DNA of 64,000 bases. It comes from Gemmatimonadota bacterium. Its GTDB lineage: Bacteria; Gemmatimonadota; Gemmatimonadetes; Gemmatimonadales; GWC2-71-9. The translations under genes were made by a program, and so were the position numbers. The notes under the pieces are model-generated. The model was not told the DNA's origin and ran no database searches. It saw only the letters and a program-made list of their open reading frames with translations. Positions within the stretch are counted from its first letter, which is position 1, and the number at the start of each line of letters is the position of its first letter. Shown here in pieces: positions 1-64,000 of the stretch. Where the stretch lies: positions 1 through 64,000 of the forward strand of contig JBDHAB010000014.1 in the NCBI GenBank assembly GCA_039588295.1. Reading direction: 5' to 3'.

Positions 1-1917
1 GCCCGCGCCCCGGTAGTACGTCCGCATCTCCCTCGTGAAGAAGGTGTGGGTGTCCGGGTTGGTGGTGTCCTCTCCGGTGATGATGCAGCGGACCCACTTC
101 TGCGAGTCGACCGCAACCGTGGAGAGGGGCGTCGCCAGGGTGAACGTCTCGCTGCCGGCCCCGGTGCCCGTCGTCTGGGTCGTGGTCTCCTGCCACGCCG
201 AGCCGCCGCCTACCGCCTCCCAGACGGTTCCGGCCGAGGTACCTCCCGTCTTGTTGACGTAGAGGTCCGAGTCGATGCCGTCCCCGCGCAGGTAGAGGGA
301 CCCCGGGAACATCGACACGAACGTGTTGGGGTCCCTGGAACCGGTGCCGAACTGCACGACGTTGGCCGTGTTGGTGCCGGAAGCCGAGAGCTGGATGTAG
401 TGCGAGCCATCCCCGGTCCAGTCGGGGTCGAGGTCGAAGTAGCCGTCGTCGTCGGGGCCCGAGCCAAGGGTGATCTCGAAGATGCCGCCGTTGCCGGAGC
501 TCGATGCGGTACCCGTGTTGGCGATGAAACCACCTCCACCGGTGGTCCCGTCCGGAGCCGTCAGAAGGAACGAGCCACCGATGCCCGCATTGGTCGTGCC
601 GGCCGTCATGGCAATGGAGACGCCGGTGGCGTCCACCGATGCGCCCAGCGTGACGTTGAAACCTCCGCCGCCGGAACCCGAGGCGGTAGCGGACCCGGTG
701 TTGACGTTCCAGGAGCCTCCGCTGCCGACGGTCCCCCCTCCAGCCCCCATGTTCCAGGTAGCTGAACCACCAGCCCCCGATGCCCCACCGTCACCGAACG
801 CGGCCAAGATGCCGCCCCCGTTGCCCGTGGTGGAGCCGTCCCCGCCGGAGTACAGAATCCCTCCACCGGTGCCCACCCCCGCGAGGGCGCTCCCGAGGGA
901 GATGTCGAGGCCACCACCATCTCCGGCGGCCGAGCCGCCGTCGCCCGCGGAGATCTCGACGTCCACGGCGTCCGACGTGGCGACCGAAGCATCGATCCCG
1001 ATCAGGCTCGGACGGAACCTGTCCTGTTGGACGCGGTAAAGCTGACCAACCTCTTCGGCCGAGAGTTGCCGGTCATAGAAGATGACGACATCAAGGTCCC
1101 CTTCCCAAGCCTGCGTCCCACCCGTATTTCCGCCAACGAACAGGGTGTTGCCGCTGTCGCTTCCCACGGCCCCCGTGGGGTTCGTATCGACATCGATCGT
1201 GACGGAGGATGTGTTGACGTAGAAAGTAGGATCGTTGCTGAGCGACGCATCGTTGTAGACGACAACGATGTGATACCACTGTCCTACTTCCAGAGCCCCG
1301 CTGGAGGTCCAAATCCCCTGAGTGGTGGCTCCCCGCAAGAAGGTGAGGTTGACGGCGGTTCCCGTCTGCGTGTCAACGCGGAGCGTCCACCCCTCGGTCG
1401 TGGTGTCGTCGGCGGTCGTAGCGATGATTCCGCCGGCCCCGAAACCATCGCTCTCGGGGCGCACCCAAACACTGAGGGTTCCTCCGGCGGACCCTGTTGC
1501 GCCGAATACGTCCTCAGTCTCACTGGCAACGACGGTGCCGAAATTGACATCATCGGTAGCTACGTTGTAGTTGAAGTGACCGTTGACGATCTGGACGCCG
1601 TTGATCGTGCCGACCGTTGCATTGATCAGATCGGTCCAATCAGTTCCGGTGCCGGTGTAGGAGCTCCGGTCCCCCGCGTCCACGTAGAACGTGTTGCCGT
1701 TGTAGAGGATGCCCTCTCGACCAGCAGCGCCTCCGCCAGTTGCCAGCGCGTCCCATGTAGAAGTGGAAGCCGCGACACCCGTGCAGTAGTACCAGTTGCT
1801 CTGGTCTTCAGCCCACCCTACTTGCTCAACAACAATACCATCGTCTGAACCGTTGCCCGTTAGGTCGGTCAGGAGATCCGCCCAAACGAAAACGCCTTGT
1901 GAAATGACGATAGCCAT
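1..1917 (-). CDS. Partial virion/tail-fiber-like protein with LamG-like domain and Gly-rich repeats (runs off left edge)
   Basis: ATG at 1917 after GAAGGA; translates MAIVISQGVFVW...YVDAGDRSSYTGTGTDWTDL, like the adjacent gene; absent from the ORF track presumably because no stop lies in the window. Confidence 0.75.
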   Translation of the reverse strand, partial: MAIVISQGVFVWADLLTDLTGNGSDDGIVVEQVGWAEDQSNWYYCTGVAASTSTWDALATGGGAAGREGILYNGNTFYVDAGDRSSYTGTGTDWTDLINATVGTINGVQIVNGHFNYNVATDDVNFGTVVASETEDVFGATGSAGGTLSVWVRPESDGFGAGGIIATTADDTTTEGWTLRVDTQTGTAVNLTFLRGATTQGIWTSSGALEVGQWYHIVVVYNDASLSNDPTFYVNTSSVTIDVDTNPTGAVGSDSGNTLFVGGNTGGTQAWEGDLDVVIFYDRQLSAEEVGQLYRVQQDRFRPSLIGIDASVATSDAVDVEISAGDGGSAAGDGGGLDISLGSALAGVGTGGGILYSGGDGSTTGNGGGILAAFGDGGASGAGGSATWNMGAGGGTVGSGGSWNVNTGSATASGSGGGGFNVTLGASVDATGVSIAMTAGTTNAGIGGSFLLTAPDGTTGGGGFIANTGTASSSGNGGIFEITLGSGPDDDGYFDLDPDWTGDGSHYIQLSASGTNTANVVQFGTGSRDPNTFVSMFPGSLYLRGDGIDSDLYVNKTGGTSAGTVWEAVGGGSAWQETTTQTTGTGAGSETFTLATPLSTVAVDSQKWVRCIITGEDTTNPDTHTFFTREMRTYYRGAG

Positions 1918-1932
1918 AAGCTAGTCCTTCAC

Positions 1933-3888
1933 CTACGAGGTGAGGCCCCCTTCTTGTCGCTCGTACCAAAAAGAGTGCTGCCAGTTCTCGCCAGAGTTAC
2001 CGGTGATGTTGAGATCGATCTGGCTAACACTCGTAGCCACCGCATGAACGACGGTGCTCCCGGTTCCGGTGTTCGCAGTGGCAACTGTGGCGCTACTTAC
2101 CGACGTGGTACCGCCCGTCCGACGACCGAACACCGTGATCTCCGTGAATAGGAAGTTATCGCCCGTGTCCCGCTGGGAGTGGACGTAGACCTTGATCATC
2201 ACCGTGTGTTGGTCGGTGGTCAGGTCAAACAGAGTATTAGCCGAGAGCGTCGCGTCCGCAGTCGCGTCGTGACCGGTAAAGCGTTCCAACGCTTCGCCCG
2301 GGGAACCAACAGCACCGCCGAAACCGGTCGTGGTGCGCTCCGTGAACCCTCCGACGTACACTCGCTTGTGCTGGTTGTCGCGGTCGGTCTCCTCGTCCTG
2401 AACCGTGGAGTCCGACCAGATGGTGGCGCCGTTGTGGTTACACTTGGACTGTCGGCCTGCGGCGTTGCCGAAGTCGGCGCCCTCCACCACATTCTGATAA
2501 CCGCCCTCCACCCAAGAGTACGAGGAATCCGTGGTGATGCCGATGCCGTTCTGCTGTCCGCCAAGGATGGAGGAGTACAGAGCCAGTTCGATGTTGTTGT
2601 CTCGACCGCCGCCGACGACAGTGTACTCCGCGGTGGAGATGTGACCGCTCTTGCCGATGACGTTGGAGCGACCTCCGCCCATGAAGGCGTAGGTCCCGTT
2701 CCCGTAAATGACGTTCTGGAACCCGCAGACCATGCCGGCATAGGAGGGAACGACCGTGTTGCTCGTCCCGCCAACGATGCAATTCTCGTCGCCGCCACCA
2801 ATGGTATTGCTGGCGCCACCGCCGATGACCCCGGCACCGCACGAGCTGGAGACGGTGTTGTTGGTGCCGCCCGCTATCACGGAGCCGTCGCAATTGCTTC
2901 CAATCGTCCCGTCGCGGCCGGACAGCAGTGCGGCGTAGTCCGTGTTCGTGCCGGTGATGCCTTTGCCCGATGCAGTCTGCGCTTGGAAATTGATACAGCC
3001 GGAGTTGCCGTCCGCGACGCTCGGCTGGCCCAGGCCGGCTGCACGGATCAGATGGCTGGATCCCCCGAGGCCACCGTTGGGTTGCATGGTCACAACACCG
3101 GGCACGCTTCCGCGCCGGCCCATCCGTGTGATGACTGTGTTGTGGACCTGAAGGATTTCTTCCGCGGTCAGGATGCGATCCCAAATGAGGGTCACCTGTG
3201 ACTGACCATCCATGGCTTCGCTGCCCCCGTTGATATTTCCAATCACCAGGTCTTCCGAGGCATCGCTGCCAAGCGCGGAAGGGTTGGTCCCCGTCGGTGT
3301 CCCGGTGAACAGCCCGTTGGTGTAAAACGTGGGGTCGTTGGACAACACCGTTTCATCGTAAGTGACGGCAACACTGCCGTATGAAAAGCCGCCCCCGGTG
3401 GTGACCGCACTACCCCGCGGCAACGCGCCGGAACTGTTCCAAGAGCCATCTGTCCCCCCGCCAGACCTGCGGATGAACCGGGGCTGCACACCAGTCGCAC
3501 TGAACGCGGTGACGCCGTACAACAGCCATCCTTCCGTCTGCGCTGCGCTTTCGGTCGCAACAAAACGTCCGGAACCGCCGTCCCCGGGTGCGTCTGTTTG
3601 AACAAAGGTCATCAAGGTAGCGCCACCCAAAAACACGTCAGTCAGTGTGGAACTTTTCGTGAAACTGACCCCCTTGGAACCCGTACCGTCAATCTGGAAG
3701 GCACCTCCGGCCACCACGGCACCACCGTCCAGGGTGCCATTGGTGGCGAAGCCAGAGATGTCGGTAACGGTCGTACCGGTCCCTGCGTAGGAATTGGAAT
3801 CGGCCGCATCCACGTAGAAGATGATGCTGTCTGCGTGGGGGAGCCCAGGGATCCCAAGTTCACCTGCGGTGACTCTGATGATGGTCAT
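1933..3888 (-). CDS. Virion structural protein, LamG/concanavalin-like domain plus GGGxxN repeats
   Basis: 651 aa; YVDAADSNSYAGTGTTVTDIS and IWDRILTAEEILQ LamG-type motifs; repeated IGGGxxN. Confidence 0.7.
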   Translation of the reverse strand: MTIIRVTAGELGIPGLPHADSIIFYVDAADSNSYAGTGTTVTDISGFATNGTLDGGAVVAGGAFQIDGTGSKGVSFTKSSTLTDVFLGGATLMTFVQTDAPGDGGSGRFVATESAAQTEGWLLYGVTAFSATGVQPRFIRRSGGGTDGSWNSSGALPRGSAVTTGGGFSYGSVAVTYDETVLSNDPTFYTNGLFTGTPTGTNPSALGSDASEDLVIGNINGGSEAMDGQSQVTLIWDRILTAEEILQVHNTVITRMGRRGSVPGVVTMQPNGGLGGSSHLIRAAGLGQPSVADGNSGCINFQAQTASGKGITGTNTDYAALLSGRDGTIGSNCDGSVIAGGTNNTVSSSCGAGVIGGGASNTIGGGDENCIVGGTSNTVVPSYAGMVCGFQNVIYGNGTYAFMGGGRSNVIGKSGHISTAEYTVVGGGRDNNIELALYSSILGGQQNGIGITTDSSYSWVEGGYQNVVEGADFGNAAGRQSKCNHNGATIWSDSTVQDEETDRDNQHKRVYVGGFTERTTTGFGGAVGSPGEALERFTGHDATADATLSANTLFDLTTDQHTVMIKVYVHSQRDTGDNFLFTEITVFGRRTGGTTSVSSATVATANTGTGSTVVHAVATSVSQIDLNITGNSGENWQHSFWYERQEGGLTS

Positions 3889-4754
3889 ACGATGTACCAG
3901 TCCGTTCCGTCATACTGATAAAGCAGAGCGATGCCATCACCGGTCACGGACACGGTGGCAGACATGGCAAAACCACCAGGGTCTTCGACATCCCCTCCGT
4001 TGCCATCCAACGTGATCCCGATGCCCGAGTTCGTAAGATCTACGTTCTTGATCCCCACCAGATCTCCAACGGTCGCGGTGCCAGGCATATCGATGATGAA
4101 GGTCCCTCCCACTGGATCGTATTTTTGGTAGTCGCCGACGGCCAACGTGGCGGCCGTCGTCAAAGTCGTGTTCGTAAGAATCGGGTAAGTCCCGGCCGTC
4201 GCGCCGCCCCCGGCTACACCCCCGGCGAGTGTGTTGGACGTGAGGTAGCAGATCGTCCAGTCGATCGTGGTGGCGGCCTCACCCGTGACGGTGACAACGA
4301 TGTCGCTTCCTGAAACCGCCAGCGTGGCGGTCGCGGTCGTCAGCCCACGCCGACGCTCCAACCCGTTGTCCTCGATCGTCCAAAAGGCGACCCCGGCATC
4401 GTTGTAAAACGTCCAAAATTGTCGGCGGAAATACGTGTTGCTCGCGCCGTTGTCAGCTTTGATCAAAACACAAGCGGGGGTCTGCTCCCCCGCCGCGAGG
4501 CTCGACAGGACCGTGACGTTTGTCGGAGTCGCGTCTGTGGTCTGCTGTGTAGCGCAAGCCCACGACCGTCCGGTAAGGATGAAATCCGTCCCCGCATCGT
4601 CCGTGAACATCGGGAGATTGGGCGCATCGTCCCGCACCCAATACATGCCAAAACCCGCGGCCGGAACGGAGGGAACCGTTGAGGATTCCGTATGCTCGGC
4701 GCCCGCGCCAACCTGAAGTTTAACAAAGTTAAACCGCCACGGAGTGCTAGACAT
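3885..4754 (-). CDS. Putative tail-fiber-associated structural protein
   Basis: C-terminal GDLVGIKNVD..ITLDGNG..LLYQYDGTDWYI resembles phage fiber repeats; stop overlaps next start. Confidence 0.6.
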   Translation of the reverse strand: MSSTPWRFNFVKLQVGAGAEHTESSTVPSVPAAGFGMYWVRDDAPNLPMFTDDAGTDFILTGRSWACATQQTTDATPTNVTVLSSLAAGEQTPACVLIKADNGASNTYFRRQFWTFYNDAGVAFWTIEDNGLERRRGLTTATATLAVSGSDIVVTVTGEAATTIDWTICYLTSNTLAGGVAGGGATAGTYPILTNTTLTTAATLAVGDYQKYDPVGGTFIIDMPGTATVGDLVGIKNVDLTNSGIGITLDGNGGDVEDPGGFAMSATVSVTGDGIALLYQYDGTDWYIV

Positions 4755-5159
4755 CAGCACCTTCCGGGATCGAGGTAGACTTTGTTTGCGAAGGGGTCAG
4801 CATCGCCGCGCGTTCCTATCCAGGGGGGCCGATAGGCGGATTACGGCAGCAGCCATCGAGCTCGTTCGACAGCGGCCTTACCGGGCCCGGCACACCATGA
4901 AATTCTGTGAAAAGGACGCTCCGGATGCGGCACGTTCAGGCGCTCTCACCCAGGCCACCCCATAGGCAAATTGTGGATGACGCACGCAAAAAGGGACTGA
5001 AGGCGCCCTGGAAGGGGTTAGCGCGCCAGCACCGCATTTTCCGCCTATAGCGCTCCCCAGATGGGGCTACGGGAGTTTTTCGTAGTTGATCGGAGCCAGA
5101 TCAGGCACTTCGTGTAAAATTCGCAGGCCCTCCGTGTATGGTTTGGAGGCTACGTTTTG

Positions 5160-5809
5160 ATGAAACCTGTACTTTTCTCGTATCTACTGGCACTCGGGCT
5201 CACCGCCTGCGGCGGAGATCTCAGTCCGACGATTGGTGAAAATACCGGATTGGCCACGGATACGATGGAGGGCACCGGGACTGATACGGACGCTGACACG
5301 GACGCTGACACGGACGCTGACACGACACCGGAACTGACACTGGCGAGCCCATGGACAACCCGGGCCCTGGAGAGATTTGCGATCCATTCCTCGCCCTCGA
5401 TGGCACCGCTCCATGCGACGGCGACCCCGAGGAGCCCTGGGCTGAGTTCACATGCGTCCCCGTACGGACTGAACCGCTACCGAATCAGTTCCAGTGGGAT
5501 TTTCGGTGCGTGCAAATGTACGACACACAGGGGGACGGCCACGACCTCGGGGACGCCTGTAGTGACGCCGGAGGATACCTCTACCAGGGCTGCATGAACA
5601 CTTCATGCACCGACAACGGCTACGGCCAGGGCCCCGCTCCCATCAACCACCCTCCCGGAGAATGCCCGTTCGAAGACGAAAACAACTCCAACATCCAGGG
5701 CTGCTGCACACCCTTCTGCGACGCGGATAACCCCTGCGATCCAGGGTGGTTCTGCGCCATGAACTTCGTCCCCCTTGACGGCTACGGCTCTTGCATCTGG
5801 AACGGGTGA
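5160..5809 (+). pseudogene. Myxobacterial-type Cys-rich lipoprotein split by a 1-nt frameshift near 5324
   Basis: Lipobox LTAC plus DT repeats in one frame; Cys-rich domain (ICDPF...CCTPFCD) in another; restoring one G gives ...DTDTGTDTGEPMDNPG. Confidence 0.65.
5281..5324 (+). repeat. 12-bp tandem repeat CTGACACGGACG, about 3.5 copies
   Basis: Directly visible; encodes DTDA. Confidence 0.85.
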
Positions 5810-5814
5810 TCAAC

Positions 5815-6603
5815 ATGCGACATATTTTCACGATCCTTTTAGCTCTCGGACTCGCCGGCTGTGCGGGGGAATTCAACCCCACGCTTGGAGGCTCCATGAC
5901 GGGTCTCGATACTGACACCGACACCGGAGACGACGGCACGGACACCGACGATCCAACGGGCAGCACCGGAGACGATACGGACACGGATACAGACGGCACC
6001 GGAGAGACGGGGGTCCCTGACGACTGTGGAGACGGAGAAGCCCAAGGCATGGAGGAGTGCGATGGACTCGATCTTCGCGGAGCCGAGTGCAACTCCTTTT
6101 CAGCTCCAGAAAATGGGAACTACAGCGGCGGCCAGCTCGCCTGCAACGACGACTGCACCCTCAGCTACAACACCTGCACCTACTGCGGCGACGGCATGAA
6201 GAACTCACCGTCCGAGGAGTGCGACGGCGCCGACATGGGAGCCAACACCTGCGAAGAAGAAGGCTTCGACGGGGGTGACCTGGAGTGTGATGAACAGTGC
6301 GGTCTCGTGATGGCGGCGTGCGAAGACTGCGAAGGCGACGAAGCAGGCATGTACGGGAAAGCCAACGTCGGCTGCCAAGGGGGCTACTCCGGCAACGGAT
6401 ACAACGGATGCGTGGTGTCCTGCGAAGACGACTCCGATTGCGTCGATCCCGACCTGGCGATCTGCGCAAACCAACCGGTCTGCCACATCCAAGAAAACAA
6501 CGCCGATCTGTGCAAGATTTTCTGCGATATGGACGAAGACTGCCCGAACGGCATGGTCTGCGGGGAGACGCTGTACGGCGTCATCTGCACATGGGAGTCC
6601 TAG
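5815..6603 (+). CDS. Myxobacterial-type Cys-rich lipoprotein
   Basis: Lipobox LAGC, DT-rich linker, CGDG..EECDG repeats. Confidence 0.75.
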   Translation: MRHIFTILLALGLAGCAGEFNPTLGGSMTGLDTDTDTGDDGTDTDDPTGSTGDDTDTDTDGTGETGVPDDCGDGEAQGMEECDGLDLRGAECNSFSAPENGNYSGGQLACNDDCTLSYNTCTYCGDGMKNSPSEECDGADMGANTCEEEGFDGGDLECDEQCGLVMAACEDCEGDEAGMYGKANVGCQGGYSGNGYNGCVVSCEDDSDCVDPDLAICANQPVCHIQENNADLCKIFCDMDEDCPNGMVCGETLYGVICTWES

Positions 6604-6607
6604 GCCG

Positions 6608-6865
6608 CTACTCGTCCCAACCGGATAGGTCGAACTTCATGTAGACGACGCCACCTTCATCCTTGGCAAGACCAAGGGTGATGAGATCGGTGTCGCAGCC
6701 CATTGCAGCGGGGTCCACGTTCTCTTTTCCAAGACGCGGCCACGCACTCTGAGCGGTCTCCTGCGCGCGTGCACTGTTGATGGCAGCCTTGCGCGCGAGA
6801 CTCTGAAAAACGCGACAGTAGGCGCTGGGCTTGATGTCAGGGATCGGTGAAATCACGACGGCCAT
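6608..6865 (-). CDS. Hypothetical protein
   Basis: 85 aa, AGGAG RBS, follows giant gene. Confidence 0.55.
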   Translation of the reverse strand: MAVVISPIPDIKPSAYCRVFQSLARKAAINSARAQETAQSAWPRLGKENVDPAAMGCDTDLITLGLAKDEGGVVYMKFDLSGWDE

Positions 6866-6874
6866 GAGGTTCTC

Positions 6875-9800
6875 CTACGTGAACGCCACCCAGTGGATAG
6901 TGATGGGACCAGCGCCCGGAGGCGGCGGGAAAATATCGAACGTGAAGCCTGCGCCACCGTTCGACCCTGTGATGACGAACGCCGTCATGGCCGCTGCGGG
7001 GAACTCCGCAGGAGTCGCCTCGACGGTCAGTTGAATACTTCGGGCTGCATGCCCGACCGGCAATGGAGATGTATACAGAATGGGCGTCGGCCCAGGCCAT
7101 GGACCAGCCGGGATCGTGATCGACCCAAACTTGAGGGCCGGCGCATCGTCATCGAGAGCATCGTCATTCCCGGCAGCACCGAGCGTGATCTTGCCGCCCG
7201 CAGGCCCGGGACCGGCTCCCGGAGTGGCCGGAGCTCCGGCCCCGATGACCACGTCACCAGGAAGACCGTCCGCTGCCGTACCACCCCCGCCGTCTCCGGC
7301 AAAGACAGTGACGATGCCACCCGCTCCGCCAGTCTCGGTTCCAATACCGATGCCACCAGCACCCGCAATGAAGGTGACATCGCCTCCCGCACCGCCTTCA
7401 ATGTCATTGGCGATACCGTCGCCACCGTCTCCGGCATCGAACAGAACTTCACCACCGGCACCCGCAACGCTGGGCACGCCAGCGATACCCGAGGAATCTC
7501 CACCATCTCCGTTGGAGACGAGGAAACCTCCACCCAGACCGCCGGTGGCGGTCCCTGCCACCGTTGCAACGGCATCACCACCACCTCCAGGAGCGAAGGC
7601 AAAATGACCACCGGCGCCTCCTACGCCGCCGTCGCGTCCCGTACCGACGCCACCGAATCCAAGAGCTCCCTCGAAGTCACCGCCAGCACCACCGGTTCCG
7701 GTGCCCGTCGTGATAGCGGTGCCGTCGGCACCAAATCCTCCGACGAAAGCATAACTTCCACCGGCGCCACCGGTTCCTCCATCGACACCCGTACCATCGC
7801 CACCTCCGCCACCGGCGAGCGCGACACCGCCACCGAGTGCACCGACACCCGTTCCGCTGGTGACCGCGATCCCGATCCCACCGTCACCGAGAACGGCCGT
7901 GAAATCACCGCCAACTCCAGCCGTGGCGCCCGCAAATCCAGTGCCGTTTCCGCCTGGACCAGTGAGAACATCCCAAGATCCACCGTCACCGGCCGTCGCC
8001 GTCCCGGAAGCAATAGAGATTGCGTCGCCACCAGGCCCCGTGAAGGTCGTGGACACACCGCCGTCTCCAGCGACACCTCCGTCCACTCCGGTTCCGTCTC
8101 CACCGCTGCCGAGGAGCACGGCAAGATCACCCGCCGCGCGTCCCGTACCGATTCCAGAAGCGACGGCCGTCCCATCACCACCGGCGCCGCTGAAGAAAGA
8201 GAGGTCCCCACCGAACCCACCAAGACCAGCAGTCGTTCCGACACCGTCTCCACCGATTCCGAGCAACGCCGCGAAATCTCCACTGTCTCCGCCGCGCCCT
8301 TCTCCGGCACTGTGATTCCCGTCACCTCCGGACCCACCGAAAAAGATGATGTCGGTCCCGTTACCAGCGTTGTTGGGGGAAGCACCCTCATCAGCGGCGC
8401 CGCCGTTGCCTCCAAGGAAGTTGAAGGTTCCTGCAGCACCGCCATCGCCCGTCAGGTTGAGGCCGCCGCTACCGGAGAACAGAAGAAGATCAGCGCCATC
8501 GCCACCGTCAATGACACCGGCTCCAGCGCTTCCGTCAATACCTGAGCCCACAGACACGCTTGCGCCGACGTAAGTGGTACCCGCTCGTCCGCCCACCCCT
8601 GCCGTGACGGATCCAGGCGCGATGCCCACGTCGCCACCAGCCGTTCCAACACCGCCAACGGTCTCGTCACCCGCAACGACGTCTACGGAACCACCAGTTC
8701 CGGTACCGAGATCCTCACCGCGGATCTTGTCGCCATCGGTGAACTCGATATCGTTGCCGTTGGTGATGTCCCCCGCACCGAGAACATCCTCCAAAGGCGA
8801 AATGCCACCGCCTCCACCACCAAGCCCGACCACGGAATCGACCACGTCGGCACGCGTGATGATGCTGGAGAAGTAGAAATCCAGCGTTCGAGGCGTCGTA
8901 GAAACGGCACTCGCCAACCCGACGAACGGCCGCGTGGCAAGCGATAGATCAGGAAGTACGAACCCTACATCCGGCTCTGTGTGCGTTGCCAGACCGCCAT
9001 TGGAGATTGTAACGCCATCGGAGTCGAACACCGTGAAGGTGACATCTCCGCTGGAAGCACTCGCATCGATCTGGAGATAATGAACGAGCCCATCATTGGG
9101 GAGGGCAAACACGTTCACCATCGCCCCACCGGAACCCTGAGCGATAAACTCAAAGGTGACTCCGCCGAGGGACTGGTACAGGCCCATGTATTGCAGTCCG
9201 CCCACGGGGGCAGGTGATGCAAGCATCGTGGCGGGGGTCGTCAGAGAGGCATCATCGGTGAACCCGATGAAAATACGTTCATCTGTGTGGGCCGGGGAGG
9301 AGCTCTGGAACTTGAAAAGAGCCTTGAACTGTTGGTCCCGACTGATCGTCAGATCCGCAGTGGACTCGTATGCCTGCGCTCCAGCGACTGCGCCCAACGA
9401 CAGAACCAAAAGAGGACCGTCAGGATCAGTTCCGAACGTGATCGCGCCCGGAGGATCAACGTCGAAGTTGACGGAGCCGCCGTAGACGCCGTAGCTCTCG
9501 GGGCCACCAATCGGGTTGCCCGGACCCATGAACCCGTAACCGGAAATCAGCAGCGCATCGAGGAACCCGAGACCACCACCGATGGCCGTGGAGAGGTTCA
9601 GATCACCACCGGTGTTCGTGAAGATCAGTTCGCCGGAGTTGTTGACCCAGATGCCGCCTTCGCTGCCCGCTGGCGTGAAAGGCACCACCCCCGAGCTCGA
9701 CATCAAGAGCCCAGGCGGATCAATCATGCCGCCGACAGTCAGCTTGCCGCTGATGTCCACATCACCGACGACGAGGAGCTTACCGTCCACCCCGCCGCCG

Positions 9801-12800
9801 TTACCGATCCCGAGCGACACGATGAAGCTGCCACCGTCCCCACCACCAGCTCCACCGGCTCCGGTCGTGTACAGAACGCCGCCACCGTTGCCCGTGCCGT
9901 CACCAGCACCCGTGATGACGTTGAAACGACCACCGGCAGCGCCGCTACCGACGCCTCCCGATCCGGTCGTGAAATTAACGGCTCCCGCGAAACTGCCGAT
10001 GCCGGGGCCGCTGTCGCCCGCCGTCAAACTCCAGATACCGCCGGAGCCGGTGCCAGCGCCGTCACCCAAGGCGGTGAGGATGCTGCCCCCCGAACCTCCG
10101 CCAGGACCGCCGGGCCCCAGAGTGATGCTCAGGTCCCCACCGTCGCCGGTGCCGGCACCCCCTCCCGTCGCCATGACGAGATTGCCGGCTCCTCCGATGC
10201 CCGCTGGATCAGGCGCGCCACCCGTGAAAAGGATGTCGCCTCCAGCCCCGCCTCCGCCCGTTGAAGTACCGCCCGCGAGGGACAGGTCAACACCCGAGCC
10301 TGCACCGCTGTCGTCACCTTGAATGGTGAGGCCACCCGTTTCGCGGCCAAATCCAAGAACGGATGCGAGGTCTTGGTTTCCTCCACCGCCCCCGATAGCT
10401 CCCAGGAGATCAGCACGCGTGATGCATGTGACCGACCAGATCGACATGAATCGGGCGACCGCATCGCGGGACCTGACGGCAGCCATGTGGCTGAGGAGTG
10501 TCGCGGGGGACGGCAACTGCGCGTTGAACGTCGTCGCCGCCAGCAAATTCCGATCCACGTCGTACAGACTCAGGGTGATGGCACCAACCACCGTCGAATC
10601 GATGTCGATCCAAAACGCGGTTGATCCCGAGGGAAGGATCCCCGTGTCCACCGTGAGCGGTGCCCCGGACGCGTTGTCCGTGACGAAGTGAAGGTTGATC
10701 TGGCCCTGATCGTCGACGAGCTGGACGCCCACGTAGTCTTCATTCGGCGTCCCAGGGAAAGCGAGCTGATCCGCGAAAGGTGTGCCGCCGCTGGCCGTGG
10801 TGAGGCCAGCGAACATGTTGTAAGCGCCTCCAACCCCCGTCACGAATTTGATGGACGTGAAGTACTTCGAATCGTCGGCTACGGTCGAACCGGTAATCTG
10901 CAGCCCCGCATCGCTGTCAGCGACTCCTAGCGTGACATAGCTGGCCTGGACACCGTTGAGAGTTGAGACGGTGGTGCCCGGTCCTGGGGAAGGCTCCAGT
11001 GGCGGGACAGTCCCGAAAAAACCTGTGATGTTAGGAAGACCGCCCCCGATGGGAACGGCACCGGTGTCGATGGCCACCCACTGACCGAACTGCATCTGTG
11101 CAAAGGCTTCGGCGAAAGTGCCACCGCCTCCACCACCCCCGGGCTGGAAACTGAGCTGCCCAGCGCCGTTCGTCGTAAGTACCTGGCCGGCGACCCCATC
11201 AGCTTCAGGCCAAAGAAGACCGTCGATGATGACGGCGTTGCCCCCGGCCACGGCGGGGTCGAGAGTCAGATTGCCGTCCGACGTGATCCGGGACCCGAGA
11301 CTGTCCTCGACGACGATCGGCAGATTACCCGTGGTGTTACCCGCCACCAGGATCGTATCGAGCGGAGCTCCACCGAAGCCAACCGCGTTCACCCACTGAA
11401 GGGCTCCGTTGAGCATCAGGACTTCGCCGGGCGCAGGCGCAGCGATGGTCACATCCGTCAGGTCATTGAGCGCCGTGGCCCCACCACCGGTGGTGATGTT
11501 GTTGTCCCCGTCGGAGTTCGTGTAGATCAGTTGGCCGCTTGGGCCCGTGTTATCGACCCACAGGGTCCCCTGGCTGGCATTGGGAATGACCTCCGGAGGA
11601 ATGATGGCCTGTCCCTCCAAAAGGAGGGCGGTCGGATCGATCGCACCCGTGACCGTCAACTTGCCGTTGACGATGACCGCACCGTTGCCGAGACCGCCGG
11701 TGCCCGGCGTGAGGCTGATGTCGCCTCCCAACGCAGCAGCGTCAGAGGTGTCGCCCGCCGCCACCGTGATGTTCGAGCCAGCGCCGCTTGTCGAGTCCCC
11801 AACGGAAACGATGATTGTGCCGCCCGTACCGTTACCCGCCGTACCGGTCGCGATCCCGAGGAACCCCGTGTTACCGGCAATGGCATCTCCGGTTCGGATG
11901 TTGAGGAACCCCGAATCACCGGCATTTATCCCGCCGTCTCCGGTCGAGAGTTCTACCCTCCCAGAGTTTCCGTCGAGATTCACGTCGAATGTCTCGACGA
12001 TGATGTCGCCCGTATCTCCCGTAGCCCCAGAGGCTTCACCAGAGAAGATCAGGACATCACCACCGGTCACGCCAGCAAGCGACGTACTGCCGCCCTTCAT
12101 GACGATCGTGCCCGTGGTCGTAGCCGGGTTCGGAACAGTGGTGCCCGGAGCGATCAGGACGCTGCCTTGGGTGCCGCTGACCGCAAGAACACCAGTGGTG
12201 ATGAGAACGTCACCGGTGGTTCCGGTTTCGGCGTTTCCGCTGAGCAAACTGAGGTCACCGGTGTCGCCACTACCCGCTGTGAAGCCGGTGCCGACGATGG
12301 TTGTCCCGGTATCGCCAGTAGAGGGGCCATCAAACTGCCCACCGCTCAACATCTGGAGGGTGTTCGTGTTGCCGGAACCCCCGACGAAGATACGGCCAGC
12401 ACTCCCGATCGCCATGAAGCCGGTGTCGTTGCCGGCGAGGCTCGTGAACCCACTGAATACGTTGACGTTGGCGCCGTCACCACCGTTGCCGTCAAGTTCT
12501 CCAGCGATGCCGAAACTGTTACGGAAAACGATGTTGTTGAGGCCCGACTCGTTGCCGTTGATCAGGACTTCGGCGAGAGTCAGCCCACCGGTAGCCACTC
12601 CAGCGCCGTCCGCAACGGTGCCTTTTTGGTTGACGACCGTGGAGTGCCCGACAAATACATTTCCGCCACCGGGGTTGATGCGCCGGCTCCCGATGATCAT
12701 GCCCATATTGACGAGGGCGCCAGGAACGGAGGTGCTGAGGGTGTTCGACGAAAGGAGATTGAGGCTTTCGTCGAAAATGAAAAACTGGATGGTCGGGTAC

Positions 12801-14614
12801 TGCGACGTGTCGATGATGAAGTGCCAAACATCGACCGACGAAGTGGACGCAATCGTCACCCCTGTCGAAGAGGGGCCGTCCGTTGGGCCACCAGGGCCAC
12901 GCGCAATAACACGCCAGTTCGGATTCGTTCCGGGATCGGCCACGAACCCGATGTATTCCTCCGCACCCGCCGGGTCCGCGTTGTTAACCGCGAGTTGGGA
13001 GAACCCCGTTGCGGTCGAGAATCCCATGAAGATTCGCGTGTCCGAAGTGTCCGTGGTGAACAGGGAAAAATGAGCCGCGAACTTGTACGACGCGCGATGC
13101 GGGAACAGTCCAGCACCGGCATCCATGTCGAACGCCGCAAAATCGTTGGGCGCGGGGAGCGAGAACGAGTTGACGCTTCCGGACTGAAACGTATGCGCGC
13201 GACTGATCGTGCCGGCGGTACCGCCGTCATCGAACTGGATCTGATTGAGGATGCCCGAGGAATCAAACTCGAACTGAGCGCCGCCACCGACGTTCTTGGC
13301 AGCCGGGGACAAGTAGCCCCACTGCATCTGATTGAAGCTCTCGATGAAGTCTCCGGCGAACGCGAGTTGGAGCCACCCCGTCGCGGACCCGTTCTTGTTC
13401 ACCCAGAGCTCACCAATCCCCGTGTCGAGACGTTGGTAAACATCTCCTTCGTCGCCGGGAGTACCTCCCCCGGCGTTGGGGTCTCCGGTGCCGCGCTTGA
13501 TGTTGTCGGATTGGAAAATCCCGTCAGCTTGAACGATCCCATCGTCCGCGCCTCCCCCTCCGCTTCCTGGACGCAAACGAATGACTCCGCCCTCACCACC
13601 ACCCGGCCCTCCCGAGCCAGCTTGTAATACGATCCATCCTCCGTCTACAGCATCAGCCGAGTTACCTCCCCACAGGTTGACGTTGCCGCCTTGTCCGGCG
13701 TTGAAGACGTTCGAGATCGCAGGAGGAGTGGTCGCGCTACCACCGACGATGTTGATGCTGGCGCCGTCCCCTGTGCTGAGGCTATCGCCTCCCCACAGAC
13801 CAATACGTCCGCCACGATCGGTGCCCGTAGGTCCGGCACCACCGTAGAGGTTGACCTCTCCACCTTGAGCACCACCACCGCTTCGAAGGGTGATCTCTCC
13901 GCCGTTCCCACCAACGAGACTGGTGCCCGTTTGAACGAGAACCCCTCCGCTGCTTCCACTGCCTCCTGGAGTCGGAGTCGTGAACTGGAGATTCCCGGTA
14001 TCGCCCCCGACAGTCGTACCGCTCGTGAGCGTGATGCGACCGCCGTCACCGGTCACGCCGGTAGCCGGACCACCAACGATGTTGACCGTGGCACCGGCCC
14101 CACCAACCGAGTTCTCCGCACCAATGATGGAGTCACCGCTGGTGATGACGATGTTCTGGCCGCCGGTGAAATCACCGATCGCCAAGGTCTCGGAGAGGTT
14201 CTCGCCCCCGAGGTCGTCGGAGATCTGCACCCAGGTCGTGTCGTCAGCCTGGATCTGCCACAGGCTCGGGGTGCCCGTGCTGGCGTAAAACGAACCGGGA
14301 CCCACACCGGAGATCAGGCCATTCGGATCAGCCTCGACCCCGACGTGAAACCCCGCGACCGTCACCGGATTGGTGGGATCCACGCCCAGCGCCATCACGA
14401 AAATGGGCTGTCCGATGTCGTCGATCCGGTTGGCGAAGATCAGATTCGAGACGGTCTGATCGATCTCACTTTTGCCGTTCGTAACGAGTAGGTCGCACGG
14501 CAACGGAGGCGGCAGTGTTTGGTCCCCCGCGGGTACGTCATACCCACGGACCCAGGTTCCCTGGAAAATGTCGGCGTCTACGCCTGGGCGTCTATTGACG
14601 GGAGGATTGGCCAT
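6875..14614 (-). CDS. Giant Gly-rich virion/fiber protein (2579 aa)
   Basis: Uninterrupted ORF; GxGGxGG repeats and three internally repeated domains. Confidence 0.8.
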   Translation of the reverse strand: MANPPVNRRPGVDADIFQGTWVRGYDVPAGDQTLPPPLPCDLLVTNGKSEIDQTVSNLIFANRIDDIGQPIFVMALGVDPTNPVTVAGFHVGVEADPNGLISGVGPGSFYASTGTPSLWQIQADDTTWVQISDDLGGENLSETLAIGDFTGGQNIVITSGDSIIGAENSVGGAGATVNIVGGPATGVTGDGGRITLTSGTTVGGDTGNLQFTTPTPGGSGSSGGVLVQTGTSLVGGNGGEITLRSGGGAQGGEVNLYGGAGPTGTDRGGRIGLWGGDSLSTGDGASINIVGGSATTPPAISNVFNAGQGGNVNLWGGNSADAVDGGWIVLQAGSGGPGGGEGGVIRLRPGSGGGGADDGIVQADGIFQSDNIKRGTGDPNAGGGTPGDEGDVYQRLDTGIGELWVNKNGSATGWLQLAFAGDFIESFNQMQWGYLSPAAKNVGGGAQFEFDSSGILNQIQFDDGGTAGTISRAHTFQSGSVNSFSLPAPNDFAAFDMDAGAGLFPHRASYKFAAHFSLFTTDTSDTRIFMGFSTATGFSQLAVNNADPAGAEEYIGFVADPGTNPNWRVIARGPGGPTDGPSSTGVTIASTSSVDVWHFIIDTSQYPTIQFFIFDESLNLLSSNTLSTSVPGALVNMGMIIGSRRINPGGGNVFVGHSTVVNQKGTVADGAGVATGGLTLAEVLINGNESGLNNIVFRNSFGIAGELDGNGGDGANVNVFSGFTSLAGNDTGFMAIGSAGRIFVGGSGNTNTLQMLSGGQFDGPSTGDTGTTIVGTGFTAGSGDTGDLSLLSGNAETGTTGDVLITTGVLAVSGTQGSVLIAPGTTVPNPATTTGTIVMKGGSTSLAGVTGGDVLIFSGEASGATGDTGDIIVETFDVNLDGNSGRVELSTGDGGINAGDSGFLNIRTGDAIAGNTGFLGIATGTAGNGTGGTIIVSVGDSTSGAGSNITVAAGDTSDAAALGGDISLTPGTGGLGNGAVIVNGKLTVTGAIDPTALLLEGQAIIPPEVIPNASQGTLWVDNTGPSGQLIYTNSDGDNNITTGGGATALNDLTDVTIAAPAPGEVLMLNGALQWVNAVGFGGAPLDTILVAGNTTGNLPIVVEDSLGSRITSDGNLTLDPAVAGGNAVIIDGLLWPEADGVAGQVLTTNGAGQLSFQPGGGGGGGTFAEAFAQMQFGQWVAIDTGAVPIGGGLPNITGFFGTVPPLEPSPGPGTTVSTLNGVQASYVTLGVADSDAGLQITGSTVADDSKYFTSIKFVTGVGGAYNMFAGLTTASGGTPFADQLAFPGTPNEDYVGVQLVDDQGQINLHFVTDNASGAPLTVDTGILPSGSTAFWIDIDSTVVGAITLSLYDVDRNLLAATTFNAQLPSPATLLSHMAAVRSRDAVARFMSIWSVTCITRADLLGAIGGGGGNQDLASVLGFGRETGGLTIQGDDSGAGSGVDLSLAGGTSTGGGGAGGDILFTGGAPDPAGIGGAGNLVMATGGGAGTGDGGDLSITLGPGGPGGGSGGSILTALGDGAGTGSGGIWSLTAGDSGPGIGSFAGAVNFTTGSGGVGSGAAGGRFNVITGAGDGTGNGGGVLYTTGAGGAGGGDGGSFIVSLGIGNGGGVDGKLLVVGDVDISGKLTVGGMIDPPGLLMSSSGVVPFTPAGSEGGIWVNNSGELIFTNTGGDLNLSTAIGGGLGFLDALLISGYGFMGPGNPIGGPESYGVYGGSVNFDVDPPGAITFGTDPDGPLLVLSLGAVAGAQAYESTADLTISRDQQFKALFKFQSSSPAHTDERIFIGFTDDASLTTPATMLASPAPVGGLQYMGLYQSLGGVTFEFIAQGSGGAMVNVFALPNDGLVHYLQIDASASSGDVTFTVFDSDGVTISNGGLATHTEPDVGFVLPDLSLATRPFVGLASAVSTTPRTLDFYFSSIITRADVVDSVVGLGGGGGGISPLEDVLGAGDITNGNDIEFTDGDKIRGEDLGTGTGGSVDVVAGDETVGGVGTAGGDVGIAPGSVTAGVGGRAGTTYVGASVSVGSGIDGSAGAGVIDGGDGADLLLFSGSGGLNLTGDGGAAGTFNFLGGNGGAADEGASPNNAGNGTDIIFFGGSGGDGNHSAGEGRGGDSGDFAALLGIGGDGVGTTAGLGGFGGDLSFFSGAGGDGTAVASGIGTGRAAGDLAVLLGSGGDGTGVDGGVAGDGGVSTTFTGPGGDAISIASGTATAGDGGSWDVLTGPGGNGTGFAGATAGVGGDFTAVLGDGGIGIAVTSGTGVGALGGGVALAGGGGGDGTGVDGGTGGAGGSYAFVGGFGADGTAITTGTGTGGAGGDFEGALGFGGVGTGRDGGVGGAGGHFAFAPGGGGDAVATVAGTATGGLGGGFLVSNGDGGDSSGIAGVPSVAGAGGEVLFDAGDGGDGIANDIEGGAGGDVTFIAGAGGIGIGTETGGAGGIVTVFAGDGGGGTAADGLPGDVVIGAGAPATPGAGPGPAGGKITLGAAGNDDALDDDAPALKFGSITIPAGPWPGPTPILYTSPLPVGHAARSIQLTVEATPAEFPAAAMTAFVITGSNGGAGFTFDIFPPPPGAGPITIHWVAFT

Positions 14615-14619
14615 GGTCG

Positions 14620-15195
14620 CTAGGGCTCCGTCTTGGGCGGAGGCGACCCGTTGGGGGCCGTCTCCTGCCTAGGGGTGCCCATAGGCTCTTTCGCGGAACC
14701 CTCCGACTGATCGAGAAAACCCGCCGAGCTCGCCAAAACTTGACCCTGGGGGATGCCCGTCCGGGACTCGGCCACGGCCACGGCCTTCTCGCCGCTCACA
14801 GCGAGCCCACGAGCCCGGGACGTTGCCATGATGGCTTCCTGCTTGAGCGTCTCCTCCAGGGCTGAGATGGCCGACAGGGACCCCTCCTGCCTGAGAATCC
14901 CCTCCTTGGCCTGCTCTTGGAGGCTCACCATGTTTTTCACGGCCTCCTCCAGCCCTTCTTGGACCATTTTCGAAGGAGGCTCCTCAGCCGTCTCGAAGGA
15001 CTGCTTGCGTTGGGCCAGAACTTGCTGCCCCAACGTGAAAATCTCCATCATCAAACGAAACTTCGCGAGGTCCCGTTCGGCAAACTCTTTTCGTTCGGTC
15101 GCGATTTTGCGGTGACTTTCCGCAACGCCCGCTTGGGTCTCCGCGCGCAGCTTGTGCTCGTCCACTTGCTCTCGAAGTCGAGTTCCGTCTTGCAT
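14620..15195 (-). CDS. Coiled-coil hypothetical protein
   Basis: GGAG RBS before MQDGTRL; charged helical sequence. Confidence 0.65.
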   Translation of the reverse strand: MQDGTRLREQVDEHKLRAETQAGVAESHRKIATERKEFAERDLAKFRLMMEIFTLGQQVLAQRKQSFETAEEPPSKMVQEGLEEAVKNMVSLQEQAKEGILRQEGSLSAISALEETLKQEAIMATSRARGLAVSGEKAVAVAESRTGIPQGQVLASSAGFLDQSEGSAKEPMGTPRQETAPNGSPPPKTEP

Positions 15196-15280
15196 CTGTT
15201 TTTCTCCATCCGTCTGTGTGTGTGTTTGACAGCCCAAAGAGGTCCTCCACATCAATGTGGAGGACCTTCGTTCGCTATGA

Positions 15281-18200
15281 CTACGCCGTGGTGTTCGTCG
15301 CGTTCTGGGTGTAAGAGATGGTGACGACATCACCGGCCGAGAACGTGGGGCCAGCAGCCGATACATCGATCGTATTGCCAACGCCACTCGACACATCGCC
15401 GCCCGCGTTCATCAACAGCAGCCCATTCAGGTAAATCTGGGCATCGAAGTTGAAGTCGAAATCGGTTGTCGGCTTCACCGCGATCACACCTCCGGTGAAA
15501 TCCGACGCAGAAAGGTTGCCGCTCGGCCCCACCCCAGCACCCGTGATGGTGTCCTGGAAGAAGTTTTTCGTAACCGCGGTCCCAGAGGTAGTGATCGGTT
15601 CCCAAGTTGAGCCATCGTCGCCACCACCGGAAGCATCGATCTGCACGTACAGAGTGTTTCCGGTCGCACCGGCCCCTGTGTTGAGGCAGAAAAGCGATCC
15701 ACCCGGAGCGGTGTGGGTCGGAATCGTATCGCCCGCGTAAACCTTGGAGTTACCGCTGCCACCGCCCGTAGCGGCCAGAGCGATGAAGGCTTCGTCGTTG
15801 TCCTGGACACCCAGGATCTGAAACTCACCATGAGCTCCCGTCGTGAAGCCATCACCCGGAGTCATCCGGATATCAGGGCCATCGGCAGTGCCCGCCGTCG
15901 AATCTCCTGTCGTGACCGCATAGATATTGCCCGAAGCGTCGGCCGCATTGGCCGTGGTGAAAGCCATCGTGGTGCCGGCGTCCACGGACATCGCCGTCGT
16001 CGCTTCGATGGAGATGGTCGTCACCGCGAGCATGTCGATGGCGGCCCCCGCGTCGATGTCCATGCTGTCCACCGAGTTGAGGATCACGTTGCCGGTCGTG
16101 AGAGTGGCGAACGTATTGTTGCCGCTCGTGGCCGTGAAGTTACAGGCGCCGACACCGTCGGCAGTCAAGGACCCTGTGGAGTTCAGGTCCAACCCAAGAG
16201 TGCCTCCGTCCACGGTGGTGAGGGACGTCGTGTTGGTCGATCCGATGGTGGTGGTCTTGATGCCCGCACCGGTATTGAAGTTGGCGGCCTGGGTGAACGC
16301 ACCGGTACCGAGATTGAGAGTGGCGCTATTCTCTTCACCGATGTTGATCGTGGCACTCCCACCACCGACCCCGGACCTCAAAGCCTGGACCGAGACGATC
16401 GAGCTGCCCGCCGTCCCGTTAGAGTTAATAGCCTCCAACCGGGTGGTGGCGAGATCCCCGTTGGTCGTTACGTCCGTTTTGAGGGTGAGGGTGGACGAAG
16501 CCGCCCCGGTGATCGTGAAGTTCGATGCCGTGGCCGTCGAATCGAGAGACACAGGCCCCGTGGCGTCGGCCAAGATGCCGGCCGTACCACCCGCGATAGT
16601 CACCCCATTGGCGAGATTGGCCTCACCGATGTTGACAATGTCTGCACCAACGGCCGGCGCGAAACGAAGGAGCCGGTGGCCGCCCGTCGCACTGCTCCAT
16701 TCCAGGAACTCGGCATCGTTGATGAACCATTCGAAGCTGTCACCCGACACCGAACCCTGTGTGGCCGAGGAACCACCCGTCGTGGCGACCACCGAAACGA
16801 GATCACCACCCGCGGTGACGATGTTCACGTAAGTGGCCAGACCAATGTCGTTGAACGCCCGTGCGACCAAAACCTCGCCAGTCGTGTCCACGCGCTCGGC
16901 CGTGATGGTCGCGCGACGCACGGTAGCCGTGAGCCCCGTTTGTGACGTGACCTGATTGTTGAAAAACTCGAAACCGGCCCCGGGGGCCGCGTCCAAAGTC
17001 AGGGCCGTGCCTGCGATGCCAGCGACAACAAACAACCCACGGTTCTCCTCAAAGGTCGATCCGCCAGGATCAGTCACGAGGAGGACCTCACCGACCGAGT
17101 ACAGGCCGCCCGTCGTCAGGACAGCGGTGGGATTGGTGGCTGCTCCGTTATTCGTGAACGAAGTGATCTCGTCCACCGTGTCTGACGACACGACACTGAT
17201 CGTGTAGTTGTTCGTCGCGACTCCCGCGTCGTTGCCGGTTCCCGAGAAGAGGGCAACGTTTCCCTCGTTCTGGTTCTCCAGGTAGAAGGAAGAAACCTCG
17301 TGGCGGGCCACGCCAGGTGCAACAGTGTCATTACGGTCGAGTTGCGTTGCCTGTGCGAGGAACTTGTTCGGGAAATTGTAAGTCCAACCTTTCTCTGCGG
17401 CGGCGGCAGTAGAGGATCCTGCCGTCCAGTTCAAGGTCGTGTCAGCGTCCGCGTTACCGACGTTGAGCGTGTTGTCCACGCCAACACCCGTGAGGATGTT
17501 GGCCGTGTTGGCACCGACGGTGCCCGTAGCGACGTTGACGGTACCGAGTTCCTGCGTCTGAATGTTGACGACACCAGGGTCCCCGATGAGCGCGGAGGTA
17601 GCGTCGATGTTTACCGCCGGGGTGCCCCCCGCGGCATTACTAGCCGTCGCGACGAGATCGAGATTGGCGACACCAGCAGCCCCGGTGTTGTCGACGGTGA
17701 AGGTCAGTACCGCAGTACCACCAGCGGTGGTTTGCGTGATGCTCGAATCCGTGATCGAATCGATCGTGAAGTTACCACCCGAATTGAGGTCGAGATCCCC
17801 CGACCCCGCGTTGATCGTGGTGTCCGAGCTCGTGTTTTCCGATCCGAGAGTGGTGCTCTTGACCCCCGCACCCGTGTTGAACATGGCCGTCTGGGTGAAG
17901 GGACCCGTTCCGACATTGACTGCGGCACCCTGAGTGGTCGCCATGTTGATGGTGATGGCACCGCCACCAGCACCCGCACGCTCGGCCTCTAGGTTGAGCG
18001 TCGCGGTGCCGGCCGTGACGTTGGTGGACTCAGCCAGGACAGTCACCGTTCCGGTGTTCCCGTTGCCATCGGCCGAACCGGTAACCGTCACCGTCGCGTC
18101 ACCCGTAGAGGTGTTCTCGGCCTCCACGAGCATCGTAGAGGTGGTCGCGGTGCCGCTAGTGGCTTTGACGGTCCCGGTTTCGAAACCATCGGTCTCGAAA

Positions 18201-21200
18201 GCACTAGCCGCCCCGCTACCCGTGAAGGTCACGTCAGCGCCAGAATCCGGGATGACGGTGAAACCACCGTCCGCGCCGACCGTGAGGTGATTGAGGATGC
18301 CGTCCGTGCAGCGGAAAGCGTGCGAGCTCGACGTATTCAAGATGGCGACCCCTGGGCCGTCCCCGAGAAGATTGTTCACCTGGAAGGCGGTGCCCGACTC
18401 GGTCGAGTTGCCGTTGACCTCGACCAGAGAACCACTGCCGTTCGGCGTGCCCGTGATCGAGAGGGCCGTGGTCGGTGTCGGCGTCGTGTGGGTCGGCACC
18501 GTGATGGTAGCCATGTCGGCGAGGACAGAGTCGATGGTGCCCGCGATGGCGAAGGGACCATCCGCAGCCGTCGTGGTAAACGACGGAGTGTTGGGCGAAC
18601 TCGTGTTGTAGACCTCTTGGAAGGTCGAGTTTCCACTCGCCACGGTGGTGTAGGTCACAACACCGCCCGTAACACCCTCAGCAAATTCGAAGACTCCCGC
18701 GTTCTGACGCCAGATCGAGAGCTCGACCTCCCGGACAGCCGCGCTGGCGTCCGCGCCACCCACGACGTTCGAGGCCAGCCACGCCTCGGTGACGGGGGTG
18801 CCACCCACCCCGTAGAGGGTGAGCACGTCCGCGGCGATTCCGGCGATGCGGAAGATCTTGCTGTTGTTCAGGTTGGCAGACGAGAAAACGGCGATGAAGT
18901 TACCGACGGTGAAGGTGGCGCCTTCGCCCACCCCGACCGTGATGGAAGGCGCGTTCGTGGCCGGCCCGATGCCAGCAGTGAACGAGACCGAGGTGCCGGT
19001 CCCGGCCCCGGTGATGCTGACGATGTGGACGTCGCCGCTCGTGGTGTCAACGGCGGAGTCGTAGCCGTCCGAACCCGCGCCCCAACTGACGTAGGCGTCA
19101 CCGAACGTGCTGTTGTTGTAGGCCATGAAGCCAGCGGTGGCCTCGTAGGTGCCGACGGCGGTGTCCGACGTCGGGTCGTTGTTGGACATCTGGATGATCC
19201 AACCGTGTTGGCCATTCACCGCAACAGCGCCCGGGGAGGTGTCCGTGATCTCAGTCCCGGTCGTGGCATTGCCGCGGGCGATCGTGTTGGCGAAACCTCC
19301 GGTCCCGGTATTGATATCGGTCGCGGTGGTGGTACCGACGTTCACGCTGCCCGAGGGGCCTCCGGCGATATTGGTAGCCGACGTGGTCGTAACCGAACCG
19401 AGGTTCGCTGTGGTAACCGGAGCTCCGTTACCGAGGTTGAGCTCCATAGAAACAGCCAACGCCGCCGTCCCGACGTTGACCACTCCAATCCCCGACATGC
19501 TCCCACTCGTGTGGAGGTTGGCCGTAGCGGTGCCCGTGGCGTTGACGACGACAGGGTCGAAGACCAGATTGGCCTCAGTAGCCGCAGAACCCCCCGACCC
19601 GGTGACCGTGATCTCTCCCAGGGCCACGGCCGTCGCCGAATCCGACGTATTGGTGATGAGGATCCTTGTGTTGACCTCCCCCGAGCTCTCCGCTCCCGAG
19701 GTGGTGAGCGTCATGTTTCCAGTACCGGCGTTGAGGGCCGTGGACGACGGGCCGGTAATGGAGCCCATCGTGACGATGTTGGTGTTCACTCCCGTGCTGA
19801 AGTTACTCGTGTTGGTCGTGCTGCCGGTGTTGGTGTTAACGTTGACGACGCTGGCACCCGCGATACCGTTGTCGGCCTGGATGTTGACGTTCCCGGTGCC
19901 GGAGGTCGACGTCACGTTGGAGTAGACATCGAGGTTCGACGTCGTCACGGCGGTGGCGCCAGTGGCCTCCGCCGTGAACATCGCGCTGGCGACGGCCGCC
20001 GCCGTGTTGTCCGCATTGACGACCGCGATGTCGTTGGCGATGGTGCCCCCCGTGCTGCCCGAAGAGGTGACGGTGAAACCGCCGGTGACCGTCGTGAAAT
20101 CGATGGCTCCCGCGCCGAGGGCGTCGACCGTGAAAGAGGACCCTGACGTCATGTCGAAGTCGATGCCACCGGCCGCCGTCCAGACGGCGATGTTCGTGCT
20201 CCCGTCCCGGAACTCGGCGATGTTGCCGGTGCCTGTCGAATCAACGATCAGACCGATCCCATCGCCCGAGGTACCGATAACCGCGGACGCGGCACCCTCA
20301 TCGGACGGGTTCGTGATCGTGAAAAGGTCCCCGCTGTTCAGGTCGTCGCCGGCCAGGTTCAACAACGGCTGGGCGGTGGCGGCCGTCATCACACCGTTTT
20401 CGAGCCCCATGACCGTAACGGTCCCGTCGATCTCGCCTGCGATGTTGAAAGAGGAATCCGCCGCCGTCACGACGAACATCGGGTCATCGCCGGTGCTGGC
20501 CGAATAGGTTGCCGCGAAGTCCGATCCTGCGGCGGTCGCAAGAGGAACGAACGAGGTTGCGGAATCGCTGTCGCCGTCCGCTACCTCCCAAGTACCGGAA
20601 CCGGTGCATCGCATGACGCAAAGGTCGGCCTTGAGAAGGGTTCCGGACGCGGTCGCCTCTGCCTGGATAGCCGTCTTGAACCATGGGTACGTCGGGGTCG
20701 TGTCGATGGTGATGAGGCTATCGGCAATTGCCCCGACCACATACAGGCCGTTGATGCACTCGAAGTTGCTGCCGACGGCAATGATGTAGTCGCCAACCGA
20801 CAGAACCGGAGCACCCGCATCCACCGTGAAAGTCGTGGCCGTAGTTGCCGAGTAAGTGTCACCAGGCGTGTACGTGGTGGCCGCAGAAACAATCACCGTA
20901 CCACCTGAGAGACCCGTGGTGTTGGCCTGAGCGTTCAGCGTGATGAAGTTCTGACCGTTACCACCCGCACCGAAGTAGTGGTGCAGGTTGGAGTCCCGGA
21001 TGTGATCCGAAGTGTCCGACCCGACGGAGGACAGGATACAAGCCCCCGAGTCGAAAAAGATCTCTTCCCCGGACGTCAGAATAACGTCGCGGGTCGCCGT
21101 CGCCGTAACGTCCTGGCTGGCCGTAAGGGCCACGTCAGCACCGGTCGTGGCCGTGTCCCCGGTGGAGAGGATGATGCCGCCATCCACCGTCGAACCATCA

Positions 21201-23161
21201 CCGCCAGAGACGGCGAAGGTGCCTCCGAGGCCACCCGTCGATGTTCCCATCGAGACACCGATTCCGCCGCCCGTACCCGTACCAACGACATCACCAAGGT
21301 TGATGTTGAAATCACCAGCGTTGAAGTTGCCCGTGACATCACCCGTCGCCACCGTCACATCGGCGGTTGCGGCAGACAGAGCCGCCGTCGCCAACGAGAT
21401 GGTGCCACTACCAGAGGAGATGCCGACCGAGGTCGTACCGAGAAGGTTGCCGATGGCGACGGTGCGGCCCGTGGTCGTCCCCGCGCCAAGGGACACGTTC
21501 CCATCGTCCGCATCCGAGCCGATCAGGATGTTGCCTCCACTGGAGTCGACGGTCAGGGCATCCGTGGCCTGGAAATCCGCCGTTCCGGCCGAGATGAGAT
21601 TCAGAGCTCCACTCGTCACCGTCTGGAAGGTGGCGGCTGCACCGGTAGCCTGAACCGTCAACGCAGCGGCACGGTTGATGATGCCCGCGGTCTCCATGAC
21701 CTCCAGGCCCGTGGCCGCAGAACCGACCGTGATGCCATTCAGGAAATCAGTGTCGACCTGATCGAAATCAGCGACATCGACATCCACCGAGTAATGGATT
21801 GTCGTCGTACCACCACCGGAACCTTCGGTGACGGTGAAAAGATCCGCACTCAGCACATCCCCGAGAATCCACTCAAAGCCAGTACCCAGATCGATTGTGT
21901 TGCTGCTCAACGTGGTGAACGCAACGCCAGCCTGGTTCGCGTAAACCGATTCGAGGGTGTCCACCACGGCGGCGCCGTCGGTGAAGCCATCCGACAGGAA
22001 CCCTTCCTCGGGGCAGTCCTCGAACGCATCACGACGCACGTATGCGAAGTCGGCCGTCACCGTGGCAGCGAGATCGCCATCAGTGAGTTCCACGAGATCA
22101 TCGTTGGTGCCATTGCGAACCACCAAACTCATCTGGAGTTGGTCAGGGTCGATACCCGTGATCGTCGATCCATCGACGGCGCTCTGACACTGCATCAGAC
22201 CAAAGACCTGGTCACCGTTGATATCCGTCAACAGTTCGCCATCGGCCGAATTGACCAGGACCGCCAGGCTCTTGGGCTGGAGAGGATTGGGGCCCGCAAC
22301 CTCTTCAAGACCGCTGGATCCGAAAGTTCCCGCCGTGGCGCACACGAGACCGAGAGTGGTCACGGCACCGATAGCAGCGGTTGTGGCGGTGGGAAGCTGG
22401 TCCGGAGACAGCACCAATGCGCCAACCCCTCCTCCGAGAGTGCTGCCGCCGCCTGCCAACGTACCGGCACCCCACGAGAGAGTGACGGCTATCTCGGTAC
22501 TGGCGATCGAGTTACCGCCAGCTCCTTGAGTTTTTGCCGTACCGACGAGCGTCGTCGCGGTGATGGCCGACGAATAGACGGTCGGGTGAATGGTCGTCGC
22601 GAGCGCGTAGTCGGTGCCCGGAGTACCCGTAAGGTTGATCGCTCCGGCAAGGTTGGAAAGACTGAGCGCAGCGGATCCACCGATCTGCACGTTGCCGTCC
22701 ACGTTTGTCAGCGTGGTCTGGAACGTGTAAGTCTTGACGTCGATCGTGACCGTATCGCCGTTGGAAACGTTGACTCCGGTCGAAGTCAGCGTGCCTGTCG
22801 CGGCACTCGCGGTCGGGATGTCGACCCCGACCCGACTGACGCGCTTGAGGATGCGCTTGCGCTCCAGGTCATGGAGATCGTCGTTGAGAGACTGGGAACC
22901 ACGGATCGCTCCTCCCTCGAAAGTGACGGGAGCCGACAACGCTTGGTACCAATCGTTGCCCGCCTTCGTACCGTTGATGAGCATGTTGAGCTGACTGATC
23001 ACCGCCTGGAAGTTGGCGGCGAGCGAATCGCCCGTCGTCTGCATCGCCCCAATAGAGCTGACAACCTGATCGTCGTAGTTGGTTGCGCCGCCGTCACCGA
23101 GAGCACCGCCGAGGTCAACGATTTGAATGAATGGATCGAGATGGGTCTTGCCGATAGCCAT
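15281..23161 (-). CDS. Giant Thr/Gly-rich virion protein (2626 aa)
   Basis: Uninterrupted ORF; ATGTLT..NGDTVTI..TYTF structural-type motif; beta-rich repeats. Confidence 0.8.
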   Translation of the reverse strand: MAIGKTHLDPFIQIVDLGGALGDGGATNYDDQVVSSIGAMQTTGDSLAANFQAVISQLNMLINGTKAGNDWYQALSAPVTFEGGAIRGSQSLNDDLHDLERKRILKRVSRVGVDIPTASAATGTLTSTGVNVSNGDTVTIDVKTYTFQTTLTNVDGNVQIGGSAALSLSNLAGAINLTGTPGTDYALATTIHPTVYSSAITATTLVGTAKTQGAGGNSIASTEIAVTLSWGAGTLAGGGSTLGGGVGALVLSPDQLPTATTAAIGAVTTLGLVCATAGTFGSSGLEEVAGPNPLQPKSLAVLVNSADGELLTDINGDQVFGLMQCQSAVDGSTITGIDPDQLQMSLVVRNGTNDDLVELTDGDLAATVTADFAYVRRDAFEDCPEEGFLSDGFTDGAAVVDTLESVYANQAGVAFTTLSSNTIDLGTGFEWILGDVLSADLFTVTEGSGGGTTTIHYSVDVDVADFDQVDTDFLNGITVGSAATGLEVMETAGIINRAAALTVQATGAAATFQTVTSGALNLISAGTADFQATDALTVDSSGGNILIGSDADDGNVSLGAGTTTGRTVAIGNLLGTTSVGISSGSGTISLATAALSAATADVTVATGDVTGNFNAGDFNINLGDVVGTGTGGGIGVSMGTSTGGLGGTFAVSGGDGSTVDGGIILSTGDTATTGADVALTASQDVTATATRDVILTSGEEIFFDSGACILSSVGSDTSDHIRDSNLHHYFGAGGNGQNFITLNAQANTTGLSGGTVIVSAATTYTPGDTYSATTATTFTVDAGAPVLSVGDYIIAVGSNFECINGLYVVGAIADSLITIDTTPTYPWFKTAIQAEATASGTLLKADLCVMRCTGSGTWEVADGDSDSATSFVPLATAAGSDFAATYSASTGDDPMFVVTAADSSFNIAGEIDGTVTVMGLENGVMTAATAQPLLNLAGDDLNSGDLFTITNPSDEGAASAVIGTSGDGIGLIVDSTGTGNIAEFRDGSTNIAVWTAAGGIDFDMTSGSSFTVDALGAGAIDFTTVTGGFTVTSSGSTGGTIANDIAVVNADNTAAAVASAMFTAEATGATAVTTSNLDVYSNVTSTSGTGNVNIQADNGIAGASVVNVNTNTGSTTNTSNFSTGVNTNIVTMGSITGPSSTALNAGTGNMTLTTSGAESSGEVNTRILITNTSDSATAVALGEITVTGSGGSAATEANLVFDPVVVNATGTATANLHTSGSMSGIGVVNVGTAALAVSMELNLGNGAPVTTANLGSVTTTSATNIAGGPSGSVNVGTTTATDINTGTGGFANTIARGNATTGTEITDTSPGAVAVNGQHGWIIQMSNNDPTSDTAVGTYEATAGFMAYNNSTFGDAYVSWGAGSDGYDSAVDTTSGDVHIVSITGAGTGTSVSFTAGIGPATNAPSITVGVGEGATFTVGNFIAVFSSANLNNSKIFRIAGIAADVLTLYGVGGTPVTEAWLASNVVGGADASAAVREVELSIWRQNAGVFEFAEGVTGGVVTYTTVASGNSTFQEVYNTSSPNTPSFTTTAADGPFAIAGTIDSVLADMATITVPTHTTPTPTTALSITGTPNGSGSLVEVNGNSTESGTAFQVNNLLGDGPGVAILNTSSSHAFRCTDGILNHLTVGADGGFTVIPDSGADVTFTGSGAASAFETDGFETGTVKATSGTATTSTMLVEAENTSTGDATVTVTGSADGNGNTGTVTVLAESTNVTAGTATLNLEAERAGAGGGAITINMATTQGAAVNVGTGPFTQTAMFNTGAGVKSTTLGSENTSSDTTINAGSGDLDLNSGGNFTIDSITDSSITQTTAGGTAVLTFTVDNTGAAGVANLDLVATASNAAGGTPAVNIDATSALIGDPGVVNIQTQELGTVNVATGTVGANTANILTGVGVDNTLNVGNADADTTLNWTAGSSTAAAAEKGWTYNFPNKFLAQATQLDRNDTVAPGVARHEVSSFYLENQNEGNVALFSGTGNDAGVATNNYTISVVSSDTVDEITSFTNNGAATNPTAVLTTGGLYSVGEVLLVTDPGGSTFEENRGLFVVAGIAGTALTLDAAPGAGFEFFNNQVTSQTGLTATVRRATITAERVDTTGEVLVARAFNDIGLATYVNIVTAGGDLVSVVATTGGSSATQGSVSGDSFEWFINDAEFLEWSSATGGHRLLRFAPAVGADIVNIGEANLANGVTIAGGTAGILADATGPVSLDSTATASNFTITGAASSTLTLKTDVTTNGDLATTRLEAINSNGTAGSSIVSVQALRSGVGGGSATINIGEENSATLNLGTGAFTQAANFNTGAGIKTTTIGSTNTTSLTTVDGGTLGLDLNSTGSLTADGVGACNFTATSGNNTFATLTTGNVILNSVDSMDIDAGAAIDMLAVTTISIEATTAMSVDAGTTMAFTTANAADASGNIYAVTTGDSTAGTADGPDIRMTPGDGFTTGAHGEFQILGVQDNDEAFIALAATGGGSGNSKVYAGDTIPTHTAPGGSLFCLNTGAGATGNTLYVQIDASGGGDDGSTWEPITTSGTAVTKNFFQDTITGAGVGPSGNLSASDFTGGVIAVKPTTDFDFNFDAQIYLNGLLLMNAGGDVSSGVGNTIDVSAAGPTFSAGDVVTISYTQNATNTTA

Positions 23162-23193
23162 GGTGTGCTCTCCGGTACGCGCCTAAGCGCTTC

Positions 23194-23910
23194 CTACTCA
23201 GGCAGATACCTGATCGTGATGAGGTCACTCGTGGGAGGGGTGACGGTGAAAGTAATTGTCGCGCTAGCTCCGCCAAAAACGACCGTGTAATCGTCGCCGC
23301 CGCCTTCCCTCTGCAGCACGCCGTTCCAAAAAACAGCGAGGTTCTCGACCCCGAGCGCAACGGGATCGTCGAACACTGCGCGACTGGTAATGAACGACGC
23401 CGCCCCAACCGATACAAAGTTTTCGAATACCGAGGGTCCCATCGGGCACCAACCCGTGTTGCCCGCTCCGGCCTGCTTGCTGTACAGCGCGTTCCCTGCT
23501 CCGCCATCCGTGCGGCAGTAGATCGTGCTGATGGGCGCGACCTCGGAACCTTCGGGAGAACCAGATCCTTCACGAAGATGGCTCAGTGTCAGGCTTCCAG
23601 TAATTTCCAGATCGCCGTTGATCTTGACGATGCCCGGAACCCCTCCGCCGAACCCCATTCCTGGCGTGAGCTCGATGTTGCCGCCATTAAAAAGGCCGCC
23701 ACCAGCGTCACTGCCGAAAAGGTTGAGAACACCCCCCGCACCAGCCGGGTTGTCCTCCGCGACAATCCCGTCCGAGGACGTGACAACGTCGAACTGGATG
23801 TCGTTGCCGCCGGTGAAATTACCGACCCCCAACACAGTATCCAGATCTCCAACACCACCTCCGCCGGTGCTAACCAGGCGGACTGCCTCGTAGTTGGTTG
23901 CTTGGACCAT
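23194..23910 (-). CDS. Virion structural protein
   Basis: Shares LDTVLGVGNFTGGNDI and GSPEG..A modules with the giant protein; VFWNGVLQ..DYT motif. Confidence 0.65.
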   Translation of the reverse strand: MVQATNYEAVRLVSTGGGGVGDLDTVLGVGNFTGGNDIQFDVVTSSDGIVAEDNPAGAGGVLNLFGSDAGGGLFNGGNIELTPGMGFGGGVPGIVKINGDLEITGSLTLSHLREGSGSPEGSEVAPISTIYCRTDGGAGNALYSKQAGAGNTGWCPMGPSVFENFVSVGAASFITSRAVFDDPVALGVENLAVFWNGVLQREGGGDDYTVVFGGASATITFTVTPPTSDLITIRYLPE

Positions 23911-24060
23911 CAGTCGCCTCTGGTAGAGGACCCCCTATCAACCGAAAACCGAGGGTCCTTCTATTGGGGCGCCCGATAGGCAAATCAGCGACACAACACG
24001 AAAAAAGCGCACCCCGCGGTCATGCGGAGTGCGCTCGATGCGTCGAACCGGGGCTGATTT

Positions 24061-24873
24061 TTACGCGGCGATCACTTGCGGAACGTGAATCTTGTACTTG
24101 CGCAACTTTTCGCGAAGTATCTCGGTCTGCCGAGTGGTCGGAGATTTTCCATTGCGGACTCGACTACGCACGTTGCCGCTCGCGAACTTGACGGTCCACT
24201 CATCCTTGGCCCCTTCCGCCCTCGCTTCCAACCGATCCAGTGCGTGGGACAACGCCAACTGCTCACGGCCCGTCAACCCTTTGGTCGATGCGCGGGGAGT
24301 TCCCGTTTTCTTGCTCGGCTTCTTGCTGGATTTGCGTCGAGGGTTGACGAACTTCCAAACGGCCGTCTCCTGGTTCGGCGTCAGCCACTTTCCATCGAGC
24401 ACCGCGTTGCGGCAGTCCACCAGGATGTTGAAGTTGAAGTAGTCACGAACGCCTTCGATGCGAGCTACCCACTCCTGCGCGTACTCAGCCTGAGTCTGTT
24501 GCGCGAGCAGGTTGTAGTGATCGCGGTTTCGTTTGAAGGACGCGAACATCTCCTTGAGAGCGGTGCGCCAGTTGAGGAGCCACCCCTTCGTTCGGTTGCA
24601 CTTTCGGAAGTTCGCGTCGTCGGGAGCACCAGGAGCCTTGCGAAGGCTACGTCCAGTGTGCCGACTGACCAACGTCATCTTGCAGGAGGCATCTCCCGCG
24701 GCCATGACCTTGCTCGTGCGACCAATCGACGAGCTCACCTTCACGGAAACGTGACGGGATAGAGGACACAGGTAGATGCCCTGCGTCTTCTCGTCGCGCT
24801 CGAACACGGGGCAGATATCGAACAGCCAGTCCTCGAACTGGAGGCGAGTGATCTTCACGTAGGTCGCAGCCAT
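24061..24873 (-). CDS. Basic hypothetical protein
   Basis: Start MAATYVK after GAGAAGG. Confidence 0.6.
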   Translation of the reverse strand: MAATYVKITRLQFEDWLFDICPVFERDEKTQGIYLCPLSRHVSVKVSSSIGRTSKVMAAGDASCKMTLVSRHTGRSLRKAPGAPDDANFRKCNRTKGWLLNWRTALKEMFASFKRNRDHYNLLAQQTQAEYAQEWVARIEGVRDYFNFNILVDCRNAVLDGKWLTPNQETAVWKFVNPRRKSSKKPSKKTGTPRASTKGLTGREQLALSHALDRLEARAEGAKDEWTVKFASGNVRSRVRNGKSPTTRQTEILREKLRKYKIHVPQVIAA

Positions 24874-24931
24874 GCCTTCTCCTCGGGAGATACACGGAGA
24901 GACCGCAGATTTTACATGGCCTTCGTGAAAT

Positions 24932-25759
24932 TCAACGACGGCGCTGGAACGGCCCGTTTTCGGCGAATTCCTGGGCCATAGACCACCCCTGACGGGGGTT
25001 TCGCAAGCGCGGAGCACGCAACGGGAAATCAGCAAGCTCACGCGCAAGGCCCATGGGCACATCGCGCAGTATCCACAGGTCGAACGGAGGGTCGGTCTGG
25101 TACGTCCACCAGCGCGGCGTCCGGACGCCCACCTTCCGAGCGTCGCGTGCCCCCAGGAGCTCCCTGTTGGCTCTCACGGCAGCTACCATGTCCACGGTCG
25201 GAGCAGCCGTGTGGATGCAGCTCGCGTGCTTGCAACCGCACCCTCCGCCCGGTGACGAGCTTTGTTGCTGCGGGTCTTCGACCTGCGCGGATACGAACGA
25301 ACCATCGTCAAAATAGATGTCCGCCGTGCCGACCTGGCGAACGATCCGCTCTACGCGACGACCGATCTGCGGAAGACTGGTAGCGTCGTTCATGAGACAC
25401 GCGATGGCCTTGCGCACCGCGGCCTTCTTGGTGTCCATCCAGTCGGCAGCGGGCTCAGCCCAATTGGTGTCCTCACTGTCACCGCCGTCCTCAACGTCGT
25501 CTTCTTGAGGCTGGTCCTCTTCGTCGTAGGCCAACCACTCCGCTGCGACACGGCGCGCTAGTAGCTTCGGATGGTCAGACGCAGGTGACCCACTCCGCCC
25601 GGAACTCCCACCGTCGTCCGTAGCTTGTACGGATTGTTGGGGTTCATCGGAGGCACGACGATCCGCGACGGTTTCCGACGCCCTCCCACGATCTTCTTGG
25701 GCTTTTTGGATTTGGCTTCGGGCATAGCGCTCGGCCACTCGCTGAACCACGGAGGGCAT
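24932..25759 (-). CDS. Hypothetical protein, possibly internal head protein
   Basis: RVAERY/RVAAEW motifs; upstream CCTAT motif. Confidence 0.55.
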   Translation of the reverse strand: MPSVVQRVAERYARSQIQKAQEDRGRASETVADRRASDEPQQSVQATDDGGSSGRSGSPASDHPKLLARRVAAEWLAYDEEDQPQEDDVEDGGDSEDTNWAEPAADWMDTKKAAVRKAIACLMNDATSLPQIGRRVERIVRQVGTADIYFDDGSFVSAQVEDPQQQSSSPGGGCGCKHASCIHTAAPTVDMVAAVRANRELLGARDARKVGVRTPRWWTYQTDPPFDLWILRDVPMGLARELADFPLRAPRLRNPRQGWSMAQEFAENGPFQRRR

Positions 25760-25789
25760 CCTTCTAAGAGAAGCCCAGCTATAGGGGCT

Positions 25790-26398
25790 TCACCGCCCAG
25801 TGGCTTTCTTCTTCTTCTCAGTGGCTTTGCGGGCTTCTGCGGCCGTTATTTCACGAACCGCCTTCTCACCAGCCCTCGTCTGGGCAAGTAGCCGTTGGCC
25901 TTGGAGATCGAGGTGCATGTTGCCTTGGCGCGTGGTCAGACCGACCTGTTTCGCCTTCACCTCTTTGACGATGGCCGGATCGATGTGGTCAATGCCGATG
26001 TCGAGCGCGAAGTCGTTGAAAGCTCCCGCCACAATCTGGATCGGTTTGCCGTAGGACTCGGTCGGCATCCGGTGTTGGTACAAGAGATGGCCCAGTGCCC
26101 AGAGCTCCATGTCGAAGTACCAGTTCGGCGTCGGCACGGCGGGAGCGTTGTAGTCCAACCGGAACGTGAACGAGATCCGTTTATCACCGATGGTGACGAT
26201 GGACTCTCCTTGGTAGAGACCGGGCCCTGGATACTTGCCGACCTTGAACCCGGTGAGGGTGAGCCCAAGATCCTTGACGACGAGTTTGTACTCACCGGCG
26301 TCTGCGAGACGGAACAGGACTTCCATCTCGTCGTCGGTCAAAGGCACGTACATACCGTGCGGGTTCTTCCCTCCGAAGGGATTTCGTTTCTCGTCCAT
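25790..26398 (-). CDS. Hypothetical protein
   Basis: 202 aa ORF in tightly packed operon. Confidence 0.65.
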   Translation of the reverse strand: MDEKRNPFGGKNPHGMYVPLTDDEMEVLFRLADAGEYKLVVKDLGLTLTGFKVGKYPGPGLYQGESIVTIGDKRISFTFRLDYNAPAVPTPNWYFDMELWALGHLLYQHRMPTESYGKPIQIVAGAFNDFALDIGIDHIDPAIVKEVKAKQVGLTTRQGNMHLDLQGQRLLAQTRAGEKAVREITAAEARKATEKKKKATGR

Positions 26399-26847
26399 CA
26401 GTTATCTCCGGTCAATGACACGTAGCAGGCTCGTGTACGGCCCTGGCGAAATCCCTCGAAGAACGTGACCTCCATCCCCGGCATGGGGAGGCGTCCGTCG
26501 GTCATCTCCGACCTGTGCAAATAGTGAGAGCGGCCATCCTCGGTCTTGATGAAACCGTACCCACGAGACTCGTTGAAGTCCTCGACGACCCCGAAAGATG
26601 CCCTCGGCTCGCTGAGTCGGTAAATGTGTCGAGCCTTGGGAGCTTTCCCGTTGCTCGGGCCTCCGGGGTCGTACTCGACATCGACCTCCTCTCCGATGAT
26701 GGGAGGAGGGTGAGTTCGGTAGTCGCCCCACACGAAGGCGCGAATGTGAAAAAAGACCTGCTGTCCCGACTCGTCAACGGCGAATCCGAATAGTTGCTTC
26801 GGCAGGTACTTCAGCACCCGCATCCGTTGGCGGACGAGGTTTCCCAC
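26398..26847 (-). CDS. Tandem cold-shock domain protein
   Basis: FGFA..VFFH and FNESRGYGFI..HYLH RNP1/RNP2 motifs. Confidence 0.85.
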   Translation of the reverse strand: MGNLVRQRMRVLKYLPKQLFGFAVDESGQQVFFHIRAFVWGDYRTHPPPIIGEEVDVEYDPGGPSNGKAPKARHIYRLSEPRASFGVVEDFNESRGYGFIKTEDGRSHYLHRSEMTDGRLPMPGMEVTFFEGFRQGRTRACYVSLTGDN

Positions 26848-26877
26848 AGCGCAAAAAATCCGGGAGCTCCCGGCGGT

Positions 26878-27258
26878 TTAGAGCACTGCTCCGACTACCG
26901 CCTTCAAGATCGTACCGAGAGTTTGGCCAATCGCGCGGAGCCACTTACGGGCCCGCTCTTTGCGCTCCATCTCAGCTCGTTGAAGTTGAGCCACCAGGTT
27001 GCTGGCGATCAGGATGTTCTTGGTGACCTTCCGAATATCGGTGTCGTCACCATCCAACATCCTCTCCACCGCATTTTGGGCCATTTGGAAGCCCTCGGGC
27101 CCGTGGCGCCGAGCACCGTCAGCCATGAGATCGAGGATGGTTCGCTTCCAGGGTTCATCGGCCTCGGCGGCCTCTTTGTCGAGGACTCCTGCGAGCTCCT
27201 CGACTCCCTTTTCACCAATCTTCGAGGTCAGGTTCGACAATTTCCGCTTGTACGACAT
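26878..27258 (-). CDS. Hypothetical helical protein
   Basis: GGAGG RBS, start MSYKRK. Confidence 0.6.
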   Translation of the reverse strand: MSYKRKLSNLTSKIGEKGVEELAGVLDKEAAEADEPWKRTILDLMADGARRHGPEGFQMAQNAVERMLDGDDTDIRKVTKNILIASNLVAQLQRAEMERKERARKWLRAIGQTLGTILKAVVGAVL

Positions 27259-27265
27259 TGTTTGA

Positions 27266-27646
27266 TCAGCCCTCCGGGCAGAGTGAAGCCATGTCGTCCT
27301 CGGAGACGGGCGGCTCCTCGCCAGGGTTCTCTTCGGTGAGGCCACCGAGGTACATCATCGCGTCGACGTGCCACTTGAGACGCGCACGCATCGTCACGAC
27401 ATTGAGCGCAGATGTCTCACATACCTCGTTGTTCCAGTTGCCGTCCTCGTCACAGGAACAGGACCCATCCGCGATGTGCTCCGCGAGCAGTTCCGTGTCC
27501 TGCTCGATGACCATCTCGAACAGGTAAATCTCGTTCTTGTAGGTATCCGGGTCACGCAGGATGACCTTCGGCTTCTTGCAGCCGGTGGTCATCCCAAGCG
27601 ACGCCGTAACAACAGCTCCGAGCACGATGTACTTTACCCATCTCAT
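27266..27646 (-). CDS. Putative lipoprotein
   Basis: Signal peptide ending TTGC. Confidence 0.6.
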   Translation of the reverse strand: MRWVKYIVLGAVVTASLGMTTGCKKPKVILRDPDTYKNEIYLFEMVIEQDTELLAEHIADGSCSCDEDGNWNNEVCETSALNVVTMRARLKWHVDAMMYLGGLTEENPGEEPPVSEDDMASLCPEG

Positions 27647-27660
27647 GACGGCGCACCCTC

Positions 27661-28155
27661 CTACTTGGAAGCCTTTTTCTCGGCCTTCTTGATCTGTTTG
27701 ATGATCCAGTCCTTGGTGTCACGCGAGTTGACGGACAGATCGAGCTTCTTCGCGATCTTGTAGAGCTTGTCCCGCTTGTCGTCGGGCGACCACTTCGGGA
27801 ATTTCGGCTTCGCGGCTTTCTTCGCGGCCTTCTTGGCAGGCTTCTTGACGGCCTTGGCGGCTTTCTTCGCGGCCTTCTTGGCAGTCTTCTTGGCTGCTTT
27901 CTTCGTGGTCTTCTTTGCCGTCTTGGCAACCGTCTTGGCCGCCTTGTCGGTTTCCTTCTTCTTGGCCGCCTCTTCCTTCTTCTTGGCAGCGGCCCGCATC
28001 TTGTCGTCCTTGGCGCGCACTTCCGCAGCCGCCTTTTCAGCCTTTGCGGATTCCTTCTGGCGGTCCTCTTCCGACTTGGGACGAACCGTGACAGCTCGCT
28101 GTTGCGTCACACGCTTGCGAACGTTGCCGTACATGGGAGGTACAAATCGTGGCAT
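27661..28155 (-). CDS. Histone H1-like Lys/Ala-rich DNA-binding protein
   Basis: KKAAKK repeats plus small C-terminal helical domain. Confidence 0.65.
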   Translation of the reverse strand: MPRFVPPMYGNVRKRVTQQRAVTVRPKSEEDRQKESAKAEKAAAEVRAKDDKMRAAAKKKEEAAKKKETDKAAKTVAKTAKKTTKKAAKKTAKKAAKKAAKAVKKPAKKAAKKAAKPKFPKWSPDDKRDKLYKIAKKLDLSVNSRDTKDWIIKQIKKAEKKASK

Positions 28156-28156
28156 C

Positions 28157-28504
28157 TTACTTGTCTCCTTCTCCGTTGCTCATGTCGCCGTTGTTCGTGT
28201 CACCTTTGCCCATGGTGATCTTCGCGACGCGAATGTACTTGTCGAGGGCAGCTTGTCCGAGGATGTATCCTGTTGCTAGAAAACCAGAAGTGACGGCGAG
28301 GACCATGAACGCCACGTTCTCACCAATCTTGGCCATCTCCTGCTCGTAGATCATCGCCCCCATCAGGACAAAGAACCCCAGCTCGGTCGCCATGAAGGCA
28401 ATGAACTTCTTCGACTGCCACCACGCTTTCTCGTGCGCGTGGTCAGCAGGCTCGATCATCTTCTCGATGACCGTGTTGCCCGGGGAGGAGTCTTCGTCAG
28501 CCAT
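28157..28504 (-). CDS. Two-TM membrane protein, holin-like
   Basis: WWQSKKF followed by two hydrophobic helices, YILGQA. Confidence 0.5.
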   Translation of the reverse strand: MADEDSSPGNTVIEKMIEPADHAHEKAWWQSKKFIAFMATELGFFVLMGAMIYEQEMAKIGENVAFMVLAVTSGFLATGYILGQAALDKYIRVAKITMGKGDTNNGDMSNGEGDK

Positions 28505-28959
28505 CACTTGCATCCTTGCGGTTGCCGTTTGGGGGCCAGATGCGGTGGCATGTTCACGACTTGCGAGACGTGTCCCACAGGAAGCCTGAGCCCACCGCCG
28601 CGCCCGGCCGTATGGACCGGGATGTTGTTCATCCGCCGCTGGAACGTGTCTTCGTAGTCCGTCTCACAGACCACGAGCCCCGTCAGGAACGGATTGTCCT
28701 CGAACAGGATATCGAAACGTTCCTTCTCACACGGAAATAGCGACGGATACAGCAGACAGAAGTCGTCGCGAGCTTTTTGCGAATGCTGAATCGCGTGGAG
28801 AATGAAGCAGTCTTGGAGCCGGATGGGGTTATCCGGGTCGCACTCGCAGCCTTTGAGCTCGTTACGCCCCGACTCCGGCAAAATCCAGAAGTTCGATATG
28901 CAAGTGCATGGATGCTGCGTGCACTGGGCGCAGACCCGGCAGTTGTTTATCAACGCCAT
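28504..28959 (-). CDS. Cys-rich hypothetical protein
   Basis: CxxCxxC N-terminus. Confidence 0.55.
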   Translation of the reverse strand: MALINNCRVCAQCTQHPCTCISNFWILPESGRNELKGCECDPDNPIRLQDCFILHAIQHSQKARDDFCLLYPSLFPCEKERFDILFEDNPFLTGLVVCETDYEDTFQRRMNNIPVHTAGRGGGLRLPVGHVSQVVNMPPHLAPKRQPQGCK

Positions 28960-28988
28960 CTACCAAATAGGGGCCCATAGGACGATTC

Positions 28989-29834
28989 TCACTGCTTGGG
29001 CGGATCAGAGTTCAGGAGCTCCCCGATGTCCACGCCTTTGCTCTCCTTGTGGAGCTGACGCAGATTCGGCTTCGTCCCCTCTTCGGCCTGTAATTTCGCA
29101 GGTTTGGCCGCTTTTGCCGGGGCCGGCTCGACCTCCTCTGCGGGCTCGGCACTGACCACGACCGGCTTCGAAACCGCTTCCGACGTTTTCACGAATCCAC
29201 GCTTTTTGGGCGCCGGCTTCGGAGATTCAGGAACGGGAGACACCCGGGTCTCATCGGGCCCGGCAGACATCGGTCCTGGATCATCGTCCGGAGGGTCGTT
29301 GGCCGTCTGGATCGCAACGTCCTTCTTCTTGGTCTTTCGCTTGGAGCCCTTCTTGGCTGCTTTCGCCTTGATCTCCCCGCTTTCGACCTTCTCCAGATAC
29401 TCCGCGATGCTCTTGCGCTTGATCCCGAGTTCCTCGGGAATCTCGACCCCGAGCTTTGCCGCTTTGGCCCGCAGCTCGGGCATCAACGGCACCTTGCGAC
29501 TAGGCTCCTGGGGGGCCCGGATGTGCCGCGCAGGGTGCTCCTCGTAGCTGATGTAGAGCTCGACCTGGCCGTTCTCGGTGACCGCGATCTCGGCGTTCCC
29601 ACGCCGGTTCAGCTTGGTAGCGAGGTGCTCGGCGATGATGGCCGCAAACTCGTTCCCTTCGAGCAAAAGATTGGCCCGTTGGACTACAGCCTCAAGTTGA
29701 GCGGCAGCGCGGAACAGAGCATCTCCGAGGAGAAGTTCTTCGTCACCGATGGTTTGATGTTCGCCGGTGCTGTTGAGCACCTGACGAGCAAGAGCTTCAT
29801 CGACCGGACCAGAGTATGGTTTTGCCTTCGGCAT
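28989..29834 (-). CDS. Hypothetical protein
   Basis: 281 aa, GAGG RBS. Confidence 0.65.
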   Translation of the reverse strand: MPKAKPYSGPVDEALARQVLNSTGEHQTIGDEELLLGDALFRAAAQLEAVVQRANLLLEGNEFAAIIAEHLATKLNRRGNAEIAVTENGQVELYISYEEHPARHIRAPQEPSRKVPLMPELRAKAAKLGVEIPEELGIKRKSIAEYLEKVESGEIKAKAAKKGSKRKTKKKDVAIQTANDPPDDDPGPMSAGPDETRVSPVPESPKPAPKKRGFVKTSEAVSKPVVVSAEPAEEVEPAPAKAAKPAKLQAEEGTKPNLRQLHKESKGVDIGELLNSDPPKQ

Positions 29835-29840
29835 TTTTCC

Positions 29841-30329
29841 TCACACGATTCTGACGCGGGCATCAAGCTCGACGAGGAACTCGTACAGGCGTCTGGTCAC
29901 TTCGCCGACCACGGTAATAGGAGTTGCTCGGGTCCGAATTTTTGAGATCCTCTCCACGACATCCGGATTGGTCGTATCGAAAAACCCCGACCATCCCTGC
30001 GTGGTACGGAAATCCACGCGAAAACACAGCCGGTTGTCTTTCTTCATCCGGGTCATCCTCGTAACGGTGATGGGGAACGATCGACGCTCCCCGTCGCCAG
30101 GGGGCGGAGTCACCGTACCGGCCCGCGTCGCCCTGTGATGACCTTCCAACGCTTCGGCAAAGCGATGGAGATCGTCGATAGCCGGGTCCTCGGGCCGGTT
30201 GCCCAAAACGGCTGCCAGGACGCGCACATGCAGGTCGTCCGATTCTTCCAGTTCTTGTAAAGCCCACCACTGTTGCGGATTTTCTTTCCTCCACGTTTCT
30301 ACCCGGTCATCCTGGAGGAGAGTTTTCAC
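29841..30329 (-). CDS. Hypothetical protein (possible C-terminal OB fold)
   Basis: GGAGG RBS before GTG; overlaps upstream stop. Confidence 0.55.
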   Translation of the reverse strand: MKTLLQDDRVETWRKENPQQWWALQELEESDDLHVRVLAAVLGNRPEDPAIDDLHRFAEALEGHHRATRAGTVTPPPGDGERRSFPITVTRMTRMKKDNRLCFRVDFRTTQGWSGFFDTTNPDVVERISKIRTRATPITVVGEVTRRLYEFLVELDARVRIV

Positions 30330-30964
30330 GATGGTGCCCTCCAGCAAGTTCGGTGAATCCACATCAAGTTCGCGCCGGCCCAAATTGGAGGGTCCTCGAA
30401 GCGGTGAGCCTTCCGACAGAAGGCACAGTGAGGAGTTTCGGCCAGTGGGATGGCCTCCTCCATCGGTAGGACGGACGGCACCGGGAGCCCCGTCCGAGAA
30501 AACCGCTCCGGCGGATCGAACAACTTGGAAACGGGGAGCTTGTCGCGGCGAGGATCACCCCAACGCCAACCGATCCTCGGGTCGGCTTCGTAGAACTTGT
30601 GCGCGCTCCCCAGTAACCCTTCCCTCAACCACGTCGCAAACATCTCGGGGACACGTTTCCGGAACTCCACGACCACCGAATCTGGTACCGAGAAATCCAG
30701 CACGAATTTCCGGCCGTGCTTGAGCCCCACCATCCGAACGTGACGGTCGTGCTCGACACGTCGCTGGTGGACCTCTAGCTTCACCGTCATCGTGAAAAGA
30801 AAACGGGCTTCGACCATATCCCGCGCAGCCGTGGCCGTGAACTTCATCCACGGCTGACGTTTCACGCTCCCAAGCAGGTCGTCTATGACCGCTTGCGCCA
30901 GTGTGGAGAAGTGAAACTCCCTCAAAAACCCGTTTGGGCTCTTAAACGTCTCGACTACGGACAC
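30326..30964 (-). CDS. Hypothetical protein with C-terminal CxxC..HxxC
   Basis: ORF 212 aa. Confidence 0.55.
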   Translation of the reverse strand: MSVVETFKSPNGFLREFHFSTLAQAVIDDLLGSVKRQPWMKFTATAARDMVEARFLFTMTVKLEVHQRRVEHDRHVRMVGLKHGRKFVLDFSVPDSVVVEFRKRVPEMFATWLREGLLGSAHKFYEADPRIGWRWGDPRRDKLPVSKLFDPPERFSRTGLPVPSVLPMEEAIPLAETPHCAFCRKAHRFEDPPIWAGANLMWIHRTCWRAPS

Positions 30965-31032
30965 AAAAAGGCCCCTTCAAGCACTATACGCACGAAGGGG
31001 TCTCCTCGAACGGGAGGTTTTTCCTCCCTAGA

Positions 31033-31239
31033 CTAGCCGTTCAAACGCGGAACGTAGAAAAACTGCGTGTTGCTGTTGTTGGGGACCGGGGCCGTGCACA
31101 TGTTCGGGCCGACCGGCCTCTGCGTCGCTGGATCGCTGTTGATGGCCTTGTAGCGGCCGATGTTGTGATACGCGCCGGCCTGCGTCGTGTAGTTCGGCGG
31201 GATGGGCTGAAACTGGGAAGTGGTGGATCGTACGGCCAT
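31033..31239 (-). CDS. Small hypothetical protein
   Basis: GAGGAG RBS and CCTAT motif upstream. Confidence 0.6.
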   Translation of the reverse strand: MAVRSTTSQFQPIPPNYTTQAGAYHNIGRYKAINSDPATQRPVGPNMCTAPVPNNSNTQFFYVPRLNG

Positions 31240-31301
31240 GTGAGCTCCTCTTGCTGATCAGGGTCAGCTATAGGGGCGCTACCGCTGCGATCCCCGAGGC
31301 T

Positions 31302-31685
31302 TCACGAATCCCGGAACTGAGCCTCTCGCCATTCCCAGAGTTTCACAAAGAGCTGTCCGCAAACTTGGAACTCAACTGCGTCCCGGAGACGAGGCACCGG
31401 TGGCACCGGCAACTGCTGCGTCAACTCGTCGCGTAACCACGCAACACGACGATGTGGAGCTCCCTCCCTGAGCTTGTTGAGTTCCGCCGTGAACCCCTTC
31501 TTCCACTCTTCGGTCGCAGCCACATACTTCAGGTAAGGCTTGCGTTCCCGAGCAGCAGCGTACTCGACCTCAAGATCCGCGCGAGCCACCGCAACTGACC
31601 GTTCGGCAATCCGTTTCTCGCGTCCACGAGCTCGGTCCCAGAAATCCAGGACCACGTAGTTCCAGAAATTGCGTGCGAAGCTCAC
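31302..31685 (-). CDS. Hypothetical protein
   Basis: Overlaps stop of M50 gene. Confidence 0.55.
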   Translation of the reverse strand: MSFARNFWNYVVLDFWDRARGREKRIAERSVAVARADLEVEYAAARERKPYLKYVAATEEWKKGFTAELNKLREGAPHRRVAWLRDELTQQLPVPPVPRLRDAVEFQVCGQLFVKLWEWREAQFRDS

Positions 31686-32419
31686 GACTCTTGCTGACGC
31701 TTGTGGTGCTTGGCCCAGTCGTCCATGTAGTCGAAGGGGTCTCGACGATTCCGGATTCGTTCTTCGACTCGGAGCGCCCTGACACAGTCATGCAGGTAGG
31801 GCAGCATCAGAAGTGCCGACAGTCGTTTGTTCTTGAACCAGAAAATCCCGGCCATGGCAGCCCCCACCCCGAGACCTACGTTCCGGGTCAGCATGCTCCC
31901 CCGGTCCCATCCGTACTTCTTGATAGCCCACGCACGGAAAACGCGACCACCGTCCAGAGGGTAGATCGGCAGCATGTTGAACAGAAACAGGAGCAGGTTG
32001 ATGGCGCACGCTCCCACGATAGGGAGGAACGCAGAGGACCCGTCGAAACCGCTGTAGTACAGGATCACGGCAACGGGGAGCAGAACGATCCCAACCACCA
32101 AATTCACGACGGGCCCCGCGAGCGAGATCCACATATCGTCCGAAGCAGTCTGTGGACGCGGCTCCATCACGGCGCGTGCCCCCATCGGTTCGAACAAGAC
32201 GAAGTGCGCGGTGTACTTGAGCCTCTGCCCCATGATGACGTGGCCGTACTCGTGCACGCCCATGGAAACCATCAGCACCACGGGGAGCCACCAGGGTGCG
32301 AGCCATCCCAACATCAGAAACCACCCGATCGCCAACGGCGTGATGGCGAGTTGGATGCCACGGACCTTCCCCATCGGGAGTGGGTCGCTCACTTTCTGGA
32401 TGATGTCTATCAGGAGCAC
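31682..32419 (-). CDS. Site-2 protease (peptidase M50)
   Basis: HEYGH, AGPVVN and NMLPIYPLDG motifs; TM segments. Confidence 0.9.
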   Translation of the reverse strand: MLLIDIIQKVSDPLPMGKVRGIQLAITPLAIGWFLMLGWLAPWWLPVVLMVSMGVHEYGHVIMGQRLKYTAHFVLFEPMGARAVMEPRPQTASDDMWISLAGPVVNLVVGIVLLPVAVILYYSGFDGSSAFLPIVGACAINLLLFLFNMLPIYPLDGGRVFRAWAIKKYGWDRGSMLTRNVGLGVGAAMAGIFWFKNKRLSALLMLPYLHDCVRALRVEERIRNRRDPFDYMDDWAKHHKRQQES

Positions 32420-32739
32420 TTTGCCCCCTCTGGCTTCGGCACCGTCACGTCATGCACCCAAAAGGCGGCATCGTAGAGTTTGAACATGGCAAGGACCTGC
32501 ATCAACGGGTGACCGACCATGTTGTGGACGAACCATTTGTGCTTGGCCCATCGAAGTCGCTTGCTTTCCAGGGCCGAAGGTCGCAGAGCCATCGCGGACT
32601 CCAACGCGTCGATGCCGGTGATGCGAATCTTCTGGCCTTGAAACCCAACGACAAGAACGAGCTCCTCGATGCTTGAATAGTCCGCCCAGTCGATGCGGTC
32701 TACTGCGATCAGGTGCGTACCGTTCTTGACGAATCTCAA
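32410..32739 (-). CDS. Hypothetical protein
   Basis: HNMVGHPLM motif; GGAGG RBS. Confidence 0.6.
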   Translation of the reverse strand: MRFVKNGTHLIAVDRIDWADYSSIEELVLVVGFQGQKIRITGIDALESAMALRPSALESKRLRWAKHKWFVHNMVGHPLMQVLAMFKLYDAAFWVHDVTVPKPEGAKCS

Positions 32740-32780
32740 TATCTATCCCTCCAAGAGACGGAACAGCGGACCCCGAAGGG

Positions 32781-33227
32781 TTATTCCACGAAGGTAATCT
32801 CTTTCCCCGTCAGAGCCATAGCGATGTCCCTGGCGACGTTTTCACACACGAGGTCGGCCTCGCGTGTGAGCTCTTCCTCGCGGTCGAGCATTTCCTGCGA
32901 CGGCTGGCGATCCCAGTGCGGTCCTTGCTGCCGGCCCCCCAGGTACGGCATCGCAGTGTCGATGCGCGTGATGAGATGCTCGATTTTGGCTCGGGTCACG
33001 TCGCCCGCGCCGCAGAACAGCATCTCGGTGAAGTGCCGGTCGGTGTCCTTGAGCCCCATCCAGGTAGCCTGCGTTTTAAGAAGTTCGAGACGCCTCCGAT
33101 ACGCGTGCCGTTGCTCGGCAGTTGCAGGAGGGGGAGGCTGACACCCCTTGTGACACGGCATCTCTTGAGAGGTACGCCAATCGATGAATCCCGTGTTGTA
33201 GCAGTCCTTGCAAATCTGGTCGCTCAT
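32781..33227 (-). CDS. Hypothetical protein with N-terminal CxxCxxxG
   Basis: ORF, GGAGG RBS. Confidence 0.6.
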   Translation of the reverse strand: MSDQICKDCYNTGFIDWRTSQEMPCHKGCQPPPPATAEQRHAYRRRLELLKTQATWMGLKDTDRHFTEMLFCGAGDVTRAKIEHLITRIDTAMPYLGGRQQGPHWDRQPSQEMLDREEELTREADLVCENVARDIAMALTGKEITFVE

Positions 33228-33685
33228 ACATCCTCCGTCTGCACTCGTATTCGTTCGTCCGCCATGACCTTCTTGGCCATCTGGTCAACGCGCCTGTTGA
33301 GCCACACATCAACCCCGGCGCCTTCACGGTGACCCTTCACCCACCGCGAAATGAGCCTCACGTCGTGCCCGTCTTGGATCTTCTGGATACGCTCCACAAG
33401 CCGACGACCAGCGTCGCTCCGAGGTCGGTAACGACCCTCCATCCAATGAAGGGCAGTCGTGCAGTCCGACCGCACGAGAACTGCCTCCGTTTCGGGCCAC
33501 TTGGTGGCAGCCCGATAGATACCTGCGTAAATGGCCGCAAGCTCGGCGTGATTGGAGAAACGGCAATAATCGGGCGTCGGGCCGCTCTCGACGTGTCGAC
33601 CGAGCTCACTACGAAGCCACACGGCCCACCCACCAACGCGGGTGTGAGGACAGAACGAAGCGTCGCAGTAGAGCGTGGTCAGCAT
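33224..33685 (-). CDS. Ribonuclease HI-like protein
   Basis: YCDAS, AELAA, RSDC, WVKGH, N..VD catalytic motifs. Confidence 0.85.
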   Translation of the reverse strand: MLTTLYCDASFCPHTRVGGWAVWLRSELGRHVESGPTPDYCRFSNHAELAAIYAGIYRAATKWPETEAVLVRSDCTTALHWMEGRYRPRSDAGRRLVERIQKIQDGHDVRLISRWVKGHREGAGVDVWLNRRVDQMAKKVMADERIRVQTEDV

Positions 33686-34182
33686 GAGGCGCCCTTGAAC
33701 GCAGCCAGAGCCTTCTCCAACCGTGCCGTGGGGTCGAGTAGATTCTCGGGCTTGGGCTCTCCCAAACGCCACCAGACGCTCTCTCGCGTCCCGTGTGTGT
33801 AGAGCTCGAAATGCAGCATGGTCCGGGGACGCCCTTTGTCCTGGCGCAGTACTGCTTTTACCCCTCCCAGGTACTGTTCGAACTCGATGGGGCTCCCGAT
33901 TTTGAGCCCTTTCTCCACTGTGAGCTCGCCATAGCAGACTACGCCCGATTCTCCCTCGACCAGGATTGCCTGGGTGTCGTTCCACCACGGTGATCCCGCT
34001 TTGGGGCCAGTGAACTTCTCGATGCCGACCACGACGCCGGGCTCGACAGCGAGCACGGACATCCCAGGGTACGTGTAGAGATCGACGCCCGTGTGAACGT
34101 CGTGTTTGCGAATGGCACCGAACCGGCCGGGCTCGTCAGGAAGCTCGGCCGGTCCAGCCCACAAGGGCCAGCGCCACGACAT
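33679..34182 (-). CDS. M23 family metallopeptidase
   Basis: HTGVDL and LHFE motifs. Confidence 0.85.
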   Translation of the reverse strand: MSWRWPLWAGPAELPDEPGRFGAIRKHDVHTGVDLYTYPGMSVLAVEPGVVVGIEKFTGPKAGSPWWNDTQAILVEGESGVVCYGELTVEKGLKIGSPIEFEQYLGGVKAVLRQDKGRPRTMLHFELYTHGTRESVWWRLGEPKPENLLDPTARLEKALAAFKGASC

Positions 34183-34634
34183 CAGCAAATCTCACGCACG
34201 CTGTTGGACAGTTTGACCAGCAGCTTCTCTTGTTCACGCCACGAGGGCATCGCCGAGATACGGCGGAATGCCGTGTCCCGTTGTTCCCCGAGCATGTAGC
34301 TCCCCAGCGTCATCCTCTGCCGCGGGTTAAGAAACAGGACGTTGATGGGCTTTTGCGTCCCCGGCTCCTTGTAGATGAAGGCCCCGGCGACTTCGACGAG
34401 CTGGCAATCCAGCAGATCGAGAAGACCACGGTGCGGACAACCGGGCTCCGTTTCGAGAAAGTCCACGAGCATCCGGATCTGGGGTGGGGTTGGCAGAAGA
34501 TCATCTGCCAACCACTCCGCAGTCTCGGTCCACGTCACGGCGAGAATGTCGATCAACTGCTCGCCCCACGTCATGAGGTCACCGGGACTCGGCGTTTGGA
34601 ACAGGGGACTCAGGGCTTCGGAGAGAGGACTCAT
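34182..34634 (-). CDS. Hypothetical protein
   Basis: ORF 150 aa in operon. Confidence 0.55.
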   Translation of the reverse strand: MSPLSEALSPLFQTPSPGDLMTWGEQLIDILAVTWTETAEWLADDLLPTPPQIRMLVDFLETEPGCPHRGLLDLLDCQLVEVAGAFIYKEPGTQKPINVLFLNPRQRMTLGSYMLGEQRDTAFRRISAMPSWREQEKLLVKLSNSVREIC

Positions 34635-36070
34635 ACGGGCGCCTCCAGACTGACGGGACCACCCGTCTTGGCTTCAAGGTCCCAGTGCCTCTCGATGAGC
34701 TCGATCACGAGATCGGGATTCGTCGTCCGCGAGAAGCAGATATTGGGGCCGTGTTCGTCGAGCATCACCACTTTGATGTGGTCTTCATCGGACATGTGGA
34801 GAGGATGTCCGCCAGGCCGTACCAGGACTCCGGGCACCCACTGGAATTCTCGTAACCCTTCCGACGTGTTCCGACCACACTCGTGGCTCCCGCACTCGTA
34901 AGGACGCTGCTCACGAACAGGCACCACGCCAACGCCATTATCCTCACGCTCATCGATAGGACGTAACGGAACGTGGGCGTGAACGATGCAGTCCACGTCG
35001 GGGTGCTGGTCGAAAATGATGCGCTGGCTCTGCCCACCCACACTCGGTTTGGCACCGTGCGCGATCACCTGGTCCGCACCCACCGTGTCGATACGGAGCA
35101 ACCCATCCTTGGCGAGCTTGTTGAAATCCGATTTGCGGCGGCTCGTGTAGATGATGCCGTCCTTCGGACCCCGGGTAGCAAAGTGCCCGACCGTCTTCCC
35201 TTGGAACGGTTTGTAGGCCCCGCGCTTGATGCAGTGGTCCACGACGGCCCGGAGATTCTCCGGAATCTCGTCGCCATCCCACGGGATGGGATCCCCTTCG
35301 ACCACGGTAGATCGGGTAAAGTGCAGCTCAGATCGCATCACGATCATCTGGCACAGCCCCTCGATGGCCTCGGCCCTGTCCTTGGTGACGTGATACTTGG
35401 CCTCTTCCGGCGTGATCACCATGTTCCGGTGCTCCTGCACGTCGTTGGCAAGCACGAGATTGCACGAGGCGTTTTTAAGCAGGTGGAGCCCGGTGATGTA
35501 CTGCTCCTGTTCGGACTGGCCTGTGGTGGCTTTGAAGCCCACGAGGAAGATGTCCTTGCGTGCCTGCCGGACCTTGCCGATCAACTTGTCGGTCGGGTCC
35601 ATCCACATGAAGCGCTGTCCCCCCAGGGTACGAAGCCGCTGCGTTTTCTTGCCAAACTCCGTGACCCTATCGATCTCCTGCGGGAGGTGGACCGAATCGA
35701 TCTGCGCAGGCTGCCAATCGCAGACGGCCACAGCCAGGACGATGCCCTTCGTCTCCGGTTGCCGAACCAGGTAGTCGATGACCTTCAGCAGGTCCTCGTT
35801 GGTTTCCAGGTACGGGATCCCTGCGCCTTTGAACACAGCAGCTTCGCCGGGCAGTTTCTCCTCCCGGCCGAATGCCATCTTCGTTCGGATCAGATGGACC
35901 TCGTGGTCTGCCTCAACTCCGTTGGCTTCGGCCTCCAACATGAACGCCTTTTCCAGGCCATGTTCGAGGTCGTAACCTACCTTGCCGTATGCAGGTGCGC
36001 AGAGTGAGAAGTGCGGGGCGACGTGGACCATGGTCCCGCCGCTGATGACGTAGAAGCGTCTTGCTCCCAT
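34631..36070 (-). CDS. CoaB/DFP-like domain fused to class II aldolase/adducin-like domain
   Basis: ISGGT, AVCDW, LVGFK, LVLAND (CoaB-like); C-terminal PDVDCIVHAH, ECGS, EHG (aldolase II-like). Confidence 0.75.
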   Translation of the reverse strand: MGARRFYVISGGTMVHVAPHFSLCAPAYGKVGYDLEHGLEKAFMLEAEANGVEADHEVHLIRTKMAFGREEKLPGEAAVFKGAGIPYLETNEDLLKVIDYLVRQPETKGIVLAVAVCDWQPAQIDSVHLPQEIDRVTEFGKKTQRLRTLGGQRFMWMDPTDKLIGKVRQARKDIFLVGFKATTGQSEQEQYITGLHLLKNASCNLVLANDVQEHRNMVITPEEAKYHVTKDRAEAIEGLCQMIVMRSELHFTRSTVVEGDPIPWDGDEIPENLRAVVDHCIKRGAYKPFQGKTVGHFATRGPKDGIIYTSRRKSDFNKLAKDGLLRIDTVGADQVIAHGAKPSVGGQSQRIIFDQHPDVDCIVHAHVPLRPIDEREDNGVGVVPVREQRPYECGSHECGRNTSEGLREFQWVPGVLVRPGGHPLHMSDEDHIKVVMLDEHGPNICFSRTTNPDLVIELIERHWDLEAKTGGPVSLEAPV

Positions 36071-36129
36071 TTTGCTTTCCTCCGTGGCCGTCTTGGCCGG
36101 TGAGTAGTCGTCTGACTATTTGGTTGTTG

Positions 36130-36357
36130 TTACTGAGACAGTAGCATCTCGATCAGGCTGTAGCCCGCGCCGACCGTGAGGCCGGCACATACGAACGCGA
36201 GGATGGCCCCGAAAGGCTGCATCACGCGATGGTGGAACTTCTGCATACGGGTGTCCGGAAGCTGCACACGACGCCCTCCGAGCACTGACTGCGCGACCGA
36301 GTAGGTCAGCCATCCGAACACGATCGTCCAACCGAACTGCCACAACACCGGAGTCAT
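36130..36357 (-). CDS. Small membrane protein
   Basis: Two hydrophobic segments; GGAGG RBS. Confidence 0.5.
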   Translation of the reverse strand: MTPVLWQFGWTIVFGWLTYSVAQSVLGGRRVQLPDTRMQKFHHRVMQPFGAILAFVCAGLTVGAGYSLIEMLLSQ

Positions 36358-36704
36358 GCTTTCCCTCCGAAGATGCGGAACACGGCCCCGGCACACAGAG
36401 AGCTCAAGGCCACGAGCGCGAAGTAACTGACGATCAGGTCGGGCCACTCACGCCCGGTCGAGATCAGCAGCGGCTTGTAGACAAACATGGCCGCGAGGGC
36501 GATCCAGTGCGCCATGCAGTACGGGCAGTCGAACAGCTCGTTCAGCCAGCCGAACGGCCGCCGCAGGAACCCACGCGGTTTCCGGGCCCGACGGTCGATC
36601 CACGCTCGGAGCCATTCGAAGACATTGGCCTTCGTGATGGTGAGAGACACAGCCCCGATGGCGAGCGCCAGGACTCCGAGCTCTCTGTAGGCCAGGATCT
36701 CCAT
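36354..36704 (-). CDS. DUF1360-like membrane protein
   Basis: LFDCPYCMAHW motif. Confidence 0.7.
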   Translation of the reverse strand: MEILAYRELGVLALAIGAVSLTITKANVFEWLRAWIDRRARKPRGFLRRPFGWLNELFDCPYCMAHWIALAAMFVYKPLLISTGREWPDLIVSYFALVALSSLCAGAVFRIFGGKA

Positions 36705-36965
36705 CTACGCAGCCATGCCGTTCTCGGCGAAGAACTCCCGGAGGGTCTTGTCGCCGTCACACTCGATCGCGAATCCGTACTTGGGGGGCTTGCCCTCCCG
36801 AGGACACACCTTCGCCTTGTCCAAAAGTTCATCGACGGTGCTCGTCGGTTGCCATTCGGGATCTGCGAAAGCTGCCTTCACCTTCTCCCAATCCTCGGGG
36901 CTGTTCACGTAGTTGAAGAAGCGGTTGCTCTCAAACCAGAAACGGGTCCATGTTGGTGTGGTCAT
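36705..36965 (-). CDS. Hypothetical protein
   Basis: GGAGG RBS. Confidence 0.55.
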   Translation of the reverse strand: MTTPTWTRFWFESNRFFNYVNSPEDWEKVKAAFADPEWQPTSTVDELLDKAKVCPREGKPPKYGFAIECDGDKTLREFFAENGMAA

Positions 36966-36998
36966 CGTAGTCAGTACCTCCGGAAACCGAGCTCTATT

Positions 36999-37271
36999 TC
37001 AGCCGCACGTCTTCACTTCGCGCTGGTAGATCTCGTCGCACGTCTTGATGCGCTTGGAGGTTGTGAACACCGCTCCGACCCCACCGTTGAGGCATCGTTC
37101 CTTCTCGGCGTGCGCCCGTTCGATGCACTCGGCTCGAATCTGAGCGGGGTCGGGGCCCCAGATGTGGTCAGCCATGCTGGAGCCGAACCCGTACAGGAGA
37201 GCCCCGATGCCCAGGAGGATGAGGATGACCCACGTAGCGGGGTGAAAGAGTGCTTCAATCTCAGCGACCAT
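36999..37271 (-). CDS. Small membrane-anchored protein
   Basis: N-terminal TM helix. Confidence 0.5.
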   Translation of the reverse strand: MVAEIEALFHPATWVILILLGIGALLYGFGSSMADHIWGPDPAQIRAECIERAHAEKERCLNGGVGAVFTTSKRIKTCDEIYQREVKTCG

Positions 37272-37280
37272 GACTGACTC

Positions 37281-38027
37281 CTAATCGTTGCTGACGGACG
37301 ACCCGCCGGGCATGAAGCGCAGCAGGTAAAGAAAGAGGTTCACGAAATCGAGGTACAGCGACAGCGCACCCCAAATGGCGAGGCCGTGATGGGCCCCGTT
37401 CTTGTAGTAGTAGCCCTTGATCTTCTGCGTGTCGTAGGCGGTGAGACCCGCGAAGATCACGACCCCGATCAGGTGGTAGGCGAAACTCACCGACGCACTC
37501 TGGAACACGAAAGCGTTGAGGATGCTCACCGCGATCAGCCCCCACAGGGCGGCGATGAAGAAGTTCCCCATCGCGCTCAGATCTTTCTTGGTGATCCATC
37601 CGGTGAAGGACATCCCCACGAACATGACGACCGTCACCGCCAGGGTTTCGAACACAGCGGTGGCGAACGCGGGATCTTCACTGGCCTGGACGGCGATGCC
37701 GGTCAACCAGGTCCCCATGATGCCGGTCATCAGCAGATACCAGAACGTGATCTCAGCCGGTGCGCCCTTCTCCATGCGAGCAGCGAGCACGAAGATCAAC
37801 ACGAACGGCGTGAACAGAAGAACCCATCCCAGGGCGCCCCCGAACAGGGCGGTGATCAACTCAGGCTGTGTGCTGAGCCAGTACGCCACGATAGTCGAGA
37901 GACCGAGGCCCGTAGCCATCCAAGCGTAGACGGTCCCCATGAAGGCACCGACACCCGCCCGGACCTCCGGGGAAGCGTTGCGTGCTTGTTTGACGTAGTC
38001 GCGTCGTGCGTCTGCTCCGAGTTGCAT
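37281..38027 (-). CDS. Bax inhibitor-1/YccA family membrane protein
   Basis: VYAWM, TKKDLS, YDTQKIK, ALSLYLDFVNLF motifs. Confidence 0.9.
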   Translation of the reverse strand: MQLGADARRDYVKQARNASPEVRAGVGAFMGTVYAWMATGLGLSTIVAYWLSTQPELITALFGGALGWVLLFTPFVLIFVLAARMEKGAPAEITFWYLLMTGIMGTWLTGIAVQASEDPAFATAVFETLAVTVVMFVGMSFTGWITKKDLSAMGNFFIAALWGLIAVSILNAFVFQSASVSFAYHLIGVVIFAGLTAYDTQKIKGYYYKNGAHHGLAIWGALSLYLDFVNLFLYLLRFMPGGSSVSND

Positions 38028-38067
38028 TTGAAAATCCTCGTGTTACCGAACAGTGGCGATCGTGAAC

Positions 38068-38283
38068 TTATTCCGAGTCATCGTGACCGAGTTCTTTGGC
38101 GCGCTCTTGCAGAGCGGCCCCGATGGCAACCATCAGGATGCCAAAGGCCGCCACCATGGCGCACATGAAAATCAGGACGTTGATCGGAAGCATCAGTAGA
38201 CTCTTGGTTCTCTCGGGTTTTACGGGGAGAACCGGCCGACCGTCCTGGTCGAGCACTTCGACCTGCACGGGTTCCTCGGCCAT
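38068..38283 (-). CDS. Small membrane protein
   Basis: Single TM segment. Confidence 0.5.
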   Translation of the reverse strand: MAEEPVQVEVLDQDGRPVLPVKPERTKSLLMLPINVLIFMCAMVAAFGILMVAIGAALQERAKELGHDDSE

Positions 38284-38305
38284 GCCCCCATTCTACCCCC
38301 ATTCG

Positions 38306-38677
38306 TCAGTCTCTCTTGGTCGGGTCCTTCGGCGTCACCACCGTGGTGCCCGTGGTTTCGGCCGTGGGCTTCTGGATCTCATCCACGAGAATCCCCATCA
38401 GACGGTTCAGGAGGACCTCCTCGTTGGGAGGCTCAGGCCCCAACCCTTTCTGTGAAAAGCGTGTGAGAGCTCCGTGATGGGCTCTGACAACGTGCCGAAC
38501 AGCGTCGGCGAGGATGATCCCCCACACGCCGGGGTCGCCGTTCGTTGCACCGTCCGGGTACATGGCTGTGAACATCTCCTGGACATTGACGATCACGGTG
38601 GAGTTTTGCCCCTCCATGAAAATCTCGATGATCCGGGGCTTTGAAGTGAGATCTTGGATCTCGGGCTTGTCGTTCAT
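38306..38677 (-). CDS. DUF5076-like protein
   Basis: WGIILADAVRHV motif. Confidence 0.6.
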   Translation of the reverse strand: MNDKPEIQDLTSKPRIIEIFMEGQNSTVIVNVQEMFTAMYPDGATNGDPGVWGIILADAVRHVVRAHHGALTRFSQKGLGPEPPNEEVLLNRLMGILVDEIQKPTAETTGTTVVTPKDPTKRD

Positions 38678-39480
38678 GCTGCTTCCTCTGCCTTCTTGCG
38701 CTGGACGATATACCGGTCCTGGGTGCGGATAGGCCAGCCATGCGTGTCGCTTTCCCTGGTCTTGACGTGCGCACCCCAGTAGGGCTCCGTGCGGCCCCGC
38801 TCCTTGTCGTCCTTGGTGAGGCGATCCGGGACGGGCTTGTCGGAGGGTTTGCCCTTCTTCGTGAAGAAGCCGAGCACTTCAATCCATCGACCGTGGTTCG
38901 CGATACGGTCGCCGATGCGAATGTCTTTCGGGTGCAGTTGGAGATACTCGACACCGTCACGGAACTCGCGGGCCCCCACGATCTCGCGCATCAAACTGAG
39001 AGCCCGCATGAAGGGCAGGATCTTCTTCCCGGGCTCACTGCCCAGAAGGAAGATGGCCTCGTCACGGAGGATGCACTCCAGGCCGTCGATGTCGTCTTGG
39101 TCTGGAAGATCCTTGGCGGCGCGCTTGGGCTTCTTGAACTCCCTGTCCTGCTCGACGCGCGAGAACCCGAGGGATTCTCCGAGCTGGTGCAGGAGTGCCA
39201 ACACGGTGCGCGCGTTGTCCTTTCCTAGCAGTGAGTACAGAGCCATCTCGCTAAAAAACGGAAGGTCGTCCTGCTTGCCGCCGCGCTCCTTCCACTCCTT
39301 TGCGAGCTCCTCGTTCTCGATCCACTCCAGTTGCATGGTGGCGAGCTTCTTGAACTTCTCGCGTGCGGCTCCCATACCGCCGTCGAGCAGGTCGCTCATT
39401 TCACGGGAGTGTCGAAGTGCCAGGGCGGCGATTGCTGCTTCTCGTCGTTGATCCATTTTAGGCGCTTTCCAGGTCCGCAA
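38674..39480 (-). CDS. Hypothetical protein
   Basis: ORF in operon; start uncertain. Confidence 0.6.
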   Translation of the reverse strand: MRTWKAPKMDQRREAAIAALALRHSREMSDLLDGGMGAAREKFKKLATMQLEWIENEELAKEWKERGGKQDDLPFFSEMALYSLLGKDNARTVLALLHQLGESLGFSRVEQDREFKKPKRAAKDLPDQDDIDGLECILRDEAIFLLGSEPGKKILPFMRALSLMREIVGAREFRDGVEYLQLHPKDIRIGDRIANHGRWIEVLGFFTKKGKPSDKPVPDRLTKDDKERGRTEPYWGAHVKTRESDTHGWPIRTQDRYIVQRKKAEEAA

Positions 39481-40147
39481 AGACCTCCTTCATCTTCTTG
39501 CGCAACTTGACGGTGTCCGAGAAAGGATGCTTCTCGTTCCACGTCGCGTAGGACACGTCCGGCAAATCCGCTTTGCCAAACCGCTTGTCCAGGTCTTTCA
39601 GGATTCGTTTGGCGAGTCGCTGGTTGCGAGCGAGATCTTTGCCTTCCGTTTCCTCGAAAGGACACGCCAGGATCAGAGCGCACATCTCCCGAGCGCCCAT
39701 GACCCAATCGGCGGGGCAGTCTTTCGGGACATGTTGGATCGGTGCCGTCCCCTTGTTCAGGAGGCCATAGAAATGGTGCTCGACCAGACAGGGTTCCCCG
39801 CTGGCGCGCTCTTCCAGGTTGTCGAGCACGTCCTTGATGGTGGCGACCTTCTCCTCGTAGAATTCGTCACACCACGCCAGATCCCTCTTGAGGGACTCCG
39901 GGTCTACATTTTCCAGCCTCTCGGCCCTTGATCTCTCGTACTGCTCCTTGGCCCGAACCAGAGGATGCTTGGCCGCATAGGCGGCCTCACTCTCCACGTT
40001 TTCGTAGGCGTTGCCGATGTCACCATCGTCGGTCCAGTAGGTACCGCTGCCGAAGTGCATGAACAGGCCATCGAGCGCGCGGGCTCGCGTCCAGTACAGG
40101 CTCGGATGGGTGCGCATCAAATGGCGCACGGATTCTTCGAACGTCAT
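39458..40147 (-). CDS. Hypothetical protein
   Basis: 229 aa, GGAGG RBS. Confidence 0.6.
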   Translation of the reverse strand: MTFEESVRHLMRTHPSLYWTRARALDGLFMHFGSGTYWTDDGDIGNAYENVESEAAYAAKHPLVRAKEQYERSRAERLENVDPESLKRDLAWCDEFYEEKVATIKDVLDNLEERASGEPCLVEHHFYGLLNKGTAPIQHVPKDCPADWVMGAREMCALILACPFEETEGKDLARNQRLAKRILKDLDKRFGKADLPDVSYATWNEKHPFSDTVKLRKKMKEVFADLESA

Positions 40148-40548
40148 GGAGCCCTCCGACTACCCACCGCCAGGTCGGCCAGGTCTTTGTGCGGGTCGAG
40201 CAGTCGCACGCGCTCGCCATCGACCTCGACGGTGAACGCTTCGTGAAGCTCGTGAATGATGATCTGCTGGATGGCGAGCCACGCCGTGAACACCACTCCG
40301 GTGTCCGGAGTGCCCGATGCGATGAACCACTCGCGCCCGTACCCGACGCCCTGCTCGGAGAATTCTCCGTTCACATCGGGGCGTTCGAACGAGCAGCGAA
40401 CGAGCCATCCCCGCTCGCCATCTTCGTAGTTCATCTCGGTCACCGTCTCCATCGCCCACCCGAAGCGCCAGTCCTCCAGCCGAGTACCGACCATCTGGAT
40501 GCTCTCCAGGAGATCCATCAGTTGCGTGCCGTCGGTGATTGCCTTCAT
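40144..40548 (-). CDS. Hypothetical protein
   Basis: GREW and HELHEAF motifs. Confidence 0.55.
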   Translation of the reverse strand: MKAITDGTQLMDLLESIQMVGTRLEDWRFGWAMETVTEMNYEDGERGWLVRCSFERPDVNGEFSEQGVGYGREWFIASGTPDTGVVFTAWLAIQQIIIHELHEAFTVEVDGERVRLLDPHKDLADLAVGSRRAP

Positions 40549-41222
40549 ACCGGCAACACCCCCGTTACGGGCAACTTCCCCGGCTGCCACAACGGGTCAC
40601 TGGCACTCAGCTTCTCGCCGGCTTTGAACTCGGCGTTCACATGTTTGCCTACGAGCGTCGCGAAGAACTCGTTGTCGAACGCCTGCAACGGACGCACGAC
40701 GACACCTTCGACTCGCGGGCCCCAATGGGAGCGCGTCGAAGCGTAGTAGATAACGCGATCTCGTAGCTCGTCCCCGGTGTCGAAAACGCCGACCTGCATC
40801 AACGGTGCGACGGCACAGTTGAGACGGCCCGCCCACTGATATAGGTACTGCCAGTCGGTCCAGGTTCCGCGCTCGTCGTGACGTGCTCCGATGATGAACA
40901 ACCGCGGAAATTCGTCGCCGACGTACTCGATCGAGTGGACGGCGTAGCACCACTCCGCGAAAATCGAATAACCCTCGGGGATCAAATGCCGAACGTTCGC
41001 GTGGTACGCCTTGAGCTCATTGAACTGGCGTCCCGTCGCGGGTCCCGAATGGGAACGAGCGAACACCTGCTCGTTGGTGAGACAGACGTTGGCGCCGTCC
41101 ATCTTCTCCATGAGGACCACTGGGTAGCCCAGGAACTTGCCCCACCTCTCCATCCGCACGTCGTCGGGCGTCGCGCCCGGCGAGGACGGCAAATGCGCGA
41201 TTCGCGGAAACTTGTCACTCAT
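40545..41222 (-). CDS. RNA ligase family nucleotidyltransferase
   Basis: FPRIAHLP.SPG..DD, EKMDGAN (motif I), ARS, EGVVVR. Confidence 0.8.
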   Translation of the reverse strand: MSDKFPRIAHLPSSPGATPDDVRMERWGKFLGYPVVLMEKMDGANVCLTNEQVFARSHSGPATGRQFNELKAYHANVRHLIPEGYSIFAEWCYAVHSIEYVGDEFPRLFIIGARHDERGTWTDWQYLYQWAGRLNCAVAPLMQVGVFDTGDELRDRVIYYASTRSHWGPRVEGVVVRPLQAFDNEFFATLVGKHVNAEFKAGEKLSASDPLWQPGKLPVTGVLPV

Positions 41223-41297
41223 GGCATAGGAGGCACGGAGCCTCTGCACTTTTTACACAAACCGGGCCCCCAAACTTCACGAAAGAGTAGAAACCCT

Positions 41298-42092
41298 GTG
41301 AGCACCAAGGTCTATACGGCATATCGGGTCCAGAAGGGCGTTGATCCCTTTACGCTGCTTTGGGACCTCAAACAGCGCGGTCAGCTTGAGGCCAAAAAAC
41401 GCCTCAAGTTGATCTTCGACGACATCCTCAACGGCAAAGCGGAGGAAGCTGCCCGCCGAATCCACCAGCAGAATGTGGAGTTCCGCGAGTGGGCCGAAGC
41501 CAACGACCATGAGATCACCAAGGCAAATCTGTTCCCGCTGTTCAATACCTGGGTGGAGGAACACTGCGCGCCCGAGCTCAAGAAAAAGAACGGGGCCGTG
41601 ATGGCAGTGACGCACCAGAAAATCCTGACGGACATCGGACGTGAAGAGGATGCCAAAGGAAACGGTGTGAAAGCGGGTGCCTTCGACATCGACCGATGGA
41701 TCCACCTGAACTACGGCCAGCAGCTCACCAATCTCCAACGGAACCCGTGGGCGCTCGACGTGACGATCACACTGCGTCGGTACCGGACGCGCTACTACAT
41801 CATCCCGTACTGCGACACCGCCTGCGCCGTAACGGGTAGCCTCGACTTCCTCGCCACTGACGAACGGCTGGAGGAGTTCGGGTACTGGGACAACTCCGAC
41901 AAGCCCGACGAAGTGACCGATCATGAATGGGCTTGGCGAAGTACCGTTTGGAACGATCTCACCAAACCCGAGCTATGGGGTCAGTTCGTCGCGGTCGACG
42001 TGGTGAGCTGGACCGGCTACGACGCCGTGAGCCCAGCTCTGGAGATCGCACAAGAGCTGGCACGACCGGAGACGCAGGACGTCCCCGAGTGA
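41298..42092 (+). CDS. Hypothetical protein
   Basis: GTG start STKVYTAYR; YWDNSDKPD motif. Confidence 0.6.
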   Translation: MSTKVYTAYRVQKGVDPFTLLWDLKQRGQLEAKKRLKLIFDDILNGKAEEAARRIHQQNVEFREWAEANDHEITKANLFPLFNTWVEEHCAPELKKKNGAVMAVTHQKILTDIGREEDAKGNGVKAGAFDIDRWIHLNYGQQLTNLQRNPWALDVTITLRRYRTRYYIIPYCDTACAVTGSLDFLATDERLEEFGYWDNSDKPDEVTDHEWAWRSTVWNDLTKPELWGQFVAVDVVSWTGYDAVSPALEIAQELARPETQDVPE

Positions 42093-42428
42093 GATGCGTT
42101 TCGTGAAAAGCGCCCGACGGTAGCTGGCCTATCTGCTCCCCCTCAGTAGATGACGGACAAAGGCAAAGAGACGGACGCGGCGACCAAGGCGAAGTTCGCT
42201 CAGAAGTTCCCGGCCCTCGTACGCAACATCGCAAAAACCGCTGGCGGGGCCCAGGAACAGGCGGACCAATTCGGGGCCAAAGCCGACGCCATCTTCGCGG
42301 GCTACGCGCCCCAAGAGTAGAGATCTCCCCTGGGGGTCATGTGACAAATTTCCGAAGGGGCGTTCTTCGGGGGTTCATGGTCTTTCTGCGGACGTCGCGC
42401 TCAGTCTCCCGGCGGTACAAGTGAAGGT

Positions 42429-42617
42429 ATGGGGATGCCCGCACCTTCCCACGGTCGAGCTCGAAATCGGGCGAAAGAGATCGTGGAATTCTGGCGCAAC
42501 CGAGCATGGCTCTCAGGTAGCTCGGCACCTCTGCATGTTCATCCGCTCGATCTCGACAAGCTCGAAGAGCTGATCGCGACGGCGCTGATTCCCGAGTTCG
42601 ACCCCGACGGGAAGTGA
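42429..42617 (+). CDS. Small hypothetical protein
   Basis: Short ORF. Confidence 0.35.
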   Translation: MGMPAPSHGRARNRAKEIVEFWRNRAWLSGSSAPLHVHPLDLDKLEELIATALIPEFDPDGK

Positions 42618-42618
42618 C

Positions 42619-43356
42619 CTACTCGGTGTCGGTGCCCTTCGTGAGTTCCTCACGCTTGAGCATCGAACGAACCTGTTTGCGCGTGAGAGGGTTCCGACCA
42701 TCCCACGGAAACTCCTTGCTCCACAACAAACCCCATTCGAGGTCCAGTCCTTTGCCGCGCGAGTAGGGCGTCATATCCGACACGGAACGGAAGGTCGTGT
42801 CCCCCTTGGGGTCCACGATGATCCGTGCTCGGGGTTCACCCTTCGTGTAGTAGAAGCCCATGATGCCCGCCGCAGCCTGGTAGATCACGAATTCCTGATT
42901 GTACTTGTGACCGAGTTGGAACAGGTCCTCGGGACGAACATTGTTTACGAGCAAGGAATCATCAGGAACCAGATTCCACTCACCCCGAAGAGGCGACACC
43001 TTGCGGTATCCAAGCCGGCTCAGATCAGCGATGAGCTGTGCACGCAGGATTTTGTTTTTGTCGCCGGACCCACCTTGATTCGCGGAGATAACCCCGAAGC
43101 GTGGACCGTACTCCATCAGCTTCGTGAACTCCTTCTGGTCCATCTGTTTCGTGTCTTGCTTCTTGGCCGCGATGACGTAGAGCAGCGGCTGCAGCGAGTC
43201 ACGAAACTCAGGACGCTCGTTGGCAAGACGGATGATCCGAGAGGACAGCGCAGTGTCGATCGTCCCGACCACGACTGGGCTATTTTCACGCTTCGTGAAA
43301 CTCGTCGCGCCTGGCTCGCGGCCTCCAGGTGAAGTCGGCGTCTTCATCTGCATCAT
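42619..43356 (-). CDS. Hypothetical protein with DUF3293-like region
   Basis: FGVISAN..L..LGY..G.W..S..LGHKYNQE. Confidence 0.55.
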   Translation of the reverse strand: MMQMKTPTSPGGREPGATSFTKRENSPVVVGTIDTALSSRIIRLANERPEFRDSLQPLLYVIAAKKQDTKQMDQKEFTKLMEYGPRFGVISANQGGSGDKNKILRAQLIADLSRLGYRKVSPLRGEWNLVPDDSLLVNNVRPEDLFQLGHKYNQEFVIYQAAAGIMGFYYTKGEPRARIIVDPKGDTTFRSVSDMTPYSRGKGLDLEWGLLWSKEFPWDGRNPLTRKQVRSMLKREELTKGTDTE

Positions 43357-43378
43357 GAAAGGCCCTGGGATAGGACGA

Positions 43379-43726
43379 CTACCGCTCCGAGCGACGCACG
43401 AGGACCGATCCTGCGCTGGAAGTGATCCCACTCCTGGGACGCAAGATCGTGACCTCGGGCATCGTAGGGTTCACCTGAACGACCTCCGGGGCGTCTTTCT
43501 CGGGCTCTTGGAGGTGGCCCAGGACTCCCTTGAGGTGTCGAAGGCGCTCGGTCTCCCCGCGAACGTACTGATCTAGCAGACGAATCCCAAGCTCGCGAGC
43601 TTGGAGCTCCTCCTCCAGCTTGGTCCCAGTTCGGTTCAAAGCACCGGTCAAAGCCCGAATTACGGTCTTGAACTCGTGGCCGGCCAAATCGAGCTGAACA
43701 TGTGGTTTTGGTATGGCGTGACTCAT
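43379..43726 (-). CDS. Hypothetical protein
   Basis: AAGGAG RBS before MSHAIPK. Confidence 0.6.
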   Translation of the reverse strand: MSHAIPKPHVQLDLAGHEFKTVIRALTGALNRTGTKLEEELQARELGIRLLDQYVRGETERLRHLKGVLGHLQEPEKDAPEVVQVNPTMPEVTILRPRSGITSSAGSVLVRRSER

Positions 43727-43837
43727 CGTGAAACTCCTTTCTTGGTAGATGTGCGGGTCGACCCCGAAGTGTAAAAACGGAGTCCAAAAAACATGGGACA
43801 GCTCGACCCCCAACGAGCCGATCTCCCACTTACATAC

Positions 43838-43909
43838 ACACCGGCACGGCCGGTTCTGTTAACCCCTCCCTCAGATAAACACCGGCACGGCCGGTTTTGA
43901 TAACCCCTC
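43838..43909. repeat. Two 31-bp direct repeats with quasi-palindromic core ACCGGCACGGCCGGT
   Basis: 43838-43868 and 43879-43909, 2 mismatches, in a divergent intergenic region. Confidence 0.85.
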
Positions 43910-44117
43910 ACTACTAAGGGGGGTGTCACGGGGCCGAAGCGGACATCGACCCTCACCTTTTCAAGGGGGTCAAGAGACCGGTTTCGTTACCGAGGGCTGC
44001 TCCCTTTCTCCTATGTACGCGACAACGCTGAGAATTGCAGACGTGAGGAAAAAACCGTGCCTGGTGGGTAATGTGACTCCAGGCCCGAGGGGGCCGATCC
44101 AACAGGAGACACACCAC

Positions 44118-44537
44118 ATGCCACAGATCACCATCAAAGAGGCCATCCAGGAAATCGGGAGTCTGACGGACGACAAGCCCATCATCGACATCCTCCGACC
44201 ATGGATGGCGATCACGGGGCTCACGTTCAAAGACGCCCTACACCTGTCACACGGCGAAGCCATCGAGGGGCTGAAAGCCGTCCACAACAAACTCGGTGAA
44301 GTACTCGACGTGCTCGACGAGGACCAGCTTCAAGAAGCTGCGTGTCGGTGCCTCAAGGACATCACCGTGTACGGCGAGATGATGAGTCACGGGGACGTGA
44401 CCGTGCGCCACGGGCAGAATCTCAACTGGGACGGGACGGCGTGGATCTACATCTCCGACCCGAAACTGCGCCAACGCGACTCATCGAAGTCGTACGCCGA
44501 AGCTCTGAAGATCGTTCGCGAGATCGTCGACAGCTAG
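44118..44537 (+). CDS. Hypothetical protein
   Basis: AGGAG RBS before MPQITIK. Confidence 0.65.
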   Translation: MPQITIKEAIQEIGSLTDDKPIIDILRPWMAITGLTFKDALHLSHGEAIEGLKAVHNKLGEVLDVLDEDQLQEAACRCLKDITVYGEMMSHGDVTVRHGQNLNWDGTAWIYISDPKLRQRDSSKSYAEALKIVREIVDS

Positions 44538-45571
44538 GTTCGAAGCAGGTCGTAGGTCAGGGCCCACCAAGTGTCCCAGTCCATCACGGTGTCAGCCGGG
44601 AGCGCATGCTTCGTCTTGAAATCCAAAAGGTAGCTCTCGGTCTTGTCACCCATCAGGCCATCGGGCAAACCGTTCGAGCCGGTGAGCCCCTTGGGCCCGT
44701 ACTTGTGGGACAGCAGGAGCCCCTGCACGCGTGCCACGTAGTCCGAGTAGGATCCCCGTAGGGTGTTCAGGTCGATCTGCTCCGGCGGTCTCGGCCACGA
44801 CACCGGCTCCACGGGCGGTGGCTCGACGCCTTCAGCGTTGGCGAGTTCACGGAGACGTTCGTTGTCTCCGTTGAGACGGTTCACGTCCGCGATGCCACTG
44901 GGGATGCCAGCGATGGGCCCAAACTGCCGGTAGTAGTACGCGTAGTCGCCCCCGCCGCTCCACTGCCACAGAGTCCAATTCCAGTAGGGCTCATCAGGCT
45001 CGTTCTTCGGCATCCGAATCGGGTTCGAATCGGGGTTCGTTCCCTGCGAACTGTACGTGACCTCCCACAACGGCCATGCGTTGAACTGGGTGGTGTTGCT
45101 GACCTCGTACATCCACACGTTCGGGCCCGTGTAGATCATCCCTTCGCGGCCGGTCTCGTTCTGGAGGACATCGAGGAAGCCCTCGATCCACGGGATGTTG
45201 GTGGTGCCGTTCTCGTCGGTGTACTTTTCGAAATCCAGCGCGGGCTCCAAAAAGTCCTCTTGGATCGAGAAGCCAAACTGCTCGGCAGTCTCGTTCAGAA
45301 CCTTGGAGAACCAACGTCCCTCAGTCTCGCCACCGGAACGCCCGGTGCGATTGTCGGGTCGGGCGAAGTGATAGGCCCCTGCGTAGAAGGAGGGATCAGT
45401 CGCCCGGAGCTCGGCGATCTTTTCCATGTTTTCACGAAATCGAGGATCCTCGTAGTCGGCGCCTTCCGTAGCTTTGCAGATACAGAAGCGAAAGCCGTCT
45501 CCTGCGACCTCCGAGAAGTTGATGTTCCCCTGGTGGTGCGCAACGTCCAAACCCTGAATCAATTCGGCCAT
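44534..45571 (-). CDS. Endolysin: GH25 muramidase plus peptidoglycan-binding domain
   Basis: GLDVAHHQG, KATEG, GAYHF, LDFE, WQWS, DVN; C-terminal DGLMGDKT. Confidence 0.9.
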   Translation of the reverse strand: MAELIQGLDVAHHQGNINFSEVAGDGFRFCICKATEGADYEDPRFRENMEKIAELRATDPSFYAGAYHFARPDNRTGRSGGETEGRWFSKVLNETAEQFGFSIQEDFLEPALDFEKYTDENGTTNIPWIEGFLDVLQNETGREGMIYTGPNVWMYEVSNTTQFNAWPLWEVTYSSQGTNPDSNPIRMPKNEPDEPYWNWTLWQWSGGGDYAYYYRQFGPIAGIPSGIADVNRLNGDNERLRELANAEGVEPPPVEPVSWPRPPEQIDLNTLRGSYSDYVARVQGLLLSHKYGPKGLTGSNGLPDGLMGDKTESYLLDFKTKHALPADTVMDWDTWWALTYDLLRT

Positions 45572-45605
45572 CAGTCACCGAGGACCGATAGGCGTATAAT
45601 CAGGG

Positions 45606-46139
45606 ATGGCCGAACCCGCCGAAAATCTGGAACCCTCCGAAGTCACCTACACCACAGGCGACGCGACGAAGCCCGAGGGGGAAGGACTCAAGATCATCGC
45701 CCACTGCTGCAACAACATAGGCGGCTGGGGGAAAGGATTCGTCCTGGCTTTGAGCAAAAAGTGGCCGCGCCCCGAGCAGGAATATCGGGAGTGGTACGAG
45801 CGCCACGGAACTGTGAAATTCCGCAAGATGCTCGGTGCCATGCAGCTCGTCCCCGTCGAGAACGACATCTACGTCGCCAACATCATCGGGCAGCACGGCA
45901 CCGGGGGCGGCGAAAAGCCTCCCATCCGCTACGAAGCAATCGGCAAAGGCTTCAAGTTCATCGCGCAGCACGCCATGGCGCACCCCGAGAAGAAGGTCAG
46001 CGTGCACATGCCACGCATCGGGTGCGCGCTCGCAGGGGGCTCCTGGTCAGAAATCGAAATCCTGATCGACCAGTACTTCGTGACGAACGGAATCCCCGTG
46101 ACCGTCTACGACTGGCCCGGCGGGACGTTCAACCCCTAG
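45606..46139 (+). CDS. Macrodomain (ADP-ribose processing) protein
   Basis: GDAT, HCCNNIGGWGKGF, MPRIGCALAGGSW. Confidence 0.9.
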   Translation: MAEPAENLEPSEVTYTTGDATKPEGEGLKIIAHCCNNIGGWGKGFVLALSKKWPRPEQEYREWYERHGTVKFRKMLGAMQLVPVENDIYVANIIGQHGTGGGEKPPIRYEAIGKGFKFIAQHAMAHPEKKVSVHMPRIGCALAGGSWSEIEILIDQYFVTNGIPVTVYDWPGGTFNP

Positions 46140-46444
46140 TCCTTCCAACCGGTCTCGGGGTCCCAACGCTCGTCGGGCTTGTAGGGACCCCACCCCATGA
46201 TCTCGTTTCGCTTGTTGCACGCCTCGATGTACGAGGATGCCATGAAGCGATGCAGGACGACGTGCCGCTCCTCGAAACTCAACAGCTTGTGGCCACCAGG
46301 CTTCGTCGAACACAGGGAGAGGTTGTTCGGTTCGTCGTCGGGGTCCCCTTTGAGGTATCCCTCGCAGACGAGCCATTCGACCGGTGATCCGTCGTGTTCC
46401 TCGGCAAACCACCGGTCGAATTCAGAGTAGTAGCGGTCGCTCAT
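46136..46444 (-). CDS. Hypothetical protein
   Basis: Overlaps RNase Z stop. Confidence 0.5.
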   Translation of the reverse strand: MSDRYYSEFDRWFAEEHDGSPVEWLVCEGYLKGDPDDEPNNLSLCSTKPGGHKLLSFEERHVVLHRFMASSYIEACNKRNEIMGWGPYKPDERWDPETGWKD

Positions 46445-47289
46445 ACTCGATCCCCTCCATCGAAGAAATGGATTCGATCAAGCATCGCCGCAGGAAACCG
46501 CTTCTTGGCGATCTCCTCGATCTCGGCCCGCTTGTACCGCATGGAGCGGTGACACAACACGAGAGCTTCGCCTTCGAACTTCTCGCAGTGCTCCACCATC
46601 TCAGCGATGTGGGTGTGGCCGAAGTTCCGACACCCTTCGACGTTGTTGAAACCCTCGTCCCAGACGGTGACCTCGTGAACGAGGATCTTGGCCTTGCGGG
46701 CGAGCTCCTGATTGAGCAGGAACTCGATCTGCGTGTCACCGGGAACAGCGAGGATCGGAGCCGTCTTGGCGTCCGTGATCTCGACTCCATTCTTGCGGAG
46801 ACGGCCGAGCTCTTGGCCTTCGACCCCGACGAACTCCGGCTTGATCTTGCGAGTGGTGCGCTCGATGACGTACCCGACCGAGGGTGCACGGTGGATGGTT
46901 TCGAGAACCTGGGCCGTGTACTCCTTGTCGATCTTGATGGAGTCCCCAGGCTTGACGCCCACGACCTCCAATGTGGAGTCAGGATTTCGGTCACCGAACA
47001 AGGTGCCCAACGTGTTGAGCACAGTCTGGACCATCTCCAGGATCTGCTCTGGCACGTAAACGGTCAGAGGAGTCTTTGCACTCCTGGTGCTTCTCTTCCC
47101 CACGATGTGGGGAAGCGCCATGAAGTGGTCGGGGTGACTGTGCGTGATGAAGAAACGATCAGCAGTCACGCCCGGAAGGACGCAGCCGGCATCGAACACC
47201 GAACGCACTTCGGGGCAGTAGACCGAAGTCTGCACGCCTCCTTGCGCAAACCCCTGTAGGGTCACGCCTGCTACGGTGAATTTCTCCAT
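46441..47289 (-). CDS. rnz: Ribonuclease Z (tRNase Z)-like MBL-fold hydrolase
   Basis: THSHPDH, H..PSVGY, GDT, HEVT, H.S.RY motifs and flexible arm. Confidence 0.8.
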   Translation of the reverse strand: MEKFTVAGVTLQGFAQGGVQTSVYCPEVRSVFDAGCVLPGVTADRFFITHSHPDHFMALPHIVGKRSTRSAKTPLTVYVPEQILEMVQTVLNTLGTLFGDRNPDSTLEVVGVKPGDSIKIDKEYTAQVLETIHRAPSVGYVIERTTRKIKPEFVGVEGQELGRLRKNGVEITDAKTAPILAVPGDTQIEFLLNQELARKAKILVHEVTVWDEGFNNVEGCRNFGHTHIAEMVEHCEKFEGEALVLCHRSMRYKRAEIEEIAKKRFPAAMLDRIHFFDGGDRV

Positions 47290-47328
47290 GACGGTACTGC
47301 ACGATGCTCATGTAAATTTTACAGGGAT

Positions 47329-47425
47329 TGGTGCCCAGGGACTGGATTCGAACCAACGACGCACGGTGGTTTAGGACCGCCGCTCTACCACGAAGACCCG
47401 AAAGTCCTCTCTGAGCTACCTGGGC
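47329..47425 (-). tRNA. Atypical tRNA with D-loop hairpin insertion; anticodon ambiguous (8-nt loop, or CUA in an alternative register)
   Basis: GCCCAGG/CCTGGGC acceptor, TTCGAAT T-loop, ACCA end. Confidence 0.6.
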
Positions 47426-47646
47426 AGGTGAGTCGCTCTTTATACGCCAACCGGTTCACCGGTTCGAGGATCGACCCAATACCACCCGATGAACTCCTCC
47501 GGATACATGTAGCCGCGGGCTCGCTGTTCTGGCGTGGGCCGACGTTTCACGTAACCAACCTCGATCAGATGCTCACGGCACCAGATCGATCTGGGCATCG
47601 TTGGGTGGCTACATGCTCTGCAAATCCCGGCATTGTGGTGATCCTT

Positions 47647-47722
47647 TGGTGGTCAGACCTGGAATTGAACCAGGGACACGCGGATTTTCAGTCCACTGCT
47701 CTACCAACTGAGCTACCTGACC
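47647..47722 (-). tRNA. tRNA-Phe(GAA)
   Basis: Cloverleaf, loop CTGAAAA, CCA. Confidence 0.9.
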
Positions 47723-47940
47723 ATACGGGTGGGACGCCGACCAGCCATTTGGCTGACCGGCTCCGTAAAGGTCTCGGTGTTGCGGACAGGCTTGCTATCG
47801 GGTTGCACGGTTCGGCCGCAGCGTACGCATGTACGACTCCCGTCCTCGGCAGTTTTACTGCCGAGCATCCCGTCGTGGTTGCACGCGTGCGTGCGATCGT
47901 AGTGAGTGAAAATTAGTGACATCGTTCTGTTCTTTCGACT

Positions 47941-48018
47941 TGGTGCCTCGGGACGGAATCGAACCGCCACCTTCCCGGCTTCAACGGGACGCTTGCGTAC
48001 CAAGTCAGCTTCCGAGGC
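47941..48018 (-). tRNA. tRNA-Phe(GAA), divergent
   Basis: Loop TTGAAGC, ACCA end. Confidence 0.75.
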
Positions 48019-48074
48019 GTGCAGATATGGCTTAGGCCGGGACGGCTCGCTCCAACAGGAACAAGCAGCCTCGG

Positions 48075-48239
48075 CTAGCTAAACTGCACGCCAACGGCGT
48101 TTTTGGGGTGCGTGACGGGATTTGAACCCGCGACCTCTGCATTCACAGTGCAGCGCTCTACCTGCCGAGCTCCACGCACCATAGGATGGTGATGGTCTTC
48201 GCCCTCAGAGAGGGGCTCGGTATGGAGTTGCGTCAACAT
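48075..48239 (-). CDS. Putative His-sensing leader peptide MLTQLHTEPLSEGEDHHHP..., reading into tRNA-His
   Basis: CAT CAC CAT codons (48186-48194) immediately upstream of tRNA-His; promoter upstream. Confidence 0.55.
   Translation of the reverse strand: MLTQLHTEPLSEGEDHHHPMVRGARQVERCTVNAEVAGSNPVTHPKNAVGVQFS
48104..48180 (-). tRNA. tRNA-His(GTG)
   Basis: G-1:C73, loop CTGTGAA, CCA. Confidence 0.9.
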
Positions 48240-48258
48240 GGTGAACCTTGAGATGGGC

Positions 48259-48286
48259 AGAATACTCGTGTGAGACGCCCTGTCAA
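48259..48286 (-). promoter_or_regulatory. Sigma70-like promoter for His/Phe tRNA unit
   Basis: TTGACA-16-TATTCT. Confidence 0.6.
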
Positions 48287-48335
48287 GAGGAGATGTTCAA
48301 AAACAGGCCCCGACCGGTACGATTACACAGAGGTC

Positions 48336-48710
48336 ATGCGGAACTTCGTCTACTGGAACATCTACGACAAGGTGTTCACCGTCCAGAACCGAGAGACCGG
48401 TCGAGTACGTCGGCACACCCCGAACATCACCCTCCGAGATGTCGATTTTGAGATCGACCAAAAGGAGCGGGAGCGGATGCTCAGAGAAAATCGGAAGACC
48501 CTCCACGCCGGGGTCCGGGGGGAGATCATCCCAACCGACCCGGAAAACCTAGAAGGCTGGACACAGGTGATCTACGACCCCGGCAGACACACCACCTTCG
48601 TCACCATCGAGGACGAGAAGCCGGTGTTCAGAGCCGAGCTCGTGCACATGTTCGTGAAGAACCAGCGAGCCCAGGTCTACGCGAAGGGCCTCACCTACGA
48701 GTTCGTGTAG
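48336..48710 (+). CDS. Hypothetical phage protein
   Basis: VYWN....FTV, LHAGVRG, YDP motifs; GAGG RBS. Confidence 0.65.
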   Translation: MRNFVYWNIYDKVFTVQNRETGRVRRHTPNITLRDVDFEIDQKERERMLRENRKTLHAGVRGEIIPTDPENLEGWTQVIYDPGRHTTFVTIEDEKPVFRAELVHMFVKNQRAQVYAKGLTYEFV

Positions 48711-49028
48711 CTCGCCTTCGGGCGACACTTCCACATCACGTCACGCAGGAGGTGGCGTCGAGTGGGCCTCGTGGTGCATGCCGGGCACGGAGAGGAACGT
48801 CCGGCGCTATGGTGTATGACGAGCTCGTCATCGCAGCGCCAACAGACGACACCCGGAGGGGATGCCATCTCCTCCGGGTGTTCGTAGTCATCCATGAAAT
48901 TGGCGGCCCGGGATCCCGTACAAGGTTGGGCGTCCCCTAGCCCCGAGCGGCCCTCGACATTCCCCGCAAGCCGTCGCCTGCGGGTTCCGTCGGGAGCATC
49001 GTGGGCCTCCCTGGCCATATTGTGTAGG

Positions 49029-49105
49029 TGGTAGCGGGAACGAGATTTGAACTCGTGACCTCCGGGTTATGAGCCCGGCGAGCTACCTGACTGCTCCATC
49101 CCGCA
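49029..49105 (-). tRNA. tRNA-Met(CAT), initiator-like
   Basis: 1-72 mismatch, GGG/CCC anticodon stem. Confidence 0.85.
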
Positions 49106-49231
49106 TCAGGTTGAGAAAATACGAGACCAGCCTGTCACGTCGCCCATCGGCGGCTGTTCTCGGGATTGTGATTTGCTACGAAAGGGGTTCCCCGGGCGCT
49201 CCTGTGAGCGCCGCGCGGGGAGGGAAAAGTT

Positions 49232-49382
49232 GATCAACGCCGAGTGAATAACCTTGAGTTGCGTTTTCACGCCAGATTTACATGTCTGGTGGCTTTACCA
49301 ATTTGCCTATCTGCCCTTAGTGGTGGGCAGAGTTGGACTCGAACCAACAATTGCTTGTGAGATTGTTCTGTTGGCGTTGATC
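49232..49382 (-). ncRNA. Y-RNA-like ncRNA A with circularly permuted tRNA domain
   Basis: Terminal stem GATCAACGCC/GGCGTTGATC enclosing T-arm, loop-closed acceptor stem, D-arm, anticodon-like arm; followed by AACTTTTC. Confidence 0.7.
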
Positions 49383-49390
49383 GAAAAGTT

Positions 49391-49522
49391 ACGAAGCGAC
49401 CGAGTTGAAGAGCTTGTTTGGTTGCAAAGCTGGAATCGAACCAGCGACCTACTGTGTCATTGACAGTTGCTCTAACCGAATGAGCTACTTGCTTGTGAGC
49501 CCTGCTGTGGTGGTTGCTTCGT
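49391..49522 (-). ncRNA. Y-RNA-like ncRNA B: tRNA body enclosed by outer stem
   Basis: ACGAAGCAACC/GGTCGCTTCGT stem, CACAAGC, cloverleaf with non-canonical loop CAATGAC. Confidence 0.7.
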
Positions 49523-49653
49523 GGCGCCGGATCCAGGAGTCGAACCTGGCAGTTGCTTGTAGACATTCACCCGTGAGCTCCCCGGAGGGAGCGAGTGGCG
49601 GTGTCGGATCTAGCCGATCTGAAAAATCGGTGACCCCCACGGGTCAATCCGGC
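49522..49653 (-). ncRNA. tRNA-like ncRNA C with about 60-nt structured variable-arm insert
   Basis: GCCGGAT/ATCCGGC-GCCA acceptor, T-arm, insert ending ACAAGC. Confidence 0.65.
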
Positions 49654-49730
49654 AAGTGGGGTGTTCGCTTGAGGGAGTTCCCTCTTCTCCCCCGAAGGGA
49701 AAGGGCAGCGAAACGGTGCCCTGAAAAAGT

Positions 49731-49866
49731 TGCGAAGTGACCGAGGGGAGAGGCTGTTTTGGTGCAAGGAGCAGGATTTGAACCCGCGACCTTCTGGTTA
49801 TCGACCAGACGCTCAACCGACTGAGCTATCTTTGCTTGTGAGCCTAACTGGAGTGGTCACTTCGTA
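49731..49866 (-). ncRNA. Y-RNA-like ncRNA D, paralog of B
   Basis: TACGAAGTGACC/GGTCACTTCGCA stem, CACAAGC, tRNA body with loop TCGATAA. Confidence 0.7.
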
Positions 49867-49867
49867 G

Positions 49868-50003
49868 TGGAGGACCCTGGATTCGAACCAAGAGTTGTTT
49901 AGCTTGTGGACATTCGCCGAGAGCTCCCGTGAAGGAGCGAGTGGTGGTGTCGGTTTCTACCGATTTACCGTCGGGTTGACCCTCCATTAGGGCCGTGTCC
50001 TCC
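49868..50003 (-). ncRNA. tRNA-like ncRNA E, paralog of C
   Basis: GGAGGAC/GTCCTCC acceptor; insert conserved with C. Confidence 0.65.
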
Positions 50004-50118
50004 ATGTTGTTCAGGGTAGTTCCGAGTACGTGGTCTGGGGGGCTTCAAGGTCCCGACCGCTACTGGGTCGGGGTTGTGCTTGTTAGACCTGCGTGTATGG
50101 AACAGCCGTGAGTTCGGG

Positions 50119-50147
50119 ATACTGCGCGCAGTCATACACGCTGTCAA
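50119..50147 (-). promoter_or_regulatory. Candidate promoter for ncRNA array
   Basis: TTGACA-N4-GTATGAC-N6-CAGTAT; similar element at 62284-62313. Confidence 0.4.
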
Positions 50148-50156
50148 GACCCTTTC

Positions 50157-50729
50157 TCAGATTTTCTCAACTCCGGCCGGCGAAATCGAGTAGCCGGTCT
50201 TGCGGCCGGCCTTGATGAACCGCTGCGCCGCGTAGGCGATGTAGGTCGCGGTGAGCTGGATGAACGGCAGGAACTCCCCGTCCTCGCAGGTCGGAGCTCC
50301 AGCGTCGCCCACGTCGTCGATGACGAAGTCCTCGTCCCAAATGGCCCGCCCAAAGCCCCCATCGGCCGCAAGAGCCCCGTGGAGGCACGGGACCCCGTGC
50401 TCCCGAGCGAACTTCTGAACGATCCTACGGGCCTCTCCGTTGTCCAGGCAGTCGATGAGTAGATCCGCCCCGCCGAGAAGCTGATTCTCGTTGTCGGCCG
50501 TCAGCTTGTTGCTCACGACCTCGATCTTACGGCCATAGCAGAACTGCATGGCCGCCTTGAGAGCCTCAGTCTTCTTCTTGCCCACCCCATTCTTGAAATG
50601 GAACTGAGAAGCGACGTTCTTCATCTCCACCCGGTCGAAGTCGATGACCTTGATGGTCACCTCCTCGTTCCGGAGGGTCTGCACCAGATGGGAACCCAGT
50701 GCGCCGACGCCGATGATCGTGATTTTCAT
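50157..50729 (-). CDS. ThiF/E1-like adenylyltransferase
   Basis: GVGALGS, DFDRVEMKN..SQ, GKKK, DCLDN; candidate catalytic Cys in APTCE. Confidence 0.9.
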   Translation of the reverse strand: MKITIIGVGALGSHLVQTLRNEEVTIKVIDFDRVEMKNVASQFHFKNGVGKKKTEALKAAMQFCYGRKIEVVSNKLTADNENQLLGGADLLIDCLDNGEARRIVQKFAREHGVPCLHGALAADGGFGRAIWDEDFVIDDVGDAGAPTCEDGEFLPFIQLTATYIAYAAQRFIKAGRKTGYSISPAGVEKI

Positions 50730-50743
50730 GATGAGGTCTCCTT

Positions 50744-51103
50744 TTACTTGTCGCCCTTTTTCTGCTTCAGGATCTCGTCGGCCACCATCCCCAGGAATTC
50801 GTCCTTGCGTTGCTCTCGACGAACCTCACCCCTCCGAAGGGTCTCTCGCAAGAAATCCACGGTGGACTCGCGAGCCTGACTGACCGCCTGTTGGAGACGA
50901 TCCGTATTCTTGATGGCATCCAGGACCGAAGTGGACGGCCCCTTGGCAGTGAACGTGAACTTGTCCCCGTCCTTCACCAAACGGGAACTCCCTCCCGCGG
51001 ATTGGTGGAGCTTCCGCAGAGCTCGGAACCCCTCCATCGTTTTCGACCACATCGACTCCGGAATTTGGAGGGTGACGGTGTGTTCGATTATGTCGTTGCT
51101 CAT
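50744..51103 (-). CDS. Hypothetical protein in Ub-like operon
   Basis: 119 aa ORF between Ubl and E1. Confidence 0.6.
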   Translation of the reverse strand: MSNDIIEHTVTLQIPESMWSKTMEGFRALRKLHQSAGGSSRLVKDGDKFTFTAKGPSTSVLDAIKNTDRLQQAVSQARESTVDFLRETLRRGEVRREQRKDEFLGMVADEILKQKKGDK

Positions 51104-51139
51104 CGGGATCTTGAACCGGGTTTGTTACCTCTATTCCCG

Positions 51140-51403
51140 TTAGCCCCCGAACGGAGTCTTCGGACGAACCTGAATCAGGTTGTAGTCCCGATCGGCGTTC
51201 GCCGAAAAACGGTCCACCACGAAATCGGCGAAATCCGGATCCGCGTCGGCCGGAATGCCCGGGATCGACCCATTGGAAACGGCCTCCGAAACCCAGGTCT
51301 TGATGTCGCCATCGACGGCATCGAAGAACACAGGATCCGGGAGATCCCCGTTCTCTCCCTTGTAGGTGATGTTGAGACGTGCTTGCGTGTTATCCATGTC
51401 CAT
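51140..51403 (-). CDS. Ubiquitin-like (beta-grasp) protein
   Basis: 87 aa, ends RPKTPFGG-stop; lies between JAB and E1. Confidence 0.75.
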   Translation of the reverse strand: MDMDNTQARLNITYKGENGDLPDPVFFDAVDGDIKTWVSEAVSNGSIPGIPADADPDFADFVVDRFSANADRDYNLIQVRPKTPFGG

Positions 51404-51788
51404 GACGATTCTCCTTTGAGTAGTCGCGGAGCTGTGCAGCCCAGTCGGGCTCGTCCGCGAGAAAATGGTTGTAGTCGTGCTTCTTGGGTCCTTCGTAGTT
51501 CAAGCCGATCACACGATCGGAACTCGTGATCCACCAGGTCAGGCGTCGCCCGAGCCCGAGCTCTACGGCGGCGAAGGTGGTGATGTCGGTCCAGGAAGGG
51601 CCGGGCAGACCCGACCCCGGGTGACTGTGTGCGAACCCCAGGAATGCTTCCCTTCGGTGCTCCCACAGAACGTCCCACAGATCCCGACTGTCGGGGAGAC
51701 TGCCTCCCGTTCGGCCGTTTGGCAAATGCCAATGGACGACTCCTGCACCCGTAATGACTGCGCCTGCTTCGATCATCGCTTCCTCCAA
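51390..51788 (-). CDS. JAB/MPN (Mov34) metallopeptidase
   Basis: N-terminal E, then HSHP......PS..D JAMM motif. Confidence 0.85.
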   Translation of the reverse strand: MEEAMIEAGAVITGAGVVHWHLPNGRTGGSLPDSRDLWDVLWEHRREAFLGFAHSHPGSGLPGPSWTDITTFAAVELGLGRRLTWWITSSDRVIGLNYEGPKKHDYNHFLADEPDWAAQLRDYSKENRHGHG

Positions 51789-51855
51789 GGAACATGCGTG
51801 AACGCCAAAATGAGCACGCAGATCAGCATGAACACGAGCACTACGGGTGAAAAAT

Positions 51856-52449
51856 TCATCGTTTCCTCTTCTTGATAACTCGTGGAATCTCGTCGAGAGT
51901 CGCCAGAACTTCCTCGTTCTGACGTTTCTGCCATCCCTGGAGCCTTACCGAGGTCTTCAGGTAGTAGGGATGCTTGAGCCAGTCAGCGTACTGAATGTTG
52001 CCTCGCACCTTGTTGCACTTGCGGCAAGCCGACACGAGGTTGGCTTCGGTGGACGGCCCTCCGTCCTCCCAGAGCACGAGGTGGTCCACGGTGAGCGGGA
52101 CCTCCTTGTTGTTGCAGTAACGGCAGGCGTACCCATCACGCCGATAGACGTTCCAGGAGACACCCTGCTCGATGTTGCGTTGGCACTTGCGGGCGACGGA
52201 CTTGTACAGCTTCCCGTCCTCGGCCTTCTCCAGCACTTCGGTCTCGACGAGGTCGGACTGACGGATGAGTTTTTGCCATTCCTCGGTCGTCGGGGTGAGG
52301 ACACGGATGTCCCCTTCATGCTCTCCGAATTCGGGGAACACGACGACGAGGGTCTGATCGTTGCCAGCCCACACCCCACCCACCAGGAGAATCTCCTGGC
52401 CAACGGTCTTGATATCGAGGTCTTTGAATTCCATCAGACATGCCTCCAT
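51856..52449 (-). CDS. HNH endonuclease with N-terminal extension
   Basis: RDGYACRYC..LTVDH..GG..NLVSACRKCN. Confidence 0.9.
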   Translation of the reverse strand: MEACLMEFKDLDIKTVGQEILLVGGVWAGNDQTLVVVFPEFGEHEGDIRVLTPTTEEWQKLIRQSDLVETEVLEKAEDGKLYKSVARKCQRNIEQGVSWNVYRRDGYACRYCNNKEVPLTVDHLVLWEDGGPSTEANLVSACRKCNKVRGNIQYADWLKHPYYLKTSVRLQGWQKRQNEEVLATLDEIPRVIKKRKR

Positions 52450-53366
52450 ACGACGAGCTTGTGCTCGCGGATCGCTTGGCGAATAACTGCGGGCAGAGAT
52501 TCCAGAGTGAAGTAGGTGTCGCCCTTCTCATCGGTGCCGTGATCTGTAAGACAAACACCGGCATCGATGATTTGGAGGTTCGTGTCGCACACGCACTCCA
52601 GGCGCTGCCCATCGACGCGGTACTTCACGGTCCACTCATTCTTGCGACCACTCTTACGGTGGTCCAGATACTGCGCACCGCCGACCGTGAGAGCCGCCTT
52701 GGCAGCCTCCTGGAAATCCTCCTTGGCCAGTTCACGCCGACCAGCACCATCCCCGAGCTTCTCCAGGAGCTCCGCACGACGAGCCACCTTGGCGAGACGG
52801 GCCTCCTCCTCGGCACGACGACGGATGAGCTCCTGACGACGAAGCTCTGCCTGCTGACGCTGGTAGACCTCCATGCGGAAGGCTGCATCGAGCGCGGGCA
52901 CCACACTGCGGATACCGAACGTGCTGATCTGGTTGTCGAGAAAAGCGTTCATGACTTCCTCTTCGGGACCGAGGGGAAAATCCTGCTCACAGAAAATGAG
53001 AGGCCCCTCGGGGTAAATGCGGCCAGCTCGCACACGCGAGAACCGGTCGAGGTCTTCGGGAAGGAGATAGACCTTCTCCGAGTAGTTGATGATCTTGCCC
53101 GGGTCGGGGTCGATCCGGGTGTCGTCGGGGACCAGACGGTCCCCGACCAGGTAGCCCTTGACCGAGCTCTTGAGAAGTTCAGGAGCCGGGTCAGCGGGCT
53201 TCGGGTCCTCGGCCTTGTTGCCTTCGATCTGGAAGGCGTACCAACCAAAATCCCGAGGCCGAGTCCCGAGCTTGAAAGTTCGGGACTCGGAGTGGAGAGA
53301 CCCACCACCCGTCCAAGGAAGAGTAGTGGTCTCCCCCTCGGCCGTGAGTAGATCTCTCCAACCCAT
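52434..53366 (-). CDS. Hypothetical protein, candidate E2-like
   Basis: C-terminal IIDAGVCL resembles the E2 GxICL active site; operon context. Confidence 0.55.
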   Translation of the reverse strand: MGWRDLLTAEGETTTLPWTGGGSLHSESRTFKLGTRPRDFGWYAFQIEGNKAEDPKPADPAPELLKSSVKGYLVGDRLVPDDTRIDPDPGKIINYSEKVYLLPEDLDRFSRVRAGRIYPEGPLIFCEQDFPLGPEEEVMNAFLDNQISTFGIRSVVPALDAAFRMEVYQRQQAELRRQELIRRRAEEEARLAKVARRAELLEKLGDGAGRRELAKEDFQEAAKAALTVGGAQYLDHRKSGRKNEWTVKYRVDGQRLECVCDTNLQIIDAGVCLTDHGTDEKGDTYFTLESLPAVIRQAIREHKLVVWRHV

Positions 53367-53375
53367 GGGGTCACC

Positions 53376-55268
53376 TCATGCCCATGCGGGCTTCTGGAGA
53401 AGCTCCGTTTGAAGGATTTGGTCCACGAGCGTCACACGAGGGCGCGCGCGACCAGCCACCGCTTCCCCAACCGGGGTTGCAGCGATCAGAGCCCGAATCG
53501 TCCGAGTGATCGCGTAGGGATCCTCGAAGGTACGGTCATCGAGCATGAGGCACGGGATACCGAGCCGGTTGGCCGTCTCTCGCACCGCGGTGCTGTTGTC
53601 CGCGCCATAGTGACGCGCACGCCAACCCGCGGCTCCCCCGAACGCAACCGTCTTGAGGAACCCGAAAGCGACCGGGCGCAGGCCCGAAGCCTCGACGGCC
53701 GTGTGGAAGGGACGTGCCTCCTCATCACCAATGAAGATGATCAGAGAGTCCTCGTCATCCGCGGGCTTGTACTTCTGGAGCACACGGATCCCGGCACCGT
53801 AGTCAGTACCACCGCCAGCGCCGATGCCACGGAAAGCCGCCTCCACACCCTTCGTCGAAGCGTGCTTGATGGTGACCTCCCGACCGTTCGTGTTGAACAC
53901 GGCGACCTTCACCTGGTCGAGCGGGAACGACTGGAGGAACTTGGCGATCAGAGGCTTTGCAGCATCCAGAGCACCCTGCATCGACCCCGAGATATCCACG
54001 AGGAACTTGATCGACAAGCCACGGATGGTCTCCTCGACCACCTTCTGAGCCACCTTGTCGGCACCCTCCTCCATCGTCTCCTGGAGCTCCTTGGACCGAA
54101 CGTTGCGGGCGATGTTAGCCGCACGCATGTCGTCCGCCTTGGCGAGAGCCGCAGCGTGGCGCTCCTTGATTTCCTGGATCTTGAACAGGCCCAGGTCCTC
54201 CAGGGTCGGAGTCATGATGATGATGTCCTTGTCCGAAAGGGACCCGGCCTCGATGGCCGCAACCATCACTGCACGAGTGACTCCCACCTTCGGAGGAAGG
54301 AGACCCACGATCCGCTTCCAGTTCGGCTTGGTCTTCTCGATGAGCTGGCAGATAGCCGCCTCGTTGAGATCGTCCCACGACTCGGCAGCCTTGACCGCCT
54401 TACCGATCGCCATGCCACGCCGGCCGTCGTCGGCCTGCTTCTGCTTCCAGCGCAGAGCCTCGAAGAACTTGTCCGAGGTCGGCTTGTAGCCGATACGCCG
54501 AGCCATGGTCATGACCGTGGTACGGAACCCGGCCTTGACGAGACCCTCCAGCATCTTGGGGTTCTCCTCACGGAACCGAAGCCACTTCTCGATGGCCTTG
54601 GGCCATCGACCGAGGAACGGACGCTTGGCCGACTTGCCGAAGCCGAGCTCGCGGTTGATCTCCGCGATCTCGGGCAGCATGAGCACGTCGTAGATCCGAA
54701 GCAGGAGCTTCGGGTTCAGATCCTTGCCCTTCTCCTGGAGAAGAAGCATGGCCTCACCGACGTTCCGGTAGTCGTCATCGTCGAACAGGTGCTCACCGCC
54801 GTCCATGACGGGGTCCCCCTTCCGAGACTGAACCAGAAGGAACGCAGCGAGCACGACCTTGAGGTCACGGTGCTCCTGACGGAAGGCGAACGAAGCCCAC
54901 TTCGCAGCGAACTCGTTGTCCATCTTCCAGACCTCAGCGACCTGCTTGTAGAACCACACCGCGACCTCGGGGAACAGACCGCTCTTGCGGTACAGCCCCA
55001 CCTCGTTACGGCCGTTCCGAACGGTGTTGTCGCCGTTCATCGTGCCGATCTCGGTACGAACGTTCTTCTTCCCCGCCTTGCTGAGACGGAACACCTTCTT
55101 GACGCCGTCCGCCTCCTTGTGCGTGACGGGATCCCACCGCACGCCAATAGTGGCACGCGCGTCGGGAACCACAACGCCAGGGCGGTTGTGAACCATGTGA
55201 TCTGAGTACGCCAGGAGAGACTGGATGATGGTCTCAGCGGGCCCGAGGTTTTCCTTGTTGTTCTCCAT
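53376..55268 (-). CDS. VWA-domain protein, divergent TROVE/Ro60-like
   Basis: Helical N-region with FAAKWASFA..RDLKVVLAA; C-terminal MIDAS DISGSM, GGTD, GDEE. Confidence 0.7.
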   Translation of the reverse strand: MENNKENLGPAETIIQSLLAYSDHMVHNRPGVVVPDARATIGVRWDPVTHKEADGVKKVFRLSKAGKKNVRTEIGTMNGDNTVRNGRNEVGLYRKSGLFPEVAVWFYKQVAEVWKMDNEFAAKWASFAFRQEHRDLKVVLAAFLLVQSRKGDPVMDGGEHLFDDDDYRNVGEAMLLLQEKGKDLNPKLLLRIYDVLMLPEIAEINRELGFGKSAKRPFLGRWPKAIEKWLRFREENPKMLEGLVKAGFRTTVMTMARRIGYKPTSDKFFEALRWKQKQADDGRRGMAIGKAVKAAESWDDLNEAAICQLIEKTKPNWKRIVGLLPPKVGVTRAVMVAAIEAGSLSDKDIIIMTPTLEDLGLFKIQEIKERHAAALAKADDMRAANIARNVRSKELQETMEEGADKVAQKVVEETIRGLSIKFLVDISGSMQGALDAAKPLIAKFLQSFPLDQVKVAVFNTNGREVTIKHASTKGVEAAFRGIGAGGGTDYGAGIRVLQKYKPADDEDSLIIFIGDEEARPFHTAVEASGLRPVAFGFLKTVAFGGAAGWRARHYGADNSTAVRETANRLGIPCLMLDDRTFEDPYAITRTIRALIAATPVGEAVAGRARPRVTLVDQILQTELLQKPAWA

Positions 55269-55411
55269 GGTGTCTCTTCCTCTCTAGTTTCGTGAAAAGT
55301 CGGGGCTGGCCCTTGTACCCCTGAGTTACGTGAAAATATGGGCCTTGCACGAAAGAGCCAAGGAACCTCAACTTTCCGGCCTTTTTGACCGGGCGCCGTT
55401 GATCCTTAGCT

Positions 55412-55488
55412 TGGTTGCGACGGTGGGAATCGAACCCACGACCTCTCCCTTATGAGGGGAATGCTCTGCCGGACTGAGCTACGTCGCA
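55412..55488 (-). tRNA. tRNA-Met/Ile2(CAT)
   Basis: Cloverleaf, loop CTCATAA, ACCA. Confidence 0.85.
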
Positions 55489-55545
55489 AAAATGCCCGTT
55501 GCTGCACTGCGCTCGACTGGTACGGGCGGCCCGTCGAACTGAAAA

Positions 55546-55623
55546 TGGTAGCGGGTCTCGGATTTGAACCGAGGTCTCGGGATTATGAGCCCCGCGGGGA
55601 CAACCGGACTCCCCCAACCCGCA
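55546..55623 (-). tRNA. tRNA-Met(CAT), initiator-like
   Basis: 1-72 mismatch, G-rich anticodon stem. Confidence 0.8.
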
Positions 55624-55776
55624 AAATTTAGTGAACCTGTGACAGCGTGAGGTTCTTGCGCCCACGGATGCGGCGAAGTGCTCGACTAGGGCTCTGCTTT
55701 TTCCCGAGTCCTAGTTGAGCTCGGACGAGCTGTTCGAGACGGAGGAACTCGTCCTCCGTCAGCTCGTCCTCCGTCG

Positions 55777-55812
55777 TTAGTAGATCTTGAAAACTTCGTT
55801 CGTCATCCCCAT
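55777..55812 (-). CDS. Possible leader peptide MGMTNEVFKIY
   Basis: GAGGA RBS; followed by alternative hairpins, upstream of the CAT tRNAs. Confidence 0.35.
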   Translation of the reverse strand: MGMTNEVFKIY

Positions 55813-55832
55813 CGTGTCGTCCTCGACTTTCT

Positions 55833-55910
55833 TGGTGGACGTAGGTGGATTTGAACCACCGACCTTCCGCTTATCAGGCGGCTGCACCGACCAGGCTGTG
55901 CTACACGTCC
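55833..55910 (-). tRNA. tRNA-Ile(GAT)
   Basis: Loop CTGATAA, ACCA. Confidence 0.9.
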
Positions 55911-55914
55911 TCGG

Positions 55915-55988
55915 TCGGCCTGGAAGGAGTTGAACCTTCGACCTCGCACTTATCAGGCGCGCGCTCTAACCAACTGAGCTACAGACCG
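55915..55988 (-). tRNA. tRNA-Ile(GAT), no encoded CCA
   Basis: Loop CTGATAA. Confidence 0.9.
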
Positions 55989-56031
55989 AGTAGATAATCG
56001 GTCCAATGTCACTCTCGTCTTCGTTTTCCAT
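55966..56031 (-). CDS. Putative Ile-sensing leader peptide MENEDESDIGPIIYSVCSSVG
   Basis: AAGGAG RBS; ATT..ATT ATC just before tRNA-Ile. Confidence 0.6.
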   Translation of the reverse strand: MENEDESDIGPIIYSVCSSVG

Positions 56032-56062
56032 CTCGGTCTGCTCCTTTCTTGGTTGATGTTCT

Positions 56063-56137
56063 TGGTAGCCTCGGACGGGATTGAACCGACGACCTTCACC
56101 GTGTCGAGGTGCTGCTCTGCCACTGAGCTACGAGGCT
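56063..56137 (-). tRNA. tRNA-Val(GAC)
   Basis: Loop TCGACAC, ACCA. Confidence 0.85.
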
Positions 56138-56142
56138 GTGTT

Positions 56143-56216
56143 TGGTACCGAGTGAAGGACTCGAACCTTCGCTTCCATCGTGTGAAAATGGCACTCTACC
56201 TCTGAGTTAACCCGGC
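56143..56216 (-). tRNA. tRNA-Val(CAC)
   Basis: Loop TTCACAC, ACCA. Confidence 0.85.
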
Positions 56217-56882
56217 ATAGTTTTTGAGTTGGTCCATCCATCCTTCGATGCGAGCTCGGAAAAGTGTGTCGTGAACCGCGACCTCCAAACACCCGTAGGG
56301 ATGCCCTTTCCGTTTTCCTTTGTTGGTTTTGTTCAAATTCTTCGTGGCCTTGATCTTGGAAGACGCCACTCCAGACACCCGGCTCCAGTACCGTTTAGCT
56401 TTGCTACCGTCCAGCGACGGGTGCAGACGAACCCGCAGTCTAATTTTGTCTTCGGGGACCTCACACTCCTCCCGTAGAAACTGGAGCACGAATCGAATCA
56501 TGTCCGGGTCCGTGTTGCTGATTGAAAACGAGTTCCTTTCCTTTTTACCTTCACCCCAGTAGAGCGCAGCCATCACTCCCCGGAGGGTGCGACTGGAAAG
56601 GTCAACGGGAATTTCCCTTCGACCTCGTACCCGAGCCTCTTCTCGTTTCTTGGCCCAGATTTGCTTAGGGGAGTTGGGGTGGGATGCTGCGGCGATGCGT
56701 CCTTTCAGACGCCCTTGTTCCTCCTTGTCTCGTAGTTGTTCGACCTGTTGCTTGGTAAGGGGGATGTCTCGGGTCCAACGACTGATTGAACTTTTGGCGC
56801 ATCCCGTGTGATTGGCGATCTCGGTGAGGGACTGTCCCTGACGACGCAGGTCTCTTGCTTCTTCTCGTTGATCAGGCTTCAC
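56196..56882 (-). CDS. HTH plus LAGLIDADG-like domain protein (putative homing endonuclease)
   Basis: N-terminal HTH (SLTEIA..GCAKSSISRW); ALYWGEG..F.ISNTD. Confidence 0.7.
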   Translation of the reverse strand: MKPDQREEARDLRRQGQSLTEIANHTGCAKSSISRWTRDIPLTKQQVEQLRDKEEQGRLKGRIAAASHPNSPKQIWAKKREEARVRGRREIPVDLSSRTLRGVMAALYWGEGKKERNSFSISNTDPDMIRFVLQFLREECEVPEDKIRLRVRLHPSLDGSKAKRYWSRVSGVASSKIKATKNLNKTNKGKRKGHPYGCLEVAVHDTLFRARIEGWMDQLKNYAGLTQR

Positions 56883-56945
56883 CGTTTCAGTATGGCAGAA
56901 ATGGAACCGACGGCCAAGGTGTCCTGTGCGGACCAGTGTAAAAAG

Positions 56946-57021
56946 CGGGGCGTACGGGATTTGAACCCGTGACCTCCTACGTGACAGGCAGGCGTCCTAA
57001 GCCAGACTAGACCAACACCCC
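56946..57021 (-). tRNA. tRNA-Asp(GTC), no encoded CCA
   Basis: Loop CTGTCAC. Confidence 0.9.
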
Positions 57022-57152
57022 ATGTTGGCGGAGCAGACGAGAATCGAACTCGCAACCTTCGGACAGACAATCCGTTGCGCTACCAATTGCGCCACTGCTC
57101 CGTACATATCGTCGGTATCGTCCGCATCATCGCTTTCGCTGTTGGTGTTCAT
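56997..57152 (-). CDS. Putative Asp-sensing leader peptide MNTNSESDDADDTDDMY..., reading through tRNA-Asp
   Basis: AAGGAG RBS; 6 Asp in 8 codons just before tRNA-Asp. Confidence 0.65.
   Translation of the reverse strand: MNTNSESDDADDTDDMYGAVAQLVAQRIVCPKVASSILVCSANMGCWSSLA
57026..57101 (-). tRNA. tRNA-Asp(GTC), divergent
   Basis: Loop TTGTCTG, GCCA. Confidence 0.8.
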
Positions 57153-57394
57153 CGTGCTGCTCCTTTCTTGGGGTGAGTGGGTGTCTGGAAAGTTCGGCTG
57201 TTTGATCCCACAGGCCGTCCGGTCGCCTGCTGTATCGCCCCTCGGTGCGGTGCGCTGTCGTGCACCTCGCTTCATCGAGGCGCGTTAGGATGGGATGGAA
57301 AAGTTGAGGCTTTTGTGTCTACCGGTCAGCCTCGGTGGCCGGCCATCACGGATCCTTGATCAGGGGACAACCTGGGACAGGATTGGAAAAGTTA

Positions 57395-57546
57395 GGGATG
57401 CAGGTGAGTGTGCAAGGTGGGTGTGCAGTCATTTGACCACTCCGGCATAAATGGAGCCGGAGCCTGGATTCGAACCAGGAGTCTTCTGTGAATGAAACAG
57501 ATGTCTTTACCTTTTGCTTGTGACCTTAAACGGGGACCTGCGTCCC
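57395..57546 (-). ncRNA. Y-RNA-like ncRNA F with permuted tRNA domain
   Basis: GGGACGCAGGT/ACCTGCATCCC stem, TCACAAGCAA, T-arm then CTCCGGC-loop-GCCGGAG then mini D-arm; AACTTTTCC. Confidence 0.65.
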
Positions 57547-57587
57547 GGAGCCCACGGAGGGATTCGAACCCTCGACCTCAGACGTAC
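57547..57587 (-). pseudogene. 3' half of a tRNA-Thr-like gene
   Basis: AGGTC GAGGG TTCGAAT CCCTC CGTGGGC TCC without 5' half. Confidence 0.6.
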
Positions 57588-57589
57588 GG

Positions 57590-57664
57590 AGCCCGCGAGA
57601 GGATTCGAACCTCCGACTCCCTCATTACGAATGAGGTGCTCTAGCCGGACTGAGCTACACGGGC
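57590..57664 (-). tRNA. tRNA-Thr(CGT)
   Basis: Loop TTCGTAA. Confidence 0.9.
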
Positions 57665-57701
57665 GATTGATGTTGGTGTTCTCCTGTTGAAGTGAAGTGC
57701 T

Positions 57702-57775
57702 TGGAGCTGGCGGTGAGAATCGAACTCACGTCTTCGGGTTACAAATCCGGAGCTCTGCCATTGAGCTACGCCAGC
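57702..57775 (-). tRNA. tRNA-Thr(TGT)
   Basis: Loop TTTGTAA, TCCA. Confidence 0.9.
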
Positions 57776-57874
57776 GATAAGGCCGGCGTGGCCAGTCCGT
57801 GTCGAGCAACCCTTCCGGGCTCCCCGGCGGGTTTCTTCACTCAGTTGGAGTTCGGTAAATCCGCCGGGAAATGC

Positions 57875-57970
57875 TCAACACGGGGTCATATCGCCCATAA
57901 TGGGCAATACGACGGCCACGACGACCAGATTGGTCGTTGTCGTGGCTGTGTATGTCGTGGAGCGTTTCAT
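57875..57970 (-). CDS. Attenuator-type leader peptide MKRSTTYTATTTTNLVVVAVVLPIMGDMTPC
   Basis: 8 Thr and 5 Val codons, thrL-like start; between promoter and tRNA operon. Confidence 0.75.
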   Translation of the reverse strand: MKRSTTYTATTTTNLVVVAVVLPIMGDMTPC

Positions 57971-58018
57971 GGCGAAAAATCCGAAGCCGCTTTCCTGCCA
58001 AGGGAGGCGACCTGTCCA

Positions 58019-58047
58019 GGTGTACGCGCGCTTCGACGGGCTGTCAA
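58019..58047 (-). promoter_or_regulatory. Sigma70-like promoter of tRNA operon
   Basis: TTGACA-17-TACACC. Confidence 0.65.
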
Positions 58048-58071
58048 GCACCCTTGTTCACTTTTTTTGAA

Positions 58072-58851
58072 TCACCATCGCCACACGAACTCGTCGAGCC
58101 ACTGCTTGCGGCTCTCGTCGTCGAGCGCGAGGAAAGCCTGCTCCTCCGCCATCATCTCCACGTTGAAAGCGTCGGCAATCTTGCGGTGTGCGGTGCCGGG
58201 GTCGAACGCCCAAGGCTGCCAGGGGTAGTGGGCCCCCAGGCGATACTGGTTCTCCACCTCGATGATGCAGTCGATCCACGGCTTCATAGACGCCCACGTC
58301 ATCGTCTCACGGTCCATCTCGCGCTTGGCGAACTCCTGCCGGTGCAGGAGCTTGAGCGGGAGCGGGCTGTGCCCGAGGTTGTCGTTGATGGAACGCCCCG
58401 CGATGACGATGTTCGACTGGCCGTTACCGAGGCCGTTGTTGCGCTCGCATACGAGATGCTCCCGAGAGCACTCCCACGGAACGTAGTAGTGAAGAGCAAT
58501 CCGGAGGTCCGTAGGGACGAGGTACATCTGGACGCCCGTGTACCAACATCGCTGGGGGAGGCCCGCATCGAGGCCGAACCGCTTAGCCATCTTCACCGAG
58601 ACCCAGTCCCGGTTTTTATTGCGCTTTGCGATCTCGTCGTAGTGCATCCACACGAGCTCGGGGTCGTGCTGATCGCCCCCGGTCATCACCAGGAGCTCCC
58701 GGTCAGCGTACTTCTTGTAGCGAAGGAGGCGTCCGGTCTCGGGGTCAACACGGTTTAACGCGGCAACGCGCATCCGCTCTTGAAATTCGGGATCGTGTTT
58801 CCCTTTCCACTCGCGGAGCTTATCCCGGTTCTTTCGACCGTGACGGCCCAT
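58072..58851 (-). CDS. Hypothetical protein, degenerate HNH-like
   Basis: CWYTG..SREHLV..NIVIA..IN. Confidence 0.55.
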   Translation of the reverse strand: MGRHGRKNRDKLREWKGKHDPEFQERMRVAALNRVDPETGRLLRYKKYADRELLVMTGGDQHDPELVWMHYDEIAKRNKNRDWVSVKMAKRFGLDAGLPQRCWYTGVQMYLVPTDLRIALHYYVPWECSREHLVCERNNGLGNGQSNIVIAGRSINDNLGHSPLPLKLLHRQEFAKREMDRETMTWASMKPWIDCIIEVENQYRLGAHYPWQPWAFDPGTAHRKIADAFNVEMMAEEQAFLALDDESRKQWLDEFVWRW

Positions 58852-60128
58852 CAGTGTCGGGGAACATTCCCGGGGTCGACAGCGATCTTCGCCACGATCC
58901 TCTTGCACTCGGAACACGAAACCGTGAGGGCTCCGTTCTCGTAGGAGCACCAGGTGGGGGCACCGATGTGGCACTGGGGATGCAGGAACATCTCGGTGCT
59001 GTGGCTCTTGTGGTCACACCCCTCCACGGCGCACGTCATACCGTCGAGCGTCACCTGGGTCAGCGGCGGGAGGTTTTTGCGGCGCCCATTCTCCGCCTCG
59101 ACCACTTCCTCGTCGTCCCCCTCGTGGTCATGGCTCCCATGCTTGTGGGACAGTATCGGCCCCAACGCCGGATAGAATTTCATGGCGTCGTTGGGCATCT
59201 GCGGAAACCCAGAGACCTGACCGTCACCGATCTCCATGATGATCCACTCGCCGTCTGCCGTCTGTGCGAGGTCCATGGAGAAGAACTGGCTGTCCACCTT
59301 CGCCGCCAGCGCGCCGAGAGTTTCGAACGAAGGGAGATCCTCGATGGATTTCGGGGCCGAAAAACTGCGAGGCATACTCTCCTCCCAACCACCGTCGGGC
59401 TCCGGGACCTCGTGGGTGACACGCTCGTAGGCGTCCTCGTCCCAGTACTCGCTGATGTTGATGCTGTGTCCGTTGAGCCAGAAGATTCGGAACTCCTCCG
59501 ACATCGGCATCCCCGACTGAGGATGCTTGCCGATGGATTTGAGCGGCACGAACTGACGCAGGATCACACCCCCCTGGAGATCGTCACCCTGGCGCTCCAG
59601 GAAATTCGAGATCACGGTCTGGGCCTTCTCCATGTTGGGGATGAAGCACGCCTCCTCCCACTCGTGTTTCCTACTTTTCACGTAGTCCTTGATGAGGATG
59701 CCGTGCTCGTAACGACCGAGCATCTCCTGGGCAGTACGGAGGATCCTCTCGACACTGATCTCATGCTTCTGGATGATTGCGGAGTCGGGCGTCGAATCGA
59801 CGAGATCGAGGTACCAACCGGGGAACTCGTGAGCCTTCCGATACTGGTGGGGGGTGTTGATGAGGTCCACCAGGCAAACCTGGAGCTTCTCGTAGAGCTT
59901 CTCGTACTGATCGGACGTGAGCATCCACCCCCGGTAGATAGCCGGTGTGGGCTCCTCGAAATCAGGGACGTACTTCACGGCCGCTGCCGCATCGTCGTCG
60001 TTGACCAGGGACTCCCAGTGCACGAAAGCGACCTGATAGCCACACTGCTTGGCGATGTCGGCTTCGGTGGCCCAATCTGGGTCGGGTTTTTTGGGCTCGA
60101 AGGGATCGGATGGGAACAGGACGAGCAT
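58851..60128 (-). CDS. ATP-grasp domain protein (R2K-like clade) with C-terminal Cys/His cluster
   Basis: YRGWML, KDYVKS.KHEW, EFRIF, MDLA, EIGDGQVSG. Confidence 0.8.
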   Translation of the reverse strand: MLVLFPSDPFEPKKPDPDWATEADIAKQCGYQVAFVHWESLVNDDDAAAAVKYVPDFEEPTPAIYRGWMLTSDQYEKLYEKLQVCLVDLINTPHQYRKAHEFPGWYLDLVDSTPDSAIIQKHEISVERILRTAQEMLGRYEHGILIKDYVKSRKHEWEEACFIPNMEKAQTVISNFLERQGDDLQGGVILRQFVPLKSIGKHPQSGMPMSEEFRIFWLNGHSINISEYWDEDAYERVTHEVPEPDGGWEESMPRSFSAPKSIEDLPSFETLGALAAKVDSQFFSMDLAQTADGEWIIMEIGDGQVSGFPQMPNDAMKFYPALGPILSHKHGSHDHEGDDEEVVEAENGRRKNLPPLTQVTLDGMTCAVEGCDHKSHSTEMFLHPQCHIGAPTWCSYENGALTVSCSECKRIVAKIAVDPGNVPRH

Positions 60129-60163
60129 TACCTCGATTTTACCCCTATCGGGCCCCGTATCTG

Positions 60164-61180
60164 ATGGCACACGTCCATAAAGCACTCATTGTCCTGCTGT
60201 TTGCGCCTGCGTGCGACAAACAGGCTGACGACTCCGCAGCCAAGACTGATCCCGCTGCGAAGCTGGATGTCGGCGCAAAGCTCGATGTCGGGACCCCTGG
60301 GACGCACACGGTCAACTTCGTCAACCAGTGCTCCAGTGACATCTGGGTTGGATCAGTCGGCAATACCGGGTTCAGCGGTCTCAACAACGGCGGTTGGCAG
60401 ATGGGAGCCAAGGGCTCCGGCACCGACAAGACCACCCTCCAAGTTGAAGTGGGATGGAGCGGTCGTTTCTGGCCACGTACCGGGTGCACGTTCAACGATA
60501 AGGACCTCTGCGACGGGTTCACGCCCTGCTGCACGAGTGGCTCTTGTCTGACTGCGGACAACAAAACCTTCGGCCTGGAGTGCGCATATTCTGGGAAAGC
60601 CCCGGTGGGGATCGGCGAGTTCACGTTCGACGCCGCTGGAGGTCTCGGCCCCTATGACACCTACGATGTGAGCTTCGTTGATGGATGGGGGGAGTCCCTC
60701 TCTGTCGTGGCTGTGGCCGGCACCTTCAACCCGAAACCAGACCCAGGGTTGAAAGCTCCTTGGTGCACGGTGTCAGGATGCACTTCGGCGCCGACGTGTC
60801 CGAAGGGGCTCAGTGCCGGTGGCGATAGCTGCTGGAGCCCCTGTCAGAACGCGGTCAACAGCGGGGACCCCGATAGCACGCAGGCGAAACTCTGCTGCTC
60901 GTGCTCAATGACGAGTCCCATCACCTGCGGAGAGGCCACATGCGCTGGCGGCTACGGCTGCTCTCCCTACACGCAACCTCCGTGGCCGGCGGACCAGGTG
61001 TGCAATCCCTGGAACACGGACAAGAGCCGAGCGTGGGACACCACGAGCCAGGACTACATCGCCAACGTCCACAAAACGTGCCCCGGGGTCTACGCCTGGC
61101 AGTTCGATGATGTCAACGGAACGTACAACTGCCGCAAGACCAACGGCCTCGTGGACTACACCGTCACCTTCTGCCCGTAG
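60164..61180 (+). CDS. Thaumatin-family (PR-5-like) lipoprotein
   Basis: Lipobox-like APAC; VNQC..IWVG, WSGRFWPRTGC, YDVSFVDG, CP..YAWQFDD, YTVTFCP. Confidence 0.9.
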   Translation: MAHVHKALIVLLFAPACDKQADDSAAKTDPAAKLDVGAKLDVGTPGTHTVNFVNQCSSDIWVGSVGNTGFSGLNNGGWQMGAKGSGTDKTTLQVEVGWSGRFWPRTGCTFNDKDLCDGFTPCCTSGSCLTADNKTFGLECAYSGKAPVGIGEFTFDAAGGLGPYDTYDVSFVDGWGESLSVVAVAGTFNPKPDPGLKAPWCTVSGCTSAPTCPKGLSAGGDSCWSPCQNAVNSGDPDSTQAKLCCSCSMTSPITCGEATCAGGYGCSPYTQPPWPADQVCNPWNTDKSRAWDTTSQDYIANVHKTCPGVYAWQFDDVNGTYNCRKTNGLVDYTVTFCP

Positions 61181-61196
61181 CGGGTAGAGTGACGGC

Positions 61197-61886
61197 ATGC
61201 ACATCGTCGAACCTGGCTGGACCGTCCGCGCGTTCAGGCTCGACGGTACCTCTGTAGTAGGCACCGTCGAGTCAGGCCCTTACCGGGCCCAAGACGGGAA
61301 GATCGTGGACAAGACTGTCCGTCTGCACGACGGCTCCGAGCACCGTTCACATCTGTGCGAGCCCGCAGGAGAGACCTTGCGGACGTGGCCCGACAGCCAT
61401 CCAACGAAGGTGCACTTCGACCCCATCGCGTACGGGGCCATCGACAAAATACTCGGAGGACACTGGAGCAGCCACCTCACCGAGTACGTCGACATCGACT
61501 GGGAGCGGCGTACGATGAAGACCAATCAGCTCTCCACGTTTGTCGGGTCCACCAGGGTCTACGACAAAGACGGCTGCCTGGTGAAGGACGATGGTGATGT
61601 TCGGATGCCTGCAGAGGAGGTACTGGAAAAGCTGGCTCCGATTGCGTGGGCTTTCCAGGACGACGAGGTGGAGCGTCTCAAAGGCCCCATCACGGATGCC
61701 TTCCAAAACCTGCAAGCGCAAGGGATTGCCGTAGCCCACATCCATCTACCCCGATGGGCCAAAGGGATCTGGCCCGGGGAACGGGTCTTCGGAGTGCCCT
61801 TCTGCAAAGCGCCGTTCCCCATGGTCCTGTCACAGAAACACTACGGCCGCTTCGCAGCGATCATCGGCATCTTCGGGGCGCCCTAG
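61197..61886 (+). CDS. Hypothetical protein
   Basis: 229 aa ORF. Confidence 0.55.
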   Translation: MHIVEPGWTVRAFRLDGTSVVGTVESGPYRAQDGKIVDKTVRLHDGSEHRSHLCEPAGETLRTWPDSHPTKVHFDPIAYGAIDKILGGHWSSHLTEYVDIDWERRTMKTNQLSTFVGSTRVYDKDGCLVKDDGDVRMPAEEVLEKLAPIAWAFQDDEVERLKGPITDAFQNLQAQGIAVAHIHLPRWAKGIWPGERVFGVPFCKAPFPMVLSQKHYGRFAAIIGIFGAP

Positions 61887-62269
61887 AACAGACGGAGCTG
61901 GGCTCCCTCTTTGGTGAGCTTGTGGCTCGGGTCGTGGGCCTGGAGGGCAACCTCGACATCGTCCACCTGGGGCCAGTCAGACATTCCCTGATGGTTCTTG
62001 ATCGAGTGCGCGGCCATCCACTCGGCGGCGGTATCGAACACCTCCTCGGCCACGACCTCGTAGTAGCCCTCCTGACCGACGATCTCGCACATCAACTTGA
62101 GATCCTCTGCGAGATCTCCGTCCCGCATCCAGAGCTCGCCGTTGAGCTTCATGATGTCGTTCATCCACGCGGCAACGCGGTCAGCCTTGGCTTTATCGGT
62201 GAAGACCCCTGCGGTCCAATAGCCGTCTCCGGTCTGCTCTCCGTGGAAATTGATACTGTAGATCTCCAT
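61883..62269 (-). CDS. Hypothetical protein
   Basis: 128 aa ORF. Confidence 0.55.
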   Translation of the reverse strand: MEIYSINFHGEQTGDGYWTAGVFTDKAKADRVAAWMNDIMKLNGELWMRDGDLAEDLKLMCEIVGQEGYYEVVAEEVFDTAAEWMAAHSIKNHQGMSDWPQVDDVEVALQAHDPSHKLTKEGAQLRLF

Positions 62270-62320
62270 ATCGCTTCTACCCCTTGACAGGGGTATGACA
62301 GAGGGGTCAGTATTTTCACG

Positions 62321-62572
62321 ATGGCCGACGTGCTCAACACCGGGCTCCTAGAGCTCGACGAAATCCTCTCCGGGGAGGGGACCTTGCGCCGTGGTGAGCT
62401 GTCGGTCTTCGTGGCAATGCCACCGACCTCCAAGACGATCTTCTGGCGACAACAGCTCGAACGCGCGATGGAGGACGGCAAGACTGCCGTCTACATCGAC
62501 TACGAGATGAAACCGACGGACAGCCTTTCGGACCTGGGGGCCACACCCCCGGACAAGCCGATCAAGGTCTAG
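62321..62572 (+). CDS. Short DnaB/RecA-like fragment
   Basis: TGLLELDEIL..LRRGEL..AMPPTSKT..VYIDYEM; degenerate Walker A. Confidence 0.55.
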   Translation: MADVLNTGLLELDEILSGEGTLRRGELSVFVAMPPTSKTIFWRQQLERAMEDGKTAVYIDYEMKPTDSLSDLGATPPDKPIKV

Positions 62573-62623
62573 CCCAGTCCGGAGCATAGAGCTGACAGGA
62601 CTGGGCGGGCCGGAAAGGCCGTC

Positions 62624-62887
62624 ATGTCCAAGAGAGCTCTACGTCGTCATCACCGTGAGCGCATGCTTCAGCACTGCGCTCGCATCCTCAAGATCCGTTG
62701 GGACGAGTCACTCGCCACCGGGGACATCACCTTCGATGACATCGAGCGGTGGTCTCGGCTTCGTCGGGACAACTTCTCGTTCTGTTCCTGCTGGATGTGC
62801 TGCAACCCGCGGCGCCTTCGGAACTCGAACGGTCCTTCACGCACCGTGCAGGAACTCCGGGCGATGCAGGAGGTGGATGATGAGTAG
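62624..62887 (+). CDS. Basic Cys-motif protein (paralog 1)
   Basis: RALRRHH..CSCWMCCNPRR..RTVQE. Confidence 0.65.
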   Translation: MSKRALRRHHRERMLQHCARILKIRWDESLATGDITFDDIERWSRLRRDNFSFCSCWMCCNPRRLRNSNGPSRTVQELRAMQEVDDE

Positions 62888-63146
62888 GGCACTACGCCGA
62901 CACCACCGGCAACGGATGGTGAACAGGGCTCGTGCGCTCTTCCGACGGTGGGGGGACACCGAGGAGAGGATCCGACACACGGCGCCTCGACTCGCGGACA
63001 ACCTCTGCTGGTGCTCGTGCTACTCGTGCGGCAACCCGCGACGCCACTTTGGGTTCTGCATCTACGGCAAGACCAACAGTGTCCGAACCCGACAAGAGGT
63101 TTTCGCTGACCTCCAACTCCAAGAACAACTCGAAGAAATTGAATGA
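62880..63146 (+). CDS. Basic Cys-motif protein (paralog 2)
   Basis: RALRRHH..CSCYSCGNPRR..RTRQE. Confidence 0.65.
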   Translation: MSRALRRHHRQRMVNRARALFRRWGDTEERIRHTAPRLADNLCWCSCYSCGNPRRHFGFCIYGKTNSVRTRQEVFADLQLQEQLEEIE

Positions 63147-63151
63147 CTCGC

Positions 63152-63180
63152 TTGACACGAACGTCGAGCACGACTACAAC
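63152..63180 (+). promoter_or_regulatory. Sigma70-like promoter of Lys tRNA unit
   Basis: TTGACA-17-TACAAC. Confidence 0.65.
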
Positions 63181-63189
63181 GGCAAGACC

Positions 63190-63222
63190 ATGTTCTGCAT
63201 GAAACGCAAGACCAAGCTGTAG
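63190..63222 (+). CDS. Putative Lys-sensing leader peptide MFCMKRKTKL
   Basis: AAA, AAG, AAG codons right after the promoter, upstream of Lys tRNAs. Confidence 0.55.
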   Translation: MFCMKRKTKL

Positions 63223-63274
63223 CCCGAGGGGACGGACGCAATCCGCCTCTTGGGCGTCGATAGCGTTTATCCCC

Positions 63275-63352
63275 GGGCCGGTAGCTCAGTCTGCGCAGAG
63301 CGGTGGGTTCTTACCCCATAGGTCGAAGGTTCGATTCCTTCTCGGCTCACCA
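63275..63352 (+). tRNA. tRNA-Lys(CTT), divergent
   Basis: Loop TTCTTAC, ACCA. Confidence 0.8.
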
Positions 63353-63442
63353 ACGGGACCACGAACGGTACGAAAGACCGGCCGTGACCCGGGTGCCAGG
63401 ACACGCCCACTGATCGTGGGACCGTCACCCTGACACCACCCT

Positions 63443-63519
63443 GGGCCCATAGCTCAACCCGGCAGAGCGGCTGACTCTTAATCAGTAGGTTGTAGGTTCG
63501 ATTCCTACTGGGCTCACCA
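63443..63519 (+). tRNA. tRNA-Lys(CTT)
   Basis: Loop CTCTTAA, ACCA. Confidence 0.9.
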
Positions 63520-63580
63520 AGAAAGATCATCATGTTTCCAGCACACGACACTCTCAAACGCACCCTCGCTCCATCCCTTT

Positions 63581-63673
63581 GGGCGAGTTAAGCGTAGCCT
63601 GGCCGAACGCACCGGACTTTTAATCCGGAGGACGAAAGTCCCACCGGGGGTTCGAATCCCTCCTCGCTCTCCA
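63581..63673 (+). tRNA. tRNA with TTT anticodon and long variable arm
   Basis: Loop CTTTTAA, GGAC-GAAA-GTCC arm, TCCA. Confidence 0.75.
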
Positions 63674-63674
63674 A

Positions 63675-63751
63675 GGGCCACTAGCTCAACCTGGTAGAGC
63701 AGCGGGCTTTTAATCCGCGGGTTCCGAGTTCGATTCTCGGGTGGCCCTCCA
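63675..63751 (+). tRNA. tRNA-Lys(TTT)
   Basis: Loop CTTTTAA, TCCA. Confidence 0.9.
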
Positions 63752-63755
63752 ACAA

Positions 63756-63837
63756 GGAAATAGGATGCACAAAGGGGTATGCCCCTGGGCATTGGGTGGG
63801 CGGGACACCGTCTGGGGTTCGACTCCCCCTGTTTCCG
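63756..63837 (+). tRNA. Non-canonical 8/4 tRNA-like RNA with long variable arm
   Basis: GGAAATAG/CTGTTTCC acceptor, GGGG-TTCGACT-CCCC T-arm, G discriminator. Confidence 0.5.
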
Positions 63838-63961
63838 CAAAACGTCATGTCACTCTCCAAACACATCTTCTTCGGTTAGCCAGGTTCCAGCTTCGTTCAC
63901 AAGAGCAGGAACCTGAAACAGCTACTTGCGTTCACGCGCAAGAGGAAGTAGACAAATCGAC

Positions 63962-64000
63962 ATGGAAACGATCCTAGTAGAGATTCGCGCTGCGGAAGGG
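63962..64000 (+). CDS. Partial peptide chain release factor-like protein
   Basis: METILVEIRAAEG matches the class I RF EIRAGxGG motif; GAGGA upstream; only 13 codons visible. Confidence 0.55.
   Translation, partial: METILVEIRAAEG

What the first reader, a model, noticed from the sequence alone, without database searches (positions are those of the whole stretch)
57776..58047. thrL-like master leader whose composition lists the tRNAs of the downstream operon
Seen: promoter TTGACA-17-TACACC, then MKRSTTYTATTTTNLVVVAVVLPIMGDMTPC. Thr codons are mostly ACG/ACA (tRNAs CGT, TGT) and Val codons mostly GTC/GTG (tRNAs GAC, CAC). Ile, Met and Asp are also present, the exact set of downstream tRNAs. 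The Thr run pairs with the Val run (GCCACGACAACGACCA/TGGTCGTCGTGGC), and CCGTGTTGAGCA spanning the stop pairs with downstream TGCTCGACACGG. No clear U-tract terminator is visible, so the mechanism (Rho-dependent or processing) is inferred.
Basis: partly seen in the sequence, partly recalled or inferred. Interest (0 to 1): 0.85.

Follow-up and report, generated by a model that had tools for sequence, protein, structure and literature searches.

The report
Codon-matched leader gating phage tRNA block
A probable giant phage puts a tiny test gene in front of each block of its tRNA genes, written in the codons those tRNAs read, most likely so that tRNAs are made when ribosomes run short of them; this control is known for amino-acid genes, and here it seems to act through the folding of the first tRNA rather than through a transcription stop signal.

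Summary
Confirmed. The promoter, the 31-codon leader and both helices are real (fold z −6.1). They are conserved in 8 of 8 homologous Thr–Asp–Val(–Ile–Met) tRNA blocks of a phage-like clade, with no frameshift in the ORF and compensatory base pairs. In two near-complete relatives (619 and 497 kb), each of the 17 tRNA blocks where a promoter was found is headed by a leader whose codons match that block: 41 of 42 and 37 of 38 anticodons covered, the best of all 3,628,800 and 5,040 assignments. Further Asp, Ile and His mini-ORFs read into their own tRNA. There is no U-tract terminator. Instead the RNA just upstream sequesters the acceptor strand of tRNA-Thr(UGU) in 8 of 8. In folding models a ribosome on the Thr run frees it strongly in 4 of 8, weakly in 2, not in 2. 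Stalls on Val, Ile, Met or Asp do not, so multivalent sensing rests on composition alone. Translation and regulation are inferred; no RNA data. The scan noted leaders before tRNA arrays on other DNA, including a look-alike of this one. Eight paper searches found none in print.

The parts
58019..58047 (-). sigma70-type promoter, TTGACA-17-TACACC
   Evidence: Sequence. TTGAC[A/T]-17-TA.. with a variable spacer sequence in the 5 homologs aligned and in 3 more. The same pattern heads other tRNA blocks. Not called by the generic scan.
57986..58011 (-). 5' UTR hairpin H0 with invariant CCCTTGGCAGG (58004-57994); role unexplained; no canonical Shine-Dalgarno at the usual distance
   Evidence: Motif invariant in 8 of 8 (only L117 of the three last homologs also came up in the scan that used this motif). 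The helix has 2 of 5 pairs changed on both sides.
57875..57970 (-). 31-codon leader ORF: 8 Thr, 5 Val, 1 Ile, 2 internal Met, 1 Asp
   Evidence: Open in 8 of 8 homologs; the only internal indel is 3 nt, while indels of 1-38 nt lie outside it.
57915..57946 (-). H1: Thr run paired with Val run
   Evidence: MFE; 4 of the 5 inner pairs change on both sides.
57885..57913 (-). H2: hairpin over codons 20-29
   Evidence: one-sided G-U/G-C changes.
57797..57883 (-). H3: long stem spanning the stop codon (57883-57872 with 57808-57797), inner stem 57870-57861 with 57830-57821
   Evidence: 92% of cells paired in both stems, one pair changed on both sides.
57787..57793 (-). GGCCACG, alternative partner of the Val segment 57920-57914 (predicted ON helix)
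   Evidence: Forms when the A site is on codons 9-11. Forcing the Val segment unpaired drops the ON state from 0.99 to 0.02. 93% of cells paired in 6 aligned rows but no covariation.
57768..57789 (-). anti-acceptor helix: 57789-57782 pairs with tRNA-Thr(UGU) bases 57775-57768 (predicted OFF state)
   Evidence: Acceptor-stem probability 0.97-0.99 for the tRNA alone in 7 of 8 (0.70 in one), at most 0.27 with the leader in 8 of 8. 96% of cells paired in 6 aligned rows.
57702..57775 (-). tRNA-Thr(UGU), first gene of the block
57588..57664 (-). tRNA-Thr(CGU)
56997..57168 (-). internal Asp leader: SD AGAAAGGAG, ATG at 57152, 6 Asp in 16 codons, reads on through tRNA-Asp 57101-57026
   Evidence: present in 8 of 8 homologs, last Asp codon 8-9 nt before the tRNA
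56945..57101 (-). two tRNA-Asp(GUC)
56063..56216 (-). tRNA-Val(CAC) and tRNA-Val(GAC)
55966..56047 (-). internal Ile leader: SD AAGGAG, ATG at 56031, 3 Ile, stops inside the D arm of tRNA-Ile
   Evidence: found in 6 of 8 homologs
55412..55988 (-). two tRNA-Ile(GAU) and two tRNA-Met(CAU) ending the block
   Evidence: no -35 hexamer between Thr and Met
63152..63352 (+). sister module: TTGACA-17-TACAAC, leader MFCMKRKTKL (63190-63222), hairpin, tRNA-Lys(CUU) heading four Lys tRNAs
   Evidence: Lys-rich leader found in 6 of 7 Lys blocks seen
48075..48286 (-). sister module: TTGACA-16-TATTCT, leader with HHH (ATG 48239) that reads through tRNA-His
   Evidence: HHH leader in 4 of 7 His blocks seen

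Best explanation
This is a translated sensor leader that couples output of the phage's Thr-Asp-Val-Ile-Met tRNA block to how fast host ribosomes read the matching codons. It is one member of a genome-wide set of such leaders. Step 1 (sequence and conservation): a sigma70-type promoter starts one transcript of leader plus tRNAs. Step 2 (inferred): ribosomes translate the 31 codons. Step 3 (folding model): with no ribosome, or a ribosome that runs to the stop, the Thr run holds the Val run, and the bases just before tRNA-Thr(UGU) pair with its 5' acceptor strand, so the first tRNA cannot fold or be cut out. Step 4 (folding model, strong in 4 of 8): a ribosome waiting on the Thr run frees the Val segment, which captures the anti-acceptor and lets the tRNA fold. 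Step 5 (inferred, untested): the misfolded state also curtails the rest of the block, by Rho-type termination or decay. Internal Asp and Ile mini-ORFs add local control: a waiting ribosome stops short of the tRNA, a running one unwinds it. The Val, Ile, Met and Asp codons of the master leader are probably selected as extra sensing points, but how they act is not explained.
For: Frame kept in 8 of 8 with 7-9 Thr codons each; Asp GAT invariant; two internal Met codons kept in 7 of 8 although their positions swap. Structure: 86.8% of cells paired, 7 pairs and 11 cells changed on both sides, 0-1 of 500 shuffles, slid controls 34-51%. Rule-defined leaders match their own block best in 9 of 10 (G032) and 7 of 7 (G033); the observed assignment is the top one of 3,628,800 and of 5,040. 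Cognate enrichment at p<0.01 for 21 of 39 tRNAs with a candidate leader in the clade against 0.5 expected. In G033 tRNA-Val(GAC) sits in the Met block: the GTC codons are absent from the Thr leader and a GTC GTC GTC run is present in the Met leader; Arg(CCU) with AGG in G032 becomes Arg(CCG) with an added CGG. Window switch: acceptor stem 0.08 without ribosome, 0.99 at codon 10, 0.08 at the stop; it depends on both the Val segment and the anti-acceptor. Anti-acceptor pairing at 14 of 21 block heads against 227 of 840 shuffles and 4 of 45 tRNAs of the bin.
Against: No expression, ribosome or 3'-end data. No canonical SD before the leader. The Thr-run switch is weak in 2 of 8 (peak 0.23-0.29) and absent in 2 of 8. 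A bonus of -3.5 kcal/mol for the tRNA fold makes the window ON at nearly all positions. Stalls on Val, Ile, Met or Asp give OFF in the window's model. The ON helix shows no covariation. Codon positions 1, 2 and 3 are equally conserved (0.85, 0.84, 0.84), so RNA structure could explain much of the conservation. I drew the block limits by hand after seeing the leaders; G032 has possible promoters in the insertion before Ile and Met. The G033 swap is one event between two related genomes. The His leader of G037 has lost its HHH. The 21 block heads are not independent.
Confidence: 0.7

Rival explanations
1. Same sensor, but the output is transcription termination (Rho-dependent, or at a hairpin without a U tract). 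Any stall before the stop codon keeps H3 intact and lets polymerase pass; arrival at the stop melts H3 and exposes a loading site. This would make Val, Ile, Met and Asp codons true sensing points.
For: H3 spans the stop and its 5' arm is nearly invariant. It would explain the full codon inventory. Spacers behind the first tRNAs are C-rich and G-poor in most rows (for example 12 C to 4 G in the window). One internal leader of G032 (Trp/Cys) has a hairpin with a U tract (read by eye).
Against: No long unstructured C-rich stretch lies between the stop and the first tRNA. It does not explain why the anti-acceptor pairing is kept across three different acceptor sequences. Nothing here tests Rho.
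Confidence: 0.3
2. A Thr-only sensor. The Val run exists because it must pair with the Thr run, and the single Ile, Met and Asp codons are passengers fixed by RNA structure.
For: Only the Thr half switches in the model. Val codons lie in the arm that pairs with Thr codons. Asp and Ile have their own leaders. Equal conservation of the three codon positions.
Against: Other blocks show the same inventory rule with unrelated sequences, for example the Arg/Ser/Gly/Ala/Trp/Cys leader covering 12 of 12 and 12 of 13 anticodons. Met count is kept by position swaps. GTC codons move with tRNA-Val(GAC) in G033.
Confidence: 0.3
3. An untranslated structured 5' leader (processing or timing element). The ORF and its codon bias are by-products of repeats and hairpins.
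For: No SD at the usual spacing. Strong conserved folding. No codon-position signal.
Against: Frame intact in 8 of 8 while indels crowd the flanks. Codon-to-block match in 16 of 17 leaders. Internal leaders have strong SD sequences and cognate runs.
Confidence: 0.08
4. The mini-ORFs are tRNA sinks that trap host tRNAs as peptidyl-tRNA (like lambda bar minigenes, recalled), while the phage supplies its own copies.
For: Cognate-rich short ORFs behind strong promoters.
Against: The ORFs are 7-50 codons long, always lie in cis before the matching tRNAs and are woven into switchable structures.
Confidence: 0.04

Closest known systems
Multivalent leader-peptide attenuators of enterobacteria: thrL (Thr and Ile) and ilvGMEDA leader (Leu, Val, Ile); recalled, no call
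   Same: Promoter-proximal short ORF rich in regulatory codons, overlapping alternative helices, stalling predicted to switch output on.
   Different: Controls tRNA genes rather than biosynthetic enzymes. No U-tract terminator. The switched helix involves the first tRNA itself. No Rfam, Pfam or NCBIfam match. Repeated for nearly every tRNA block of a genome.
pheM-pheST attenuator of E. coli (recalled)
   Same: A leader peptide gauges charged tRNA to set a part of the translation machinery.
   Different: The target there is the synthetase and the output is an intrinsic terminator.
Long tRNA arrays (L-arrays), trn operon of Anabaena (PMC8421152; search listing and 12 passages seen)
   Same: Spare tRNA genes induced when translation is impaired, near RNA repair genes.
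   Different: [quoted passage not shown] Here control is per amino-acid block by translated leaders.
Phage tRNAs as a counter to host tRNA depletion (PMC10264068; abstract seen)
   Same: Gives a reason why a phage would gauge individual tRNA pools.
   Different: The abstract concerns anticodon-loop changes, not regulated expression.
T-box riboswitch (recalled)
   Same: Senses tRNA charging through a codon.
   Different: No T-box match in the window; sensing here is by a reading frame.

Membership tests
Classical leader-peptide transcription attenuator (thr/ilv type) | Short promoter-proximal ORF enriched in regulatory codons | tested here: met
   8 Thr in 30 codons, p 5e-4; open in 8 of 8
Classical leader-peptide transcription attenuator (thr/ilv type) | Mutually exclusive helices set by ribosome position | tested here: inconclusive
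   Strong switch in 4 of 8, weak in 2, none in 2; sensitive to a tRNA-fold bonus; ON helix without covariation
Classical leader-peptide transcription attenuator (thr/ilv type) | Intrinsic terminator (G+C hairpin plus U tract) before the first gene | tested here: not met
   None on the minus strand of the window; none visible in the 8 aligned rows
Classical leader-peptide transcription attenuator (thr/ilv type) | Controls amino-acid biosynthesis or synthetase genes | tested here: not met
   The genes behind it are tRNAs
Classical leader-peptide transcription attenuator (thr/ilv type) | Leader is translated and output responds to starvation | not testable with these tools
   No RNA run listed
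Rfam Thr leader / ThrL peptide family | Profile match | tested here: not met
   No such Rfam hit at gathering score or at E up to 10; no Pfam or NCBIfam hit for 3 leader peptides at E up to 10
T-box riboswitch | Stem I with specifier loop and T-box antiterminator | tested here: not met
   No Rfam T-box hit
Rho-dependent ribosome-mediated attenuation | Rho loading site masked by a stalled ribosome | tested here: inconclusive
   Only C and G counts of 9 short spacers; the region after the stop is mostly paired
L-array regulon of Anabaena type | Direct repeats over the -10 box and start site | not tested
   Feature taken from PMC8421152 passages; no repeat search was run on this promoter
Bacteriophage | Virion or packaging genes | tested here: inconclusive
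   Relatives are IMG/VR records rated 92% and 94% complete by CheckV, but PF03237, PF07068 and PF04984 found nothing in them (the PF07068 control rang nowhere); 40 window proteins gave no virion PHROG

The most novel reading that the evidence does not exclude
A giant-phage clade runs a near-complete tRNA-supply gauge: its tRNA genes are sorted into amino-acid blocks, each block opens with a leader that samples the codons its tRNAs read and changes when tRNAs move between blocks, and the switch works without a terminator, by ribosome-controlled folding of the first tRNA and by ribosomes reading into tRNA genes. It would let the phage refill exactly the tRNA pools that the host has lost.
Probability: 0.45. 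Interest if true: 0.92.

Novelty: new variant of a known kind. Interest (0 to 1): 0.8.

Why it matters
Why phages carry tRNA genes is a long-open question (PMC10264068, abstract). Leaders that tie each tRNA block to decoding speed of its own codons would mean these tRNAs are an on-demand response to shortage of particular tRNAs, not a fixed codon supplement. That can be tested with small reporters. It would also add a new output to ribosome-mediated attenuation, namely folding and processing of a tRNA precursor, and the leaders would serve as ready-made sensors of individual charged-tRNA pools.

Tried and rejected
Relatives of the bin: 30 genomes gave only single-tRNA matches, none for the leader, so the contig is not typical of that lineage. 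GenBank phages: 246 records matched, none over 80% of the query, the 20 listed cover at most 5%. A pattern scan of genome contigs found 0. The His-leader pattern in viral contigs gave 2 hits, both without tRNAs. Of 9 hits for the stop-region pattern, 7 lay before Thr blocks and 2 were chance; of 30 hits for the 5' UTR pattern, 5 lay before Thr blocks. L066/G034 repeats L065/G033 and was not counted twice. No RNA holder listed. A cloverleaf reading of the 5' UTR was dropped because H0 closes too early. The RNAalifold pair between the start-codon region and the tRNA shows no covariation and was not adopted. Queued ribosomes were considered on paper only and would still cover the Val segment. One search had the two Arg-block leaders one codon too long; one search repeats the test corrected. 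Ribosome-position folding of 11 other leaders was mixed: sequestered by default in 9; release on or just before the cognate codons in Glu x2 and Leu(UAA); release near the stop in Lys and Gln G033; no release in Met G033. Three Pfam phage hallmarks were not found. Paper searches with no description of leader-peptide control of tRNA genes in titles or abstract starts. The library lacks most subscription papers and I opened no supplements.

Full report
Setting. The window is the first 64 kb of contig C14 (72 kb, G+C 60.4%) of a 4.5 Mb bin whose other large contigs are about 62-66% G+C and hold their own dispersed tRNAs. ARAGORN finds 19 tRNAs in the window, grouped by amino acid. Thirty relatives of the bin share only single tRNAs with the block. 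The VWA protein behind the block finds its closest relatives (76-87% identity) in metagenome contigs and in IMG/VR records of up to 619 kb; a 2626-residue window protein also matches the 619 kb record. CheckV rates the two largest at 92% and 94% complete. More distant relatives (52-61%) lie in 21 genome loci, most titled Myxococcota or Deltaproteobacteria. I therefore read the contig as a piece of a giant phage binned with an unrelated genome, with a myxobacterial host as a guess. Viral identity rests on IMG/VR: three Pfam hallmarks were not detected.

Observation. The region folds far better than shuffles (z -6.07, 0 of 200). No terminator-like site lies on that strand. Contigs of public DNA runs from two studies (marine sediment by their record) span the leader with few differences, and the indels listed there fall outside the ORF, so it is not an assembly artefact.

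Conservation. Eight distinct homologs were found: the window, L037, L039, L064, L065, L114, L116 and L117. All eight have TTGAC[A/T]-17-TA.. upstream and a Thr block behind. The ORF is open in 8 of 8 and ends in the same TGT TGA; the only internal indel is 3 nt, while the flanks carry indels of 1 to 38 nt. Three homologs were found with a pattern that includes the stop region, so its invariance is partly by selection of hits. Thr counts are 7-9. The Asp codon is invariant. Two internal Met codons are kept in 7 of 8 although they move between positions 10, 15, 25 and 28. Ile is present in 7 of 8. Against a coding signal, the three codon positions are equally conserved. The OFF structure has 86.8% of cells paired and 7 pairs with changes on both sides (1 of 500 shuffles; slid controls 34-51% paired), mostly in the inner Thr/Val helix. 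The tool warns that related sequences can beat this shuffle without structure.

The rule across the genome. I fetched all tRNA regions of the two near-complete relatives and took as leader the first ATG at least 6 nt behind a TTG[AC][CA]N-16/18-TA promoter. This gave 10 leaders in G032 and 7 in G033; of the heads tried, 4 in these two genomes gave no promoter and were left out. Examples: MALWLQQQQI before tRNA-Gln x2; a leader with TTG and TTA before Leu(UAA) and Leu(CAA); an EREREGE..ENN leader before Glu and Asn; a Ser/Ala/Gly/Cys/Trp/Arg leader before the Arg, Ser, Gly, Ala, Trp, Cys block; RLPLRPYL before Pro, Arg, Leu. Each leader matches its own block best in 9 of 10 and 7 of 7 cases. 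The true assignment is the top one of all 3,628,800 and 5,040 permutations; 41 of 42 and 37 of 38 anticodons have a codon in their leader, against means of 16.9 and 17.9. Block limits were drawn by hand after I had seen the leaders, and the two genomes are kin. A scan that needs no block limits found cognate enrichment at p<0.01 for 21 of 39 tRNAs with a candidate leader in the clade (0.5 expected from other amino acids) and 6 of 51 in more distant loci (0.4 expected; Lys and Asp only). One natural experiment: in G033 tRNA-Val(GAC) lies in the Met block. Its Thr leader has no GTC codon and its Met leader has GTC GTC GTC GTG, absent from the G032 Met leader. The Arg tRNA of that block is CCU in G032 (AGG codons in the leader) and CCG in G033 (a CGG added). 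The Ile codon is also lost in G033, where tRNA-Ile lies behind a further -35 hexamer.

Internal leaders. A strong SD and an Asp run precede the first tRNA-Asp in 8 of 8, the last Asp codon 8-9 nt before the tRNA, and the frame reads on through the tRNA. Ile leaders of the same build occur in 6 of 8. An HHH leader reads through tRNA-His in 4 of 7 His blocks seen; G037 keeps the frame with one His, and G035 and G036 gave no upstream ATG. By inference a running ribosome unwinds the tRNA and a waiting one leaves it free.

Mechanism. The tRNA-Thr alone forms its acceptor stem with probability 0.97-0.99 in 7 of 8 (0.70 in L116). With the leader it falls to 0.27 or less in 8 of 8. In 7 of 8 the bases just upstream pair with the acceptor 5' strand, across three different acceptor sequences (read by eye; 96% of cells paired in 6 aligned rows). 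In L116 the tRNA is misfolded in another way. Masking a ribosome footprint codon by codon gives, in the window, 0.96-0.99 at A-site codons 9-11 and mostly 0.15 or less from codon 13 on, for three footprint lengths. L037, L039 and L064 are ON over much of the Thr half and mostly OFF over the Val half; L037 also rises at codons 21-23. L114 and L117 show small peaks on the Thr run (0.29, 0.23). L065 and L116 show none. In the window the ON state needs the Val segment and the OFF state needs the anti-acceptor. A modest bonus for the tRNA fold removes the OFF state, so the model shows a plausible switch and does not prove one. Upstream pairing of the acceptor strand occurs at 14 of 21 block heads, against 227 of 840 shuffles and 4 of 45 tRNAs of the bin. 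Stalls on Val, Ile, Met or Asp give OFF, so the model explains Thr sensing only. How the whole block would be shut, and how the other codons act, is open. Termination linked to H3, which spans the stop, is the main rival.

Comparison. It works like the multivalent thr and ilv attenuators (recalled), but fails membership on the terminator, on the target genes and on profile matches. The Anabaena L-array is induced under translational stress through promoter repeats (PMC8421152, passages). Eight searches of the paper library listed nothing that describes leader-peptide control of tRNA genes; I saw listings and abstract starts only. The scan itself has noted this kind before on other DNA: a look-alike of this leader read as mainly Thr-sensing, several terminator-type attenuators before tRNA arrays, and two phages where the codon inventory did not hold. 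These are unchecked notes and are not counted as support. What this locus adds from my own tests is the block-by-block rule over whole genomes, the swap of codons with tRNA content, the lack of a terminator with an anti-acceptor helix in its place, and the read-in leaders.

Verdict. A real, conserved feature. Codon-sensing leader for the tRNA block: about 0.85. Multivalent sensing: about 0.6. Folding of the first tRNA as the output: about 0.5. New variant of a known kind; interest 0.8.

Noticed in passing
window 57395-57545 (-); also 49260-50100 (-), five more copies of the motif: Conserved RNAs marked by CACAAGC that fold as a permuted tRNA mimic (anticodon arm, T arm, acceptor stem closed by a loop, D stem) on a long bulged stem, flanking the VWA gene; present in L014, G032, G033, G035, G036 and G037 regions. 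They resemble YrlA-type Y RNAs as described in PMC4201824 (passages), but Rfam gives no Y RNA hit and the protein shows only VWA domains. The anticodon-like triplets vary between relatives.
   Followed up: partly
window 57547-57587 (-): 3' half of a tRNA (T arm and acceptor strand) where relatives have tRNA-Thr(GGU); the window also lacks Val(UAC). The leader still holds ACC x2 and GTA. Deletion or assembly collapse not told apart.
   Followed up: partly
window 47713-47922 (-): 69-codon ORF with C/H spacing like a small zinc-binding protein and a Phe near its end (FTEP), reading into the second tRNA-Phe; similar ORFs in L014, G032, G033, G036, G037. Only a weak NCBIfam match, E 0.1.
   Followed up: partly
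window 56196-56882 (-): 228-aa ORF with an N-terminal helix-turn-helix inserted between the Asp and Val tRNAs; its stop lies inside tRNA-Val(CAC). Relatives have other insertions at other points of the block.
   Followed up: no
window 40545-41249, 46441-47289, 50157-50729 (-); L012 1963-2643: RNA ligase, RNase Z-like hydrolase and ThiF-family genes near the tRNA blocks; a release-factor-like sequence follows the Lys block just past the window end (read by eye, not searched).
   Followed up: no
window 56063-57101 (-): The first tRNA-Asp has an unusual anticodon loop (TT GTC TG in the window, TT GTC AG in most relatives) compared with the second.
   Followed up: no
L101 1468-1816 (-), G032: Internal Trp/Cys leader (WC twice) followed by a hairpin with a U tract, a classical-looking terminator, unlike the Thr leader.
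   Followed up: no
L019 5689, L070 3015, L081 618, L084 4335 and 16301, L091 17565: Lys- and Asp-rich leaders before the matching tRNAs in more distant elements whose arrays are not sorted by amino acid.
   Followed up: no
window 6875-23161 (-): Two giant proteins (2579 and 2626 aa) without Pfam or PHROG match; the second has a relative in G032.
   Followed up: partly
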